Source of the DNA: a bacterium
GTDB lineage: Bacteria; UBP14; UBA6098; JAFGQG01
Reading direction: 5' to 3'
DNA length: 64,000 nt
Assembly (NCBI GenBank): GCA_016935765.1
Contig: JAFGQG010000175.1
Coordinates: forward strand, 355 to 64,354
The translations under genes and the position numbers were made by a program. The notes below the pieces were generated by a model, which was not told where the DNA came from, ran no database searches, and was given only the letters and a program-made list of their open reading frames with translations. Positions within the stretch are counted from its first letter, which is position 1; the number at the start of each line of letters is the position of its first letter. Of this stretch, positions 1 to 64,000 are shown in pieces.

Positions 1-17
1 GGATATAATAAATGTAG

Positions 18-68
18 AAAACCCACAAACCCGTAACCTTCAAAACCCTCAACCCTCAAAAACCTCCT
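18..68. repeat. Short tandem repeat array (7-9 nt units, AAACCC/AACCCTC core)
   Basis: aaacccacaaacccgtaaccttcaaaaccctcaaccctcaaaacctc. Confidence 0.6.
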
Positions 69-72
69 CACC

Positions 73-296
73 GTCATTGCGAGGATTTAAAGGCTCTTAT
101 TTTTCGCCTTTAAATCCGTAAGTGAAACGTTTCAGTCTGATTGAAAATTGTATTCTGAAACTTTCACTAGTAATCTCATGCGCAATTAATCCAACAAAAA
201 CTCCCAGGAACTTCCTGTTTCATCACTTAATTCACTTGCTGAGATCGCGCCAACCTGCGGTTACCGGACGACGAGAAATAATAGTCTCGAGATGAC
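73..296. repeat. Palindromic MITE/RPE-like element with nested hairpins
   Basis: Ends GTCATTGCGAG (73-83) and CTCGAGATGAC (286-296); internal inverted repeats ggatttaaaggc/gcctttaaatcc (83-117) and agtgaaacgtttcag/ctgaaactttcact (121-168). Confidence 0.6.
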
Positions 297-376
297 AGTG
301 ATTTTTTTGTTTGTTTTAAACCCCTAAAACAAAATCAGCTTGATTTTTCAAAAATAACAACCCATACGAGAAGGGT

Positions 377-799
377 CTATTTTATCACGCCCTTTCTTCT
401 CAATTCCTCGTTATACTTGTAGAATTTCTGGATCTCCTTGCTGTTCTTGAACTCTACCGAATGCTTGGTGCAGCCTCGCCGTGTGCAGAACTTGATGATC
501 CCCCCTCCGATAATGTGCGCGTACACCTGCGGCGCGCCACATGAACAATAATCTATTACCGGGAATCTTTTCCCACAATGAGGACAGGATAGGTCGATAA
601 TCGCGCCTTCTTCGATCTTAAAATCATCACCGCATTCGATCTCGTAATCGTCGTATATGGAACTGAGATAAATAACACCTTTCTTTGAACCGTATTCAGC
701 GTTTATCTTGATCGACGGCTGACCCTTTATGGTCTTCTTTTTATCGATCAACGATTTCTTGCAATCGTCATAAGGACATTGCGCAGGGACAATATACAT
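377..799 (-). CDS. Cys-rich putative Zn/Fe-binding protein
   Basis: CPYDDC, CPHC, CSCG and CTRRGC..H motifs; GGAGG RBS upstream. Confidence 0.7.
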   Translation of the reverse strand: MYIVPAQCPYDDCKKSLIDKKKTIKGQPSIKINAEYGSKKGVIYLSSIYDDYEIECGDDFKIEEGAIIDLSCPHCGKRFPVIDYCSCGAPQVYAHIIGGGIIKFCTRRGCTKHSVEFKNSKEIQKFYKYNEELRRKGVIK

Positions 800-1142
800 A
801 ATTCCTCCTAAATTCGTATTTCGTTTCCTGATAAAATTATAAGAAAGTATATAGACTTTGTAAACATTTTTTTTTGAAGTAGTAAAAATACTGGAATCCT
901 GTACGATTTAGTTGAATAAATCATTATTAAAATTTCCACAATCTCCACCGGATGAGTGGATGTATGGACTGGTGGACGACTGTTAATATTATGATCATTT
1001 TATATCTCATTTGTTATTATTTCCAAAAGTTTAATTGGTAAGCTTCTTTCCTTAATTCTAAATGAGCGCAAGTTTAAAGATGCTAATTTAGCATACGAAC
1101 TTAGAAAATTGCTAAATAAATTAACTGCGGCGCATAAAAAGC

Positions 1143-1171
1143 TTGTATTAAATTAAGTAAGTAATTATATT
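1143..1171 (+). promoter_or_regulatory. Sigma70-like promoter of the 1217-7631 operon
   Basis: TTGTAT-N17-TATATT. Confidence 0.45.
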
Positions 1172-1216
1172 AAACCTTTTATTTTTAATTATACTGATTG
1201 GAAGCACATACAAATT

Positions 1217-2881
1217 ATGAAAAGAACGTTTTGTTGGTTGGTTATAATAGTATTGATTTCGGGTTGGCTGAGCCTGTTATCGGCTGAACCGGTAGCGAAA
1301 CCGAGTGGTTTTTCCAGTTCTGTTGACACGGTTCAGATAGGGGAGATCCAACAGGATCCCGCAAGCTACTATTCTGTGGCATTTGAGGGGGTAGTTACTC
1401 TCGGTGCGGATATCATAGACACGGCTAGGTTCAAAGCGTATATACAGGATGGTTCAGGGTATGGCATCCTTTTGTTCAATTATGATTTCACTGCGGCGAT
1501 GGTGTCGGTCGCTCAAAGAGGGAATTTGCTGGGGGTGACAGGAACTGTAACCGAGTATTATGGCGTTACGGAGATAACGGGTGTGAACCTGACCCTGATC
1601 GACAGCAGCCAGGCTATTCCGGCGCCGGAGACCCTGAGCACTGTCGAGTTGAACGATCCACGCTGGGACGGAACTTTGATCTATACCGAAGCTATGGTCA
1701 CCGACGTTTACTCAACGGGAGCTGATTATAACGTGAACATCGATGACGGCTCCGGTGAAACACTCATAAGGGTTTGGTCCACAGCTAACATCCCTATGGA
1801 GACCTTCGAAACAGGGCACTGGTATTCCATAATCGGAGTAGGCTCGGTATATATCGATTATGATGACGATACGACCTACCAGGTGCTGGTTGGATACCTG
1901 GATGATATCGCTGAGCTGGATACTACTCCCGTTGATACGATCCCTGAGGATATTACGCTGATTTCGCAAATCCAGGCAGACCCGTCAGCTTTTCATGAAG
2001 TGACGGTTGAAGGAGTGGTCACTCTCGGCGCGAATATCATTGATACTTCATATTTCAAGGCTTACATACAGGACACTTCGGGGTACGGAATAATGCTGTT
2101 TGATTTTGATAATCTGCCTGATATGATTACCAAAGCCCGAAGGGGCAACCTGGTTCGCGTGAAAGGGACGGTGGAGGAATACAATGCTGTAACGGAAATC
2201 ACTGATTTGACCATCACCCTTCTCGATTCGAACGTTGCCCTGCCCAATCCAGATACGGTTAGCACGGAAGATCTTAACGACCCGCGGTGGGAAGGTACTT
2301 TTGTGTATACCCAGGGAGAAGTAGTGGACCTTTATTCGACAGGGAACGCTTTCAATGCGCACCTCGATGACGGCTCGGGGGATGTACCTTTAAGAGCCTG
2401 GGGAACTACCGGTATTCCGCAGAGTGTATTCGATTTGGAGCACTGGTATTCCGTTCTGGGTGTCGGTTCGATCTATATCGATGGCAGCGAAACGACCTAC
2501 CAGGTTCTCCTTGGATATGAGGAGGATATATCCGAGATAGATACGCTGTCCCCGGTTACTCCGACGTCCGAGGAAGTAAAATTGACCGTGGTCCCCAAGA
2601 CCTTCGCGCCGAGCCTCGGGGAGAGTTACCCGGTGACTGTTAATATCCCCCGGGAGGCGGAGGTAGTGATAAGGATATACGACATCCATGGCAGGCTTGT
2701 CAAGACACTTTTTGATGAAAGCACTTCCGGTTTGATCTCGATCGAATGGGACGGCAAGAACGACTACGCGCGTACTTTGACCTCCGGGGTTTACCTCTGT
2801 CATCTCGAGGTGAAGGAGATCGCCTCGGGAGATGTGGAGAATAAATTAGCGCCAATAACAGTAGGTTTGCCATTAAAATGA
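1217..2881 (+). CDS. Secreted protein with two tandem double-OB-fold repeats and a FlgD-Ig/T9SS-like C-terminal domain
   Basis: Signal peptide; two ~200-aa repeats (GVVT..YIQD.SG.GI..RGN..V.GTV.EY..VTEI; DDGSG) like the OB modules of YhcR/ExeM-type nucleases; tail IYDIHGRLVKTL..WDGKND..SGVY. Confidence 0.8.
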   Translation: MKRTFCWLVIIVLISGWLSLLSAEPVAKPSGFSSSVDTVQIGEIQQDPASYYSVAFEGVVTLGADIIDTARFKAYIQDGSGYGILLFNYDFTAAMVSVAQRGNLLGVTGTVTEYYGVTEITGVNLTLIDSSQAIPAPETLSTVELNDPRWDGTLIYTEAMVTDVYSTGADYNVNIDDGSGETLIRVWSTANIPMETFETGHWYSIIGVGSVYIDYDDDTTYQVLVGYLDDIAELDTTPVDTIPEDITLISQIQADPSAFHEVTVEGVVTLGANIIDTSYFKAYIQDTSGYGIMLFDFDNLPDMITKARRGNLVRVKGTVEEYNAVTEITDLTITLLDSNVALPNPDTVSTEDLNDPRWEGTFVYTQGEVVDLYSTGNAFNAHLDDGSGDVPLRAWGTTGIPQSVFDLEHWYSVLGVGSIYIDGSETTYQVLLGYEEDISEIDTLSPVTPTSEEVKLTVVPKTFAPSLGESYPVTVNIPREAEVVIRIYDIHGRLVKTLFDESTSGLISIEWDGKNDYARTLTSGVYLCHLEVKEIASGDVENKLAPITVGLPLK

Positions 2882-2885
2882 GAAT

Positions 2886-3791
2886 ATGATAATGAAGTTC
2901 ATGTTAAAAATAAAAATTTCAGTGCTTGTTTTTCTGCTTTTTAAATGTTCCGCGCTCGTTGCTGAACCGTTCGAATTTCCACCGCCGTTACCGCAGGTCG
3001 GCGCGCTGGGCGGAATAACAACATGCCTGGAAGGGAACCTCTCAGGGAGTGTCGGGAACCCCGCAAGCCTCGCCGATTGGAAAAGTTACGGTATCGCGCT
3101 TGCCTACTCGAAGCTTTATAATCAATCGTTCCTGGGATATACGACTATCGCCAGCGGGATAAAACTGCCCCGGTACGGAACCCTCGGAATGGCGTATAGA
3201 GATGTCGTGGTAAAGTACCAGGAGGTGGTTTTAACTAACGAGCAAACGTTCACCTTCTCGCACGGGTTCATAATCATGCAGGATATCCATTCATCCCTCG
3301 ACCTCGGTTATGCTCTGAATATCTACACGCTGCAATATGCGGAATCCGTTGAGGGAAGGAACCTGGGATCGAGTTACACGTTCGGATTCAACATCGGGGC
3401 TCAAGCAAGGATATATGACCGCACCTACGTCGGCTTGTTCATGGAAAACGTGAATTCCCCAAAGATCGGGGATGAATTCAAGGAAAGCCTGCCTCAGAGA
3501 CTGAAATTGGGTCTGGGTTACGAACCTTACGATAAGATATTGACCCTGTTCGAGGTTGAAAAAGAGCATAACCACGATATCCAGATGAGGTTCGGGATCG
3601 AGGTCAAGCCTTACGAAGAGTTGAGTTTAAGGGTTGGAGGTCAGAACAGACCGGAGAAATTCAGCGTTGGGTTCGGCGTCAACATCATGGGCACGGTATT
3701 TGACTATTCCCTGCAAACCCATCCGGTGCTGCCTTTAACACATCATTTCATGCTGGCATTCAGCCTGAGTGGCGGTAATTCAGAAGAATAA
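2886..3791 (+). CDS. PorV/PorP-like (FadL superfamily) outer-membrane beta-barrel
   Basis: Signal peptide; ALGG..GNPASL N-terminal motif; amphipathic strands; C-terminal FDYS...THHF. Confidence 0.7.
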   Translation: MIMKFMLKIKISVLVFLLFKCSALVAEPFEFPPPLPQVGALGGITTCLEGNLSGSVGNPASLADWKSYGIALAYSKLYNQSFLGYTTIASGIKLPRYGTLGMAYRDVVVKYQEVVLTNEQTFTFSHGFIIMQDIHSSLDLGYALNIYTLQYAESVEGRNLGSSYTFGFNIGAQARIYDRTYVGLFMENVNSPKIGDEFKESLPQRLKLGLGYEPYDKILTLFEVEKEHNHDIQMRFGIEVKPYEELSLRVGGQNRPEKFSVGFGVNIMGTVFDYSLQTHPVLPLTHHFMLAFSLSGGNSEE

Positions 3792-3792
3792 A

Positions 3793-6318
3793 ATGCTTTA
3801 CAATAGTAAAAATACATGTTATACTATTATTGTATTTACTCTGTCGATAATGCTGTTTATCCCGGCGGTAGCGGAGACCCAGCTTATCGATATTAATAAT
3901 GCCTCGTTGGATGAGCTTAAGAAGCTCCCCATCAAGAAAAAGGACGCCGAAACGCTTTACTGGCACATCTATTATGGGGGACCTCTGGAGAGCGTTTACG
4001 AACTGAGGGAGATAATGCCTTTCAGCGACCCTGAAAAATTCAATTTGATAAAGCCACTGGTGAAGATCTCTCATGAGCAGACAATTTCCGAGAATCTTGC
4101 GAGGTTAAAGAGAATCGAGTACAAAATTGAGAATTGGGTCTTCGAGGAAGGTGTGAACGAGAACATCTCCGATCTCTGGGTGGATATCGCCTCCTACCTC
4201 ATTAATATAAATGAAGCAAGCATGTTTGATTTGATGAACATTCCGGGTATTACTCCCCAGAGCGCTCTCAGGATAATTAAATATCGCAGGCAAAGGGGTG
4301 GGATAAACAGCCGGCAGGAATTCCGGTCCATTCCCGGGATAACAGGGTACAGCTATATAGGCGCAAGGGATTTGATAAGGTATGATGACCCGAAAGGTTC
4401 GAAGGATCTGAATTTTCACTACCAGTTCAGGATGTCGGATTCCCCATACGAAGAGGAGACCCAGGCTATATTTACTGAGAATTTTGCGGAGTCTGAAACC
4501 GTTTATGATTCCTGGTATCACAGGTTGGATTTGCTTGACGCGCATTCAAAATTATTTCATAAGTTTAACATCGGTTTCGATAGGTACAAGGCTGGCTTTC
4601 TTGCTTCCAGGCCTCTCGGCGGAGAAGTTAAAGGAAACCGGCTTTATAACCCGTTTGATTACCCGCTGAACAAGGGGTTCATCAGCGCTGAAAACCTTTG
4701 TTATGGTCCGTTCTGCATGGATAGACTCATTCTCGGTAACTACTATGTGTCGCTTGGTCAGGGGGTCATCATGGAGAACACCGACGCGTTCAAGCCCCGT
4801 AAATATGGATTCTACAATAGCAAGAGATTCTCCGGGATAATGGGTGACCTCTCCCAGACATCAGAATATCAACTGAACGGATTCGCGTTCCAAAGTAATC
4901 TCTACCGAAAGATATACCTGACCTCGTTCTACTCGATTGACAATAAGGACGCTGTCTTGAACCAGGATTCCACTTCGACAAACTGCGATAATTCCTTCGC
5001 GTCGTACATCGACCTGGGCGACATGTTCAGCAATGACGACCTCGAGAGCGCTGGATTACTCCCAATGAACGATGTGCTCGAGGAGAGGACATTCGGTACT
5101 GACCTGAGGTTTCACCCTATCGATGAAATAAGCTGCGGATTCAGCTTCCTGCAATTGAATTATGACCGCGAGTACGACCCGCAAATCTCAGCCTTCGTCG
5201 ATGATGAAACCTTCGAGCAAAGGCGAGCCCTGGTCGATAACGAATACCTGCTGCTGAGTTCACCGGGCGGAAAATCCCGCAGAATGATCGGTTTCCACTT
5301 CCAGGCGGTTCATGGTGATCTGTCGTTCCAGGGAGAATATGGCGAGCTCGCGGATATCGGAAAGGTCTTCAAGTTGGGGGATGAACCCAAGGGACTGGTC
5401 CTGAGTTTACTCCTGCACACTAATAAACTGGATTTCTTGACACTTTACAGAAATTATGATATAATTTTTGATAACCCGTATTCCAGGTCCTTCTCCAACT
5501 ACCAGAGGTACAAAAGCACGATATTCACCAAGCCATATTACATGGATAACCCAGTCTATGGGCTAATATACAATAATTCCGCGTCGCCCCAGGCAGAGGA
5601 GGGCGTGTATTTCGACCTGTGGTACCAACTGACCTCCGCTTTAAGGACAGGTCTAGAGTTCGATGTGTGGAACAGGAAGGCTGATGGCAGTAAGTACAAC
5701 AGGATAGTCCTGAAGCTTTCATATCAGCCGATTAGAGGTTTGAATTTCAACCTCAGGCAGAAATGGCAGAGCAGGAACGAAGATAATGTGATAACCATGA
5801 ACAAGTTCGAAAATCTGGAGACGAGGCTGACGTCAAGATTCAGGCTTTCGAAGTTCGATGAAATTGTATTTTTGTATTCGAAGAACGATACATATTTTCC
5901 AAGTTCGCCGAGGTTCAGTTTTGATGTCGAACCCAACGGTGAGAAGCCCCTGTCGGGGAGTGTAGTATCCCCCGGGGAAGCACTGGGATTCGAACTTACG
6001 CATAATTTCAACGACGATATATCGAGTACGATCGCGGGTATTTTCTACAAGGGTTTTCTGTGGAATTTCGAGGAGGGCGAATTTGTAGTCCTTGAAACCG
6101 AGAATAACGACGCCTTCAGATACTGGATTTCTATCAAGGATAACATTTCAAAGCACATGGTTGTCAGGGCGAAATACACCTGGGATTATGAGTTTGCCCT
6201 GAACAACCCGGACATAAGAACATATAACAACGAGCCGGAGGAACTGGATGGTGAATTGGACAGGGTCCAGAGAGCTTCCGAATCCTTCCGCTTGCAGATC
6301 GATTATTTTTGGTGGTAA
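3793..6318 (+). CDS. ComEA-type helix-hairpin-helix protein fused to an outer-membrane beta-barrel
   Basis: Two HhH regions (IDINNASLDELKKLP; ININEASMFDLMNIPGI..FRSIPGI); long amphipathic-strand C-terminus ending RLQIDYFWW; start chosen at ATG 3793. Confidence 0.8.
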   Translation: MLYNSKNTCYTIIVFTLSIMLFIPAVAETQLIDINNASLDELKKLPIKKKDAETLYWHIYYGGPLESVYELREIMPFSDPEKFNLIKPLVKISHEQTISENLARLKRIEYKIENWVFEEGVNENISDLWVDIASYLININEASMFDLMNIPGITPQSALRIIKYRRQRGGINSRQEFRSIPGITGYSYIGARDLIRYDDPKGSKDLNFHYQFRMSDSPYEEETQAIFTENFAESETVYDSWYHRLDLLDAHSKLFHKFNIGFDRYKAGFLASRPLGGEVKGNRLYNPFDYPLNKGFISAENLCYGPFCMDRLILGNYYVSLGQGVIMENTDAFKPRKYGFYNSKRFSGIMGDLSQTSEYQLNGFAFQSNLYRKIYLTSFYSIDNKDAVLNQDSTSTNCDNSFASYIDLGDMFSNDDLESAGLLPMNDVLEERTFGTDLRFHPIDEISCGFSFLQLNYDREYDPQISAFVDDETFEQRRALVDNEYLLLSSPGGKSRRMIGFHFQAVHGDLSFQGEYGELADIGKVFKLGDEPKGLVLSLLLHTNKLDFLTLYRNYDIIFDNPYSRSFSNYQRYKSTIFTKPYYMDNPVYGLIYNNSASPQAEEGVYFDLWYQLTSALRTGLEFDVWNRKADGSKYNRIVLKLSYQPIRGLNFNLRQKWQSRNEDNVITMNKFENLETRLTSRFRLSKFDEIVFLYSKNDTYFPSSPRFSFDVEPNGEKPLSGSVVSPGEALGFELTHNFNDDISSTIAGIFYKGFLWNFEEGEFVVLETENNDAFRYWISIKDNISKHMVVRAKYTWDYEFALNNPDIRTYNNEPEELDGELDRVQRASESFRLQIDYFWW

Positions 6319-6320
6319 AT

Positions 6321-7631
6321 ATGAAATCAAAGATCAGCCTGTTGGCTTTAATATTTTTACTCTGTTTAAGCTTCAATATTCTTTACGGGTACACATTCCT
6401 GGACAAGTCGTTTTTCGGGGACAGGATCCATACTATCGATGTCAGGAGTCTGGGAATGGGCACGACCGGTTTCGCTTCCGGGAAAGGTACCTTTTGCGTC
6501 AGCAAGAACCCGGCTTTGTTATCTGAGCTTCCCTTGCTGGATATTGCCTTTGCCGGGCAAGCGCTGGTGTACCAGGAAGCGCATTCCTTCCCCGCTCACG
6601 GCTTCGAAATGGAATTCGTAGCGGATAACATATACTCGGAGAATATGACCTATTACGACGATTATGCCCTCGGGCTTACTGTTAATCCGAAGTACGAATA
6701 TGCACCCGCGATCGCAATGGCTTATATCCCTTTGTACGATTTCAGGTACCAATTCGAGGAGGAGGTCAGGGGTGTCGAATCCCCTTACCAGGATGAGCTG
6801 ATAGGGTGGAACAATGTGAATTGCAGTGGAAACATTATGGGTTTTACAGTGGGGATGTCCAAGGATTTCCTGAATATCATCAACCTGGGTTTAGCCTACC
6901 AGTACCTCCTGGGTGACAGAACGACGCAGGTCGATGTCATATACCTGGTTTCCGAAATAGACAAACTTAACGAAACGAGGCTGACCAATCTATACGGTAA
7001 CCGACTGAAATTGGGATTACTGGCAAAGCCGCATGACAGGTTTTCGGTGGGTTTGGTCTATAACACCGCAACTAAAGCGAACGCGAAACTCGAGCATAAT
7101 TTTACTGGCAACTATAACTTTTTCCCAGAGTTCGAGAATAAACTATCGACAGATGTCGAGTTGAAGTATCCTGCTTCGTTCGGAGTGGGTATCGAGTACC
7201 GCCCTCAGACTAATCTCTTCTCCAGGCTGAATGTAGATTGCGAATATACGTTCTGGGAGAACGCGAAGGTGCAGAAGGATGATGGGGAGGACCTGCTGGA
7301 ACTGGAATTCGAAAATACTTTCGAACTCGCAGGCGGGGTTGAGCATATTCTATATAATGATATCCCGCTTAGATTTGGATTTCACATTGTCCCAGAGTAC
7401 ACGGATAATGATATTATGACCACGTATTTCGATCTTGGGACGGCGTTCAAGTTCTCGTACTTCCAGCTTGGAATATCGCTGGAGTACGGCTCAAAGGAAT
7501 ACGCTGAGATGGATTTCTTCCCCGATGGTGACTTGTACGGGGGATATGGGGGTACAAACCGCGAAAGTAAGGATAAGATAAAGATAAGGGAGCTAAGGAT
7601 ACTGTTTAATTTAAACGCGGTAAAAAAGTGA
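6321..7631 (+). CDS. FadL/OmpP1-like outer-membrane channel
   Basis: Signal peptide; RSLGMG..KNPALL hatch motif; LKYPASFGVGIEY; beta-strand pattern. Confidence 0.7.
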   Translation: MKSKISLLALIFLLCLSFNILYGYTFLDKSFFGDRIHTIDVRSLGMGTTGFASGKGTFCVSKNPALLSELPLLDIAFAGQALVYQEAHSFPAHGFEMEFVADNIYSENMTYYDDYALGLTVNPKYEYAPAIAMAYIPLYDFRYQFEEEVRGVESPYQDELIGWNNVNCSGNIMGFTVGMSKDFLNIINLGLAYQYLLGDRTTQVDVIYLVSEIDKLNETRLTNLYGNRLKLGLLAKPHDRFSVGLVYNTATKANAKLEHNFTGNYNFFPEFENKLSTDVELKYPASFGVGIEYRPQTNLFSRLNVDCEYTFWENAKVQKDDGEDLLELEFENTFELAGGVEHILYNDIPLRFGFHIVPEYTDNDIMTTYFDLGTAFKFSYFQLGISLEYGSKEYAEMDFFPDGDLYGGYGGTNRESKDKIKIRELRILFNLNAVKK

Positions 7632-7696
7632 GGGGGGACAGACTGAATTCAGAATAACGATCAACGATTGTTGATTTGAAGAAGAAAAAATTCTTT

Positions 7697-7821
7697 AAAA
7701 AAACGGGGCCGATCCAGTTAGATAAGCTTTCGATATAATTATTGTTGAGATCCCATTAATCATGTTCGCTATCGAACGGGACAGGCGAGACTTCCCGACT
7801 TATCGGGACGACCTCCGGCTT
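7697..7821 (-). pseudogene. Duplicated 3' half of tRNA-Asp interrupted by two palindromic inserts
   Basis: aaaaaaacggggccga + 73-nt insert + cgagact + tcccgacttatcggga + cgacctccggctt matches 7843-7886. Confidence 0.7.
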
Positions 7822-7849
7822 AAAGCACTTTAGAATGTTATTAAAAAAA

Positions 7850-7926
7850 CGGGGCCGACGAGACTCGAACTCGCGACCTCCGGCTTGACAGGCCGGCGTT
7901 CTAACCAAATACTGAACTACGACCCC
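7850..7926 (-). tRNA. tRNA-Asp(GTC), CCA not encoded
   Basis: GGGGTCGTAGTTCAGTATTTGGTTAGAACGCCGGCCTGTCAAGCCGGAGGTCGCGAGTTCGAGTCTCGTCGGCCCCG forms a cloverleaf. Confidence 0.95.
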
Positions 7927-7951
7927 GTTAACATTTCAAAAATCAGCAAGA

Positions 7952-7979
7952 AATATATATTTACCCAGGAATATGTCAA
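7952..7979 (-). promoter_or_regulatory. Sigma70 promoter for tRNA-Asp
   Basis: TTGACA-N16-TATATT on the minus strand. Confidence 0.6.
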
Positions 7980-8063
7980 TACAAAAAAATAAAAATCAAA
8001 TAATTGCTGGTTTCTGAATTATCCAGAATCATGGAGTTTCGATAAAGATAGGTTATACTTAAT

Positions 8064-8351
8064 TCAGACAGAGGAAGGATTCTTTTCTTCCTTTTTCTTT
8101 GATCCATTGAGCATAATTGCCAGGGGCATGAAAACACAGTACCCCAAGACCAGTAGTATAGGCGCAAGAGTGATGGAGCCCTGAACCAGGACTAAAAAAC
8201 CTGCGACTATCGAGATTATTGCAAGTCCAAAAAATAAATAATTCTTACTGCTGAACGGCAGCTTGGATCTTGACGCTTTTTGTTTAACTGGTAGTGTTTC
8301 TGTTTTTCTTAATTTTCTCGCCATATCAAATATTCCTTTTTTCTCGTTCAA
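8064..8351 (-). CDS. DUF3098-like small membrane protein
   Basis: LPFSSKNY..FG....I..GF....ITLAPILLVLGY pattern; two TM segments; start may be 8324. Confidence 0.7.
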   Translation of the reverse strand: MNEKKGIFDMARKLRKTETLPVKQKASRSKLPFSSKNYLFFGLAIISIVAGFLVLVQGSITLAPILLVLGYCVFMPLAIMLNGSKKKEEKNPSSV

Positions 8352-8375
8352 TTTTTTCTAACAATATAAAATCCC

Positions 8376-10925
8376 TTATCTTAAAAGCAACACTTTTTTT
8401 ATGATATTCTGGTCCTGGACGGTGAGTTTAACGAAATATATCCCTGAAGGCTGCTCTTCCGGCATCTCCCATATAGTCCGGTACACACCTTTGATGACCT
8501 TTTCATTAAAAACGGTGCCGACCTTTTTACCCAAAAGGTCATACACTTCCAGGCTGGCAGGTCCGTGTCTATCGATGGCGAAGTTCAAATTCAGGGTTGC
8601 GTTGAAGGGGTTGGGGTACGTAACGAGCGCTAATTTGTCAGGGATTTTTATGACCATATCATTTAAACCCGTCAGGTCGTAAAGTTCAAGATCGTCAACG
8701 TACCAACCGGCGGCATTTGAGTAATTATCAGTTCCAATTTCAAAACGGATGATGGCAGCTTCTCCAGAAAAAAAAGTTAAATCGAAATTCACTTGATGCC
8801 AATAGTTACCGTTTTCCATGCCACCAAATGCAGGTTGCCCACCTAGATAAATATTGTGACCGGATATTAGTTTATCGTATCCTTCTACCGGTACTACAAC
8901 CGTCCAGGAAGATCCTGCATCCACAGATATTTTTAAATTTCCTCCTTCAAAGATTTCGAAGCTTGTTTCACCAATGAATTTATACCACTGCATAAAGCGC
9001 ACAGCTGGATATTCAGTAATTCCTAGAAAAACATTCATATCAAGCATCCAATTCACACTATCTCTATAGTATCCATCTATGTTAGTTCCCCAGCATTTTG
9101 ATCCAGAATAAGCGGATGTAGGACCATGTACAAAATCTGGTATCCCCCATTCCCATCCGCTATCGGGAGGTTCTGCTTCCAGATAACCATCATCCAGTTC
9201 AAAGTCACTTTCATATAAATCGGGCATCATTTCAAAGTTATAAACTGCAGTATCCAACTCACTTATCACAACTCCAGAAGTTACAAATGTAACGTAATAC
9301 GGCTTTGATATCTCAACATGATAAGTTCCTGTTTCTAAAGTATCAATTAAATAGTAACCATCAATATCAGTAGTATCTGCTCTACCCAACTCAACGATTT
9401 CTACAATCACACCTTCATCAATATCATTGTAAAGAAGATCTACATTTCCCCTAAGATGACCAAAATCTGGATGAAGTATGAAATCGAGGAAAGTGGTATC
9501 ATATTCAGTTATCGTAACTCCAGTTTTTTCAACAGTTAAAAAGTGGCCTTTTGATGCAAATACTGTATGATCTCCTAGTAACATGGAGTCTATCATGTAA
9601 TTACCATACTCATCAGTAAGGGTATTGATTGCCAAGTCGGGGATTTCAATCAACACATTACCATGGGTTTCTTCTCCTAATAGTTCAACATTGCCACTAA
9701 GACTTCCATACCTATGTGCAAGTTTGAAATCATCTATATACCACCCGTGGAAATTATTAAACCGATCAGCACCAAAGTGGAACTTCAGCTTGATTACTTC
9801 TCTTTCATAAGGTTCAAGAGAAATATGTACCAATTCCCAGCCATCGCTGTGCCCGGAGAATGCAGGTTCTCCAGCGATTGTAGAACCTGAATCCATCTCA
9901 AAAACAGGATACCTTTCATCAGGAATTAAGATTTCCCAGGTAGCGCCAGAATCAATAGAAATACAAATATTTCCTCCATCCTTGTTTGCCTCTGTTTCGA
10001 ACCAGTGCCAGAATTCAACATAGGGATATACTGTAGTAGTCAAATTGATTAAAGGGGAAAAAAGGGTGTAATCTGCTGGATTAGAATATAAGCCATCAAC
10101 ATTGGTTCCGAAGCAATATGGAATTGAATGGGCTTCCCCGGGACCATCTCCTTCTGGTGTGCCCCATTCCCATTCTCCCAACAATTCATCCTCAAGTAGA
10201 AATGGGAAATGACCTTCATTGAAATCGTTAAAATAAAATGGGATTAAAATAATGCTTTTAAAAAAAAGGATTGTCAGGTTGTCATGAATATTACTTGTAT
10301 CACGTCTATGCTCTCCATATTGGAGTCCGATTGTTCCAGTTTCATTTTCAACGCCAATATATGCAACTCTATAAGAGGATATTACTGGCTCAATATCAAG
10401 ATATTGAAATATTATAGTATTTGTTCTAAAATTTAAAATGATTTCATAAGTACAAGGTGGATAACTAGTTCCTCCTGGGTATTCTCTTATCCGGAAATAT
10501 TCAATCACCAGTTTACTACCTATGAATTGATAATACACTCCTCCCCCAGGACTGTCACTTGGGTCGAGGTCCATATTTAAGATACCCAATACATTATTAG
10601 GAATGTATGAATTGGGGAAAGGACCTACGGTGATTGCAGAAATAGCATCTGAAAAACTTATCCAGCCATTTGAGCAGATATGAACTTCGTTATAATTATT
10701 GCCATAATAAAAAAAGGGCTCAGCGAGTACAATAGTTTCATAATCGTCATCGTAAAGGCTTATATGGGTACCAGTACTACATAATTCAATCCAATTAAAA
10801 GCTATTCCTGAATATTCGTCTGAATCTACCCACAAATAACCAAATTCATCTGGTCCACCGATGCTTGCTAGGCTAATCCCAACACATGCTAAGCTAAACA
10901 TTATTATTAAATGTTTCTTTATCAT
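8376..10925 (-). CDS. Secreted multidomain T9SS-type cargo, paralogue 1 (GGPD-FGY domain, two MAM/InhA-like jelly-rolls, two carboxypeptidase-regulatory-like domains, CTD)
   Basis: Signal peptide; GGPDEFGY.W.DS; WEWG.P..GP...GWYIDD twice; YPNPFN..SGIYFVKL..KKVLLLR. Confidence 0.85.
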   Translation of the reverse strand: MIKKHLIIMFSLACVGISLASIGGPDEFGYLWVDSDEYSGIAFNWIELCSTGTHISLYDDDYETIVLAEPFFYYGNNYNEVHICSNGWISFSDAISAITVGPFPNSYIPNNVLGILNMDLDPSDSPGGGVYYQFIGSKLVIEYFRIREYPGGTSYPPCTYEIILNFRTNTIIFQYLDIEPVISSYRVAYIGVENETGTIGLQYGEHRRDTSNIHDNLTILFFKSIILIPFYFNDFNEGHFPFLLEDELLGEWEWGTPEGDGPGEAHSIPYCFGTNVDGLYSNPADYTLFSPLINLTTTVYPYVEFWHWFETEANKDGGNICISIDSGATWEILIPDERYPVFEMDSGSTIAGEPAFSGHSDGWELVHISLEPYEREVIKLKFHFGADRFNNFHGWYIDDFKLAHRYGSLSGNVELLGEETHGNVLIEIPDLAINTLTDEYGNYMIDSMLLGDHTVFASKGHFLTVEKTGVTITEYDTTFLDFILHPDFGHLRGNVDLLYNDIDEGVIVEIVELGRADTTDIDGYYLIDTLETGTYHVEISKPYYVTFVTSGVVISELDTAVYNFEMMPDLYESDFELDDGYLEAEPPDSGWEWGIPDFVHGPTSAYSGSKCWGTNIDGYYRDSVNWMLDMNVFLGITEYPAVRFMQWYKFIGETSFEIFEGGNLKISVDAGSSWTVVVPVEGYDKLISGHNIYLGGQPAFGGMENGNYWHQVNFDLTFFSGEAAIIRFEIGTDNYSNAAGWYVDDLELYDLTGLNDMVIKIPDKLALVTYPNPFNATLNLNFAIDRHGPASLEVYDLLGKKVGTVFNEKVIKGVYRTIWEMPEEQPSGIYFVKLTVQDQNIIKKVLLLR

Positions 10926-11044
10926 TCCTTTATGCCCCCTTAAATTCAGCCATGTTTTTGATATTAGAATCAAATAAAATAGTGTTTTACGTCTGTATAA
11001 TATAAATTTGATACAAACTTATTGAGCATAAAAAACGATTTTTT

Positions 11045-13597
11045 CTATTTCAAAAGCAGTACTTTATTTATTATAGACCGATTTTGTACAGTGAGTTTAA
11101 CGAAGTAAATTCCTGATGGCTGCCCTTCCGGCATCTCCCACGAAGTCCGGTACACCCCCTTGATGACCTTTGCATTAAAAACGGTACCGACTTTTTTACC
11201 CAAAAGATCATACACTTCCAGGCTGGCAGATCCGTGCCTATCGATGGCGAAGTTCAAATTCAGGGTTGCGTTGAAGGGGTTGGGGTAAGTCACGAGCGCT
11301 AATTTGTCAGGGGTCTTGATAGTGGCTTCTGGAACATCCACCCATTCGTAGACCTGAATATCGTCGAGGTACCAGCCGGCAGCGCCTGAATGGTAATCGG
11401 TTCCGATCGAGAACCTGATGAGGGCGCTTTCACCAGCGTAAGGTCTCAGGTCATAGTTCACCATGTGCCAGAAATTTCCGTTATCCATGCCGCCGAAAGC
11501 TGGTTCGCCAGCCATGTATATATTGTGGTATGAAACCGGGTTTATATATCCTTCAAGGGGGACAAGCAGTTCGAAATTATCTCCACCATCGATGGATATC
11601 TTCACGTTACCACCTTCGAAAAGCTCTGAGCTGGTTTCCCCGTTGAACCTGTACCAATGCATCATTCTCATTGCGGGGTATTCTGCAATGCCGAGGAAAA
11701 CTGAGAGGTCGAGTTTCCAGTTGACGTTATCGCCATATTCCCCGTCGAGGTTCGTACCCCAGCAGTTTGAGCCGGAGTTAGCCCAGCGTGGTCCCTGCAG
11801 GTAATCTGGATCCGGGGTGCCCCATTCCCACGCGCTGTCAGGTGGGTCGGGAATTAAAGCCCCGTCCTCCAGTTCGAAATCGCAGTTGTAAAGTTCGGGG
11901 AAAAGATCGTAGTCGCGAATGACAGTATCAAGCTCGGTTACAACTACTCCTGAATCCAACGAAGATACGTAGTGCGGTTTGGTTACTGAAATGGAATATG
12001 TCCCAATTTCAACAGTATCGATGAAATAGTTGCCTTCTGCATCGGTTGTATCAAATTTCCCAAGTTCGAGAATTTCCACTACTGCTCCTTCGTCCACATC
12101 TTCGTACAGTAAGTCCACATAGCCTTTTATGAAGCCGAAATTCGGGTGAAGCTCAAAGTCCACGACAGTAGTATCGAATTCAGTGATCGCTACATCCGGT
12201 TCTTCGATCGTGACATAATGGTTTTTCGAGACTCTTATAGTGTAACTTCCTATCATGACGGAATCGATGGAATAATATCCTGCTTCGCCGGTAAGGGTCG
12301 CTTTTCCCAATTCTACTATTTCTACTCTGGCGTTCCTATCGTAATCATCGGCAACGATGTCCACGTTACCTTCGAGTGTGCCGAATTTTTCCAACAAGCT
12401 GAAATCGTCGATATACCACCCTGGCATGGTGTTTTCCGCGTCAGAAGCGAAGTCGAATTTAAGCCTTACCTCTTCCAGAAGGAACGGTTCGAGGTTGAGT
12501 TTAACACGTTCCCACCCGCCACTGCTTCCGGAGAACGCTGGCTCGCCGGTGATAGCAGTACCGGCACCCATTTCGTCGACGGGGTACCCATCATCCGGAG
12601 TAATTAACTCCCAGGTTATACCATCGTCGGTAGTGATCTTGATGTTGCCGCCGTCATGGGATTCCTCTGTTTCGTACCAATGCCAGAAGAGAACGTAAGG
12701 ATGTTGAGCGGAATAAAGGTCCATTCTTGGAGCTAATAAAGAATAATTCGCGTAATCAGTGTGGTTCCCTGCTAAGAATGTGCCGAAACAATATGGTGTA
12801 GAGTGTGCGCCACCGGGACCGGCGCCGATAGGAGTTCCCCATTCCCATTCGCCAATAAGCTCTATATCTTCCATGAAATCGTTGCCCGATAATGTGAAGT
12901 CATTGTAATAGAACGGGGCGATAACGATGTTGCTTCTGAAGAGAATTGCCAAACTGTCATGTATGTCGGAATCGACTGAAGTGTGGGTTCCGTATTGCAG
13001 CCCAATAGTGCCTGTTTCGTTCTCGATCCCTACGTATCCGGTTCGGTAGCTTGTCAATTGCACAACCAGGTACTGGTATTTTATTGAATTAGCGACGAAA
13101 TCGAGTATTATCTCATAAGTATATGGTGGGTATGAAGTTCCCCCCGGATACTCTCTAATCTGGTAGTACTCGATGACCATAAGGTTGTCGATGAACTGGT
13201 AGTAAACACTTCCACCCGGGCTATCTGCGGGATCAAAATCCATGTTTACAATACCCATGACTGCGTTTGGGTAGCTGGAGTTGGGGAAAGGTCCCACAGT
13301 GATATAGGTAGTTCCATCCAGAAGGCTGATCCAGCCGTTCGAGTTTATGTGCACCTGGCTGTAATCGATACCATAATACTCAAAGGTTCTATCTGTAAAA
13401 CGTACAGTGGAGTAAGCATCATCAGATAGTGTAACTCTCGTCCCGGTGGTGGATATTTCTATCCAGTCGAACGCGGGACCTGAGGGCTCCTCAGAGTCAA
13501 TCCATCTATATCCAAACGCGTCGGGTCCTCCCGTGCTTGCCAGAGCCCCAAGCGTAAAAACTGACAGGAACAACAAAATTATATACAGATTTTTCAT
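11045..13597 (-). CDS. Secreted multidomain T9SS-type cargo, paralogue 2
   Basis: Collinear with 8376-10925; YPNPFN-type CTD; GGAG RBS. Confidence 0.9.
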   Translation of the reverse strand: MKNLYIILLFLSVFTLGALASTGGPDAFGYRWIDSEEPSGPAFDWIEISTTGTRVTLSDDAYSTVRFTDRTFEYYGIDYSQVHINSNGWISLLDGTTYITVGPFPNSSYPNAVMGIVNMDFDPADSPGGSVYYQFIDNLMVIEYYQIREYPGGTSYPPYTYEIILDFVANSIKYQYLVVQLTSYRTGYVGIENETGTIGLQYGTHTSVDSDIHDSLAILFRSNIVIAPFYYNDFTLSGNDFMEDIELIGEWEWGTPIGAGPGGAHSTPYCFGTFLAGNHTDYANYSLLAPRMDLYSAQHPYVLFWHWYETEESHDGGNIKITTDDGITWELITPDDGYPVDEMGAGTAITGEPAFSGSSGGWERVKLNLEPFLLEEVRLKFDFASDAENTMPGWYIDDFSLLEKFGTLEGNVDIVADDYDRNARVEIVELGKATLTGEAGYYSIDSVMIGSYTIRVSKNHYVTIEEPDVAITEFDTTVVDFELHPNFGFIKGYVDLLYEDVDEGAVVEILELGKFDTTDAEGNYFIDTVEIGTYSISVTKPHYVSSLDSGVVVTELDTVIRDYDLFPELYNCDFELEDGALIPDPPDSAWEWGTPDPDYLQGPRWANSGSNCWGTNLDGEYGDNVNWKLDLSVFLGIAEYPAMRMMHWYRFNGETSSELFEGGNVKISIDGGDNFELLVPLEGYINPVSYHNIYMAGEPAFGGMDNGNFWHMVNYDLRPYAGESALIRFSIGTDYHSGAAGWYLDDIQVYEWVDVPEATIKTPDKLALVTYPNPFNATLNLNFAIDRHGSASLEVYDLLGKKVGTVFNAKVIKGVYRTSWEMPEGQPSGIYFVKLTVQNRSIINKVLLLK

Positions 13598-13741
13598 TTT
13601 ATGTCCTCTCCTTGTTATAAAGACAAATCAATCATGGGAAATAAGAAAATTAATTATGAAGGGAGTCATTGAATGTGCTGCTCCATCTTGTATTGTTTTT
13701 TCATAATTACCCGAATACAAAGTTTCTATATTTTTCAGTTT

Positions 13742-16063
13742 TTATTTGATTAACAATATTTTCTTTGCTGTGCTGCTTTTCCCGTTAAAGTAGAGTTTTA
13801 CGATATATACTCCGGAGGGCATGGGGTTTGATTGATCGTCCATACCGTTCCATTGGGTTTGGTGTCTTCCCGTCCCCTGGGGAGCGTCATATAAAGTCTT
13901 TATGTTTCTCCCTAGTAAGTCGAACATACATAGCTTAACGGTTCCTTTTCGGAATGTGGAATAGCGGATATTGACGTTCTGGTTGAATGGGTTGGGGTAA
14001 CAGGTCATGTCGTAATCCTCAGGAAGCTCGCTTTCATCTTCAGGTATGGCAAGTCCTTCCACTATTCTCAGGTCGTCGATATACCACCCCGAGGCAGTAC
14101 CATAGTAATCGGTGCCGATTTCGAATCTGATTATGACTGATTGGCTTGCGTATTCAGTCAGGTCGAAAGAGGTCATGTGCCAGAAGTTGCCCTCGTCTTT
14201 TCCTCCGAATCCGGGTTGATTCCCAAGAAATGGATTATGGTTGGATATGACTCCCGGGTAGCCTTCAGTTGGGTAAGCCAGGACGAATGAAGGATCTTCG
14301 ATATTGTTGCTTATCTTCACGTTTGCGCCATCGAAGAACAAATCGCCCATGTCGTACCATTGCCAGAACTCCAGTCTTGGGTGTTCGCCTCTGTTCAGGG
14401 TGATGTAGAGGTCAAGCAGCCAGTTGCATGTATCCTTGTAGGATGAGTCCAATTTTGTCCCCCAGCATTTTAGTCCGGAATGAGCGTACATAGGCCCCAT
14501 CGTATCGGCGGTGTCAGGGATTCCGCATTCCCAACCGCCGAAGATCGGTGTATGAATCACGGGACCACAATTCTCCTCGAAGTCGTTAGTATAAATCTGT
14601 GGAGCCAACACGAAATTTTGAGTGGTTGTATCCTGCCGCGAAATGCTTATATATGCTTCGCCAGGGGCGTATTCGAATGAGGTTGCCCTCAGGTTCCAGT
14701 TTCCAACTAAAACTGTGTCGATAAAGAAAAAGCCGTCGTAACCCGTGGTATCGGCAATCCCTTGCCCCACCACTTCGATGATCGCTCCACTGTCATGGTC
14801 CATGTAGGTCAACTCAACGTGCCCGGTTACGTAACCGAAAGCTTCTATCAGAGCAAAATCGTCAATGTACCAGCCCGGCGAGCGACCGCTTTCGTTCGAT
14901 GCAAAGTGATATCTCACCCTGATCTCCTCGTCCCTGAATGATGAAAGATCAAATTCCTCTTTTTCCCATCCATCGCTTGCGCCTGAATAAGCAGGCATGC
15001 CTTCGATAGCGGAACCTTCTTCCATGTCCGAAACGGGGTACCCTCCGTTGGGGATAACAATGAACCAGTTTATGCCGTCATTAGTAGTGATCTCAAGGTT
15101 TCCACCGTCCTGACCCTCATCCATGTCATACCAGTGCCAGAAGTTCATGTAGGGATAATTAGTGCCGCTGAGTGCCATTCGAGGGGAGTATAAATAGCTG
15201 TCAGTAGAATTGGGATAGGATCCATCTATCGTAGTTCCAAAGCAATAGGGTCCCGTACGGGGATAACCGGGACCTGGTCCTGACGGCATACCCCATTCCC
15301 AGCAGCCAGTGTCTGCAATATCCTCCATGAAGTCTTCGGCAGTCTCGTCGAAGCCGTTGTAATAAACCGGATTAATCACTATGTTGGATCTGAACATTAT
15401 TGCTAATTCATCGTGAAGCACACTTACATCATGACCGTGAGTTCCATATTGAAGCCCGATAGTACCGGTCGAATTTTCAATACCGATATAAGCTGTGCGG
15501 TATGTTGAATACACAGGTTCAATGTCAAGGTACTGGAAAAATATGGCGTTCCTGCGAAAATCGAGCACTATCTCGTATGTACATGGAGGATAAGTGGTTC
15601 CCCCTGGATATTCGCGTATCTGGTAGTATTCGACAACCAGCTTCCTATCGATGTATTCATAAACGACCCTTCCGCCCGGACTGTCTCCCGGGTCGAGGTC
15701 CATATTCAATATTCCAAGCACGTTATTGGGGAAATAGGAATTTGGAAAAGGACCTACCGTGATCGAGGAAGTCGCGTCAGTGAAACTAACCCAACCGTTC
15801 GAACAGATATGCAATTGACTGTAACCGACGCCGTAGTAGTCGAAGATCTCTGGCATTGTAATGCTTTGATAGGAGTCATCATATAGACTTAAGGCAGTTC
15901 CAGTCGATGAGATCTCTATCCATTCGAATATCGGTCCCGATGGTTCGTCCGAGTCGACCCATCTGTATCCGAATTCATCCGGTCCACCTTCGCTTGAATA
16001 AATATTAATAGAAAAAAATATCAAAAAGAAAATTGTAAAAAAAACTAATTGTTTATATTTCAT
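13742..16063 (-). CDS. Secreted multidomain T9SS-type cargo, paralogue 3 (one stalk domain fewer)
   Basis: Same GGPDEFGY and jelly-roll domains; single carboxypeptidase-regulatory-like repeat; FlgD-type CTD. Confidence 0.88.
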   Translation of the reverse strand: MKYKQLVFFTIFFLIFFSINIYSSEGGPDEFGYRWVDSDEPSGPIFEWIEISSTGTALSLYDDSYQSITMPEIFDYYGVGYSQLHICSNGWVSFTDATSSITVGPFPNSYFPNNVLGILNMDLDPGDSPGGRVVYEYIDRKLVVEYYQIREYPGGTTYPPCTYEIVLDFRRNAIFFQYLDIEPVYSTYRTAYIGIENSTGTIGLQYGTHGHDVSVLHDELAIMFRSNIVINPVYYNGFDETAEDFMEDIADTGCWEWGMPSGPGPGYPRTGPYCFGTTIDGSYPNSTDSYLYSPRMALSGTNYPYMNFWHWYDMDEGQDGGNLEITTNDGINWFIVIPNGGYPVSDMEEGSAIEGMPAYSGASDGWEKEEFDLSSFRDEEIRVRYHFASNESGRSPGWYIDDFALIEAFGYVTGHVELTYMDHDSGAIIEVVGQGIADTTGYDGFFFIDTVLVGNWNLRATSFEYAPGEAYISISRQDTTTQNFVLAPQIYTNDFEENCGPVIHTPIFGGWECGIPDTADTMGPMYAHSGLKCWGTKLDSSYKDTCNWLLDLYITLNRGEHPRLEFWQWYDMGDLFFDGANVKISNNIEDPSFVLAYPTEGYPGVISNHNPFLGNQPGFGGKDEGNFWHMTSFDLTEYASQSVIIRFEIGTDYYGTASGWYIDDLRIVEGLAIPEDESELPEDYDMTCYPNPFNQNVNIRYSTFRKGTVKLCMFDLLGRNIKTLYDAPQGTGRHQTQWNGMDDQSNPMPSGVYIVKLYFNGKSSTAKKILLIK

Positions 16064-16290
16064 AATACACTCCATTTATGATATTTTGAAAATTAATTAA
16101 ATATTAAAATAAATCTAATAAATAAGCAAGTAAAATTCTATGAAAATTTAATTTTGAGATAGGAAAAATTAGAAAAAGTGTTGTAAAAATACTGTTAATG
16201 TATGATTCAAACCCAAGAAATGATTGCAAGAAAGTTCGGAATTTGGGGGCAGTGAATTGTGGGGGGAAATGCCCAATATGGATGATATTT

Positions 16291-17685
16291 CTACTTCAGT
16301 AGAACCAGTCTCAGCATTTTATTAATATTCCCTGTTTTGAATTCAGCAAAATAAATTCCGGCAGGGCACCCGGTGCCATGATCATCATGCCCGTTCCAGG
16401 ATACTTCGTAATTGCCGGCTTTCTGCCAGCCGTGGTTAAGCACCGCAACTTTCTCTCCGAGTATATTAGAGATTGCTACATCGACCGCGCTGTTTTCCTT
16501 CAATGTGTAGCTGACGGTAACTTTTTTATTAAAAGGATTGGGGTAGGCTTTGATTTCGGAGTAAACGGGCAGGATTTCTTCTTCTACTTTCAGAGGGCAA
16601 GTGCTTAAGCTGTCCATGACGGTTCCATCAAGCCTGATCGCTTTGAAGTTCAGACAGGTGCCATCTACAGTAATATAGCAGAAATGGTAGGTTCTTTCGG
16701 AATAGACGGTCCAATCTGAATATCCGACGCTATAAAGTCCAGCGCCGCCGCCACCGGTTACAATGTAGTGAACGCCATCAGCCAACCCGTGTTCATAGGC
16801 ATGGTCGTGCCCGTTGAAAACCATAAAAACTCCATGTTCCTCAATAATAGGACATATAGTATATCTTAGTGTAAGTTCGGAACCGTGATTCCCTGAGCTG
16901 TAAGGAGGGTGGTGAAACATAACGAATATGAAATCTGCCCAGCTTGATCCTTCAATCAACTCATTTTCCAAGAACGTTGGCTGTTCTGAAAATGGAACCA
17001 GGTATGGAATACTGGAATCAAGGACGATGAACTTGCAATTTCCATATCGGAACGAATACCACTTTTCGTTGTTTGGAAGTTCAAAATACTCGTGGAAAAA
17101 AGTAGCCGGTATCTCATGGTTGCCAATCGCGGGATAATAGGGGATATTAGCCATTAGCTCTTTATTGATATTAAAAAAGGTTTGAAAATCCGAAGCAAGG
17201 AAACCATCCGCAACCAGGTCGCCACTGTTCAAGACGAAGCGTGGTTCGTACGAAATCATAGCATCAACAATCGATTGATGGGTCGCTGAGTCGGAGCGCG
17301 TGTCTCCGAATGCAATAAAACTGAATGGAGTAGAAGTATTAACAGCAGTGTAAAAATGATAAACATCACTGGAGGCATCGCCCGAGGTTACCTGATAATA
17401 ATAAAGAACATTTTCAGATAAACTGGTCAACTGGATTGTGTGGTGTGTTACAGATTCATCGATATTTGAGTGTTCGTCAAATGTCTCAGCACTTCCATAA
17501 TGCCTTTCGTCAGCATAATCCACATGGGTAGGTGAATTATCGGTGGTTTCCCAGGTGATACGAATGCTGCTTGTAGTAACGTTTGAAAGGTATGGGCCTT
17601 TAATTATTGTATTAGCGTGAATATTAACGATTAGTATCAAAACAAATGCGAGTGTTATGGACTTTTTTATCCCCCTGATCGTCAT
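16291..17685 (-). CDS. Purple acid phosphatase-family metallophosphoesterase with FN3-like N-domain and CTD
   Basis: GDTR, SGDLV, GNHE, HHPPY and GHDHAYE motifs; YPNPFN tail; AGGAG RBS before ATG 17685. Confidence 0.9.
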   Translation of the reverse strand: MTIRGIKKSITLAFVLILIVNIHANTIIKGPYLSNVTTSSIRITWETTDNSPTHVDYADERHYGSAETFDEHSNIDESVTHHTIQLTSLSENVLYYYQVTSGDASSDVYHFYTAVNTSTPFSFIAFGDTRSDSATHQSIVDAMISYEPRFVLNSGDLVADGFLASDFQTFFNINKELMANIPYYPAIGNHEIPATFFHEYFELPNNEKWYSFRYGNCKFIVLDSSIPYLVPFSEQPTFLENELIEGSSWADFIFVMFHHPPYSSGNHGSELTLRYTICPIIEEHGVFMVFNGHDHAYEHGLADGVHYIVTGGGGAGLYSVGYSDWTVYSERTYHFCYITVDGTCLNFKAIRLDGTVMDSLSTCPLKVEEEILPVYSEIKAYPNPFNKKVTVSYTLKENSAVDVAISNILGEKVAVLNHGWQKAGNYEVSWNGHDDHGTGCPAGIYFAEFKTGNINKMLRLVLLK

Positions 17686-17830
17686 CTTTTTGTTTCTCCT
17701 CGTTTTTGAACAATAGTACAATAAAATTATAATAAAACAATTTCGTAAAAACAAGGAAAAATTTGATTAAAATTTTGTTAAGGGATAAAAACAAGGCAAA
17801 TTCAGCTTACATGTTTCTAGGGATTTGTTA

Positions 17831-17861
17831 TAGGTTGAAGCAGGGAGTTCAACCTACCCGG
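17831..17861. repeat. REP-like hairpin (copy 1)
   Basis: taggttgaagcagggagttcaacctacccgg; related copy at 23727-23758. Confidence 0.55.
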
Positions 17862-17919
17862 ATATTATGGTTCAGAAATATCCTGGAATAAAGCTCTCAG
17901 GGCAGCTGCCAGATAGGGT

Positions 17920-19038
17920 TTATATTTTCCCCGCGACTGCATGAGCGACTTCGAGAGTAGTGGAGGTTCCTCCCATATCGTACGTTCTGACTTTTTCCTC
18001 TTCGATAACTTTTGCTATTGCGTTTTCGAGTTGCCCAGCGTAGTGGTCTTCATCTAGATATTCGAGCATGAGCCTGATAGAGAGGAGCATAGCGATGGGA
18101 TTGACCTTGTACATTCCGGCGTATTTGGGTGCGGAACCGTGGGTGGGTTCGAAGAGCGCGTAGTTGTCGCCGATGTTACCGCTGCACGCGAATCCGAGTC
18201 CGCCGACGAGCTGCGCCGCAAGGTCTGAGATGATGTCACCGAACATGTTGGATGTGACGAGGACGCTGTAATCGAGAGGATTTTTAAGCAGCCACATTGC
18301 CATGGCGTCAACGTTGGTTTCCCAGAGTTCGATGCCCGGGTATTCCTCCGCGATCTTCCTTGCTTCACGCACCATGAGGCCGGAGGTCTCCCGGATTACG
18401 TTCGGTTTCTCCACTACGGTGACTGTTTTCCGCCCATCCTTTTTCGCGTACTCGAACGCGCTTCTGATTATCTTCTGACAGCCCTCCCGCGTGAATATTC
18501 GGCAGGATATCGCGATATCTGCAGGATTTGTATTCTTAAATAATGCCATGTTCCTACTATTATTCATAAGTGCGTCATACACTTCCTGTGGTACCGGGTG
18601 GAATTCGACACCGGAATAGAGACCTTCAGTATTCTCCCTGAAAACCGCTAGATCGATGCCTTCCCTATAGATAAGCGGATTCCCCTTGTACGCCTTACAG
18701 GGGCGGAAATTAGTGTAAAGGTTAAATAACTGGCGAAGTCTCACGATGGGGCTGCGGTAAATTAAACCCTTACCCTGAAGCTCGGGGATAAGCTCCTTTT
18801 CAGCCTCCTCCTTAGGCTTGGAGGTGATGGCTCCAAAGAGGCAACAGTCGGTGCTTTTTAAAAGTTCAATGGTTCTGTCGGGGAGAGGGTCTCCCTCGGT
18901 TTTCCAGAATTCCCAGCCGATGTCGCCATAGGTAAATTCGGCATCGAGGTTCAGCTTTTCCAGTACTATCATGGCTGCTTCGGTTACGTCGTTTCCAACC
19001 CCGTCGCCGGGGAGAACTGCTATTTTGTGTTTTGACAT
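17920..19038 (-). CDS. Isocitrate/isopropylmalate dehydrogenase family protein
   Basis: IAVLPGDGVG, RENTEGLY, NMFGDIISDL, FEPTHGSAP, NPIAMLLS; true start MSKHK with AGGAG RBS. Confidence 0.92.
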   Translation of the reverse strand: MSKHKIAVLPGDGVGNDVTEAAMIVLEKLNLDAEFTYGDIGWEFWKTEGDPLPDRTIELLKSTDCCLFGAITSKPKEEAEKELIPELQGKGLIYRSPIVRLRQLFNLYTNFRPCKAYKGNPLIYREGIDLAVFRENTEGLYSGVEFHPVPQEVYDALMNNSRNMALFKNTNPADIAISCRIFTREGCQKIIRSAFEYAKKDGRKTVTVVEKPNVIRETSGLMVREARKIAEEYPGIELWETNVDAMAMWLLKNPLDYSVLVTSNMFGDIISDLAAQLVGGLGFACSGNIGDNYALFEPTHGSAPKYAGMYKVNPIAMLLSIRLMLEYLDEDHYAGQLENAIAKVIEEEKVRTYDMGGTSTTLEVAHAVAGKI

Positions 19039-19078
19039 ATTCGCTCCTTTAAATTTCAATTTTTTAAAAAAAAGTTTA

Positions 19079-19173
19079 ACCACAGAGTCACGGAGACACG
19101 GAGACACGGAGAAAGAGTAAGCAGTAGGCAGTAAGCAGTAGGCAGTAGGGAGTAGGCAGTAAGCAGTAAACAG
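19079..19173. repeat. Adjacent 8-mer (ACACGGAG) and 7-mer (GCAGTAR) tandem arrays
   Basis: cacagagtcacggagacacggagacacggag followed by about eight agtaagc/agtaggc units. Confidence 0.85.
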
Positions 19174-19335
19174 TTGCAGCATAAAGAAAAATACTTAACG
19201 GGGAGGGTGTCGGAGTGCACTAACTGTGCTAGTGCGTATTGGGGCGGTGAATAGTGGAAAGCAGGCAGTAGGAGGTAAACAGTTGGCAACAGAAAGAAAA
19301 CGGAAAAGGAAAATATCATTAACCAGATATACGAA

Positions 19336-19388
19336 AGTGATTAGTGACCAGTGATCGGTTATCGGTAGCTGCAGGTTTTCAGTCTACG
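19336..19388. repeat. 7-mer array (AGTGATY) plus REP-like hairpin
   Basis: agtgattagtgaccagtgatcggttatcgg, then gtagctgcaggttttcagtctac. Confidence 0.55.
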
Positions 19389-19534
19389 AGTCATAATATG
19401 GTTTATTTAATTATCAAAGAAAAGTAGTTTTAATTTAAATTCCAGAATGCAAATTGCAAGATATTTCTTGATTGTTGAATAAAATCCATTAAGTTTGGTA
19501 TTATTAAAAAGCAACCATGACGGAAGGGGGAATT

Positions 19535-20584
19535 ATGAGTGTTAAGACATTGAAGTTCGGTGTATGTTTATTGTTTTCTGTATTAATCATATCGATTTTT
19601 GTGTTATCCTGTGACAACAAAGGAATTGGACCTAACGGCGGGAATGGAAGCGGTCCGTTCACTATCACAATCACGAATCCTGAAGAGGGGGATACAATAA
19701 TTAGCAGTATAATTATTGAGGCAGAAGCTGATTCCCTTCCGCAATATATGGAATTTGATTTCGACACTTTCGCTACAATAAAGGACAGCGGTGAAGCTGA
19801 AGTTTTCATGGCCTGGTACGATGTATGCTTATATCCTTCAGGGTATTATACTTTTTCAGTATCAGCCTATTGGGAGGATACAACCACGACCGCTGAAATT
19901 ACAGTATTTATCCAGTATGTTGAATGTGACCCAACTCAACCCGTTGAACTAAACGGAGATACTATTCCGGAGAGTAAAGTAACCCGGAATGCCGCAGGCT
20001 GTGTTAGAGCACTCACTTTGCAAAGCATGGGCTGGACAGATCCGAATTGCATTAATGGCGTGGAAGAATACAGTGCTACTTTAGTAAGGCTCAGCCTTTC
20101 GGGCAATCATCTATCTTCCATAGACCTGAATCCACTTTCTTCGTGCAGAAATTTATGGATGCTCAGTTTATGTGTCAATCAAATTTCAGGAATAGACCTT
20201 ACACCACTTTCTAATGTTCAAAATATGGGCTTTTTGGGTCTTTGTTTTAACCAACTCACCTCGATTGAACTAGCGCCCCTTAGTGAATGCCGAAATTTTC
20301 AGGAGTTATATTTGTCCTTTAATAGCCTTAGCCACATAGACCTTACTCCGTTGTGGGATTTAAAAGCCTTTAGATACTTTTCTATCGATTTTAATGATCT
20401 TGGTTCAACTTCATGTAATCACGTCTGCAATTTTATTGACAGCCATCCGGATTGTGATGTTTGGACCGATTGCGATTGTTACGGAAAGAGCATGATACAG
20501 GTTAATGAAAGAATGAGCAACAGAGAAAAAAGATTGATGCGGATTATGGAACAATTTCATGATTTGTCAGATAGAGTTGATTAA
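19535..20584 (+). CDS. Leucine-rich-repeat lipoprotein with an N-terminal Ig-like domain
   Basis: Lipobox VLSC; repeats L.LS.N.L.SIDL.PLS.C.NL; Cys-rich C-cap. Confidence 0.85.
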   Translation: MSVKTLKFGVCLLFSVLIISIFVLSCDNKGIGPNGGNGSGPFTITITNPEEGDTIISSIIIEAEADSLPQYMEFDFDTFATIKDSGEAEVFMAWYDVCLYPSGYYTFSVSAYWEDTTTTAEITVFIQYVECDPTQPVELNGDTIPESKVTRNAAGCVRALTLQSMGWTDPNCINGVEEYSATLVRLSLSGNHLSSIDLNPLSSCRNLWMLSLCVNQISGIDLTPLSNVQNMGFLGLCFNQLTSIELAPLSECRNFQELYLSFNSLSHIDLTPLWDLKAFRYFSIDFNDLGSTSCNHVCNFIDSHPDCDVWTDCDCYGKSMIQVNERMSNREKRLMRIMEQFHDLSDRVD

Positions 20585-20614
20585 TCCCAAAATTAATTAT
20601 AAAATGAAGTAGTT

Positions 20615-20692
20615 TTTAGTTCCGTTACAAACGGAATACTTATAGCATTTTAAATCCAAAATATACCAGAAGCACCCTTTAGGGACGAAATA
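20615..20692. repeat. REP-like element after LRR gene (copy 1)
   Basis: ttagttccgttacaaacggaa...ccctttagggacgaaata; homologous to 22052-22127. Confidence 0.6.
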
Positions 20693-20739
20693 TTATTAAA
20701 AACTTAGCTAATCTAAAGAAATTCAACATGATTTCTCAT

Positions 20740-21057
20740 TTATTCAACTGATACTGTTTCAACCAAAAGTTTTATTCTACGAATTATCTCGCCTATTGAG
20801 AGTTTTTGCTGGTGAACAAAAATGATTCCTTGGTATTCTTTACCTTGTAATCCCCATTCTGTTGCTATTCTTACAAGGTCATCATCATGAGTAAAGAAAA
20901 CTGCATCATTTGCTGATGCAAATTCTAAAAGGCTCTCATCATCCTCATTTGATTTATTCAACTCTTGTACTGTAGTAATTTCAACCCCCCGTCTTCTTAA
21001 TCCCATCACTATCTTATAATTAACGTTTTCATCAGCGTGGATTTTTATCTTTTTCAT
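20740..21057 (-). CDS. DUF5615 PIN-like toxin (VapC45-like), probable premature stop 9 codons before the natural end
   Basis: ADENV..LRRRG..DD..LL..A......THDDDL; the frame continues *MRNHVEFL* to 20713. Confidence 0.8.
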   Translation of the reverse strand: MKKIKIHADENVNYKIVMGLRRRGVEITTVQELNKSNEDDESLLEFASANDAVFFTHDDDLVRIATEWGLQGKEYQGIIFVHQQKLSIGEIIRRIKLLVETVSVE

Positions 21058-21353
21058 TCTGGAATCACTGATCTGAATTTTTTTTGTGCTTCTCTAATAT
21101 ATTCCTGCCGGTTTTCTATTTCATTATCGATACCTTCTCGGTTTTCGTAATAGTAAGACAAAACATCATGGATCTGTTGAAGATTAAGTTGTGGATGGGC
21201 TTCTATGATTTCATAAGGTGTGTAACCCAGCAGTTCATACTCTATCACGATATCAATAACTCTTATTCGAGTATTTTTGATAATTGGTGTGCCTCCACAG
21301 ACACCCTTTTTTTGCTCTATGTATTTATGAAGTTCTTTTGTTATATTATCCAT
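21054..21353 (-). CDS. DUF433 antitoxin
   Basis: GVCGGTPIIKNTRIRV..EIIEAHPQL..QIHDVLSYY; 4-nt overlap with the toxin. Confidence 0.85.
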   Translation of the reverse strand: MDNITKELHKYIEQKKGVCGGTPIIKNTRIRVIDIVIEYELLGYTPYEIIEAHPQLNLQQIHDVLSYYYENREGIDNEIENRQEYIREAQKKFRSVIPE

Positions 21354-21504
21354 ATTTTCTCCAATTATTATTAAGAAATAATACAAATGCAATCTAAGGC
21401 ATGGAACGATAAATTGCAAGAATTTTCTTGCCGGGTACATCAATTTTGCTATATTTAAGTTTATTAAATTGAATTTTAATAGGCGATCTAAAGAAGGGGG
21501 AATT

Positions 21505-22024
21505 ATGAGTGTAAAAGTATTGAAGTTTGGTGGATGTTTATTGTGTTCTGTATTAATGATAACGATTATAGCGTTATCCTGTGATGATTCAATCACGGGA
21601 TCTTCACTGGAACGAATTAAATTCTGTAAATTTAAGCCCACTTGCTGCACACTCTAATCTGTTAGTGCTATTCCTTAACGATAACAATTTAACTTCTGTA
21701 AACTTAAGTCCGCTTTCAGCTTGCCAAAACCTGGGAGAACTAGACCTTTCAATCAATGAATTGACTTCAATAAACCTTAATCCTATATGGGAAATTCAGA
21801 TGCTTAGACGTTTACATCTATATTGCAATGATTTAAACTCAGTCACTTGCAGCCATGTCTGCGATTTTATAGATGACCATCCTGATTGTGAGGTTGCTAC
21901 TGATTGCGAATGCTGTAAGCAGCTTATTACCGGTATGAGTAATGAAGAGAAGTATAGAGCAGAGGTGCTTAATAGAAATGAAAGGATGGAGCTTATTCCT
22001 GGTAGGTCAAGGACGGTCGATTAA
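21505..22024 (+). pseudogene. Internally deleted, frameshifted paralogue of the LRR lipoprotein
   Basis: Same RBS and signal peptide (MSVKVLKFG..ALSC) joined out of frame to the last LRRs and Cys cap (CSHVCDFIDDHPDCEV). Confidence 0.8.
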
Positions 22025-22051
22025 TCATTTACAAATAACAGCACTATGCTC

Positions 22052-22127
22052 TTTAGTTCCGTTAGGAACGCCATATTTATAGGATTCTAAACCCCCAATA
22101 ATACTAATCCCTTTAGGGATGGAATAG
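22052..22127. repeat. REP-like element after LRR pseudogene (copy 2)
   Basis: ttagttccgttaggaacg...atccctttagggatggaata. Confidence 0.6.
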
Positions 22128-22278
22128 AAGAGAATTCTTTTTCACATTTAAATATCTATCTCAAGTAAATCAATTCTTTGCATTTGTTTATTTCTCAGGA
22201 ATAAAAAAGTTCCAACTTATTTATCTCTCAGGGATAAAGATTTATGAAAAAAACTTGCCAAGTTATTTGATGAAACGA

Positions 22279-22307
22279 TTGACAAAATATAATAATGATG
22301 ATATAAT
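22279..22307 (+). promoter_or_regulatory. Perfect-consensus sigma70 promoter, antisense to the downstream genes
   Basis: TTGACA-N17-TATAAT. Confidence 0.55.
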
Positions 22308-22317
22308 TAATGGTAAA

Positions 22318-22800
22318 TCATAATACCATTTCATATTCAATCTCATCTTTAATGGGCACCCTGTTGACTCCGAACTTGGGGATCTCGGGCTTTAATTTAC
22401 GGGATATTTCTATAGCATTTTTATGTACCGCTGTTTTTTTATAACCCCGGTGTTCGTAAAATTCCATAGCGGGGGTGTTGTCGTTAGTGGTTATCAGCCA
22501 GAGTCTTTTACAGCCGGCAGTAACAGCGATGTGGTACGCAGCCTTCATAAGGGCGGTCCCGATGCCGTGCTTCTCCCAGAGAGAATTCAGGGAAGTTATC
22601 TCGCATTCCCGGTTTTCGATGCGGTATGTCAGCAATCCCACGGGTTTTCCATTTATCTCGGCTATTACAGCCTGAAGCTGGTCTGCCTGGTGGGCTTTAC
22701 CCCGGGTGACTATCACTTCGGAGCCCCAGTACTCACGGAAAATTTTCCGGATCCATACCTGGTCCTTGTTATTGCCGTTGCGTATTTTTAAAGTAATCAT
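22318..22800 (-). CDS. GNAT-family N-acetyltransferase
   Basis: EITSLNSL..KHGIGTALM..RLWLITTNDN..A..FY..RGY. Confidence 0.9.
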   Translation of the reverse strand: MITLKIRNGNNKDQVWIRKIFREYWGSEVIVTRGKAHQADQLQAVIAEINGKPVGLLTYRIENRECEITSLNSLWEKHGIGTALMKAAYHIAVTAGCKRLWLITTNDNTPAMEFYEHRGYKKTAVHKNAIEISRKLKPEIPKFGVNRVPIKDEIEYEMVL

Positions 22801-23032
22801 GAACCACTAAAAATATTTAGTCTAAAGTATTTTAGTTTATTAGTAAATTTACATAACTGACGTTAGATTGTGAATAACATCTTTACACTTCCTGGCCTGC
22901 GGGTGAACCTTCTCAAGATGGAATTTGTTAAGATGTTTAATTAAAATGCATCAAAGTTTTATAGGTTTTTCTTTTTTTAAAACAATGAAGATTTCTATCC
23001 TTTCTTCCTTAATAAAGATATTCGAAGTCTTC

Positions 23033-23416
23033 CTATCCATTAATAATTTTAAAATTGATGTGTTTATTGATCAAGTTGAAATGTTTATCAAATGTGAATA
23101 GGATTAAATTATTTTGAATAACATTGTCCAATACGATCAAATCAGGTATCCCCACGTTATTGATTCCATTTTGAAGACAAATAGTCTGAAATTTGATGAT
23201 GTTATGCCATTTGATTTCGAGTGGAATAATACCTAAAATGTGCAGTAACTTTATAACAGCGTATTGTTTTTTTACCTTCAAAAATGGAATCAATTCAGCT
23301 AAAATTAGATCATTTGTATATACGAGGTTTTGATCGATCAACTGGTCCAATTTAGCTGATTTTTCACCACTTCTAAAGTAATCGATCCATACAGAACTAT
23401 CGATCAGAATTTTCAT
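23033..23416 (-). CDS. vapC: VapC PIN-domain toxin
   Basis: ILIDSSVWIDYF, ILAEL, IPDL, TFDKHF. Confidence 0.9.
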   Translation of the reverse strand: MKILIDSSVWIDYFRSGEKSAKLDQLIDQNLVYTNDLILAELIPFLKVKKQYAVIKLLHILGIIPLEIKWHNIIKFQTICLQNGINNVGIPDLIVLDNVIQNNLILFTFDKHFNLINKHINFKIING

Positions 23417-23606
23417 TCCTATCCCTCAATACATTCAAGTTAATCTGCAGGTCGATTTTACCTTTGTAATTCTTTAACAATTTGATCTTGTTTTTTTGAA
23501 TGATATTTTTCAAAGCGTTTTTAATCAACTCTGTTTTTGTTTTTGACCGGGTTATCTTCATCGCTTCTTCAATCAAATCTTCAGGGATATCTAAAGTTGT
23601 TCTCAT
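23397..23606 (-). CDS. vapB: VapB antitoxin (DUF2191-like)
   Basis: MRTTLDIPEDLIEEAM..KTKTELI..AL; overlaps vapC. Confidence 0.88.
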   Translation of the reverse strand: MRTTLDIPEDLIEEAMKITRSKTKTELIKNALKNIIQKNKIKLLKNYKGKIDLQINLNVLRDRNENSDR

Positions 23607-23623
23607 TTTTACCTCGTTTAAAT

Positions 23624-23659
23624 CTATGCATAATATATAAAAAATTTATGCATAGTCAA
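23624..23659 (-). promoter_or_regulatory. vapBC operator inverted repeat overlapping the promoter
   Basis: Perfect IR ctatgcataa-N12-ttatgcatag; TTGACT and TATATT on the minus strand. Confidence 0.65.
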
Positions 23660-23726
23660 GAAAAAAAATACATATTAAAATGCTGTCATTTTATTTAACT
23701 ATTCATATTAGTAAATTGAATGATTA

Positions 23727-23880
23727 TGGGTTGGAGCGGAGAACTCCAACCTACCCGGTGTTTGAACTTAAGAAACCTTGGTTTTAACAATACCGCTATA
23801 TTTTTTTTCATTATTTTTCTCTGTGACTCCATGGTTCTGTGGTTTTTTCTTTCACTTCTCAAATCACTAATCGCTAATCG
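23727..23880. repeat. REP-like hairpin copy 2 plus degenerate 8-mer and 7-mer arrays
   Basis: ggttggagcggagaactccaacctacccgg; ctctgtgactccatggttctgtggtt; tcactaatcgctaatcg. Confidence 0.55.
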
Positions 23881-23906
23881 TTATTCTGCATTCAATTCAG
23901 CCCTGT

Positions 23907-26900
23907 TTACTTCATCTTCACTGCCCGTTCCTGCACTTCATGCGTCTTCCCGCTGCTCTTCACGATTATCTTGTAAATATATGTTCCATTCGCGATATGG
24001 TCGCCATCATCATCCCGTCCATCCCAGGGTTCGTAGTTGAATCCAATATTCCCGGATGCGTGTTTGATCTGCTTGATAAACCTCCCGCTCTCTGTATAGA
24101 TCTTTATTGTAACATCAGTTACGGGAACTGTCAAGAAATATACGAACTCCGTCCTGTCCTCGAACGGGTTGGGCCAGTTCACAACATCCTGGATGGGATC
24201 CCCACCCTTGCCGATTATGTCGTACTGCGCGGTGTTGTTGCTCTCATTGGACTCTCCGAATATACCCTCGGGATCAACCAGTACGTTTATCCTGTGGTAA
24301 TACGAAGTAATTGTGAATGGTACGGATACGGTCGAGACGCTATCCACCTCGTTCAGTTCTTCGATGACCTGGTCATCCCCGATCTGGAGGTCGTTCTCGT
24401 AGAACCGGACCAGCACATCCTTTGCAGGCGCTTGCCCGAAGTGGTGGACCGTGGCATTGATGTCAATTTCCTCTCCCTGCGCCGGGTTTGAATTGGAGAG
24501 GCTAATATCGTCGCTATATATGCTCAGGTCCAGGGAGTAGCGCAATGTATCCGAATGGAACGCCTCTCCTATTCTGAAGGTCGTGTCTCCCGCAACCACC
24601 CTGTAGTAAGCATATCTTGCGACATAAGCATACAGCAGATCGATGACATCGATTCCTTCAACTTTTGCAACACTGAGATGCAATGGTATATTTCTCACTT
24701 CTCCAGGGGGTACCGGATTGATGGCAGTGATATTCAACAGGGTGTCGCCTATCAATGGGCTTATCGCGTACTCCGAGTTGACGCTGTCGAGAACTACCTC
24801 CTGCCCGATGACTACGGAGAGTTCCGGGTCGAAGCCGATATCGTTGCCCCTGTTCTTGAGCTGCAGAATTGCCGTTATCCTATTCTCGCCCTCATCGAGT
24901 ATGTAGTGACCCCGTTCTTCAACTGCTTCTCCGTTCACCTCGCTTATGAATTTATCCAGCCAGAATTTGGGACCGCGAGCTGCAATGTACATCGGGGAGG
25001 TCGTGGTCGTTTTAGGGGAGCCCTGGAAGTTCAGGTAATCGACAGCGGTCGCGGAATCGAGGGGGATGTCATCTCCACCCGCGTCGAGAGTAATCTGGCC
25101 TTTCGCGCCGATCCAGAAGGATGTATGGTCTTCGTTGAACGGGAACGCGCCGGAGTACGGTAAACTGTTGATAGTTAGCCAGTTGGACGGATCGACCATT
25201 GCGGATACGCTGGGTAGTGTTTCGAAATTTGCGAATGTCGGTTCGGAATCCGACCATCTAACTTCGGTAGAAGGAGAGCCGATCTCGATATAGGAACGCA
25301 GCTTGGTTCGGAATTGGGTTAACTGCGCCTGCCCGATGACGAAGCGAGGGTCATCTTCAATGATACCGCTGCCGTCCCGGTCAACGATTGCGAATTTGCA
25401 GTCAGGGACCGCAAATGGTCCGAAGGGGGTAGCGCTGCTTTCGAAGTACTCACGCTCTTCGCCAGAGATGGTGAAGTTTATGTCGTATACCTTTTCTTCT
25501 TCGAGGGTTGGATCGACGAGGAAGTGGAACACGAAGTAGCCTCGGCGGGAAGCCTGTATCTCGGGGATCATAGCGCTGCCGTCAGCGTCTCCGATACGCA
25601 GCCATACCTCCTCAGCGGAGGGGTTGAATCTCCAGCCGGCGTGGAAAGTGCGCGGATCATCGCCTTCGTAGATGACTTCGCCGGTAGCCGGATCTACGTG
25701 GGCTGGTACAAGTGGACGCGGATAGCAGGAGTACCAGAGCACCGTGTGAGTTGAGCCTAAACCACTCAAATCTGGTCGAATCGTGGTATTGTACCAGTGC
25801 TTGTTCGAGGCGTTGTCCACTTCGATGACTACCTGGAGGAACGCGCCGTTCTCGGTTCTGGGATAGCCGGCGGCTTCGAGAACGCTGTCACCTGCCGCCC
25901 ATGGGAGAATGGTCACGGTGGCTATGTCAAAAGCGGGGTCGATACGCGCGCCGGTGACGATGTCCGGCTCGAACAAGCTCAGGGGCTCCCGCCCCCCCAC
26001 GTAGCTCGATATGACCACGTCATCATACCCGAATGACTGCACCCAGGGATCGAACATGACGTCGAATTCATGAGGCTCTGTCCAGCGCCCTCCATAGTAT
26101 GAACCCCAATCGTAAACGAGGTACTTCATCATTACTGTGTCTGGAAAGAGCGAAACGATCGTTGGGTCGGGTTTGCGGTAAAGCCGAACGTTGTTAGCAA
26201 TAGAGTATGCTGATTGAGCGTGGGAGAACTGCACCCATGGCGACCCTCCGAATATCTCTTCGTTCACAAGCCACGCGCCGTCGTTAATTTTTAAAAGCCC
26301 TTCTCTCCCGCGCCCGGTGAATTGCGTGTTTATCGTAAATTTAACCTCACCGAGTTTTTCAGGGAGGTCGTCGCCGTAGGTCCCATCCCCGCCTGGACAC
26401 CAGCCTTCGTGCGCGACCGAGAGGTCGCCTTCTATTTCCACGAGTTCCCATGGGTCGATCGCATAGAGTGACTCCGCGTACTCGCCGTTTCGTGGAGGCC
26501 ATAAATCATGGATGTAACCGGTGGTGTTCACGAAGCGGTCTCCGATGTCGTCCAGCCAATCATCGACGCCATCGAAGTTGTCGTCGTCGAACGCTGGTGG
26601 AATGAGTATTTGCGGGATGTAAACCGAGTAGTAGAACGGGCGTTCCCATATTTCGATCCCGGTACCCACTGTGGTATCATCGAAAACGAACGGGCTGAAA
26701 TCCGGGCAGATAGTAGCGATGTCATAAGCGCTGTCACCGAGCGTGGGGAGTGTTACTTCGTAGCCACCGAGCCCTTTGGGTATGTTCTCGATGATGTATC
26801 CGAACACACCGTCACCGATACCGTCACGGGTGGTGGAGAGCTGCCGCCATTCGCCATCCACGTAGCCGTAAGTGCCGAAATCCTTGCCAACGTTGGCGAT

Positions 26901-29516
26901 CCAGTAGAATGAATATTCCGTGGACGCGGTTATCTGGAAGCTTAATTTCGCCTCGCCGTTACCGGGGAGATAGAGCAGTTCCTCCCGGGTTGCCGGGTCG
27001 ATAATTTTAAAAGTCTTGGATAAATATTCGAACTGAAGTGGGTTTGGTAAAGGTGTATAGTAAGTGTAGGTTGTTCGAATCGGGGTTACCTTTTCCTTCT
27101 CCCAGATGGTTTCATAAAAGATGTTGGAGTACAGCGAGGATTCGGGAGTCGGTCGGGTCATGGTCGGCTCTTCGCCGCCGAGGTTCATCACCGCGATATA
27201 CTCTCTACGCGGATAAGGTACCCAGCCGAGGTCGGTATCGTAGGCTTCACTAAGCACGTAATCCGAGTCCACGAACGCGAAGCCTTCGTAGCTTTCGATG
27301 GATTGGAGGACAAGCCGCTTGAGAACCACTTCGCCGGTGATGGAGTCTTTTTCCATCCAGTTTTCCCAGCCATCGTAGAAGTAAATGGGATTTCCGAGGA
27401 GAGTGTCGCCGATGGTTTCGGTACCGATATAGCCGGTGCCTTCAGTGATCGCAGCGCCAACTGCCATCTGTACGAGTGGCGGGGGATCTATCCAGAGTTC
27501 CCAGGAGGTGTACGGATCGAAAAAGTTGTAACCGGGGACCGTCCCGATGTTCCAAACGGTTCGGTACGCGCGTATCTTATCGCCGGGTTCTTCAACGTCC
27601 ACAACGCCATCGGAGTCGGTATCCTCTGCGCGGAAGCCGTCCTTATCGATGTCCTCATAAAGCCCTGACCAGGGATTCAGCCAGTAGATCTCCTCGAGAA
27701 CAATGGAATCAGGGTATGGGTGAAATGTGCCGAGGTCCAGCCAGGCGTCGGGATCGCTATCATTGTCCATGTCGTAGAGGATACTGCCAAGGTCGAGAGA
27801 GCCACGTAGGAGATCAACGAATTCGCCGCCGGGTGTGCGAATTATGGGTATCGTTGCCGGAGCTACCCAGTATATTGGCACGTCAAGTGGAATGTACTGC
27901 ACATACTTTGTGTACCGGGCTTCCGTGCGCTCCTTGTTCTCCATTATCATGAAAACTTTAAAGGGCTGGAAGTATTCACCGAGAATGTTCTTCCAGTTGA
28001 GGTCGGCGTCCGCTTCGATTCGGGCGTTAAAGAGAAAAAGCGACCAGAGGCTGTTGCGGTAGGTCCACCTCTCCGTGGAGGTGGCTGGTTCAGTGAAGGT
28101 CAGTCTGCAGGAGGAAACGCGCATTTCGGTTTGATAATCGAGGTACGAATCAATGTTGTCCACACGGGCATCTCCCACAGGCGGAGTAGCAAGCTGGTAT
28201 TTAATTATCTGTTCCGAGTTGCCGCCCAGTGAAGTGATGTCGAAAGAAATGTCGTTCCCGGAAACGGTAGGGGACGGACCTTCAATCGTATTAACATAAT
28301 CGAAGTAAGCTTTTTTTGTTTCTACATGGTTGAGGTCTGCAGTTGGGGTGTTCCAGAGGTTACGCAGCCTTATGGTGACTTCGAATGTATCGCAGTCATC
28401 GACTGGGAGCGCCATTGGTGCCACGTCTGTGGATTCGATCTCCACCCCTGTGTAAATGCTTCTGACCGCTATCACCTTTTCGCTGAATGCTGAAAGTACT
28501 ACGTTTGCGAGGATCTGCCACTGGGGTTCATCGACGGGGATGAGTGTTGCAACTGCCGGCATCCCAGATGATACTATCATCCGACCTCCGTAAGCGTCGC
28601 TTCCTTCCAGCTTCCCGATAGCGGTCTTGCCGATGTCGGACGGGCTGGATGTGCCGATGAACGTGGCAATAGGGTCGAGACCAGTAAGGGTGGGTCCCAT
28701 CACGGTGTACAGGTGTGAGCAGGAGTTGGATAAGGAGATCGGGTGATCGGGGTGTGTGAATTCTATTCCGGCGAGCGCAAGGTCGGGACCGTCGATCACG
28801 TCGATGAGGTCCACGCTGCCGGAGGGCATCAGCCCGACCGCTTCGAGAAAATACGCGGCGTTACCCTCCGTGTAGATGGTGTTGCCTCTTCCCAGGAATC
28901 CCCTGAGCGCGTCACCAATGCCAGGGTACAATGCTACAATGCTGTCTATATAGGCAGAGAGTGGTGATGAATATTCGAATGCGGGGATGATGAGCAGGCG
29001 GACGTTTGAGGGGAGGGAGGAAAGCCCGGTTTCGTTCACGGTTCTAACGTAATCGCCCATATCGAGCCCGGCGATGTTTACGAAGAACTGCTGGAAGTAG
29101 AAGTATTCCCAGCTCACCGTTTGCTCGAAGGGATCATTTAGCGAGCTTTTAAAGACAGCGATGCCGGGATTGCCGGTGTAGTTTATGCAGTATGCTTTAT
29201 CGAGTGATGAGATATCGAAGCCGTCATCGTATGTGGATGTGAAGCTTCCGGTGATATCTTCCGGGTAGAGGAACGAACCGTAGGAAGCTGCGTATGTTGA
29301 TGCAGACCAGAGGATGGGGATTTCGCCATACGGGTATGCGATGGCTGGGTCGAAATCCCCCTGTTTTTGCCATGAATTTATTGATTTGTCAATCACAAAT
29401 TTATATGCTGCCTGAAGGTTGGTCTGTGAGGGATCGGTAGGGATGATCGATACCCCTGCCAGGATGGAGGTGACGAAAAATGTGATTATAAACAAACAAA
29501 GCAGGAATTTTTTCAT
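23907..29516 (-). CDS. Very large secreted protein of unknown function with CARDB and FlgD/T9SS-like CTD
   Basis: Signal peptide; several DxDxDG Ca-binding-like motifs; VDPEG..ESNESNN (CARDB); NWPNPF..WDGRDDDG..ANGTYIYKI. Confidence 0.85.
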   Translation of the reverse strand: MKKFLLCLFIITFFVTSILAGVSIIPTDPSQTNLQAAYKFVIDKSINSWQKQGDFDPAIAYPYGEIPILWSASTYAASYGSFLYPEDITGSFTSTYDDGFDISSLDKAYCINYTGNPGIAVFKSSLNDPFEQTVSWEYFYFQQFFVNIAGLDMGDYVRTVNETGLSSLPSNVRLLIIPAFEYSSPLSAYIDSIVALYPGIGDALRGFLGRGNTIYTEGNAAYFLEAVGLMPSGSVDLIDVIDGPDLALAGIEFTHPDHPISLSNSCSHLYTVMGPTLTGLDPIATFIGTSSPSDIGKTAIGKLEGSDAYGGRMIVSSGMPAVATLIPVDEPQWQILANVVLSAFSEKVIAVRSIYTGVEIESTDVAPMALPVDDCDTFEVTIRLRNLWNTPTADLNHVETKKAYFDYVNTIEGPSPTVSGNDISFDITSLGGNSEQIIKYQLATPPVGDARVDNIDSYLDYQTEMRVSSCRLTFTEPATSTERWTYRNSLWSLFLFNARIEADADLNWKNILGEYFQPFKVFMIMENKERTEARYTKYVQYIPLDVPIYWVAPATIPIIRTPGGEFVDLLRGSLDLGSILYDMDNDSDPDAWLDLGTFHPYPDSIVLEEIYWLNPWSGLYEDIDKDGFRAEDTDSDGVVDVEEPGDKIRAYRTVWNIGTVPGYNFFDPYTSWELWIDPPPLVQMAVGAAITEGTGYIGTETIGDTLLGNPIYFYDGWENWMEKDSITGEVVLKRLVLQSIESYEGFAFVDSDYVLSEAYDTDLGWVPYPRREYIAVMNLGGEEPTMTRPTPESSLYSNIFYETIWEKEKVTPIRTTYTYYTPLPNPLQFEYLSKTFKIIDPATREELLYLPGNGEAKLSFQITASTEYSFYWIANVGKDFGTYGYVDGEWRQLSTTRDGIGDGVFGYIIENIPKGLGGYEVTLPTLGDSAYDIATICPDFSPFVFDDTTVGTGIEIWERPFYYSVYIPQILIPPAFDDDNFDGVDDWLDDIGDRFVNTTGYIHDLWPPRNGEYAESLYAIDPWELVEIEGDLSVAHEGWCPGGDGTYGDDLPEKLGEVKFTINTQFTGRGREGLLKINDGAWLVNEEIFGGSPWVQFSHAQSAYSIANNVRLYRKPDPTIVSLFPDTVMMKYLVYDWGSYYGGRWTEPHEFDVMFDPWVQSFGYDDVVISSYVGGREPLSLFEPDIVTGARIDPAFDIATVTILPWAAGDSVLEAAGYPRTENGAFLQVVIEVDNASNKHWYNTTIRPDLSGLGSTHTVLWYSCYPRPLVPAHVDPATGEVIYEGDDPRTFHAGWRFNPSAEEVWLRIGDADGSAMIPEIQASRRGYFVFHFLVDPTLEEEKVYDINFTISGEEREYFESSATPFGPFAVPDCKFAIVDRDGSGIIEDDPRFVIGQAQLTQFRTKLRSYIEIGSPSTEVRWSDSEPTFANFETLPSVSAMVDPSNWLTINSLPYSGAFPFNEDHTSFWIGAKGQITLDAGGDDIPLDSATAVDYLNFQGSPKTTTTSPMYIAARGPKFWLDKFISEVNGEAVEERGHYILDEGENRITAILQLKNRGNDIGFDPELSVVIGQEVVLDSVNSEYAISPLIGDTLLNITAINPVPPGEVRNIPLHLSVAKVEGIDVIDLLYAYVARYAYYRVVAGDTTFRIGEAFHSDTLRYSLDLSIYSDDISLSNSNPAQGEEIDINATVHHFGQAPAKDVLVRFYENDLQIGDDQVIEELNEVDSVSTVSVPFTITSYYHRINVLVDPEGIFGESNESNNTAQYDIIGKGGDPIQDVVNWPNPFEDRTEFVYFLTVPVTDVTIKIYTESGRFIKQIKHASGNIGFNYEPWDGRDDDGDHIANGTYIYKIIVKSSGKTHEVQERAVKMK

Positions 29517-29653
29517 AATATATCCTTCTGTTAATTTTGAATTTCTAACTATATAAACAAAATAGGAGGGCTATTCGGGAATTGCAATTAATTTCTTTAT
29601 GAAAATTCAATTAATTCTATAGATTATATTTTTATTAACATAAGACCTAATAA

Positions 29654-29682
29654 TTGACAGCAGGATGAGGAATAATTATATT
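29654..29682 (+). promoter_or_regulatory. Sigma70 promoter for the glycosyltransferase
   Basis: TTGACA-N17-TATATT. Confidence 0.6.
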
Positions 29683-29763
29683 TGCATTGAATTGCATTTA
29701 ATTAAAGTCTTTTAATTTTAAAAGGATATCGATACCTTTAAAAAGTATTTACAGTATTTTCAA

Positions 29764-31008
29764 ATGACAAAAATTAAGAAAATTGGCTTAATGTGTCCTC
29801 CTATGCAGGGGCATATTTTCCCCATGACTGCAATCGCAGATCACCTGCTGAAGGAGGATTACGAAGTTGTATTCATTGTCACGGAATACGCAACAAGGTA
29901 TTTAAAGAAATATCCGCACATTGTGATTGGGGAAAGGGAATTCCCATATAATAAGGTGGCGAAAATTGCGAACCTCCTTTCCAGGCGGCGTGGAATACGC
30001 ATGGGCAGAACCTGGCAGAGAAGATTCACTCGAAAATGGAACGATGTTGTCTGCGGATACCTGCCAGATCTGCTTAAAAGAGAGAATGTAGATCTTGTTT
30101 TGTGCGACCAACTCGAACCGGCGGTTGGATTGGTGTGTGACTATCTGGGCATTACTTTCATAACCATTTGCAACTCGATGGTAGTGGTCATGGATGAAAA
30201 GCTCCCGCCTTTTTTCATGGATTGGGATTACGATGATTCAGAACGACAGCTTAAAATCAACAGAGGATTCTATAAGATCACCAGATGGATTTTATTAAGG
30301 GATAGCCGAAAGCTGAGGAAATGGGAAAAGTTATGGGGTATCGAACAACTCTCGGGAAACGGACTTTTTTTCGCGACCTCTAAATTAGCTACGTTCTGTC
30401 AGCAGGTGCCTTCACTTGAGTTTCCGCTGGTTGATACGAACAAGTCGTGGGGATACTGCGGACCGTTTCGATCGAAATCCCCGTACGAGGTTCCTGAACT
30501 TCCAGTCTCGAATAAGCCGTACGTTTATATTACATTAGGATCGTTGCAGGGAAGCCGGTTTGCCCTTTTGAAGAAGTGCGCGGAAATCTCGGTAGAACTC
30601 GGTTCAACACCGGTTATTGCCCATGGGAATAAATTGGGTGAAGAACAGGTGAGGGCATTGGAGAATTATGGGTTCGTTAAGGATTACGTCGCGCAGCCCC
30701 GGATTTTTCAAACGTGTGAATATGCCATTTGTAATTGCGGGTTGAACACGGTTCTGGATGCTCTCTCCTATGGCAGACCGATACTCGGGCTTCCGTTGGG
30801 GATAGAGCAATCAGCGATAGCAACAAAGGCAGCAAGAATAAACTGTGGAATAACGGTGAAGAAAAAAACCGCAAATAATATTCGTGGAGCCTTAAAAGAG
30901 TTGATGAAAAATCCATTGTATAAAGAGTCCGCCCAGAAAGTGAGAGATGAAATTTCTAAGAGAAACGGTGCGAAAGAGGTCGTGGATTTTATTAAGGGAT
31001 TAGGATGA
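29764..31008 (+). CDS. GT1 (MGT/UGT) glycosyltransferase, CrtX-like
   Basis: PP..GH..PM, DQLEPA.GLV, YITLGSLQG, YVAQ..I...CGLNTVLDAL..G.P. Confidence 0.85.
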   Translation: MTKIKKIGLMCPPMQGHIFPMTAIADHLLKEDYEVVFIVTEYATRYLKKYPHIVIGEREFPYNKVAKIANLLSRRRGIRMGRTWQRRFTRKWNDVVCGYLPDLLKRENVDLVLCDQLEPAVGLVCDYLGITFITICNSMVVVMDEKLPPFFMDWDYDDSERQLKINRGFYKITRWILLRDSRKLRKWEKLWGIEQLSGNGLFFATSKLATFCQQVPSLEFPLVDTNKSWGYCGPFRSKSPYEVPELPVSNKPYVYITLGSLQGSRFALLKKCAEISVELGSTPVIAHGNKLGEEQVRALENYGFVKDYVAQPRIFQTCEYAICNCGLNTVLDALSYGRPILGLPLGIEQSAIATKAARINCGITVKKKTANNIRGALKELMKNPLYKESAQKVRDEISKRNGAKEVVDFIKGLG

Positions 31009-31343
31009 CATCAGGTGCTTGGTAAGTTCGAAGGGAATAAACAAAAGCACTCTCCACCCAAACTCAACCATTGTCATTCAGAACTTGACATTGGGATTTA
31101 TCTGAAGAAGATTATAGAATCCTTTAACAGGAATTTACTTTATTCCCCTAACCTTGTGAAGAACCTTATTCAAACATCAGCAATTGATACGCAAGAATCA
31201 ACTTTGGAATAAGATCCCACGCGAAAATAAACACAAAAGTCCGATATACACTAAAGCACGATGATAGTGTTTTATCAATTGGTTTAATATTGTCGCTCTG
31301 GATGACATCGGAGTTCACTGGTGATTCGAAGGGAATGAACAAG
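31003..31343. repeat. Palindromic MITE-like element with a directly repeated right flank
   Basis: IR TGTCATTCAGAAC (31072) / GCTCTGGATGACA (31295); ggatgacatc..ttcgaagggaat.aacaa at 31003 and 31300. Confidence 0.55.
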
Positions 31344-31385
31344 CTAGTTTAATGTACTCCCAAGCAATTCCTACTATGGTTGGAA

Positions 31386-33347
31386 TCACTTCAGGTATAT
31401 CACTTTTTTTGATATGGCTTCCTGGTTAACCTTTGCTCGGATGAGGTAGACACCGGAGGGGATTGAGGGTAAAGGTTGCCAGGTAAAAGAAAGTAGATGA
31501 GTTGAAGCGTTTACGGGTTGATGCGTCCAGTTCCCTTCACCCCTGTATGGATAGGCATCCCTGCCTGTCATCGAAACATCTTCAATAGTAGAAACCAATC
31601 TTCCATTTATATTATAAATTTCTATTTGTGGAGACGTTGCTTTATAATGTGGGAGCGTCACATGTAACGCTCTTACTTCAGCAATTCTAATGTGTACAAT
31701 TGCGTTGAATGGATTAGGATAACATGTAATCTCTAATTTGTCAGGTATTATAGAATTTTTATTTTCCACCTCCAACCCACTAGTCCTTACGAACATAACC
31801 GCGTCCGCAATTACAACTTTTGATTCCTCTGCGCCAACATCAGTAATTACAACAAAGTTGTCTGCCCCTTCAGTGAGCAAATATGTTCCAAGCAGGTTCC
31901 ATATGCTGCCATTTACGGTTTGATCGATTGTGAATATATCCTGCGTGTCCGGGGAAGATACGATGTATTTGGCGTTCACCGCCCGGTTCGATCCTTCCAC
32001 GTACCAGGTGTAAATCTCCCAGTAATCGGTGACCGGGATGTTCGGTCTGAAAAACGCAGAGTCGCCCTGGAAAGTTGTGGAGGTGTAGTAGTAGTCGCCA
32101 TCCCAGCCTCCGTACTCAGTGCTGTGGTTCCAGCTTCCCGTGATGGAGAAACCGGGCTCTTCGTCCTCGATGATCAATGTCTCCGCGGTATCTGTGCTGG
32201 CAGTCGCGAAGTAAGATTCTATCTGGTCCCAGATCTCGGTGTTTCCATCGTCGTACCCCAGCGCCCAGAACCCAACGCCGAGTAAGTTCTCGTCAAGTAT
32301 GAACTGGTACTTGGGTCCAAGGGACATGGTGTCATCGTACCATACCTGGTGGTAAGAACCGTAAAGGTACCATGGCGCGGGGGCGTTCCAGTCGAAGTAA
32401 TGACCGTAGGTGAACGTGTCTGCGATGGCTTCATAGTAGAATATAGCGTCGCCGCTGCCGGTGGTGGAAGCTCCCCTGGATGTCCCGGAGCAGAGCCAAT
32501 CGAAGCCATAGAGCGGCAGTCCCAGGATCAGCTTCTCCCTGACTCCTGAACCTAATGATGTATAATGGTCGAGGGTATATGAAATGTCGTATGTTTCACC
32601 GGGATCATCGAGAGGGGCTACCGGTCCCGTGGTTGGCGCGGCAGACCAGTGGTAATCGTATCCCATGATGAAGAAGATATCGCAGCATGGAGCGAGGTCA
32701 TCCAGGAGAAAAGTCCCGCGCCAGTCAACTGCCGGGACATCGATAGATAGTTTAGCCCCTGGTATCCTGGCTTGCAGGCTCTCGGATAATTCACACATAA
32801 AATTCATAAGTGGGGTCGCGTCTCCCAAAGCCGGAAGCTCGAAATCAATATTAATTCCGTCAGCGTTTCCTGCTTCAACCTGGTTGATTAAATTGGTGAT
32901 CAGGTTTCTCCTGGCAGTTGGAGTGTTCAGCAGGTAGTGCACCTGTGAGCCGTCCCAGTCGAAGAAGCAGCAGACGAGATCGACTTCAACACCGTTGGCG
33001 TGCGCATCATTTATCAAATCCCAAACAGGCCAACCGTGAAGTGTGGTCAAGCTGCCTGATGAGTCTGCATCAACTCCGAAATATGCAATCGTAGAGACCA
33101 AATCCCATCTTGGAGGTGTATAACCCCAGCTATGCACCCAATATGGAATGAAACCGTAAACCTGGCGTTCAAGGGCAGCTTCGGCGCGATAAGGGTGAAA
33201 CTTATAATCCCTTTTTGTTATTTCTTTTCTCAGGTAATCGTAATATTGTATATATTGAATGCTATATCGTTCGGTTTGAGAGTAGTTGGTCGAATAAGTG
33301 CCAAATGCAAACAGCGCGATAAGGGTTATCCCGATTTTGTTTATCAT
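31386..33347 (-). CDS. GH18 glycoside hydrolase with golvesin/Xly-like CBM and CTD
   Basis: ADGINIDFE catalytic motif, IMGYDYH, GVGFWALGYD; NRAVNAKY..IDQ..NG..W..LG..VIADA; YPNPFN tail. Confidence 0.88.
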   Translation of the reverse strand: MINKIGITLIALFAFGTYSTNYSQTERYSIQYIQYYDYLRKEITKRDYKFHPYRAEAALERQVYGFIPYWVHSWGYTPPRWDLVSTIAYFGVDADSSGSLTTLHGWPVWDLINDAHANGVEVDLVCCFFDWDGSQVHYLLNTPTARRNLITNLINQVEAGNADGINIDFELPALGDATPLMNFMCELSESLQARIPGAKLSIDVPAVDWRGTFLLDDLAPCCDIFFIMGYDYHWSAAPTTGPVAPLDDPGETYDISYTLDHYTSLGSGVREKLILGLPLYGFDWLCSGTSRGASTTGSGDAIFYYEAIADTFTYGHYFDWNAPAPWYLYGSYHQVWYDDTMSLGPKYQFILDENLLGVGFWALGYDDGNTEIWDQIESYFATASTDTAETLIIEDEEPGFSITGSWNHSTEYGGWDGDYYYTSTTFQGDSAFFRPNIPVTDYWEIYTWYVEGSNRAVNAKYIVSSPDTQDIFTIDQTVNGSIWNLLGTYLLTEGADNFVVITDVGAEESKVVIADAVMFVRTSGLEVENKNSIIPDKLEITCYPNPFNAIVHIRIAEVRALHVTLPHYKATSPQIEIYNINGRLVSTIEDVSMTGRDAYPYRGEGNWTHQPVNASTHLLSFTWQPLPSIPSGVYLIRAKVNQEAISKKVIYLK

Positions 33348-33381
33348 GAATTTATAGTTCTGTCAATTGTTTATAGGGGTA

Positions 33382-34218
33382 TCAGAAAGAGAACAATATT
33401 CCAAAAACCGGCGTATAGATGTTCCGGTATCCTATCACTTTATAAATAGTTGCGGAAACAGCGGCTTCTATGACGAGATTCTTTGTGTTCACATACTGGA
33501 TACCAAGGCAAGCCTGGTGAAAATTCTCCTTTTTAAAATCCACTCCATCTATGAAGTAGCCATCCAGTTCCCCCATTATATTCGCGAACGGTTTTTTATT
33601 CCTCAGAATGGGAATTTGAAGCGCGAAGTTGTAGAAGTATTGTTCCCCTATGGAATTCCCTTCGTAATCGTCGGTGTTCAGCCAGAGACCGACAGTTGAG
33701 TAGTTTATAGCGCCGTAGAAATCGCTCATCGAATAAATACTGAATACCACATCGTAGGAACCGTCGCCGAGAGGGGGGAAATGATCATAGTCACCGGTGG
33801 GTAACCTGGCGCCTGCCCAGAGAACTACACCAACGGATTCTTCGTCCTCGGTTCGAAGCGGCTGGTATAGAATAGAGAAAATCGCGTCTCCTATCCCTTT
33901 ATTTTCCTCGTCGCCCAATTTCGCATAAATTAATGGTAAAGTCAATTTCAGAGTGACTTCCCGAGCGGCTCCCCAATAGATTTCCGATAATATCTTCCCT
34001 GAAGTATATCCGGAATCCTGGGGGAAATCGACCCATTTCTCGTTCCACCAGTATTGGTCATAAGGAAAATAATAAACATGGTTTTCAATCATGAATTCAC
34101 CTTTAGCCAGCAAGCTTGTGGCTGAACCAAATATTGGTGAACAAAAAAGAATTGTAGGCGTGAAAACCAAACAGATAAGAATTATAAGATTAGCTATGGA
34201 AAGAAACTTCAAGGTCAT
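33382..34218 (-). CDS. Outer-membrane barrel, SphA/MetA-pathway 'transporter'-like
   Basis: GIGD, RLPTGD..LGDGSYD; C-terminal F. Confidence 0.65.
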   Translation of the reverse strand: MTLKFLSIANLIILICLVFTPTILFCSPIFGSATSLLAKGEFMIENHVYYFPYDQYWWNEKWVDFPQDSGYTSGKILSEIYWGAAREVTLKLTLPLIYAKLGDEENKGIGDAIFSILYQPLRTEDEESVGVVLWAGARLPTGDYDHFPPLGDGSYDVVFSIYSMSDFYGAINYSTVGLWLNTDDYEGNSIGEQYFYNFALQIPILRNKKPFANIMGELDGYFIDGVDFKKENFHQACLGIQYVNTKNLVIEAAVSATIYKVIGYRNIYTPVFGILFSF

Positions 34219-34457
34219 TCTTCTTTTTTAAGTCTTGCTTTAAGATCCTCCAGTTCTTTGGTAACCTGGTCCAATTTTATCTGGTATTTCTCTAACAAGC
34301 CTTCTTTGGTTTTGGTTCTAATTCTGTAAAACATACCAAGGGCTATCAGCATAGAAACTAAGGTATTCCAATAATATAATTCGTTTGGGAATTGCCAGAG
34401 GATTCCGAGTAAAAGGATATAGTTAATAATCACCAGAACTAAAGCCCAAATTATCAT
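34215..34457 (-). CDS. Small two-TM membrane protein with a coiled-coil tail
   Basis: GGAGG RBS; 4-nt overlap with the next gene. Confidence 0.7.
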   Translation of the reverse strand: MIIWALVLVIINYILLLGILWQFPNELYYWNTLVSMLIALGMFYRIRTKTKEGLLEKYQIKLDQVTKELEDLKARLKKEE

Positions 34458-34594
34458 ATTTTAATCCTCCTCAACTATCTTAAATTTAACTTATTCATAA
34501 TAATAAATAAAATATGATAATAGTAATAACAGCGCAACAAGTTTTTGGGAATAATCCCGATAATTCAGAAAAAAACCATTAAAAAGGTTCAAAG

Positions 34595-37500
34595 TTATTT
34601 CAATATGAGCACTTTTCTGAACTTTTTAAACTTTTGAGTTTCAAAGCGATAGAAGTAAATACCGCTGGGTATTTCTTTGCCGTTCTGGTCGATACCATCC
34701 CACAAAGTTTTATGTTTTCCTGGTGTCACAACATCATCTAGTAATGTTACAATTTTCTTACCAAGAATATTATAGATTTCCATTTTAACAGGAGTTTTTT
34801 CAGGAATTGAATATTCTATATAAGTACTTATATTGGACGGATTCGGGTATGGGATTCCTAAAGAATAGGTGAGTGGTTTTTCGGCAGGCTCATCAATTCC
34901 CGCATCTATGACGGTAAGAGTAACTGGAACGTAGACCAGCGGTGCATCCCAGTCGTTTGTAACAATTTTTAGCCATGTTTGATAATCTGCAGGAGGGAGG
35001 GAGCCGGAATTCAGGCTAAGGGTGATATCCTGTGGGGATGTAGTATAAACAACACCTTGAACAGGGCTTTCGGTTATCCAGGCAGCTTCTATAGCGGAAT
35101 AGAAAATAGAGCCGTCATCGGGGAGTATATCTTCAGGGTATGGCATCGACATTAGGTCTCTGACCGTGAATACAGCTATCGTGAATGCTTCGGGGTTATC
35201 GATCACGGAGAATGTGATACCGCACCCGACAGAGTCGCCATCTTCAGGGAAGAAGTACCAGTGCGGTTCTCCAGTCGGCATCCATCCGTAGGGACTTTCG
35301 GGCGCGTATTCCAGCACCTGCCCTTCCCAGCCCATAGGTAACGCCCCTATCGCTACCATGAATTCAATACCCATCCCCGGTATAGAGCCGTCCCCGGTAG
35401 ATGGATCGCAATCGGTATCAAGAGCGAAAGCGAGTACGAAGTCGGAGGTCGGATCCCCCATTGGATTATGCGCGGTGACCAGGAAGTACAGGAAGTTTGA
35501 TGCGTGTTGAGCATAAAGAGCGGCAAGGTTCAATTCAACGCCCTCTTCGTCAGGGTCGGTTGCAAGAAGCCGCCATTCTCCGCCAGGCGGGATCATTGGC
35601 GAGGCGAGATCGGTCTCATGGCTGATCTTTCTGAAGGGAGATTCTTCGGGAGGAGTTACCTCCTCGAAGATGTTATATTCAAGGTAGCCGGAACCCAGGT
35701 TGCTGATTGTCAGGAAGGTATCGAGTTCGGTTCGCTGCGGCATAGTGATATGGAATGAATCGGGAGTTACCCCGATATCGGCATTGAAAGCCATAGCCAT
35801 AGTCTCGTTTGAAGGTTTACTTTCCCCTTCAGTGTAAACAGATTTCACAATATAGTAGTATTCTACCTCGTTCACAGCGGTTAAATCGATATATGAGGTA
35901 TCGGTAATAGCTGTCAGGTTTATAGGTGCGTCTCCATACTCACCTGGAACAGTTGTGCGATACACGTTATAACCGGTGAAGGATTCGGGGGCAAGGCTTC
36001 TGTACCTGGCTGTGGCGAGGCTTGGAGCTTTCCAATTTATCATGATTCGGGAGTCGTATCCACTGGTAGCTCTCACGCTGGTTGGCGGCAGCAGAATTTG
36101 TTTTTCAAGGACACCGACGTCATCGATATACCAACCTGGTCGTGTCGAATATTCATCGGACATGAAATGAAATTTGAATTTTACCGTTGAACCGACGTAT
36201 GGAAGCAGGTCAACCTGTACCCTTTCCCAATTCGTGATGAATCCTGAGAAGCCTTCCTCATCGAGAGCGCGGATCCTGAACATTGGGTATCCTTGAATTG
36301 GATATATCAAGTTCCAGGTATATCCATCATCGGTTGATATTTTGACGTTTCCGCCGTCGAACGTAGTTTCGGTTTGGTAGAAGTGGTAGAATTCCAGGGT
36401 AGCGCAGGAGAAGTCAGACAGGTCTAATGGAGGGGTAACCAATTCAGAATTGCTGTTATCTGAGTGGTTGCCGCCGATATTTGTTCCCCAGCATTTTTCA
36501 CCAGAGAACGCGGTTTCAGGACCGGTTTCGGTAGGGGTTCCCCACTGCCAATCGTCAGTGGAAATGAAATCGCTTTCACCCTCCTCGAAGTCAAAGAAAA
36601 TGCTTTTCACCACCTTGAACTTATGAAAACCTTCTTCGGGAAAGGTTGTTACATTGTGTGCCAGCGCGGCGTCGACAGCGAGCAACTTATACTTAAAACT
36701 GTCCCCGACAGCTACAGTTGGAGTTTCCATGTAGGCGTGGTATCCGTCCAGCGTGTCCCCCTCCATTTCCAGGGTATCTAGAGGATCGTCATTGTGCTGA
36801 TAGATAAGGATTAAATTATCGATACCGAGGTTGTCCTTTGCTTTTGCCTTGACAAAGTAAGGATGTAATTCCAGTGCCTGGTCTTCCAAGGGGGAATGTT
36901 CCATGTAAGGGTGAATTGTGTCCTGACCGACATAGAAAGAGAATGCCATATCAGGGGCTTCCTCGGGTAATCGAGCGTAATTGCCGAATGTGTCCATCGC
37001 GAAAATGTAATAATATACTGTGGTACCCTCTGATTGCGGGGGTATTTCCCCTGTATAATCATAAAAATCCCCTGTAGAAGTGAGTGGAGTTGAAGAAAAC
37101 AATCCCCCAATGGAGTAATATATGAGAGTCGAATCTTCTTCCAGGGGTATTGTAGATACGATCTTTGCGGAGATGGGGTACGGGCTTTCAGTGTCTTCGG
37201 TATCCGGTCTTCCTTCGTGTGATATCTCCACCCTGAATTCACCAATTCCGTGCGCCTGGAATGCGTCGTATATTTCCCAGAAATGCGGAGAACCGTTAGC
37301 AAGGTTGCCATCATCGTCATCGACGACCAGCACTTCGATTAGAAAATCCTCGAAGTTCTCTGCCCAGCCGTACCTTGCGAAGTGTACCAGTGAGTCAGTA
37401 TAATTGCGTCCGAACAATTCTCTCATGTCCCAGAAAGCCCCGCTTATGATAGCCCCGTCGGCATGGACTTCTCCAACCCAGTTATCCGGGTATCTTAAAA

Positions 37501-38869
37501 CGTTATCGAGGTTCCTGAACGGATTTACTGAACACACATCCTCTCCGTGTTCGCAATCGTCAAGGATAGTGCAGGCGAAATAGTCTGAGAATGCTTCATC
37601 CATTGCGCCTGATTGCCCCGTGTACTCCAATCCTCCCATGGGATATATGAAATGAGTAACTCCGTGGGTGTATTCGTGGTAAACTACATCGGAGAAATGC
37701 CCGAAGTTGTTGCAGCTGTTTCCAGCTCCGAAGTGCATTCCGGTGCCATCCCAGAAGGCGTTGTCCGGGGTAGGTGATACTGTGTCGTTAACCACGACCG
37801 GCATGGGATAATCGAGAGCGTCGAAATCGGGATCGATCGCCTTGTACCAGTCGTGTACCAGGTTTGTATGATAGTAAACGTTCACTTCAGCGGTCTCTGT
37901 CTCCGCCGCGGTGAAATTAATATAATATAATGAATCATTCCTGCAGAATTCACCCCACATGGCGCGGGATGTGCCTACCGGAACAACGTCCGCGTACAAC
38001 CCCCTCAGGTTGATCCAGGTTCCCACTCCGTAACTTGGCGCATCAAAAGGAACGATAAAGACTCCAAATTCGTTAGCGGTATCATTGACTCCTTCCTCAG
38101 TTTCCACAAAAACGTAAGGAAAAGGAACGAGTTCCAAATCATCAGTTGGGTATTCGTAGAGTTTCTCTCCCATAACATAACCGCCGAATTCGTACCTGAT
38201 GTCGTCGTATTTCAGGAGTAACTCACCGTCATGCGCATCTATATAGAAATTGAATTTTGTGAGTGGGTAGGGATTGACTGTCCTGAGCCACCACGCGAGA
38301 TGGTAGCCGTCCTTAGGGAAGACCACTAATTCACTTTCATATTCCTTGAAATCTTCTGTCGCCTGCGCTATTTCCGCCGCTTCCCGGAATGAGAGTGTCG
38401 GGTTGGTGTCGATGTCGATATTCGGGTGGATGTCAGAACCGATCAGGATTATATGATCATGTTTTATCCTGAAGTGGATTCTCGCATCATGCACAGGAAT
38501 CCCGTTGAATTTCTGATCGAATATAACGTACCATGTTCCTGCCCTTTCCTTTGAGCAAGCTAAATTCAAATCGCTTATATCGACAGGGAATAGAGTGGGA
38601 TTGGTCAGGATAAAACCGCGGCACACGTTTTCCGCCTGAGAAGGAGTACTGATTTTCCCGACATATATGCCTTCCCCCATTATTCTGTGGGGCAAACCTG
38701 TATCGTCGTTCCAGGTGAACCGCCAGTCACTTCCGTATCTCGAGGTAAAATCTTTGGCTATATGGTTCCGGTCAGCTTGATAAGTGTATGCGGTTAAAAT
38801 ATTAGAAATAAAAACGATTGATAGAATCAATGTACAGACAATTAAAGTATTAAGATTTTTGCGGCTCAT
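34595..38869 (-). CDS. Secreted M4/M36-type zinc metallopeptidase with FTP/PepSY propeptide, jelly-roll, FN3 and CTD
   Basis: NAFWDG, HEYTH, GAMDEAFSDYF, GEVHADG; YIDAHDGELL PepSY; PYPNPSN..SGIYFY tail. Confidence 0.92.
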   Translation of the reverse strand: MSRKNLNTLIVCTLILSIVFISNILTAYTYQADRNHIAKDFTSRYGSDWRFTWNDDTGLPHRIMGEGIYVGKISTPSQAENVCRGFILTNPTLFPVDISDLNLACSKERAGTWYVIFDQKFNGIPVHDARIHFRIKHDHIILIGSDIHPNIDIDTNPTLSFREAAEIAQATEDFKEYESELVVFPKDGYHLAWWLRTVNPYPLTKFNFYIDAHDGELLLKYDDIRYEFGGYVMGEKLYEYPTDDLELVPFPYVFVETEEGVNDTANEFGVFIVPFDAPSYGVGTWINLRGLYADVVPVGTSRAMWGEFCRNDSLYYINFTAAETETAEVNVYYHTNLVHDWYKAIDPDFDALDYPMPVVVNDTVSPTPDNAFWDGTGMHFGAGNSCNNFGHFSDVVYHEYTHGVTHFIYPMGGLEYTGQSGAMDEAFSDYFACTILDDCEHGEDVCSVNPFRNLDNVLRYPDNWVGEVHADGAIISGAFWDMRELFGRNYTDSLVHFARYGWAENFEDFLIEVLVVDDDDGNLANGSPHFWEIYDAFQAHGIGEFRVEISHEGRPDTEDTESPYPISAKIVSTIPLEEDSTLIYYSIGGLFSSTPLTSTGDFYDYTGEIPPQSEGTTVYYYIFAMDTFGNYARLPEEAPDMAFSFYVGQDTIHPYMEHSPLEDQALELHPYFVKAKAKDNLGIDNLILIYQHNDDPLDTLEMEGDTLDGYHAYMETPTVAVGDSFKYKLLAVDAALAHNVTTFPEEGFHKFKVVKSIFFDFEEGESDFISTDDWQWGTPTETGPETAFSGEKCWGTNIGGNHSDNSNSELVTPPLDLSDFSCATLEFYHFYQTETTFDGGNVKISTDDGYTWNLIYPIQGYPMFRIRALDEEGFSGFITNWERVQVDLLPYVGSTVKFKFHFMSDEYSTRPGWYIDDVGVLEKQILLPPTSVRATSGYDSRIMINWKAPSLATARYRSLAPESFTGYNVYRTTVPGEYGDAPINLTAITDTSYIDLTAVNEVEYYYIVKSVYTEGESKPSNETMAMAFNADIGVTPDSFHITMPQRTELDTFLTISNLGSGYLEYNIFEEVTPPEESPFRKISHETDLASPMIPPGGEWRLLATDPDEEGVELNLAALYAQHASNFLYFLVTAHNPMGDPTSDFVLAFALDTDCDPSTGDGSIPGMGIEFMVAIGALPMGWEGQVLEYAPESPYGWMPTGEPHWYFFPEDGDSVGCGITFSVIDNPEAFTIAVFTVRDLMSMPYPEDILPDDGSIFYSAIEAAWITESPVQGVVYTTSPQDITLSLNSGSLPPADYQTWLKIVTNDWDAPLVYVPVTLTVIDAGIDEPAEKPLTYSLGIPYPNPSNISTYIEYSIPEKTPVKMEIYNILGKKIVTLLDDVVTPGKHKTLWDGIDQNGKEIPSGIYFYRFETQKFKKFRKVLILK

Positions 38870-39036
38870 TGGTCTTCTCCTTTATGTTTTTATTATTACA
38901 AAAAAATTAAATTTATAATTAAAAATAATCGAGTCAAGTTATTTAATTTTTGGAAAAAACCATTTGCTTAAATATCAAAATGATTTAAATTCTTTTTTAT
39001 GTATAAAACTTCATTGAGTTAGAAAGATAATTATAT

Positions 39037-42033
39037 ATGGAACATAAAAAAACCGTTTGTTTAATACCAGTAATTTTATTCGTTGTTATTTATGGCTTTT
39101 GCTCAGGTGTTTACTCAGCGCCGTTATCGTGTGAACTTGAGTTATTTGCCAACTCAACGGATTCTGTTTGTTTTGGAGAGACGCTTTGGGTAGATGTCAG
39201 TATTGATATCCATAGTCACGCTCCCCCGTTTCTATTTCTTATTCTCTGGGGTGATGGTGATACTACGAGGAATTTTCTCTTGAACCCGCCCTGGGAATTC
39301 ACCAGGGGTCACGTTTATGAGTCTGGTGGGGATTTCGTCATCACTGTACGGGGGTGGTTGCCTGCGCCGGATACATGCGCCGATACCGTTTATTTGACAG
39401 TCGCCGCAGACCCCGAATTTATCGTGGATGCAGGTCCGGACAGGTGGATGTTTCGCGGAGATACCGTTACGATAGGCGGGAGTCCCGCGATTACCGGGGG
39501 TACGCCTCCATACCACATTTCATGGACACCCCCTGTCAACCTGACCAATCCAGCAGTGGCAAACCCCGGTGCCTTCCCGGTTACACATACCACATACACA
39601 ATGTCAGTAACCGATGATTTCGGGTGTTCTGCGACCGATAGCGTCCGGCTCATGGTGGACGCGCCGCCAGAGATCAGCAATGTCGTTTTCTGGCAGACGA
39701 CAGACGGTTCACAGCAGGTAACGATATGTTATGATTTTAATGACGATGACGGCGATTCCGCGGCTATATCCGTTGCAATCTCATCGGACGGTGGCGGAAC
39801 GTGGACGGTACCGGTCAGCACGGTGTACGACACGATCGGGACACCGCCGAACCTTGGGTCGGGGGTGATGCCCGGCACCCATTGCTTCGTCTGGGACCTC
39901 GGAGAAGACCTCCCCGGAGTCGAAAGCTGCAACTTCATAGTCGAAATCACCGCCATGACGGGCTTGCGGGAAACCCTCGTCGTGCTGGATTCCTTTCTCC
40001 TCGCCGAAGCAAGAGGGATCACATTCGACGGCACCGCATTATGGGTCAACCAGAGTCCTGGACTCCCTCCGCCGTCTTCCGTCGATAAAATATTCAGGAT
40101 CGACCCCCATTCCTATGCTAAGCTCGACTCGTTCTATTATCCGACCTTCCCATACGGGCACATGGAAGATATGGCATGGATCAATGACACCCTATATTTG
40201 TTCAGTTTCGGAATGTTCGTGCCGGATGTCAGGGCAAAGATCTTTAAAATTGACACAGCTACGGGTTTTATGGTCGATACCTCAGCAACGATATTCCCGG
40301 GAAGCTACACGGGACAGGGATTGACGTCGGACGGAGTGAACCTCTGGGCGGTCAGCTCTGTAGGCTCGTGTTACAAGGTCGATCCGCATACATTGAATGC
40401 AACTTTCTTGTATAACGCCGACACTACCGCCGGTGGGGATACTGTTTTCGTAAGTGGGCGTAACTCAGACGGCGCCGCTTTCGGAGAAGGTTACCTCTGG
40501 CTGGTCAGGAATCAGCTCGGGTACAGGATCTTTAAAGTAGATACCGCGCTGGGGATAGTCGTCGATTCGACATACGCGCCAATGAGCAGTACTTCCGGTC
40601 CCGAAGGGCTCGCCTATGATGGGCGCTACTTCTGGTATGTGGAAAACAGCATACATGGCGGTACTGTTTATAGATTGGGCACTCACGAACTGGAAGTAAG
40701 TACCTACTCCAGCAGGGGATGCCTCGACTCCAGAGACCCGGTTATAGTCATCGATCCAGCTATATGCGGCGACTACTTGTGCGGAGGGATCGACTATAGT
40801 TTTCTATGGGAGGTTATCGACGAATTCGTGTTTCCATACACTCCATGCTCCCTTTTCATTTCCTACGATGGCGGCTCAACCTTCGATTTACTTGCTGTTA
40901 CTACCAATGATTCCACGTACCTCTGGTCACCGGTACCCGATACGTTCCTGACTGATGTCGTTTTTAGTGTTTCTGTAGTGGACAGTTTTGGGAATCCCGG
41001 GTACAATGAAAGCTGTTCATTTGTTATCGTTGATGCAGCCACGCCGGTGGAAGTTTCGATCATCTGCCCAGACCCGTGCGGGGTTTATACTTCCTGCTTA
41101 CCACAATCCTTTATTCTAAGCTTATACGATTCCTCGGGAGCAGGCATTGATACAATGAGAACATACTTTACGTTGATAATAAACCATTTAAGAGGGGGTG
41201 CTGATACGATATATATTTCCGAACCTTCACCCTATCTCACCTTCTTTTCGGACACACTGGTTGAGGTTTCATACAATCATTTTGATGGTGATTCTGTTGT
41301 TTTGACTTTGGATTCGGTTTATAATATCTACGGGTGTTCGATTCCCCTGGGAGTCCCTGTCGAATGCTCGTTCATCAGTGATAATTCTGCGCCATACGCA
41401 GCCCCGGAAGATATGTTCCCTGTACCTGGAAGCTGGAATTTTGATACAGTAATTTCGGTTTTTGTCAACTTTTTTGATAATGGAGCAGGTGTCCTCGATG
41501 ATAGTACAACTATGGAGTTGATAATCTGGAATGATGGCGTTCCGGAGACGTTGTTCTTCCTGGGGGATTCCGTGGAGGTTACTTTTAGCCCGGGTGAAAG
41601 CGTGTACGTTTACGCGCGGACGATCGACGCTATTCCCCAGCATCCGTTCTGTTCGTGTCCGCCAAACGTTGGTAATGCCTCCTGGTCTTTCTATGTCTGC
41701 CGCGACAACACTGCCCCGGAGATCACGGACGTGAGGTTCTACCAGAGAACGGACGGTTCGAGACTGGTGGATATTTACTACTTCGCCGACGACATCGATG
41801 GCGATTCGATGTATGTCGAACTTCAAGTTTCGAATGATGGCGGATTTACCTGGGATGTGTTACCAGTTACGTTCATTACCCCCTCTGATACCGGTTGGGT
41901 GTTACCTTCAGCCTCCGAGGAGAAGCGAATCACCTGGGACATGGGGGCTGACTACGGCGAATGCGATTTCGAGGAGAGCGACATTAGAGTCAGGATCAGG
42001 GGTGAAGACGGGGTGTATGGCTGCGGGTGGTGA
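39037..42033 (+). CDS. Secreted modular protein (PKD, Ig modules, beta-propeller) without a T9SS tail
   Basis: WGDG PKD; two QxTDGS Ig modules; GITFDG..LW / GLAYDGRYFW propeller blades. Confidence 0.8.
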   Translation: MEHKKTVCLIPVILFVVIYGFCSGVYSAPLSCELELFANSTDSVCFGETLWVDVSIDIHSHAPPFLFLILWGDGDTTRNFLLNPPWEFTRGHVYESGGDFVITVRGWLPAPDTCADTVYLTVAADPEFIVDAGPDRWMFRGDTVTIGGSPAITGGTPPYHISWTPPVNLTNPAVANPGAFPVTHTTYTMSVTDDFGCSATDSVRLMVDAPPEISNVVFWQTTDGSQQVTICYDFNDDDGDSAAISVAISSDGGGTWTVPVSTVYDTIGTPPNLGSGVMPGTHCFVWDLGEDLPGVESCNFIVEITAMTGLRETLVVLDSFLLAEARGITFDGTALWVNQSPGLPPPSSVDKIFRIDPHSYAKLDSFYYPTFPYGHMEDMAWINDTLYLFSFGMFVPDVRAKIFKIDTATGFMVDTSATIFPGSYTGQGLTSDGVNLWAVSSVGSCYKVDPHTLNATFLYNADTTAGGDTVFVSGRNSDGAAFGEGYLWLVRNQLGYRIFKVDTALGIVVDSTYAPMSSTSGPEGLAYDGRYFWYVENSIHGGTVYRLGTHELEVSTYSSRGCLDSRDPVIVIDPAICGDYLCGGIDYSFLWEVIDEFVFPYTPCSLFISYDGGSTFDLLAVTTNDSTYLWSPVPDTFLTDVVFSVSVVDSFGNPGYNESCSFVIVDAATPVEVSIICPDPCGVYTSCLPQSFILSLYDSSGAGIDTMRTYFTLIINHLRGGADTIYISEPSPYLTFFSDTLVEVSYNHFDGDSVVLTLDSVYNIYGCSIPLGVPVECSFISDNSAPYAAPEDMFPVPGSWNFDTVISVFVNFFDNGAGVLDDSTTMELIIWNDGVPETLFFLGDSVEVTFSPGESVYVYARTIDAIPQHPFCSCPPNVGNASWSFYVCRDNTAPEITDVRFYQRTDGSRLVDIYYFADDIDGDSMYVELQVSNDGGFTWDVLPVTFITPSDTGWVLPSASEEKRITWDMGADYGECDFEESDIRVRIRGEDGVYGCGW

Positions 42034-42038
42034 TAAAC

Positions 42039-42144
42039 AATGACGAATGAATAATGACGAATGATTATTCCCCTATCACTTGAAACGGAGATTTTCCCCT
42101 AAAATTTATTCTTTGTTGCGCGGATTTGCGTTAATCAGCGGTTT
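42039..42144. repeat. AATGAC/AATGAA array and ACGCAGAT-family array
   Basis: aatgacgaatgaataatgacgaatga; gcgcggatttgcgttaatcagcggttt (reverse-complement relative of 63922-63948). Confidence 0.55.
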
Positions 42145-42208
42145 CTTTTGGTCTATCAGCCACTTAACCCTGATTACGCTGGATATATGATGCGCGGAGC
42201 CGTCAATC

Positions 42209-42760
42209 CTAATCCCCAATATATTCCTCTTCAAGCTTTTCGTGTTCCTTGAAAATGGTCTCCATCTGGCTCTTGCACGTCTTCAACTGGGTCACCATCT
42301 CTGAAAACCTGTCATTGAACTGCTTGAGGTTCTCTTCGAACTCCTCATGCTCCTCCTCGATCTGAACCAGGGGGACCTCGCCATGATGCTCCTCCATCTC
42401 CTCATGTTCAGCCTTCCGCTTATCAAATTCCGAAAGCAATTCCCTGCACTTCTGAATGACCTGGATATGCTCTTCATCCCACTTATCATGCTGTTTCTGT
42501 TTGGCTTTATCCTCTTCCGAGAGTCCCTTTCCGGCAAGCTTAATGTCCAGTTTCATGTGCATTTGGTCCAGTTCTTCGTGCTCAACGATGAGTTCATCAA
42601 GAAGGGTTTGAAGGCTTTTCGCGCGCTTGGTCAACTCCTCGGTTTGAGCCTCAAATTCCGCGTCGAGCTTTTCCCTTAGCTTTTCCCTCTTACGTTTATC
42701 ACAGCTTGTCAATAACATTAATGGGATAATCCCAAGTATCACATAAGCTTTTATTCTCAT
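42209..42760 (-). CDS. His/Glu-rich coiled-coil lipoprotein
   Basis: Lipobox LTSC; helical, recurring EH/HEE motifs. Confidence 0.8.
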   Translation of the reverse strand: MRIKAYVILGIIPLMLLTSCDKRKREKLREKLDAEFEAQTEELTKRAKSLQTLLDELIVEHEELDQMHMKLDIKLAGKGLSEEDKAKQKQHDKWDEEHIQVIQKCRELLSEFDKRKAEHEEMEEHHGEVPLVQIEEEHEEFEENLKQFNDRFSEMVTQLKTCKSQMETIFKEHEKLEEEYIGD

Positions 42761-42940
42761 TTTTCCTTCCTTTTGGTTAACGATTTCGTTATCAATATTA
42801 ATTCATTGAAATGAAAAATAATAAGATATTCTGTATTGAAAAGTTAAAAATTGGTTAACTTCATTTTTTGTATTTGCGTATCACAATTTTTCATATAACT
42901 TGAATAATATAATATTAATCCTGAGAACTCATAGAAAAAT

Positions 42941-44848
42941 ATGCCGATAAAACCTAATAAAGATTCGGAAAACCAGGGTAAAAAACCCATCAAATCCGCT
43001 CGAAAAGTGAGAGGGGAGAATCCTGATAATAATGACAGCAGACTTAAAGCGCTGGTTAAAGCTTCGGTATTTGCTATAATTGCGGATATCTTTTTAATAG
43101 CACTCAAATACATCCTGTCGCGGTTCACCGGAAGCGAAGTAATATTGGCAGATTCCATTCACTCGATGGGGGATTTGGGCATAAGTCTGATGGTTTTGCT
43201 CTCCATAGTTATTAACAGCCGTTTTTCCAAAAACGTGATTGCAAAGCAGGCTGAGAGAATTGCAGCTTTGATAATATCCTTCGCGCTTATTTGGGCAAGC
43301 TACAGGGTGATCTTCAAATTCATCTTTCAAAGCAGTGGCGAGAGAATTATACAGACCGGGTTCCCCTTAATAGTAGCGTTGGTTGGAATAGTGATAACCA
43401 TTATAGTGACTTTCCTGATGTCAAATTACAAGCGGAATATCGGGAAAAAACATGATTCAGTTGCTTTTGAAGCTGAGGGGATACATACTTTCGCGGATTT
43501 CCTGACCTCTTTAGGTGCCTGGGTGACTATTTTCCTGCTTTACTTCGGTCTCAACATCGAAAAGTTCACCTCGTTCATTATCGGGTTGGCTGTCCTGCGC
43601 ATCGGTATAATGCTTTTCATACGGTCTTTCGGTCTATTCGTTTCAATTCTGAAGTTAATCTACCAGGGTATAAGTTTTGTATGGATCAGGATCACTCCCC
43701 AAAAATTCAGGGCGTGGTTGAAAAAGCAGTTTGTATTGATTGGCGCAGAACTCAAGCCTTATTTAGCCCCACTGAAACTTAGCGTTTTTTTCGCAGCGAT
43801 AGGGAAGTGGATCGCAAAACAATATACTTCCGCTGTGAACTTCCTGAGCAAGCTGGCGATTTTTAACGAGAACTGGCTGAAGCTGCATTTTCCCAGGCTT
43901 ATCTGGGTGGTTTTATGTATAATACTCGTATTATACCTTGGCACCGGGTTATATACTCTTGAGCCTCACCAGAGCGGGATCGAATTGCTGTTAGGGCGCG
44001 TAATAGCGGTGAGGCAGCCGGGACTGCATATCCATTTCCCGGAACCGTTTGGCGGAGTACTGAAGATCAACACGGGAATGGAGCACCGCCTGGAAGTAGG
44101 TTTCCGTACAAGCCTGGACACGAATGTGGAAGAACCAGAAGCCTATTTATGGGAATCCACACATATAAGTGGCAGGTATCAGAAGATTACTACAGAAGCG
44201 ATAACTCTCACTGGCGATGAGAACCTGCTGGATGGCAATTTCCTATGCTACTACATGATAAAAGACCCTATAAAATTTGCTCTCAATACTGCTCAACCGG
44301 AGGAGATAATTCGAAGCTTGTTGTGCCACCATAGTCACAAGTTACTCGGAATGTATCACCTGGACAGCATATTAACCAGCAGCCGTCTCGATATTCAGGA
44401 GCAGCTAACTCAAAAAATGAAGGCAGCGGTGAGCGCTCTACCATTGGGAGTTGAAATAACGAGGGTTTACATGCGCGAGACACACCCTCCGATTTATGTG
44501 GTTCCAAAGTACCGGGCGGTTTCATCAGCTCGGGAGGAGAAGGACGAGATAATCCACATCGCCAGTGGATATGCCAATGACCACATACCCAGGGCAAAGG
44601 GTGAAGCCAGTTCCCTGCTCCTTGAAGCGCGCGCTTACGCCCTTGAAGAAAGTTTGAAAGCCCATTCAAATACTCTGAGTTTTAAATTACGGCAACAAAA
44701 TTTTAGTAAATATCAGAACGCTACACAGATCCGGCTGAGGTGGGAAAAATTGGAGACTCTCCTTGCTGACCGGGAATTGATTATTCTACCCTCAGAAGCC
44801 AGGAAACGTGTATTTCCATCAAACCAGGGAAGGTATATTTATGAATAA
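42941..44848 (+). CDS. Cation diffusion facilitator TM domain fused to an HflK-like SPFH domain
   Basis: ADSIHSMGD and AEGIHTFAD (HxxxD) metal sites; PGLH..FPEP, LTGDENL, HPP..V..Y..V.SA, A.GYAN..IPRAKGEA. Confidence 0.88.
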   Translation: MPIKPNKDSENQGKKPIKSARKVRGENPDNNDSRLKALVKASVFAIIADIFLIALKYILSRFTGSEVILADSIHSMGDLGISLMVLLSIVINSRFSKNVIAKQAERIAALIISFALIWASYRVIFKFIFQSSGERIIQTGFPLIVALVGIVITIIVTFLMSNYKRNIGKKHDSVAFEAEGIHTFADFLTSLGAWVTIFLLYFGLNIEKFTSFIIGLAVLRIGIMLFIRSFGLFVSILKLIYQGISFVWIRITPQKFRAWLKKQFVLIGAELKPYLAPLKLSVFFAAIGKWIAKQYTSAVNFLSKLAIFNENWLKLHFPRLIWVVLCIILVLYLGTGLYTLEPHQSGIELLLGRVIAVRQPGLHIHFPEPFGGVLKINTGMEHRLEVGFRTSLDTNVEEPEAYLWESTHISGRYQKITTEAITLTGDENLLDGNFLCYYMIKDPIKFALNTAQPEEIIRSLLCHHSHKLLGMYHLDSILTSSRLDIQEQLTQKMKAAVSALPLGVEITRVYMRETHPPIYVVPKYRAVSSAREEKDEIIHIASGYANDHIPRAKGEASSLLLEARAYALEESLKAHSNTLSFKLRQQNFSKYQNATQIRLRWEKLETLLADRELIILPSEARKRVFPSNQGRYIYE

Positions 44849-45731
44849 ACCTAAAATCAGAAGGATAATAATTTTATTCTGCGTCATCGCTGCTCTCAGC
44901 CTGTTCTATTTATTTTTCACAACGGTTGTTTACGAGGGTGAGATGGCAGTTGTGACCCGCTTTGGCAAACCTGTGCGCGTACTTGACAAGCCCGGATTCT
45001 ACCTGCGCTTGCCGTTTCCGTTGAACCATATCGGGCGTATCGACAGCCGCTTGACCATGCTCGAGCCCAGACCTTCAGAGTATCTGACCGCCGATAAAAA
45101 GAACCTTATTCTTGAGAGTTCTATATGCTATAGAATTTCCGAACCAATTGTCTTCCTGAAGACGGTAATCGACCAGGAGGGATTGAATATAAGGCTGACC
45201 GACCTGCTGTCATCTCATACCGGCTTGCTGCTATCCATACATGAATTAAGCGAGATAATAAATGTCGAGGCTGCCAAACTCAAGTTCCAGGAGTTGAACG
45301 ATAAGCTTACCGAATTGATCAGGAAGGACGCCAGTTCGTTCGGGATATCCGTCGAGCAGGTTTTTGTGAAGAGAGTGATGTTGCCGGACGACAACAAACG
45401 CGCGGTTTATAAAAGAATGAGCGCTGAGAGGGAACGGATTGCCAAGAAGTACCTGGCGGAAGGAGAGGAAAAAGCGCTCGAAATACGGGCTGAGGCAGAT
45501 AAAGAGTACCGGCGAATACTCGCTGAAGCGCAAAGTGAAGCTACGATAAAGCGCGGTAAAGCTGATGCCGAAGCGATGGAGATCTACGGCGAAGCATACA
45601 GCAAGAACACCCAATTCTATAACTATATACGTACACTTGAAGCTTACGAGGATATTTTCGGAGAAAAGACCACAATAATCCTGGATGAGAACTCGAAGTT
45701 GCTGAAGATATTTTTCTCCGGCGGGAATTAA
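44841..45731 (+). CDS. hflC: HflC-like SPFH protein
   Basis: AVVTRFGKP, LTADKKNL, RMSAERERIA..Y.AEG, FYNYIRTLEAY. Confidence 0.88.
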   Translation: MNKPKIRRIIILFCVIAALSLFYLFFTTVVYEGEMAVVTRFGKPVRVLDKPGFYLRLPFPLNHIGRIDSRLTMLEPRPSEYLTADKKNLILESSICYRISEPIVFLKTVIDQEGLNIRLTDLLSSHTGLLLSIHELSEIINVEAAKLKFQELNDKLTELIRKDASSFGISVEQVFVKRVMLPDDNKRAVYKRMSAERERIAKKYLAEGEEKALEIRAEADKEYRRILAEAQSEATIKRGKADAEAMEIYGEAYSKNTQFYNYIRTLEAYEDIFGEKTTIILDENSKLLKIFFSGGN

Positions 45732-45732
45732 T

Positions 45733-46632
45733 ATGAAACGAAAAGGGAAAATATTTACCTGGCTTATAGTCATTACCGTATTACTGGCTGGATATTTCGG
45801 GACCGGTTTTTACAGCCTGAAAAGCGGACAGCACGCGCTGGTGCTCCGGTTTGGAAAATATGTTAGAACCGACAAGACACCCGGAGTGCATTTACGGCTG
45901 CCTATTCCTTTCGAAAAACAGATCGAATATAACGTTAACAAGGTACAAACAGTCGCTATTCCAGTTGATGAAAAGGAAGACATCGAAAGAATGACCGGGG
46001 ACGCGAACCTCATAATGGTTTCAGCGGTTATAACATATGAAGTGAAAGACCTGAAATATTTTCTGTTCAATGCTCGGGATCAAGCGAGTATGATCCACGC
46101 AATAACTCAGCAGAGTCTGACCAGGCAGCTCGTGGAGATGAACGTTGACGACGTAATGACCACGGGCAAATCCAACATGAGGGTGCTATTGAAGGCGAAT
46201 ATACAGGAAAAATTGGATTCGTTAAGGTCCGGAGTGTGGATTAAATCGGTGGAGTTAACTGATATCGCTCCGCCTCCGGAAGTGGAGACCGCGTTCAACA
46301 AGGTTTCTGATGCCCGGGTGGAGAAGCAGGAGATCATCAAGAGCGCTGAGGGTTATGCTAACGCCGTGGTACCCAACGCGAGGGGTCAGGGTTCTGCGCT
46401 AATCTCGGGTGCTGAGGGGTATGCAGAGGAACGTTTGAACGAGGCGCGGGGTAAGGTAAAAGCATTTCAGGATATCTACACTGAATATCTCAAAAACCCT
46501 TCAATAACCTTGAAGCAAAGATATCTGAATACCCTTGAAGTGATTATGAACAAATGCGATATCACGGTTGATTCTGACCCTGGAAACAGTATCTATTATC
46601 TGGGCAAGGAACCAAAAGGCGAAAGCAAATAA
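45733..46632 (+). CDS. hflK: HflK-like SPFH protein
   Basis: VLRFGK..PGVH..LP.PFE, MTGDANL, PPPEV..AF..V..A, AEGYAN..VP.ARG. Confidence 0.85.
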   Translation: MKRKGKIFTWLIVITVLLAGYFGTGFYSLKSGQHALVLRFGKYVRTDKTPGVHLRLPIPFEKQIEYNVNKVQTVAIPVDEKEDIERMTGDANLIMVSAVITYEVKDLKYFLFNARDQASMIHAITQQSLTRQLVEMNVDDVMTTGKSNMRVLLKANIQEKLDSLRSGVWIKSVELTDIAPPPEVETAFNKVSDARVEKQEIIKSAEGYANAVVPNARGQGSALISGAEGYAEERLNEARGKVKAFQDIYTEYLKNPSITLKQRYLNTLEVIMNKCDITVDSDPGNSIYYLGKEPKGESK

Positions 46633-46650
46633 CCCAGCACAATAAAACTC

Positions 46651-46678
46651 TTGACAATTATTCTATTTTATGTATATT
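46651..46678 (+). promoter_or_regulatory. Sigma70 promoter
   Basis: TTGACA-N16-TATATT. Confidence 0.6.
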
Positions 46679-46754
46679 GAATTTTGATTGATTTGTTCAG
46701 GTGTTTCTTGTAAAAATAACTATAAAAAACCAACATCACACAAGGAAGGAAAAT

Positions 46755-47708
46755 ATGAAAATTCGTACACTTAAAATCTGTATATCAGTAATAATGCTGC
46801 TTTTGTTTGCAGGTGGTGTACTATCATTCCAGGGAGAATATCGTGACATCCCGCTGAATGAATTACTTGAACAAATAGCTGCAGAAGGTGGGTATATTGT
46901 AGATGTTCCCTCCGAAGCTGACTGGCTTGCATCATTTGATACGGGAACAAAGGATGTTCCTGCCTGGAAAGCGCTGCATATTGTTGCTGCCGCTTATGGT
47001 TTAACCCTCGTTGAGACAGATAAAGACCATTTCCGGACCGAAATTATCGGGAATATCACCGGCGATCCTGCGGTATATAGAACGACCGGGATGCAGCCCG
47101 TGTCTGGCGGTGATATTAAGAAAGGGATAGTCTGGGCTTACGGGAAGAAGGTGGAGCCTCCATACTCGATAGAAGTGACCAGTGATGAAGTTACGCTTTG
47201 CGGAGTTACGATCTACCCGACGCCGGTGAGGGAGTCTCCCGTTCCACCAATGACCGCGGATATTCTCGAAGAGCACGATCTTTCGGGCCGGATAATAGAC
47301 ATCGGGAACGAACAGGGTTTGGAGAAAGCTGCGGAATTCGCGCTTCAAAGTTCACTGGTTGATGAAGCAGTAGTCATCGAAGACGCTATAGAAATAACAT
47401 ACACGGATGGCGAGGAGGAACTACTTTATTTTGGTGAGATGAAACACGGAACGGGGGAACGAACAATTTCGGAAGAAAACCTGTCCATGTTCGCTGATGC
47501 GGTAAAGGAAATACTTGAGGATGAAGGGATGGTAGCGTTCGGTTATAATTACTATCGTTCCTATCCTTCGAAGGATTATGGTCAGGATGTGGACAAGAGA
47601 ATTCTGGACGCGCTTTCTTCCGGAGGCAGGTTGAGGGATAAGTATTCGCGAATATTCGGAGCAACCTGGGAAAAAGATTTCACTCTAGAAATTATTCACA
47701 ATAATTAA
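46755..47708 (+). CDS. Secreted hypothetical protein (possible STN-like N-terminal domain)
   Basis: Signal peptide; DIPLNELLEQIA...G; RBS AAGGA; co-oriented with the next gene. Confidence 0.7.
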   Translation: MKIRTLKICISVIMLLLFAGGVLSFQGEYRDIPLNELLEQIAAEGGYIVDVPSEADWLASFDTGTKDVPAWKALHIVAAAYGLTLVETDKDHFRTEIIGNITGDPAVYRTTGMQPVSGGDIKKGIVWAYGKKVEPPYSIEVTSDEVTLCGVTIYPTPVRESPVPPMTADILEEHDLSGRIIDIGNEQGLEKAAEFALQSSLVDEAVVIEDAIEITYTDGEEELLYFGEMKHGTGERTISEENLSMFADAVKEILEDEGMVAFGYNYYRSYPSKDYGQDVDKRILDALSSGGRLRDKYSRIFGATWEKDFTLEIIHNN

Positions 47709-47719
47709 AAGAGGCAATA

Positions 47720-50700
47720 ATGAAAAAAGCACTAATATTTTTGTTTATTTTTACCACTGCGTTTCGGGTTTTTGGAGTGAACGAAACCCCCGGTGAGAAT
47801 TACCGTCCGAAAACCTTCGCGGAAGCCGATCTTGCTCGATGGGATTTCAGCGACGCGGATGAAAAAGTTTGGTTGAAATACGTTGTTGGCCATCAACATT
47901 ACCGTATGGGAACGAAGATAATTGACGGCGCTAAGGATTGCAGCGAAGGTGGTGCAGGAATTTGGAAACTTTTCGAGTTCATTTCCGCCAATGCTTATGA
48001 TGTGATTCTGATAGCCAGTCACGGTTTAAGTACTACTGAACTGGTAGCAGTTTATCTCGATACTACAGCAGCGTGCAGAACGGTGCGCGATAGCCTATAT
48101 ACCAGGTATAACACGACCTTTCCCGGATGTTTGAGAAAAGTACGGTTCACCAGCAAACGGTATGGGCTGCTTGTCAATCAGCAGTTTTTTAGAAATTACT
48201 TCATGACGCCAGATGCTTTTTTCTGGGGTCTATTTTGTTATTCATCAAAGTTTTCAATGACAGGCACTGCTGAAGCAAGGGAGTATATTGGATATAACAA
48301 TGCGGTTTATGTCAATAATGGTACTCATGACCAGGAATATGTTTTAAACCGTATGGATGGTCAGCAGGGGCAGGATAAGCGACCGTTGAAGATTGCTCTT
48401 CAGGGGTACACTACCGGAAGTCCTACGACACCGCGCGATGCTTTCATAGTGCATAAAGGACCCGGCAATACAGTTCTATCTCCGTCAGTTCTGGAAAATG
48501 AACCACAGGGGATTGTTTGCGTACGAACACCGGGGCACGTGAAATTCGATTGTATCATGGACACGAGAATGCCTCCCGATATTGTGATTCGCGCTGAAGG
48601 CGGCGGTCACCTTGAAAAGCGTAAATGGGTCGGTAACGATAAGATCGAGTATGAAGTTGTTCCTGATGTTCCTCCACCTTTCGTGATTAAATATATAGTA
48701 AATTCTATCTATGCTGTTTCACGGGATAATTGGTCGGACCTGGACGGCAATCTCAATCCGGCAGGATCCAACGCTCGCGGTCCCAATTGGGATGACTTCG
48801 TTTGGTACACATATTGCCCAATCATTCCTTGGGTGCCAGTAGTTACACCTCCGGATACTTTCTGGATCGATAATCCGGATTCCTTCACGGATATCCCCGT
48901 GGATATTCTTAATCCCACGGATTCTGTAATTACGATTAAAATCACCTGGACAGATTCGCTCGTATGGATGCCGATAGAAACATTGGATTTAGAAATCCCA
49001 CCTGAAACGGACACCTTGATACCCATAAAAATTGACTGGCCAGGATGGGTGTTGGATTGGAATCATATCTGGTTCAAGCTTTGGACCATAGACTGGATCC
49101 TTCTTGATGAAGGTGAGACATGGGCAACCCCGATTTCGCCCATCAGGATAAGGCCTTTTGACCCACCGCCATACCTCTGGGTCGATAGCTTCTTCGATGT
49201 GTTCGTTGAAGTTCATCCTGCTTATGATGGTCCTGATATTCCGGTCGAAGGAATGCCTTGGTTCGAAAATCCTACCTGGCCGGATGCCGTTGTAATACCT
49301 CCAGGTTTCAACCCGGTTCCCGATACCGGAAGGTCCTTCCGAATATCCTTCCCGGCAATCGGGGGTATAGACTTTCCCGCTGAATCGTTCTTTGATGTGT
49401 TCTTTGAGATCCTCCCGGGATTTCCATACCACGGAACTCATCTCGGGAAATTCAATACTAAAGTTGGTCCCCCGATACAGATACTGGACGACATCCCCAG
49501 GGATTACTATCCAATCGAACCTGAAATGATCAATTTAGACCTCATTTCTTCAGAGCCAATTACTGTGGTCGCGCGCGTTAACGATACGCAAGCATGGACT
49601 ACCCTGCTCGGAGATACTCTATTCGGCTTAACACCTTATGAACCATACACTATAAACATCGAAGTGGTCGCGGGACCTGTCGGTTTTGAGGCTTTCGATG
49701 ATGATATTCTCGGTTCAAGTCGAGTTACTGTAAGTCTTGAAGATGTTGAGGGGCACGATTTCTATGTAGAAAGAGAATTTACGTTTAACTGCCTCAATCC
49801 GCTTGTACTTCAGCCCGTTTGTGATACTTACGACCATCGTGCGCCGGCAGGGAGTACCGTGGACCTGGAATGGATGCTGACTAACCGTTCGGGTATAGAC
49901 CGAGTGTTCCAGGTAAATGTGTTCGATTTAATGGGTTGGCCGATTGTATTCCCTGAGGATCCTTTCACACTCGCTCCCGCGGAATCATCGTATATTGTGG
50001 TAGTCGTTAATGTGCCAGATGGACCCGTAGGTTTAATAAACGAGGTTACACTTTACGCAGATGACGTCGAAGAATGGAGAATAAGCCGCCAGCACACTTT
50101 CAGCTTAAGAAGGTCTTCGGTTGTCCTCGTTGACCTCGAGGGATTAAGATATTATTTCAGCAGACCCGGGCATCTATTGTCGTTTAGTGTTAGCCTGAGG
50201 AATGAACTTTCATCTCCGGCTATGGTAAATATGGAAGGTCACGGAGAACTTGGCACAGTTGTGGATTTCGATCCCGCTTCATTCATGGTATTCAGTGGAG
50301 ATCCTGTTGATGTTACAGTTAACGCACTCTTCGATGCTGACTTGCCTGTGGGAATTATATCAAAGCTGACCCTTATAGCTAATGCAACCGATGCAACCTT
50401 ATCATTGCCTGCAGCGGATACGATGTTTGTCGGAGTTTATATGGAACCGGATGTCGGAATCGGTGAAAAACCTGGCATCCCGAAAAGCTTCGCATTGATG
50501 GACGCAGTGCCTAATCCATTTAATTCAAGCGTGATGATAGAATTCGATGTACCGCGAGCAGAGAAAATTACTATCGATATTTTCGATCATCTCGGCGAAA
50601 AGGTTGCCACTCTTGTGGATGGTAAACATTCTGCCGGAAGCTACAAAGCTGTCTGGAATGCTGAGAATAGTCTTCATGAAACTGTGTCTTCGGGAATCTA

Positions 50701-50761
50701 CATGTATCAAATGAGAGCTGGGAATTTTAAGGATACTAAGACGATGGTTTTTATTAAATAG
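47720..50761 (+). CDS. Secreted CTD protein with possible clan-CD-like N-domain and Ig repeats
   Basis: Signal peptide; VILIASHG / FWGLFCYS; two SFFDVF motifs; VPNPFN..SSGIYMY..KTMVFIK. Confidence 0.8.
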   Translation: MKKALIFLFIFTTAFRVFGVNETPGENYRPKTFAEADLARWDFSDADEKVWLKYVVGHQHYRMGTKIIDGAKDCSEGGAGIWKLFEFISANAYDVILIASHGLSTTELVAVYLDTTAACRTVRDSLYTRYNTTFPGCLRKVRFTSKRYGLLVNQQFFRNYFMTPDAFFWGLFCYSSKFSMTGTAEAREYIGYNNAVYVNNGTHDQEYVLNRMDGQQGQDKRPLKIALQGYTTGSPTTPRDAFIVHKGPGNTVLSPSVLENEPQGIVCVRTPGHVKFDCIMDTRMPPDIVIRAEGGGHLEKRKWVGNDKIEYEVVPDVPPPFVIKYIVNSIYAVSRDNWSDLDGNLNPAGSNARGPNWDDFVWYTYCPIIPWVPVVTPPDTFWIDNPDSFTDIPVDILNPTDSVITIKITWTDSLVWMPIETLDLEIPPETDTLIPIKIDWPGWVLDWNHIWFKLWTIDWILLDEGETWATPISPIRIRPFDPPPYLWVDSFFDVFVEVHPAYDGPDIPVEGMPWFENPTWPDAVVIPPGFNPVPDTGRSFRISFPAIGGIDFPAESFFDVFFEILPGFPYHGTHLGKFNTKVGPPIQILDDIPRDYYPIEPEMINLDLISSEPITVVARVNDTQAWTTLLGDTLFGLTPYEPYTINIEVVAGPVGFEAFDDDILGSSRVTVSLEDVEGHDFYVEREFTFNCLNPLVLQPVCDTYDHRAPAGSTVDLEWMLTNRSGIDRVFQVNVFDLMGWPIVFPEDPFTLAPAESSYIVVVVNVPDGPVGLINEVTLYADDVEEWRISRQHTFSLRRSSVVLVDLEGLRYYFSRPGHLLSFSVSLRNELSSPAMVNMEGHGELGTVVDFDPASFMVFSGDPVDVTVNALFDADLPVGIISKLTLIANATDATLSLPAADTMFVGVYMEPDVGIGEKPGIPKSFALMDAVPNPFNSSVMIEFDVPRAEKITIDIFDHLGEKVATLVDGKHSAGSYKAVWNAENSLHETVSSGIYMYQMRAGNFKDTKTMVFIK

Positions 50762-51017
50762 GGTGTGACTGGAAAGCCCAGGATACCGGCGTAAGTAAAA
50801 TACTTAAATTACTGAGAAACTCACGCGCGGGATTTGTCATGTTAGGATTGAAGGCAAGAGGTAGAGCTTGCTTCCCTTTGATAAATCATTTTACCACGGG
50901 TTCAAAGGATGAATTCTGTATCTTATTTGAAAAACATTTAACTTGCGCTAATATGCTTTTTTTATATTATTGATAAAAAATATTTTAATGTGAAAAATTT
51001 CAGAAAGGAGTTGATTT

Positions 51018-51497
51018 ATGAAGATCTTCAAAGCCTTAGTGATTACGATATTTGTTTTGGTGGGTTTAGTTTCAGTTGCATATAGCCAGTTCGGCTCATA
51101 TTATATCCATACGATGGGAACCGGCGAGATTACCGAGGGAAAAGGCGCAGTCAAGCCTGAAGGTTTGCCGGAAGAGTACAAGGTTATCCTGACACCGCTT
51201 GGTGAATGCGGTCAGCTTTATATTGCTGAGAAATCAAACGAGGGATTCGTGGTTGGTGAAAATTATACAGGGGATAAAGGTTCGACGGTACAGTTCGATT
51301 ATTTCATTGTTGTGGAACGGGCACACCGAAGCACTATGGATAACACTAAGCTCGAAGAGATGAGACAAAAGTTCGAGGAAATGAACTCAGAGAAACAAGA
51401 ATTGATGCAGCAGAAAATGGAGAAACTCAAGCAGGACAGCAACGATAGCGAGCAGGAAAGTGAAACGGGAGAAACTGGTACACCAACAGGTAATTAA
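51018..51497 (+). CDS. Secreted protein resembling a fibre C-terminal chaperone-like domain with a coiled-coil tail
   Basis: Signal peptide; YKVILTPLGECGQLYIAEK...GFVV..FDY.IV..R; AGGAG RBS. Confidence 0.7.
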   Translation: MKIFKALVITIFVLVGLVSVAYSQFGSYYIHTMGTGEITEGKGAVKPEGLPEEYKVILTPLGECGQLYIAEKSNEGFVVGENYTGDKGSTVQFDYFIVVERAHRSTMDNTKLEEMRQKFEEMNSEKQELMQQKMEKLKQDSNDSEQESETGETGTPTGN

Positions 51498-51620
51498 CAG
51501 GTTGGTTTTGAATTTGCGGTCTTTTATCTTGCTATTGTTATTTTACCTTCTAAATTAATGATAGTAACCGAAGGTAAGGATAGTGAATTAGTATCTTTTT
51601 AATTTGCTTATAATAGTCTT

Positions 51621-52400
51621 ATGGGAAAACGGTTGGTTTTTATCCTATTTTTTGTCTTGTTGATACCTCTATACAATGTGGTTGAGAGTACGCTATCGGT
51701 TTCTTTCGTTCTGGATCCTGAACCTCCCCGCATTGGTGGTGGGGGATTTTTTCCGCCTCCCGATACAATTATCCCTGAAACCACTCTGACTATTAGCGCT
51801 GACGTGATAGACTTAGGCGCTGGTGTCTGGAGGGATTACATCGCCTCGTCTTCCGAATGGGGCGATAGCGTTTTTTCTTTTATTACCTGGAGTGTTAATG
51901 GGGCAGGTTTTGCAGATACCATTCGAGACGCCTTCTCATTCACCCGTACATTTAGTAACAGGGATACGGTTGAGGTGTGCATAAACGCTATCGATGAAAT
52001 CCACAATTACGATTGCTCATGCCCCCCGAATATCTTACATACTTGTTGGTCTTTCATTTGCTGTGTTCCAAATGCGAATCCACAAGTCTGGGATGTAAAT
52101 TTTGCCCAGGCTACTGATGGCTCCCACCTGGTGGATATCTATTACTTTGCGGACGACGAGAACAGCGATCCCGTTAGAATTCACCTGGAGGTTTCAAATG
52201 ATGGTGGTCTGACTTGGGATGTAGTTGATCTCGTAACGTTCATATCGCCTTCGGATACTGGCTGGGTAGAGGCGTCTGACACCGAGCGGAGACATATAAT
52301 TTGGGATATGGGGACGGATTACCCGGAGTGCTTCTTCGAGGAAAGCGATATAATGGTCAGGGTGTGGGGTGATGATGGGATTTACTATAGATGTGAGTAG
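51621..52400 (+). CDS. Secreted two-module Ig protein homologous to the C-terminal quarter of 39037-42033
   Basis: Signal peptide; CSCPPN..WSF; Q.TDGS.LVDIYYFADD..VSNDGG.TWDV..PSDTGWV..WDMG.DY.EC.FEESDI. Confidence 0.82.
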   Translation: MGKRLVFILFFVLLIPLYNVVESTLSVSFVLDPEPPRIGGGGFFPPPDTIIPETTLTISADVIDLGAGVWRDYIASSSEWGDSVFSFITWSVNGAGFADTIRDAFSFTRTFSNRDTVEVCINAIDEIHNYDCSCPPNILHTCWSFICCVPNANPQVWDVNFAQATDGSHLVDIYYFADDENSDPVRIHLEVSNDGGLTWDVVDLVTFISPSDTGWVEASDTERRHIIWDMGTDYPECFFEESDIMVRVWGDDGIYYRCE

Positions 52401-52640
52401 TAGATTTTTCAACCATTACCGGTCGTTTCCCCGACCGGTCGGGATTACCCTGATGCACCCCGAAGCAAGCGACATAAAGGTTAGTATCATTGCCAATGAT
52501 GGTATAAATTTTAGCTGCGAGTAAGAAATTTTTTGTGAACAAATTTTTTAAAACTAATTTAAAGATGAACTGGATTTTTAACTTGCTATAAATTAGGAAT
52601 AATGTAAATTATTCTTTAATAATTTATATGGTTAAGGTTT

Positions 52641-52700
52641 AGTCCAATGAATCCAACGGTGTCCAAAGTTTTTCCAATCGATCCAACGGAATCCAAAAGG
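52641..52700. repeat. TCCAA-core micro-array, left flank of the TA cassette
   Basis: Six 9-11 nt units; 41/51 identity by eye with 53148-53198. Confidence 0.8.
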
Positions 52701-52711
52701 AGAAAATAATT

Positions 52712-52906
52712 ATGCAGACTTTAGCTGAACTTACAGTCGAAGAACTCAAAACTCTTATTCATGAGACTGTCGAGGAGAGTATTGAAGACTATATAGAGGA
52801 TTTAATTGCAGCTGCGAGTTCAGGTTACATCCAATCGATACAAGAAGCCAGGCAGGATTATAAAGCTGGGCGTGTCAAAATTTTTGAGAATGTTTTTAAT
52901 GTATAA
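52712..52906 (+). CDS. Antitoxin of the RelE pair
   Basis: Small acidic protein, YIQSIQEARQDYKAGRV; overlaps relE. Confidence 0.78.
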   Translation: MQTLAELTVEELKTLIHETVEESIEDYIEDLIAAASSGYIQSIQEARQDYKAGRVKIFENVFNV

Positions 52907-53147
52907 TATCATCATTACTGAAAGAGCGCTTCGGGATATTAATAAACTTGATAGTGGATTAAAAAATCGCATTGGTAAGAAATTGAAGCAGTTTACAAAA
53001 AACCCTTTAAAATATGCAAGAAAGCTTAAACGACCGGAAATAGGCTCATTCAGATTCAGAATTGGTGATTATAGAGTCGTTTTTGATATTGATGAAAATA
53101 CTATAGTGATTTTAAGAGTAGGGCACAGAAAGGATATTTATAAATGA
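52899..53147 (+). CDS. relE: RelE/ParE family toxin
   Basis: MYNIIITERALRDI.KL..FRFRIGDYRVVF..VILRVGHRKDIY. Confidence 0.9.
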   Translation: MYNIIITERALRDINKLDSGLKNRIGKKLKQFTKNPLKYARKLKRPEIGSFRFRIGDYRVVFDIDENTIVILRVGHRKDIYK

Positions 53148-53198
53148 AATCTAATGAATCCAACGATGTCCAAAATTTGTACAATCAATCCAGTGGAG
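53148..53198. repeat. TCCAA-core micro-array, right flank of the TA cassette
   Basis: aatctaatgaatccaacgatgtccaaaatttgtacaatcaatccagtggag. Confidence 0.8.
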
Positions 53199-53236
53199 TT
53201 TTTTAGACATTTTATTAGAATTAAAGGGGATATTAT

Positions 53237-56200
53237 ATGAGATACAATAATCTGATTTTACCAATTTTATTAATTTCACTCGTATTTTTTAGCCAGGTCC
53301 AGGCGGATTCAACATCGGCGGTTTCGGACCTGGGAGTCCTTGACAACTGCTCTCCACGAGTAACGATCGATTTTCCCGGACTGAATGATACACTGATCTG
53401 CAATAGTGACAGCGTCTTACTGTGGACAGCTATCGATAGCTTCTTCAATCCCAATCCCATAATTTCGATAGAATACTCTTATGACGGCGGACCATTTACT
53501 TCCCTCGCTTCGGATGAGGAGAATGACGGTATCTGGGAGTGGTTATCCATTCCACCAATCTCCTCGAATAACGTCCTTATTTTACTTACCGCGATCGACA
53601 GTCTGGGGAATATTGGAAGCGATACTTCGGAAGTGTTCACTATTTACTGCAACGTTGTTGGTCCGGTCGCTAGAATTATTGAACCGCTGCCGAATACCGT
53701 AACAAGCTGCGATGATCAGGAAATAATCGTAGAAATCCTCGATGTGGATGGAGTGGACGCCAGCACTATCCGTCTGTCGATAATTTCAAGCTGGATCGCG
53801 GACACATTCGATATCTCGGACAGCCGCTTGACATTCGTGAACGACACCCTGAGGTTTACTCCAGTGGGACCAACCTGGGAACATTGTGAAACCGTCCAGG
53901 TATGCCTGCTCGAAGCTATGGATAATTTCGGCAATTCCCTCGCCGCCGGCGAATTATGCTGGTCGTTCCTGGTTGACCTGCTGCCGCCCGAACTGGTATC
54001 ATCATACCCGATTGATGGAGGCACCGTTTATGATACTCTCCAACCGATTACGATAAGACTCGTTGATGATTGCAGCGGTATCGACCCGGATTCACTCCTG
54101 CTCATCGTTAACGATTCGAACCTCACTCTCGATGATCCATGCCTAACCCTGGATGACACTATGTTATACTTCGATCCGGCGCTATGCGGAATGTCGTTTC
54201 CATTCGGGACAACTGCTGAGTACTGCCTCATGTACGCTAGGGATTTTGCGGAGTATTGCGGACCGAACGTCACACCGCCAAATTGCTTTCAATTTTTTAT
54301 CTGGCTCATGGATACCCTCGGACCTACTGCCAGATTGATAACCCCGCACGATGGCTGGATCGTTGCCTGTACCGACCAGATAATTATGATAATGCTCACA
54401 GATACTAACCCGGTTGAACCATCTTCGATAATTCTTGAGGTAAACGGGATCCCATATACCACTGATAGTACACAGCTTGAATACACCGACCTGCTTTTGA
54501 TATTTACACCTTCCGAATGGTTTGTGAACGGAGAGCTGATTGAGATAAACCTTCTCGCTGCGGAGGATGTGTTCGGTAATCCTATGGCGCGTACGTATTA
54601 CTGGTCTTTCACCATGGATCTGGCTCCCCCGATTTTTGTTGGTTATTCCCCGACAGACGATACACTCCGTTCAGCAACACCAGAAATCAGGTTCGAGATC
54701 TTAGATTCCATCTCCGGAGTTGATCCGTTCACGCTGCAGATAACTATAAATGGCTCTTTGTTTACCTTTCCGGGGGATTTTAACTGGGAATTTGATGAGA
54801 TAATTTTTGATCCGGCAGACCACGGAATGGCTTTCTCTAATGGCGAAAATGTGGAGGCTTGCCTGGTAATTGCGGGGGACTCCCCGGACACCTGCATTCC
54901 GAACACGCTTAGGGACACCTGTTTTAACTTTATTGTTGACCTGGCAGGACCACATACATTTATCCATTCGCCCACCGGGTACACATCATGCGAGTACCAG
55001 ACTATCGAGATCGATTTTTCGTCGCGGTTCGGTGTTGATTCAACCTCTATCAGCTTCCGGCTGAATGCTGACATAATGGATATTTACGACCCGGAATTAA
55101 GCCTGAGTGGTCTGACTCTAACTTATACACCAACAATCCCGTTCAGTGATGGCGACACTCTAAACGTGTCACTTATTTCCCTCGAGGATACTACGGGGAT
55201 AGGCGCGTCGGAACTGCCCCATGCATGGAGTTTTATCGTTGATTTGACGCCGCCGGAAGTCACTCCGGTAACACCCGGGGTTGGTACTACAGTGGTGACG
55301 CCTCCAGAACTCATAACAGTTACGGTTTCGGACCGGCTGGCAGGTTTGCGGCTCGATTCGCTCTGGATACAGATCGATGGCGGAACGAGGTATTTTATTT
55401 CGGATCCCGGTGTCTTCTGGGGTGAACCTGTACTAGGGTTTTACCCGGATAGCGCGGGTGTTGTCTTCGCTGACTACGACACCGTGGAAGTTTGTGTAGG
55501 CGCGATGGACCTCGCTGAATACTGCGGTCCTAACGGCACACTATTCTGCTGGACGTTCTACATCTCCCGCGGCGATAACCCGGTTGCCAGGATAGACAGC
55601 CCTGAGGATGTCTTCATCGACGGCGAGATCTGGGTAGCCTGTCCTACAGAGTGTATCGTGATAGTGATAGACGACCCTGACAGCAATCTCGTGTTAGATA
55701 GTATCAGATTTAATATTGACATGTCAACCTTTTTCCTGTCATCACCTGGTGTGACGTGGGTGGGAGACGAAGCGCATATAAACATCACTTACTGCCCCCC
55801 TGACGGGTGGGATGATAACGACACAATAATAGTCACGAATGTTGTTGCTTACGACAGTTATGGCAACCCGCTTGCGGGTACGCCGCCGTATCTCGAATTC
55901 ATGACCGACTTCTCACCGCCGGAGTTCTCCGGAGTGATCCCGTCGGACACAATTTTAGCTACCACTTCCGCGGCTATTGGTTTCTCTGCTACCGACCTGC
56001 GCGACGTAATAAACGAGAGCCTGTACGTTTACGTGAATGGCGTTTTCAGAGGCTCCAGAGCTTCGGCTAACTGGAGTGTGGGTTCCCTCGAAGATGGAGA
56101 CTCGGTCTGCGTGACAGCCGTTTGCTGGGACGATACTGCAGACTATGGATGCCCGATATACACTCACCGCGCTGAGACTACCTGGTGTTTCCTTATCTCT

Positions 56201-59077
56201 TTCGGTGAGGTTCCCATCGCTACTCTCTCCGACCCGGTAACGGACCATTCCGGGGATGGCGAAATATGGGTGGCTTGCCCCACGGAAACGCTATTTATCA
56301 ACTTCACCGACTCTGACAGTAATTTGATACCGGACAGCATTCGAGTGCAGGTGAACGATGACACTTTAACCATTTACAGCGCTGGTGTTACCTGGACCGG
56401 GGACGGAACCGGCGGCACTTTCGCTTATCTCCCCGAACCTTCGGGATGGATTGAAGGGGTAGTCTATACAGTAACTGTTCTGGCTGCTGTTGATTCTCTT
56501 GGTAATATACTTGCTGATCCACCTTCACCGCTTATCTTCTCTGTGGATTATTCACCGCCAATTTTATCGGCGTTTTATCCCTTACCTGGCGCGGTTGTAA
56601 CGGTGCCCTCGATCGATGCTTATTTTTCGTCCGAAGACCTGGGCATCGATGTAAGGATAGACAGCCTGTACGTGGAGATCGATGGCATGCCTTTAACTGC
56701 CGTGGAGGATAGCGGTACTTCTCTCGATTCACTGGAAGACGGGGAGGAAGTCTGTCTCACCGCGGTCAGCTGGGACGATTACTGCGATTATGGCTGCCCG
56801 GAGATTACCCACCGCGCTGAGACTACCTGGTGCTTCACCCTCGATTTTGCCGGTATCTCTGTTTCAGGACCAAACCTCTACATCTGCCAGGGAAGCGCGG
56901 ACTCATTCGATATCACCGCGGCCGGCGGCTCTGGTACTTTGAGTTTCCTGTGGTCGCCACCTGATTTCCTGAGCGATGTAAATGTGCTGAATCCACTCGT
57001 CGATCCGGATATTCCGACATCACCGGATACGCTGGGATACACCCTTACCGTAACTGACTCGTTCGGAGTTGCTGTTGAGGAAACCTTTTATGTTTTTCTC
57101 AGTTCTCCGATGTATATATATCAGCTTTTTGATGGCGAAATGCCAGATAGTCATGCGTATTTTTGTGAAGGAGAGGACTTGAATATATCGTTCGATATTT
57201 CCGGCGGAGTCCCTCCTTACACGGCTGAGTGGCACCTGTCAACAGGCGAAACCTTGTACTTCGAAGATTCGACTTTAACTATGGATACTACGACCGAGTT
57301 TACGGTTGTAATAACTGATGCCTTCGGATGCCGGGATTCTACAACTGCTGAAGCATGGGTGTGTGATTCTCCTGCTCCGTTCAGCTGGATATATCCTGCT
57401 CCCGATGAGGAGGTTCCAGTCGGACCGGTTACCCTAATATGGGAAGCATCCTACGTCAGTGAGGGGATACTGACTTACGATGTGTATCTTGATGATATTC
57501 TTATCGCAGACGATATTATCGATACAACTTTTACGACGGATTCGATCCCCTGCGGTGAAACTCACACCTGGACGGTGGTAGCTGAGAATAATTGCTACGG
57601 AGAGTGTGCCCTGGTCGATTCGTTCCCGATGGATCCGCCATTTCATACTGAGCCCTGTGACTTATGCTCGTTGGAAGTTTACGGCGCTGATGCAGCTATT
57701 TGTTATGGCGAATCTTCTACGTTCGGCGTCTATGCCGAGGGTGCAACCGCAGACCTGGAGATTACCTGGGATCCTGCCGATGGGCTATCGGATCCAACTA
57801 TTCTCAATCCTGTCGCAGCGCCTGAGACCACTTCCACTTATATTATCACGGCGAGGGATACTGCCTTCGGACCAGGCTGCATCGATGTGGATACATTTAC
57901 CATCGTGGTCAGCCCTGAGATTAATATATCATATTGGCTCTTTGCGGAAGACACATTTTGGTTCTGTATGGGCTATGATCAAGAGTTTTACGCTGACTTT
58001 ACCGGTGGCATCCCTCCGTATTCGTACGAGTGGACGATAAATGATACGGGTGTCATAACAGATTCAAGTTTCACTCATCCCATGGGTGAGTCTTTTAATC
58101 TTGTATTAACAGTTTATGACAGTTTGGGATGCTGGGATTCGGATACCTTATTGGTCCTTGTTTGCGATACGCTTCAGCAATTTTATTTAGTATCCCCGGA
58201 GGCTGATGAAACGGTTCCTCCTGATTCGGTGCAGTTGATATGGACATCTGCTGATGTTATCCTTGGCAATGTTTACTATGATGTTTACTTGGACGATTCA
58301 CTAATAGCGTCAGGGATCACTGACACTTTCACGTGGACGAATCCGATTCCCTGCGGCGAAACGCATTCCTGGGGAGTATGGGCTTATTCGGATTGCGACG
58401 GGTGCGATTTCTGGCGTGAGATATTTGGAGATCCCGTTTTTCACACCTCCCCTTGCCTGTATCCAGACCTCTATGTTGAAGATAGCGATATAGAATTCGA
58501 GGATTTTCAGCTGCAGCCGATTACCCGGACGGAGGAGGGTGATTCGCTGCTTATCTATGCCACGGTCCATAACGACTCATTCGAGACATTGCATAATTTT
58601 GTGGTTTGCTTCAGCATCAACGGCTCGAGGCTGGACAGCTTCATCATCGATTCCCTGCTGGCTGATGATGAGATTACATTAACGCTGCGGGACGCTTTCC
58701 CTGAAGGCGCTTACGAGATCTGCGCTTATGCCGACTGCGGTGACAGGATTTTCGAGAGTGAAGAGAATAATAACGAAGGCTGCGCTGTACTATATGTTAT
58801 CGGTGTGAAGTGCGACGCTCATCCGACTCCCTTCTCTCCCAACGGAGACAACTACAATGACGAAGTTAAATTCGAGTATCCCGGAATAGCGGAGCGAGAG
58901 GGGATAATCAGGATCTATGACATAAACAACACGCTGGTTCGTGAGTTGGATGGAGGAGTATCCGATTGGGATGGCTTCGATGAGGAAGGGCATCGCGCGC
59001 CGAAAGGGATTTACATTTATATAATTGAAAAGGACAGCAAGATTGTATGTAACGGAACGATTTATCTTGTGAGGTAG
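53237..59077 (+). CDS. Giant Cys-rich Ig-repeat surface protein with CARDB and gliding-motility (type B/CHU_C-like) CTD
   Basis: Signal peptide; repeated P.AR...P....(S/A)C..Q / WSF.VDL.PP modules; PTPFSPNGDNYND..WDG..G.Y.Y..GTIYLVR. Confidence 0.88.
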   Translation: MRYNNLILPILLISLVFFSQVQADSTSAVSDLGVLDNCSPRVTIDFPGLNDTLICNSDSVLLWTAIDSFFNPNPIISIEYSYDGGPFTSLASDEENDGIWEWLSIPPISSNNVLILLTAIDSLGNIGSDTSEVFTIYCNVVGPVARIIEPLPNTVTSCDDQEIIVEILDVDGVDASTIRLSIISSWIADTFDISDSRLTFVNDTLRFTPVGPTWEHCETVQVCLLEAMDNFGNSLAAGELCWSFLVDLLPPELVSSYPIDGGTVYDTLQPITIRLVDDCSGIDPDSLLLIVNDSNLTLDDPCLTLDDTMLYFDPALCGMSFPFGTTAEYCLMYARDFAEYCGPNVTPPNCFQFFIWLMDTLGPTARLITPHDGWIVACTDQIIMIMLTDTNPVEPSSIILEVNGIPYTTDSTQLEYTDLLLIFTPSEWFVNGELIEINLLAAEDVFGNPMARTYYWSFTMDLAPPIFVGYSPTDDTLRSATPEIRFEILDSISGVDPFTLQITINGSLFTFPGDFNWEFDEIIFDPADHGMAFSNGENVEACLVIAGDSPDTCIPNTLRDTCFNFIVDLAGPHTFIHSPTGYTSCEYQTIEIDFSSRFGVDSTSISFRLNADIMDIYDPELSLSGLTLTYTPTIPFSDGDTLNVSLISLEDTTGIGASELPHAWSFIVDLTPPEVTPVTPGVGTTVVTPPELITVTVSDRLAGLRLDSLWIQIDGGTRYFISDPGVFWGEPVLGFYPDSAGVVFADYDTVEVCVGAMDLAEYCGPNGTLFCWTFYISRGDNPVARIDSPEDVFIDGEIWVACPTECIVIVIDDPDSNLVLDSIRFNIDMSTFFLSSPGVTWVGDEAHINITYCPPDGWDDNDTIIVTNVVAYDSYGNPLAGTPPYLEFMTDFSPPEFSGVIPSDTILATTSAAIGFSATDLRDVINESLYVYVNGVFRGSRASANWSVGSLEDGDSVCVTAVCWDDTADYGCPIYTHRAETTWCFLISFGEVPIATLSDPVTDHSGDGEIWVACPTETLFINFTDSDSNLIPDSIRVQVNDDTLTIYSAGVTWTGDGTGGTFAYLPEPSGWIEGVVYTVTVLAAVDSLGNILADPPSPLIFSVDYSPPILSAFYPLPGAVVTVPSIDAYFSSEDLGIDVRIDSLYVEIDGMPLTAVEDSGTSLDSLEDGEEVCLTAVSWDDYCDYGCPEITHRAETTWCFTLDFAGISVSGPNLYICQGSADSFDITAAGGSGTLSFLWSPPDFLSDVNVLNPLVDPDIPTSPDTLGYTLTVTDSFGVAVEETFYVFLSSPMYIYQLFDGEMPDSHAYFCEGEDLNISFDISGGVPPYTAEWHLSTGETLYFEDSTLTMDTTTEFTVVITDAFGCRDSTTAEAWVCDSPAPFSWIYPAPDEEVPVGPVTLIWEASYVSEGILTYDVYLDDILIADDIIDTTFTTDSIPCGETHTWTVVAENNCYGECALVDSFPMDPPFHTEPCDLCSLEVYGADAAICYGESSTFGVYAEGATADLEITWDPADGLSDPTILNPVAAPETTSTYIITARDTAFGPGCIDVDTFTIVVSPEINISYWLFAEDTFWFCMGYDQEFYADFTGGIPPYSYEWTINDTGVITDSSFTHPMGESFNLVLTVYDSLGCWDSDTLLVLVCDTLQQFYLVSPEADETVPPDSVQLIWTSADVILGNVYYDVYLDDSLIASGITDTFTWTNPIPCGETHSWGVWAYSDCDGCDFWREIFGDPVFHTSPCLYPDLYVEDSDIEFEDFQLQPITRTEEGDSLLIYATVHNDSFETLHNFVVCFSINGSRLDSFIIDSLLADDEITLTLRDAFPEGAYEICAYADCGDRIFESEENNNEGCAVLYVIGVKCDAHPTPFSPNGDNYNDEVKFEYPGIAEREGIIRIYDINNTLVRELDGGVSDWDGFDEEGHRAPKGIYIYIIEKDSKIVCNGTIYLVR

Positions 59078-59396
59078 AAATTTAAGAAGAATTTTTTAAT
59101 TTTATGTATTTCAGAATAACGGTAAAATAATTAAAATGAAAATATTTGGATTAAAAGGCTTTAGTAAAACAATAATAATACTAAAATATTGTAATGTTGA
59201 AATTAGTTTGTTAAGCTTAAATACTATGAAAACACATAGTAAGAAATTAGTAAAAATAAAATATATTGGGAATAAAATAGATGAGAACACTTGGATTACG
59301 ATAAAAGGTAAGGTTATTGAAATATAGAATACAAAATCAGATAAAATCAACCAAGCAGGATTAATAGGAGATGAAAATCTTAGGAGAATAAATGAC

Positions 59397-59470
59397 AATT
59401 CCAGTAATTCCCGTGGATTCCAGTTTCGTTCCAATATATTCCAGTGAATTCCAGTCGTTTCCAATGAATT
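59397..59470. repeat. TTCCA-core micro-array, left flank of the ATPase
   Basis: Seven 9-11 nt units; first 26 nt match 60674-60699 with 3 mismatches. Confidence 0.8.
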
Positions 59471-59485
59471 ATCTAAGGAAAAACG

Positions 59486-60670
59486 ATGAATTTAAATGAA
59501 TTCAGAAAGCTGTTAAATAACTTTAACGATTTTCCAGTCCAGGAAAAGAATAAATTTATTGACAGGGAATCCGACGTGGATTTGCTCGAGAAATTTAGTA
59601 TTTTTTATAAAAACAAAATCGTAGGTATAGCTGGGGAAAGAGGCATCGGTAAGACTTCACTCCTTAATGTGATTTCTACCCAGGAAGAAGTAACAAAGAT
59701 CATTATCTCGATAGAGGAAAAGGAAAGTAAAATTGAGATATTAATAGACCTTCTTTTTAAATTAGCTGAAAACTTTATCCATTCCGAATATAAAGAAATA
59801 AAAAAAACTGCTGAAAAAGTGATTAAATTCATTATTGAAGAAAAAACAGAAGAGAGAAGTCGAAAAGGGGGTTTGTCTTATTTTGTTGATTTCAATTTGG
59901 GAAAGGTGGAGAAGAAAAGTGAAAGGTTTATTCTTCTTAATGTAAAGGAAGCTTTAAAATCTTTAATGAAGGAAGTAAGCGAGAAATATAAGCTACTGCT
60001 TTGTATTGATGAGATAGATAAAGAATCTCTGCACAATTTTATGGTTATAATCGATTCGATTAAGAATGCGGTAAGATTTGAAAATATTAATATAATAATA
60101 TCAATGCCACCTGTGGTTTATTTTAATTATCTTGAAGGAATAATAACGAAAAATTCGTCGTATAGTCTGGAGAATATTTTTCAGGAAATCATATATTTAA
60201 AACCACTCTCAAATGAACAAATATCCACCATAATGAGAAAGAAGCTGATGAAGTATCAGGATGTTTTACCTGCAGACACAGAGGAATTGATTCTTGATTA
60301 TGCTATGGGTAATCCTAGGATTGCTGTTTTAACTGTTTTCAATACGTTAGGTAGAAAAAAACATACAAAACCTCGTCTTGAAAAAAAGGATGTTCTTGAG
60401 GTAATCATGCCAGTTCTTATACATTATATGGAAAATTTGGATTTGACTGATAAAGAAAACCAAAGCTTAAAATTAATAGCTAAATTAGGTACTGCTTTTA
60501 CAAAGAATAGTGCCACTAATTTATTAGAAAGAAATGAATTCCCGCAATCTACGGCTTATATGGTTTTTGATAAATTGGTGGAGAAAAAGGTTTTGATCGA
60601 AAAAAATAACAATGGGAAATTGTATGAGTTTAATAAATACTTATATGTTTTCTTCAAATATGGAGGATAA
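59486..60670 (+). CDS. AT-rich P-loop ATPase (AAA/STAND-like) with probable C-terminal winged helix
   Basis: FIDRE, Walker A GERGIGKT, Walker B LCIDEID, GNPR, terminal STAY..F.KL.EK.VL. Confidence 0.82.
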   Translation: MNLNEFRKLLNNFNDFPVQEKNKFIDRESDVDLLEKFSIFYKNKIVGIAGERGIGKTSLLNVISTQEEVTKIIISIEEKESKIEILIDLLFKLAENFIHSEYKEIKKTAEKVIKFIIEEKTEERSRKGGLSYFVDFNLGKVEKKSERFILLNVKEALKSLMKEVSEKYKLLLCIDEIDKESLHNFMVIIDSIKNAVRFENINIIISMPPVVYFNYLEGIITKNSSYSLENIFQEIIYLKPLSNEQISTIMRKKLMKYQDVLPADTEELILDYAMGNPRIAVLTVFNTLGRKKHTKPRLEKKDVLEVIMPVLIHYMENLDLTDKENQSLKLIAKLGTAFTKNSATNLLERNEFPQSTAYMVFDKLVEKKVLIEKNNNGKLYEFNKYLYVFFKYGG

Positions 60671-60673
60671 AAA

Positions 60674-60727
60674 AATTCCGGTAATTCCAGCGGATTCCAA
60701 AGGATTCCAATGAATTCCAATGAGATT
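60674..60727. repeat. TTCCA-core micro-array, right flank of the ATPase
   Basis: aattccggtaattccagcggattccaaaggattccaatgaattccaatgag. Confidence 0.8.
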
Positions 60728-60772
60728 TTAAATAACAAATATATGAAATGTAAATATAAAGAGGTGGTAAAT

Positions 60773-63598
60773 ATGAAATGGTCAAAAATCATCTTTGTAA
60801 TAATCCTGGTTTTAGGTTTACTTGCCAGTTATTCTTTTTCCCAAACACTCACCGGGGTACGCCCGAACGGCATGGGTGGTGCATTTACAGCGATTTCCAA
60901 CGATGGGAACGCCCTCGAATGGAATCCCGCCGGGGTGACCTCGTATAAATACCACATGTTCCACGGGGATTACTCCAGGCTCTTCCTTGGGGTGGATAAC
61001 GACAATCTGAACGAGGGGTTCGTGGGTTATGTCCATCATCTGAAAGGCATCCATTTAGGACTCAGCGTGAAGTCTCTCTTTACTAAGATTTACCGCAAGA
61101 ACGTAGTTGGATTTACCGCGGGGCGCGAGATATTCACCAACTTTTCTGTTGGAACCCGTTTCAAACTCATCATGGACTCCTTCAATGAAAATGAATTCTA
61201 CTTCATAAACGGCGAAGACGAAAACCCTTTAGATGATCCGGTGTTCGGTAATGGTTATGGTAAAACCGGTTTTGCATTGGATTTTGGCGCTTTGTATCAG
61301 CCCATCAGGGACCTGCAATTCGGGGTATCCGTTTTAGATATTCTTGAACCGGACATGGCATTGAGTCCCGACCTCGTTTCCGGGGAGGATAATTCCAGCA
61401 AGAAACCCATGAAGTTCAGGTTCGGTGCGGCTTACGACTACAGGGATTACTTAACCGCATCCACAGACATTTACTATGATACCCAGAACCTCGGCGGCAA
61501 GGGTTTCGGCTTCGCGCTTGGAGTAGAAAGCTGGGCTCTTCTCGCGAACAGGGATCTCGGTTTACGAACCGGATACGACCATGAACGGTTCTATGCTGTC
61601 GGTTTGAGTTATAGATTTCATATCCCGTTCCCGCTAAGAGTGGATTATTCATTCATGTATCCGCTATCATCAGCGGGGAAAGCCGGAATGACCACCCACA
61701 AAGCGGGATTGTCGATCGGAATAAAGCCGAAGGAGAGGCTGCCCGATATGGTGCCCACAAATATCGCGTTTGCGAAGGAAACCACCTATGTTTCGACAGA
61801 AAATGCTCTGTCAGTGGAAATAAAAAATGCCGGGGATAAGGATAGCGAAGCGTTTGGTGTCTCTCTCTATAAGAAGGTTGGCGATGAGTATTCATATTTA
61901 GAAACGAAACAGGTTGATGGTCTTGGTTCCAGCGATAAGGCGCAGGTTGGTTTTACAGTAATGCCGGACAGCCCCGGGCAGCATGAATACCACGTTTCTG
62001 TGGACGATAATGGCGCGAAGACCCCTAAAAAGCCGGACGGCGCGGTTGAAGAACATAACGAGCAGAACAACCTGATCTCCGGTAAATACAACACGATAAT
62101 TGAACCCACCGGGGATATAGAACTCGAACCCGGCGTCCTGGTTATGAGTAAAATGCTCTATATTAACGAAGAGGAGGCTATTGTTCCGGTTATCTACTTT
62201 GATGCGAATGACACTAAAGTAGCGGACAGGTATGATTGGCTGCTTGAACTCCTTGCGGAGAGGTTGGAAAGGAACAAGGATGCGGTACTGGTTCTTAGGG
62301 GCTACTATCATCCTGAGAGTGATGATAGATCCACGGAGGACCTTGCCTGGCAGAGAGCTGAAGCTGTGAAGGAGAAGATCCTGGGATTTAATGACAGGAT
62401 ACCTTATAAGGTGTTTGTCATGAAGGATCACGATCCCAGCGCGCCAAGGGTAGCGGTGAAGAAGTACGTGAGTCAGGAGAGCGATCTTCCCCTTGTGAAT
62501 GCTGAGAACCGCAGGGTTGAGTTGGGAATCGATTTTCGGAAGAAGGAGGAGTTTATACAGCCGGAATTCAGCGACAGAGACCTGAACGACATAGCCCAGG
62601 TGGTTAAAACGAGCCTGGAGAATAATCCATTAGCTGAAGTTATTGCCACGGTAGGGGAGAACCTGGACACGCGCCTCGCTTATGAGACTCGTGAAAGACT
62701 GGCTGCTAAGCTTCCGGATGAGCTGCGTCCCAGGATTTACTTTAGTATTGTAAAACATGATAAAGACCCTAATTCCATCATGATACAGCTCAGGGGAGAA
62801 GAGATCCTGTACCGGGCTAAGGCTGTCCATTCCGCGCTGGATTATCAATATGAAGGTAAGAAGGATACCGATATAAAGCTCGAAGCTGACGGTTTGATAT
62901 CTAATTACAAAGTTGATATAGTCGATCTCGATGGGAACGTCTTCACCACGCTCAAACAAGGGGAAGGTAAGCCCCCAGCGACTGTAACCTGGGACTGGAA
63001 GGATGAAGGTGGCAACCTGATTTCCGGGGATAAGAAATATCTGGCGAAGTTGACGCTGGATGATGTTAAAGGCACCGAAGTTGTAAAATATTCTAAAGAT
63101 ACAGTAAATATTGAGATACATGAAGAGATAGAGCGTATTGACAGGATTTTGATAGTGCAGTTCCTGTTTGATGAGGCGGTTGCTACTTCAAGGTTCTTTG
63201 TTGACAGGTTGGAGTATGTGGCTGACCTTATCAACAGCTATGCTACCGAGCAGAATAAAAAGGTAGAAGTGGTAGTTGAAGGGCATACGGACAGAACTGG
63301 TTTATTATCAAGGAACAAGCAGCTTTCGGAAGAGCGCTCTATGGAAGTTTACAATAAACTGCTTGATTATTTCGCCGAGATGAACAATTTACAAACTCAC
63401 GCCCAAGTGGAGAATTGGCTGGCAGAGAATGATATAGAGATTACGCAGGAAGCTTATGCCTGGGATAAACCGTACAAGATAAACGTCTGGCGTGAAGGAG
63501 AACTGCAGGAGATGCTGCTGGGAGACAATGAATACCCGGAAGGCAGGATGATCAACCGGAGAGTGGTCATACAGATACGGCTCGAGAAAAAATTCTAA
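60773..63598 (+). CDS. PorP/PorV-like barrel fused to CARDB, FlgD-like and two OmpA-like domains
   Basis: RPNGMGGAFTA..WNPAG; VEEHNEQNN; YF.AN..QRAEAVK..ENRRVE; EGHTD.TG..N.QLS..R..NRRV; GAGG RBS. Confidence 0.82.
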   Translation: MKWSKIIFVIILVLGLLASYSFSQTLTGVRPNGMGGAFTAISNDGNALEWNPAGVTSYKYHMFHGDYSRLFLGVDNDNLNEGFVGYVHHLKGIHLGLSVKSLFTKIYRKNVVGFTAGREIFTNFSVGTRFKLIMDSFNENEFYFINGEDENPLDDPVFGNGYGKTGFALDFGALYQPIRDLQFGVSVLDILEPDMALSPDLVSGEDNSSKKPMKFRFGAAYDYRDYLTASTDIYYDTQNLGGKGFGFALGVESWALLANRDLGLRTGYDHERFYAVGLSYRFHIPFPLRVDYSFMYPLSSAGKAGMTTHKAGLSIGIKPKERLPDMVPTNIAFAKETTYVSTENALSVEIKNAGDKDSEAFGVSLYKKVGDEYSYLETKQVDGLGSSDKAQVGFTVMPDSPGQHEYHVSVDDNGAKTPKKPDGAVEEHNEQNNLISGKYNTIIEPTGDIELEPGVLVMSKMLYINEEEAIVPVIYFDANDTKVADRYDWLLELLAERLERNKDAVLVLRGYYHPESDDRSTEDLAWQRAEAVKEKILGFNDRIPYKVFVMKDHDPSAPRVAVKKYVSQESDLPLVNAENRRVELGIDFRKKEEFIQPEFSDRDLNDIAQVVKTSLENNPLAEVIATVGENLDTRLAYETRERLAAKLPDELRPRIYFSIVKHDKDPNSIMIQLRGEEILYRAKAVHSALDYQYEGKKDTDIKLEADGLISNYKVDIVDLDGNVFTTLKQGEGKPPATVTWDWKDEGGNLISGDKKYLAKLTLDDVKGTEVVKYSKDTVNIEIHEEIERIDRILIVQFLFDEAVATSRFFVDRLEYVADLINSYATEQNKKVEVVVEGHTDRTGLLSRNKQLSEERSMEVYNKLLDYFAEMNNLQTHAQVENWLAENDIEITQEAYAWDKPYKINVWREGELQEMLLGDNEYPEGRMINRRVVIQIRLEKKF

Positions 63599-63684
63599 AT
63601 GCAATTCTCCTGACTTAGTTTCTTTATTGATAGATGTGAAATATTTAATATAGAACATGGGATAACTATTTCAGATTGTTGAAG

Positions 63685-63730
63685 TCCCCTATAACAAGAG
63701 GGGTGGCAGGCGAATGCCTGACGGGGTGTG
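63685..63730. repeat. Small palindromic repeat
   Basis: tcccctataacaagaggggtggcaggcgaatgcctgacggggtgtg (two hairpins). Confidence 0.45.
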
Positions 63731-63835
63731 TAATTCGTAAAGAATATAAAAAAATAATCATAAAAGATTTGACAGGCGGAGTATTACATATAAATTATAA
63801 TGCGAAAATTTAACAGGTGGTATTTGGTGAAAGAT

Positions 63836-63910
63836 GGGCGACTAGCTCAGTTGGTTTAGAGCGCGTGCCTTACAAGCACGAGGTCAGAGGTTCGAATCCT
63901 CTGTCGCCCA
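63836..63910 (+). tRNA. tRNA-Val(TAC), CCA not encoded
   Basis: GGGCGACTAGCTCAGTTGGTTTAGAGCGCGTGCCTTACAAGCACGAGGTCAGAGGTTCGAATCCTCTGTCGCCCA. Confidence 0.96.
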
Positions 63911-63921
63911 TATTGTTTTTT

Positions 63922-63948
63922 AAACCGCAGATGGACGCAGATAAACGC
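63922..63948. repeat. 10-mer ACGCAGAT array after tRNA-Val
   Basis: aaaccgcagatggacgcagataaacgc. Confidence 0.55.
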
Positions 63949-64000
63949 TAAGTACTACAGATAAGAAAAAACTGGAAATACTAATTATATTTAAGCTAAA

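Follow-up and report, generated by a model that had tools for sequence, protein, structure and literature searches.

A pilus-independent route for DNA across the outer membrane, using a surface binder with an OB- or HIN-like fold, has been published for Bacteroidota (PMC8459023; PMC12478041). In Bacteroides thetaiotaomicron, ddbABCDEF is a DNA-utilization locus (PMC12478041; bioRxiv 10.1101/2025.03.18.642099), one product of which, DdbD, was likened by its authors to p202 (PDB 4JBM; bioRxiv 10.1101/2025.03.18.642099). DdbD carries a DUF5689 domain, as does RA0C_RS04920 of Riemerella anatipestifer, both being surface partners in DNA-use or DNA-uptake systems (PMC8459023; bioRxiv 10.1101/2025.03.18.642099). 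Along with RA0C_RS04915 and RA0C_RS02645, RA0C_RS04920 belongs to a set of transformation proteins, all three of which are needed for pilus-independent entry of DNA (PMC8459023).

The locus described here resembles ddbABCDEF in pairing a HIN/OB-like surface protein with an outer-membrane transporter (in our case a predicted one), and p202 (4JBM) is matched by both. Also counted as shared are the phosphoesterases that degrade nucleic acid, the feeding role (a proposed one in our case) and the lack of a pilus or secretin. However, DdbC is a TonB-dependent SusC-type transporter and the ddb binders are lipoproteins, whereas our cluster has as its predicted conduit an unrelated barrel of ~24 strands with fused ComEA domains, a binder with a type IX secretion system (T9SS) tail, two extra FadL-type barrels and, in the operon of the window, no nuclease. 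Like our locus, the Riemerella set comprises a surface protein (with DUF5689), an outer-membrane barrel and HhH domains, predicted there to be periplasmic. In that organism, though, the HhH protein and the barrel are not one polypeptide but come from two genes at distinct loci; the barrel belongs to the carboxypeptidase-regulatory/TonB type, and the outcome is recombination, while the conserved partners of our cluster are degradative.

The window, i.e., the entire 64,000-nucleotide stretch of DNA that was analyzed, comes from an uncultured sediment bacterium. Its ORF list and the reads across the junctions place four plus-strand genes (Table 1) at spacings of 4, 1 and 2 nt (stop at 2881 to ATG at 2886, 3791 to 3793, and 6318 to 6321, respectively), and the N termini, judged by eye, are basic and then hydrophobic, as in putative signal peptides. 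This confirmed the sequence-only reading of four co-oriented genes 1 to 4 nt apart and fits its signal peptide on each. Since the arrangement recurs in dozens of loci of other phyla (see below), it is far beyond chance. Domain searches detected no nuclease, nucleotidase or importer gene in this operon, an absence that we count against a role in DNA scavenging.

Table 1. Features of the four-gene cluster (positions in the window)
Feature	Position	Strand	Description and evidence
Gene 1 (P0001, 554 aa)	1217..2881	+	Secreted surface protein: putative signal peptide, two tandem double-OB repeats, T9SS-type C-terminal domain
Gene 1 repeat 1, residues 36-240	1322..1936	+	Two OB barrels; self-alignment, tRNA_anti-codon E 2.7e-6, model
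Gene 1 repeat 2, residues 245-450	1949..2566	+	Two OB barrels; self-alignment, tRNA_anti-codon E 2e-7, model pLDDT >90
Gene 1 C-terminal Ig-like sorting domain	2567..2878	+	FlgD_ig / Por_Secre_tail type; domain-search matches
Gene 2 (P0002, 301 aa)	2886..3791	+	Small outer-membrane barrel, distant PorV/PorQ-family member; NF033709, family profile
Gene 3 (841 aa from ATG 3793; P0003 numbered from GTG 3769, where the ORF opens)	3793..6318	+	Putative signal peptide, two HhH domains, predicted ~24-strand barrel, final residue aromatic
HhH domain 1, P0003 residues 36-101	3874..4071	+	ComEA 8dss_B fold match
HhH domain 2, P0003 residues 143-205	4195..4383	+	Canonical ComEA type; HHH_3, aligned to ComEA 8dfk, 8dss
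Gene 3 barrel domain, P0003 residues 214-848	4408..6312	+	~24 strands; AF2 model, structure search
Gene 4 (436 aa from ATG 6321; P0004 numbered from TTG 6309, where the ORF opens)	6321..7631	+	FadL-superfamily barrel; nearest BamG-type subunit, Bacteroidota BAM complex

That gene 1 consists of four OB modules and a sorting tail without a nuclease was borne out by Pfam, by its repeats and by its structural model. The whole protein matched the tRNA_anti-codon OB fold in four stretches (E = 4.6e-13), and local self-alignment (score 625) divided it into two tandem repeats of ~205 aa. FlgD_ig was matched both by the whole protein (30 bits; cut-off 27) and by the isolated tail (32.4 bits; E = 9.3e-8), and Por_Secre_tail scored below its cut-off of 27 in both cases (15.3 and 19.3 bits, respectively). 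In the AF2 model (pLDDT 83.1), four OB barrels are followed by an Ig-like tail; the best Foldseek match was the p204 HINab-dsDNA complex (5z7d_B; E = 9.9e-14), with RPA, CST and p202 (4jbm_A) next, and a single OB module from repeat 2 could be superimposed on the anticodon-binding OB fold of AspRS (5gro_A; Z = 13.9, rmsd 2.2, 94 residues). Pfam and NCBIfam searches revealed no catalytic or nuclease domain. The OB region gave a partial match to the ExeM/NucH nucleases (NF033681, NF033680; PMC6085458), whose noncatalytic front is matched by the LTD/OB modules of gene 1 and its relatives, whereas their EEP catalytic domain is missing from gene 1. Among 17 sampled relatives in the gene-1 position (LTD in 10, OB in 9, DUF5689 in 3), neither this nor any other nuclease domain was found; in relatives more broadly, the same place is also filled by lamin-tail domains and, in some cases, by EEP nucleases bearing a CTD. 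The caveat, raised at the outset, that the OB protein is strongly acidic holds (net charge -55, pI 4.05) and extends to its relatives, with a pI of <7 in 75 of 76 homologous segments; the proteome of this genome is itself acidic (median pI 5.32). Such acidity is unusual in a DNA binder and was counted against DNA binding.

Gene 2 had been called PorV/PorP-like, of which the first half stands as a weak match: its score against the NCBIfam PorV/PorQ family (NF033709) was 43.8 bits (E = 2.4e-11; cut-off 90), its family profile aligned with PorV (6h3i_F; 1.5e-5) over the N-terminal 86 positions only, and there was no Pfam match and no PorP among the matches listed. Gene 4, read as a FadL-like channel, does belong to the FadL superfamily but is closer to anchor barrels of the BamG type (E = 3.1e-18; 66 bits, cut-off 250) than to a proven channel; Toluene_X reached just 17.6 bits, and the gene 4 family profile matched 9hiv_F at 2.4e-19 and TbuX/TodX/FadL at 1e-16 to 1e-11. 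Both genes thus share a superfamily with PorV/PorQ and BamG (PDB 6h3i_F, 9hiv_F, 9n2d_B) while staying well under the curated cut-offs, and the canonical PorU/PorV pair of this genome sits elsewhere, apart from genes 2 and 4. A CTD protein and a large barrel next to such small barrels recall PorV with SprA and BamG with BamA (PMC12611786).

Gene 3 was confirmed to encode two ComEA-type HhH regions and a large predicted barrel. HHH_3 was matched in two stretches (E = 6.9e-17; 1.2e-18 for the isolated N-terminal region). HhH domain 1 superimposes on ComEA (8dss_B; Z = 11.3, rmsd 1.4 over 65 residues, 25% identity) but is degenerate, with LPIK in its first hairpin instead of the PGIG-type residues of ComEA, a feature that we count against DNA scavenging; HhH domain 2 has a net charge of +5 and a pI of 10.3. 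While these domains match ComEA by sequence and fold (TIGR01259/TIGR00426, Pfam HHH_3; PDB 8dss, 8dfk, 2duy), ComEA is small and either soluble or anchored in the membrane, gene 3 has an additional barrel of 640 residues, and its score against TIGR01259 (39.6 bits) lies below the cut-off of 152.35. The AF2 model (pLDDT 84.1, pTM 0.80) has ~24 strands, indicating a predicted barrel of the usher-sized, 24-strand class. Its best structural matches were indeed ushers, FimD (3ohn_B; Z = 14.1, 370 residues aligned) and PapC (2vqi; Z = 13.7), at 10 to 11% identity; as unrelated porins rank just below, within one Z unit, this is a likeness in fold size only. Domain searches of gene 3 detected no usher family, plug, chaperone-binding domain or TonB-receptor match, and the barrel itself matched no Pfam family and, by sequence, no solved structure. 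Highly conserved loops, which might plug the lumen of the barrel, lie near residues 330 to 360 and 563 to 573. The barrel family has 1,542 representatives at E ≤ 1e-3 (115 at E ≤ 1e-30), named in databases only as HhH or ComE-like proteins.

Conservation of the neighborhood across phyla, on which the sequence-only reading had staked its proposal, was evident in a sample of 80 loci from other species. Genes 1, 2 and 4 all flank gene 3 in the order 1-2-3-4 in 46 of 49 assessable loci (Zixibacteria, Eisenbacteria, Calditrichota, Marinimicrobia and others); individually, gene 2 lies directly upstream of gene 3 in 67/68 assessable loci, a gene-1-like protein upstream in 55/55 and gene 4 downstream in 64/69. 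Next on the same strand, in 54 of 59 loci, comes a fifth gene encoding a UshA-type 5'-nucleotidase or an EEP nuclease. The 72 fifth-gene proteins, from 57 loci, comprised 38 with 5_nucleotid_C (most also with Metallophos, and UshA-like by NCBIfam), 30 with Exo_endo_phos and 4 without a family. Additionally, a UgpB-like binding protein heads 17 loci overall, 13 of them among the 38 whose upstream sequence reaches 7.8 kb or more; some also contain permease genes.

Within the phylum (26 genomes; nucleotidase orthologues at E ≤ 1e-60), the gene 3 barrel was present in 13 genomes and the nucleotidase in 11, with both in 10, neither in 12, the barrel alone in 3 and the nucleotidase alone in 1. In family f3, the sole barrel-bearing genome is also the sole nucleotidase-bearing one. 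The orthologue in the source genome (C127:6600-8219; 476 bits to gene 5 of locus L007) is unlinked to the operon. PorU, in contrast to the barrel, occurs in 25 of 26 genomes (12/12 of f3, against 1/12 for the barrel), and ComEC occurs in 23 (10/12 of f3) irrespective of the barrel; as these and the secretin are near-universal, the barrel does not count as a core component of the T9SS, nor does it go with the competence genes. The notion that no pilus or secretin is involved holds for the operon but not for the genome, which carries a secretin, ComEC and a separate ComEA-like gene (contig C165).

Taking together the genes present, their folds, the conserved synteny and the phyletic co-occurrence, we favor, with moderate confidence, the view that these four genes form the core of a system by which T9SS-bearing FCB candidate phyla scavenge extracellular nucleic acid for nutrition; given its conservation and its usual nucleotidase or nuclease neighbor, the set most likely serves to capture DNA from the surroundings and to bring it into the cell as a nutrient. 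It is the fifth gene, the OB resemblance to HIN, RPA and tRNA synthetases, and the alignment of HhH domain 2 with ComEA that tie the cluster to nucleic-acid chemistry. The gene 1 protein would be exported by the T9SS to the cell surface, possibly to be held there by one FadL-type barrel (gene 2 or 4), much as PorQ holds PorZ and BamG holds BamH, and its tandem OB modules would capture DNA or RNA. It counts against this scheme that FadL-type barrels may be channels instead of anchors. The polymer or its fragments might then pass the outer membrane through the gene 3 barrel. ComEA has a proposed role as a periplasmic ratchet, and this is our model for the next step, in which the N-terminal HhH domains, presumably on the periplasmic side, would bind the strand as it enters and favor its inward motion, without TonB or a pilus. 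Periplasmic nucleases and the UshA-type 5'-nucleotidase could subsequently free nucleosides and phosphate, and in some lineages a UgpB-like ABC importer would be part of the same operon. If true, this would represent a different, TonB-independent channel for DNA or nucleotide scavenging than those of ddb and Riemerella. The literature searched yielded no paper describing this gene cluster and no experiment on any of its members; the claim that no such system had been described stands for the composition, but not for the pilus-independent route itself, as outlined above.

A competing explanation, unlikely but the least so of those considered, is that gene 1 and its relatives merely hold DNA for extracellular nucleases, with nucleotides or nucleosides entering through gene 4, or through gene 3 as a plain porin, and with the HhH domains serving another purpose, such as docking or the retention of periplasmic DNA. 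Mononucleotides would suffice for a periplasmic 5'-nucleotidase, the gene 4 family does match true FadL/TodX channels, and EEP nucleases with an LTD occur in some relatives (L068:240-1967; L055:7065-8165), one of these enzymes also having a T9SS tail. However, in 38 of the 57 loci with a fifth gene, the genes examined include a nucleotidase but no nuclease, and a ~24-strand barrel with two DNA-receptor domains far exceeds the needs of a nucleotide porin. The same two domains, a hallmark of competence DNA receptors, could instead point to a gate for natural transformation that passes DNA on to ComEC and DprA to be recombined, as has been proposed in Riemerella, where the DUF5689 surface protein, barrel and HhH protein are each essential (PMC8459023). 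Although ComEC is present in the source genome, its distribution ignores the barrel, the genes conserved in cis code for degradative enzymes and are not comEC, dprA or comF, and the separate ComEA and secretin could serve a conventional route, so we judge this improbable too. Where the sequence-only reading left nutrition and transformation side by side, nutrition is thus favored, while the two uses are compatible rather than exclusive.

Less probable again is a module for display or adhesion in a biofilm matrix or on particles, its barrels only anchoring CTD proteins, as in PorQ-PorZ and BamG-BamH, that bind extracellular DNA or another polyanion. FadL-type barrels are known anchors in FCB bacteria (PMC12611786), and the acidity of gene 1 fits direct DNA binding poorly. 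The near-constant nucleotidase or nuclease partner, its co-occurrence within the phylum and the ComEA-type domains on a large barrel would, however, be left unexplained. Finally, the HhH barrel and its partners might be general type IX secretion or attachment machinery, the refutation that the sequence-only reading had named for itself. The T9SS-type tail of gene 1, the PorV/PorQ-like gene 2 and a PorU-like C25 peptidase ~2 kb downstream in locus L007 would fit, but this was already disfavored by the differing distributions of PorU and the barrel and is highly improbable: the source genome has its own PorU, above the cut-off and with a PorV-like neighbor, on a different contig (C80).

The best-supported reading of genes 1 to 4 (P0001 to P0004) is that of a system by which the cell feeds on nucleic acid from its surroundings, and the observations behind it lie in domain content, folds, synteny, and co-occurrence. 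As the sequence-only reading had described, the four genes are co-oriented on the plus strand and tightly packed, with gaps of 4, 1, and 2 nt, and each product begins with a basic and then hydrophobic segment that, judged by eye, agrees with the signal peptide claimed for it. Gene 1 is preceded by an AT-rich spacer of 417 nt and a minus-strand ORF (377 to 799), and gene 4 is followed by a minus-strand tRNA-Asp gene (7849 to 7927) and then by minus-strand genes; since minus-strand genes lie on both sides, the unit here comprises exactly four genes. Promoter and terminator scans gave nothing reliable above shuffled expectation, and two metatranscriptome runs and one DNA run, compared with positions 1000 to 8000, left the operon almost uncovered, the tRNA gene being the sole part reached by reads, and are thus uninformative on expression. 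The source assembly (G000), in which the window is contig C54, 355 to 64354, measures 3.98 Mb in 200 contigs and is rated 89.85% complete. Residue numbers of P0003 and P0004 count from the GTG (3769) and TTG (6309) starts of the listed ORFs.

Coordinates of the four genes and of the modelled domains of gene 3
Feature	Position	Strand	Remarks
Gene 1	1217-2881	+	TGA stop at 2881; from the ORF list and junction reading
Gene 2	2886-3791	+	ATG start 2886, TAA stop 3791
Gene 3	3793-6318	+	ATG start 3793, TAA stop 6318; listed ORF from GTG 3769
Gene 4	6321-7631	+	ATG start 6321; listed ORF from TTG 6309
HhH1	P0003 ~36-101		Model; preceded by the signal peptide, followed by two long helices
HhH2	P0003 143-205		Model
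Barrel, ~24 strands	P0003 214-848		Model; C terminus ...FWW

In gene 3, two ComEA-type helix-hairpin-helix (HhH) regions had been proposed to be joined to an 840-aa barrel. The description holds: the 841-aa product carries two HHH_3 stretches (Pfam E value of 6.9e-17, and of 1.2e-18 on the isolated N-terminal region), and a structural model (pLDDT 84.1, pTM 0.80) places a barrel of about 24 strands behind them. In that model, HhH1 superposes on Geobacillus ComEA (8dss_B; Z 11.3, rmsd 1.4, 65 residues), the letters of its first hairpin being degenerate. HhH2, which is basic (pI 10.3), aligned in sequence to ComEA 8dfk and 8dss with the motif PGI...A..II.YR retained. HHH_3 is thus common to gene 3 and ComEA, but gene 3 falls below the cut-offs of the ComEA family models (39.6 bits against 152.35 for TIGR01259; 27.6 against 53.1 for TIGR00426) and, unlike a small stand-alone receptor, includes a barrel of 640 aa.

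The barrel itself belongs to a family that has gone without characterization. Searched alone, it matched no Pfam family, and a profile built on complete gene 3 homologues matched solved structures through the HhH part only, with none reached via the barrel. No TonB-receptor, plug, or CarboxypepD_reg match was found in gene 3 (E ≤ 1) or in the barrel alone (E ≤ 10), and TonB-dependent receptors turned up merely as generic barrel matches (Z 10.5 to 12.1). Closest in fold were two usher pores of 24 strands, FimD (Z 14.1) and PapC (Z 13.7), each with about 370 residues aligned; since unrelated porins scored less than 1 Z unit below the ushers, this likeness reflects size class, not kinship. Foldseek, tried for a specific structural relative, returned only generic large barrels (TM ≤ 0.32), so that neither structure search yielded a specific relative. 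The ESM Atlas contributed candidate relatives, namely, Bacteroidota clusters of 529 to 585 aa named ComEA/HhH (score 0.95 to 0.96). At 50% identity, the barrel family numbers 1542 representatives with E ≤ 1e-3, of which 115 reach E ≤ 1e-30, labelled in the source databases only as "HhH domain-containing" or "ComE-like." Its most conserved stretches, at about P0003 330 to 360 and 561 to 573 (window positions ~4756 to 4848 and ~5449 to 5487), read GQG.VMEN.D and YD..FDNPY and are rich in D, E, and R residues that never vary. Both sit between modelled strands, outside the strands themselves, and may form a constriction, a plug, or a metal site.

Gene 1 (554 aa) appeared, as predicted from the sequence, to be a cargo of OB modules and a sorting tail that lacks a nuclease catalytic domain. 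Pfam found the tRNA_anti-codon OB fold in four stretches (E 4.6e-13) and no match to Exo_endo_phos or any other catalytic domain, and residues 92 to 177 match (NCBIfam) the noncatalytic front of the ExeM/NucH nucleases, spanning only model positions 40 to 130 of 546; the EEP catalytic domain by which ExeM and NucH differ from gene 1 is absent. The C-terminal Ig-like domain scored above the cut-off for FlgD_ig (30 to 32.4 bits; cut-off 27) but below cut-off with both Por_Secre_tail (15.3 to 19.3 bits; Pfam) and TIGR04183 (19.1 bits). The protein consists of two tandem repeats of about 205 aa (self-alignment score 625), each of which forms two OB barrels in the AlphaFold model (pLDDT 83.1). With Foldseek, the top match was the p204 HINab-dsDNA complex (E 9.9e-14), followed by RPA, CST, RADX, BRCA2, and single HIN domains, including p202 (4jbm_A); a single OB module superposed best on the anticodon-binding OB fold of AspRS (Z 13.9, rmsd 2.2, 94 residues). 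The strong acidity already raised as a caveat is real (net charge -55, pI 4.05, against a proteome median pI of 5.32), is shared by 75 of 76 homologous segments, and is a main weakness of the feeding interpretation.

The two smaller barrels were harder to place. Gene 2 (301 aa), described earlier as PorV/PorP-like, has no Pfam match; a resemblance to PorV/PorQ stands, but below cut-off (NF033709, 43.8 bits against 90), and its family profile reached PorV (6h3i_F) at 1.5e-5 only, across 86 positions. For gene 4, the proposed FadL-like nature is borne out by the family profile, which places the protein in the FadL/TodX superfamily (TbuX, 2.3e-16; TodX, 1.6e-13; FadL, ~1e-11). The same profile matched 9hiv_F, a BamG-type chain of the Bacteroides thetaiotaomicron BAM complex, at 2.4e-19 and, more weakly, PorV and Flavobacterium johnsoniae BamG (~1e-6); the single sequence reached only 17.6 bits with Toluene_X and 66 bits, under the cut-off of 250, with the BamG model NF053685, and gene 4 sits in this operon, not beside bam genes. 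Across many contigs of the same genome, 14 sub-threshold PorV-family matches were seen, so small FadL/PorV-type barrels make up a large paralogous family there, perhaps with one barrel for each surface-protein module.

The conservation that the sequence-only reading had asked for was found well beyond the phylum. A search profile built from 22 gene 3 relatives located relatives at 510 places in representative genomes of 185,579 species. For synteny, ORFs were called at the best 80 of these 510 and searched with the four proteins; all synteny counts refer to loci with sufficient flanking DNA among those 80, which are labelled Zixibacteria, Eisenbacteria, Calditrichota, Marinimicrobia/Neomarinimicrobiota, Gemmatimonadota, and Cloacimonadota, together with one Ignavibacteria bin. 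Matches flanking the barrel lay on one strand and in one order throughout. Gene 2 was immediately upstream of the barrel in 67 of 68 assessable loci (the single miss, L032, is an ORF-calling artifact, a gene 2 match being visible there), a gene-1-like protein was upstream in 55 of 55, and gene 4 followed the barrel in 64 of 69. The complete set of three neighbors accompanied the barrel in 46 of 49, in several phyla. Where 6.5 kb or more of upstream sequence was available (45 loci), gene-1-like ORFs number two in 24 loci and one in 21. Pfam analysis of 18 sampled gene-1-like proteins, reduced to 17 by excluding a C25 peptidase that lies farther downstream in L007, showed a lamin-tail domain (LTD) in 10, an OB fold in 9, a T9SS-type tail in 10, DUF5689 in 3 (one above cut-off), and a nuclease domain in none. 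Because these relatives often carry the LTD, gene 1 of the window represents a short version without it. The excluded L007 protein (13670 to 17296, in a Gemmatimonadota-labelled bin) is PorU-like, with Peptidase_C25 and its propeptide, a MAM domain, and a FlgD_ig tail; some 2 kb separate it from the end of the five-gene cluster upstream of it.

No nuclease is encoded in the window's operon (Pfam and NCBIfam). The relatives have a fifth gene. By ORF clustering, a same-strand gene directly follows gene 4 in 57 loci, or 54 of the 59 with sufficient downstream DNA. The corresponding cluster of 72 proteins contains 5_nucleotid_C in 38, most of them also with Metallophos and UshA-like by NCBIfam, and Exo_endo_phos in 30, chiefly at Marinimicrobia-type loci and as proteins of about 640 and about 300 aa; two of the latter group have a lamin-tail domain, one of these plus a T9SS tail, and 4 of the 72 match no Pfam family. 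At L053 (11858 to 13819), the fifth gene is a fusion of a UshA-like metallophosphoesterase (residues 32 to 234; NCBIfam) with an EEP nuclease (400 to 610; Pfam) and is followed by a second EEP gene of about 300 aa; similar Marinimicrobia loci exist, and in 14 more EEP proteins of 616 to 672 aa at other loci, this nuclease domain likewise occupies the corresponding C-terminal place. Upstream, an ABC binding protein immediately precedes the first gene-1-like gene at 17 loci, 13 of which belong to the 38 that extend 7.8 kb or more upstream. The four examined (three with Pfam, one with NCBIfam) are of the SBP_bac_1/8, UgpB-like type, and 10 loci also have a conserved permease gene upstream. The genome of the window has its nucleotidase orthologue unlinked to the operon (C127, 6600 to 8219; 539 aa, 476 bits to gene 5 of L007), with a hydrophobic, signal-peptide-like N-terminal segment.

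Whether the locus serves nutrition, transformation, or type IX secretion in general was weighed by its distribution in 26 available genomes of its own phylum, among which kin are not independent. The barrel is present in 13 (all 8 of family f6 and 1 of 12 of family f3), and the nucleotidase orthologue (E ≤ 1e-60) is present in 11; 10 genomes have both and 12 have neither. The exceptions are three genomes with the barrel only (G021, G022, and G025) and one with the nucleotidase only (G001, 80% complete), and within f3 both the barrel and the nucleotidase are confined to G004. Barrel and nucleotidase share a contig, about 5 kb apart or less, in G018, G019, G020, G023, and G024 and are on separate contigs in G000, G015, G002, G004, and G017. 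PorU, in contrast to the barrel, occurs in 25 of the 26 genomes (f3, 12/12), ComEC in 23 (f3, 10/12), and a secretin in 25; with these near-universal, the barrel is an accessory trait, one that travels with the nucleotidase and not with the T9SS core or competence genes.

The possibility that the HhH barrel is a general T9SS component therefore did not hold, even though a T9SS is present in the genome that encodes gene 1: its PorU scores 638.6 bits (cut-off 420) and has a PorV-like neighbor on contig C80, and there are 50 weaker PorU-model matches besides, most of them to the model's C-terminal sorting-domain region. The SprA models TIGR04189 and PF14349 gave no match in any genome, not even in the controls, and say nothing about SprA. 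Nor did the distribution follow the expected co-occurrence with comEC and absence of pilQ. The claim that no pilus or secretin is involved is true of the operon and fails genome-wide, since the same genome encodes ComEC, one secretin, and a separate ComEA-like gene (259 aa, contig C165). Overall, the sequence-only reading holds in its link to nucleic acid, in the conservation of the cluster, and in its separateness from the T9SS core; nutrition is favored over transformation, and the novelty of the route and the account of secretin, ComEC, and ComEA needed correction.

The correction on novelty comes from two systems, described here from the available parts of the reports. In Riemerella anatipestifer, transposon and deletion mutants identified three proteins as each essential for natural transformation, namely, a DUF5689 surface protein, its carboxypeptidase-regulatory-type barrel neighbor, and an HhH protein encoded at another locus, and the authors proposed an outer-membrane route independent of the pilus (PMC8459023). 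In B. thetaiotaomicron, depletion of exogenous DNA needs ddbABCDEF, whose products are three nucleases, DdbC, which depends on TonB, DdbD, which has DUF5689, and DdbE (bioRxiv 10.1101/2025.03.18.642099; PMC12478041), and DdbD was modelled as HIN/p202-like (bioRxiv 10.1101/2025.03.18.642099), a fold that is also predicted for gene 1. Helix-hairpin, ComEA, and type IX go unmentioned in the main text of the PNAS paper on ddb, as far as available (PMC12478041). For RA0C_RS02645 of Riemerella and PGN_0421, the ComEA of Porphyromonas gingivalis, considered as possible HhH-barrel fusions, the accessible publications give domain positions without lengths. A pilus-free route with an OB/HIN-like surface receptor had thus already been published (PMC8459023; PMC12478041), and what stands of the statement that no such system had been described is the composition.

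The present cluster would work like the Ddb and Riemerella systems but is not a member. Those rely on a TonB-dependent SusC-type transporter (DdbC or RA0C_RS04915), a DUF5689 surface partner, and lipid-anchored display, whereas this cluster has no TonB-type transporter, would display its surface protein by a putative T9SS tail, and fuses its HhH receptor to a barrel of an uncharacterized family; the Ddb locus, moreover, encodes nucleases. Gene 1 has no direct Pfam match to DUF5689; its residues 51 to 260 align (i-E 7.8e-9) to a region of an L045 protein that scores 25 bits for that domain. Our literature search, which covered main texts and subscription papers in part, found no description of the barrel or operon. 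We regard the cluster as a variation on a type of system already known, with an unstudied, widespread channel family at its core.

As for mechanism, gene 1 would be displayed on the surface by the T9SS and anchored by gene 2 or gene 4, much as PorQ holds PorZ. BamG with BamH offers a second analogy (PMC12611786, as far as available). The OB and HhH modules would bind DNA, and nucleic acid would pass through the gene 3 barrel. Outer-membrane barrels with an even strand number and an aromatic C terminus are expected to have periplasmic ends, and for this reason we place the HhH domains of gene 3 on the periplasmic side, where they would presumably act, although the N-terminal tail of BamG shows that tails can thread through barrels.

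We hold it possible, if somewhat doubtful, that gene 3 represents an undescribed class of outer-membrane nucleic-acid translocon, usher-sized and passing DNA polymers without TonB, pilus, or secretin by means of its own periplasmic ComEA ratchet, fed by T9SS-displayed OB/lamin-tail receptors on dedicated FadL-type barrels, and that it is a main route of DNA consumption in uncultured phyla that abound in sediments and the ocean (Marinimicrobia, Zixibacteria, Calditrichota, and Eisenbacteria). Sediments and the deep ocean contain large stocks of phosphorus, nitrogen, and carbon in the form of extracellular DNA. To our knowledge, the outer-membrane routes for DNA are the type IV pilus with secretin and, since 2021 to 2025, the TonB-dependent Ddb/Riemerella transporters of Bacteroidota. 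If the proposal is true, a third gate, independent of TonB and with its DNA receptor built in, would account for DNA feeding by these phyla. Gene 3 would then offer a compact protein on which the passage of polymers through a barrel can be tested, and a metagenome marker gene for DNA scavenging; should some imported DNA survive, the gate could influence gene flow, too.

The window is otherwise rich in T9SS cargo, with at least 10 large ORFs bearing Por_Secre_tail, FlgD_ig, or CHU_C tails, among them proteins of 1869, 1424, and 1946 aa, a GH18 chitinase-like protein, and an M4 peptidase. The minus-strand stretch from 8376 to 17754 begins with three tandem paralogues (865, 850, and 777 aa) with an InhA-like MAM domain and Por_Secre_tail, two of which also have CarboxypepD_reg. 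The gene after them (16291 to 17754), at a distance of 9 kb from the operon, encodes a metallophosphoesterase of the purple-acid-phosphatase type that bears a T9SS tail and could have an additional phosphorus-scavenging role. Small DUF433 and PIN-domain ORFs on either side of a GNAT acetyltransferase (21054 to 23416, minus strand) may be a toxin-antitoxin-like pair, and three SPFH/Band 7 genes stand in a row at 42941 to 46632 (plus strand), the first of them fused to a cation-efflux domain.
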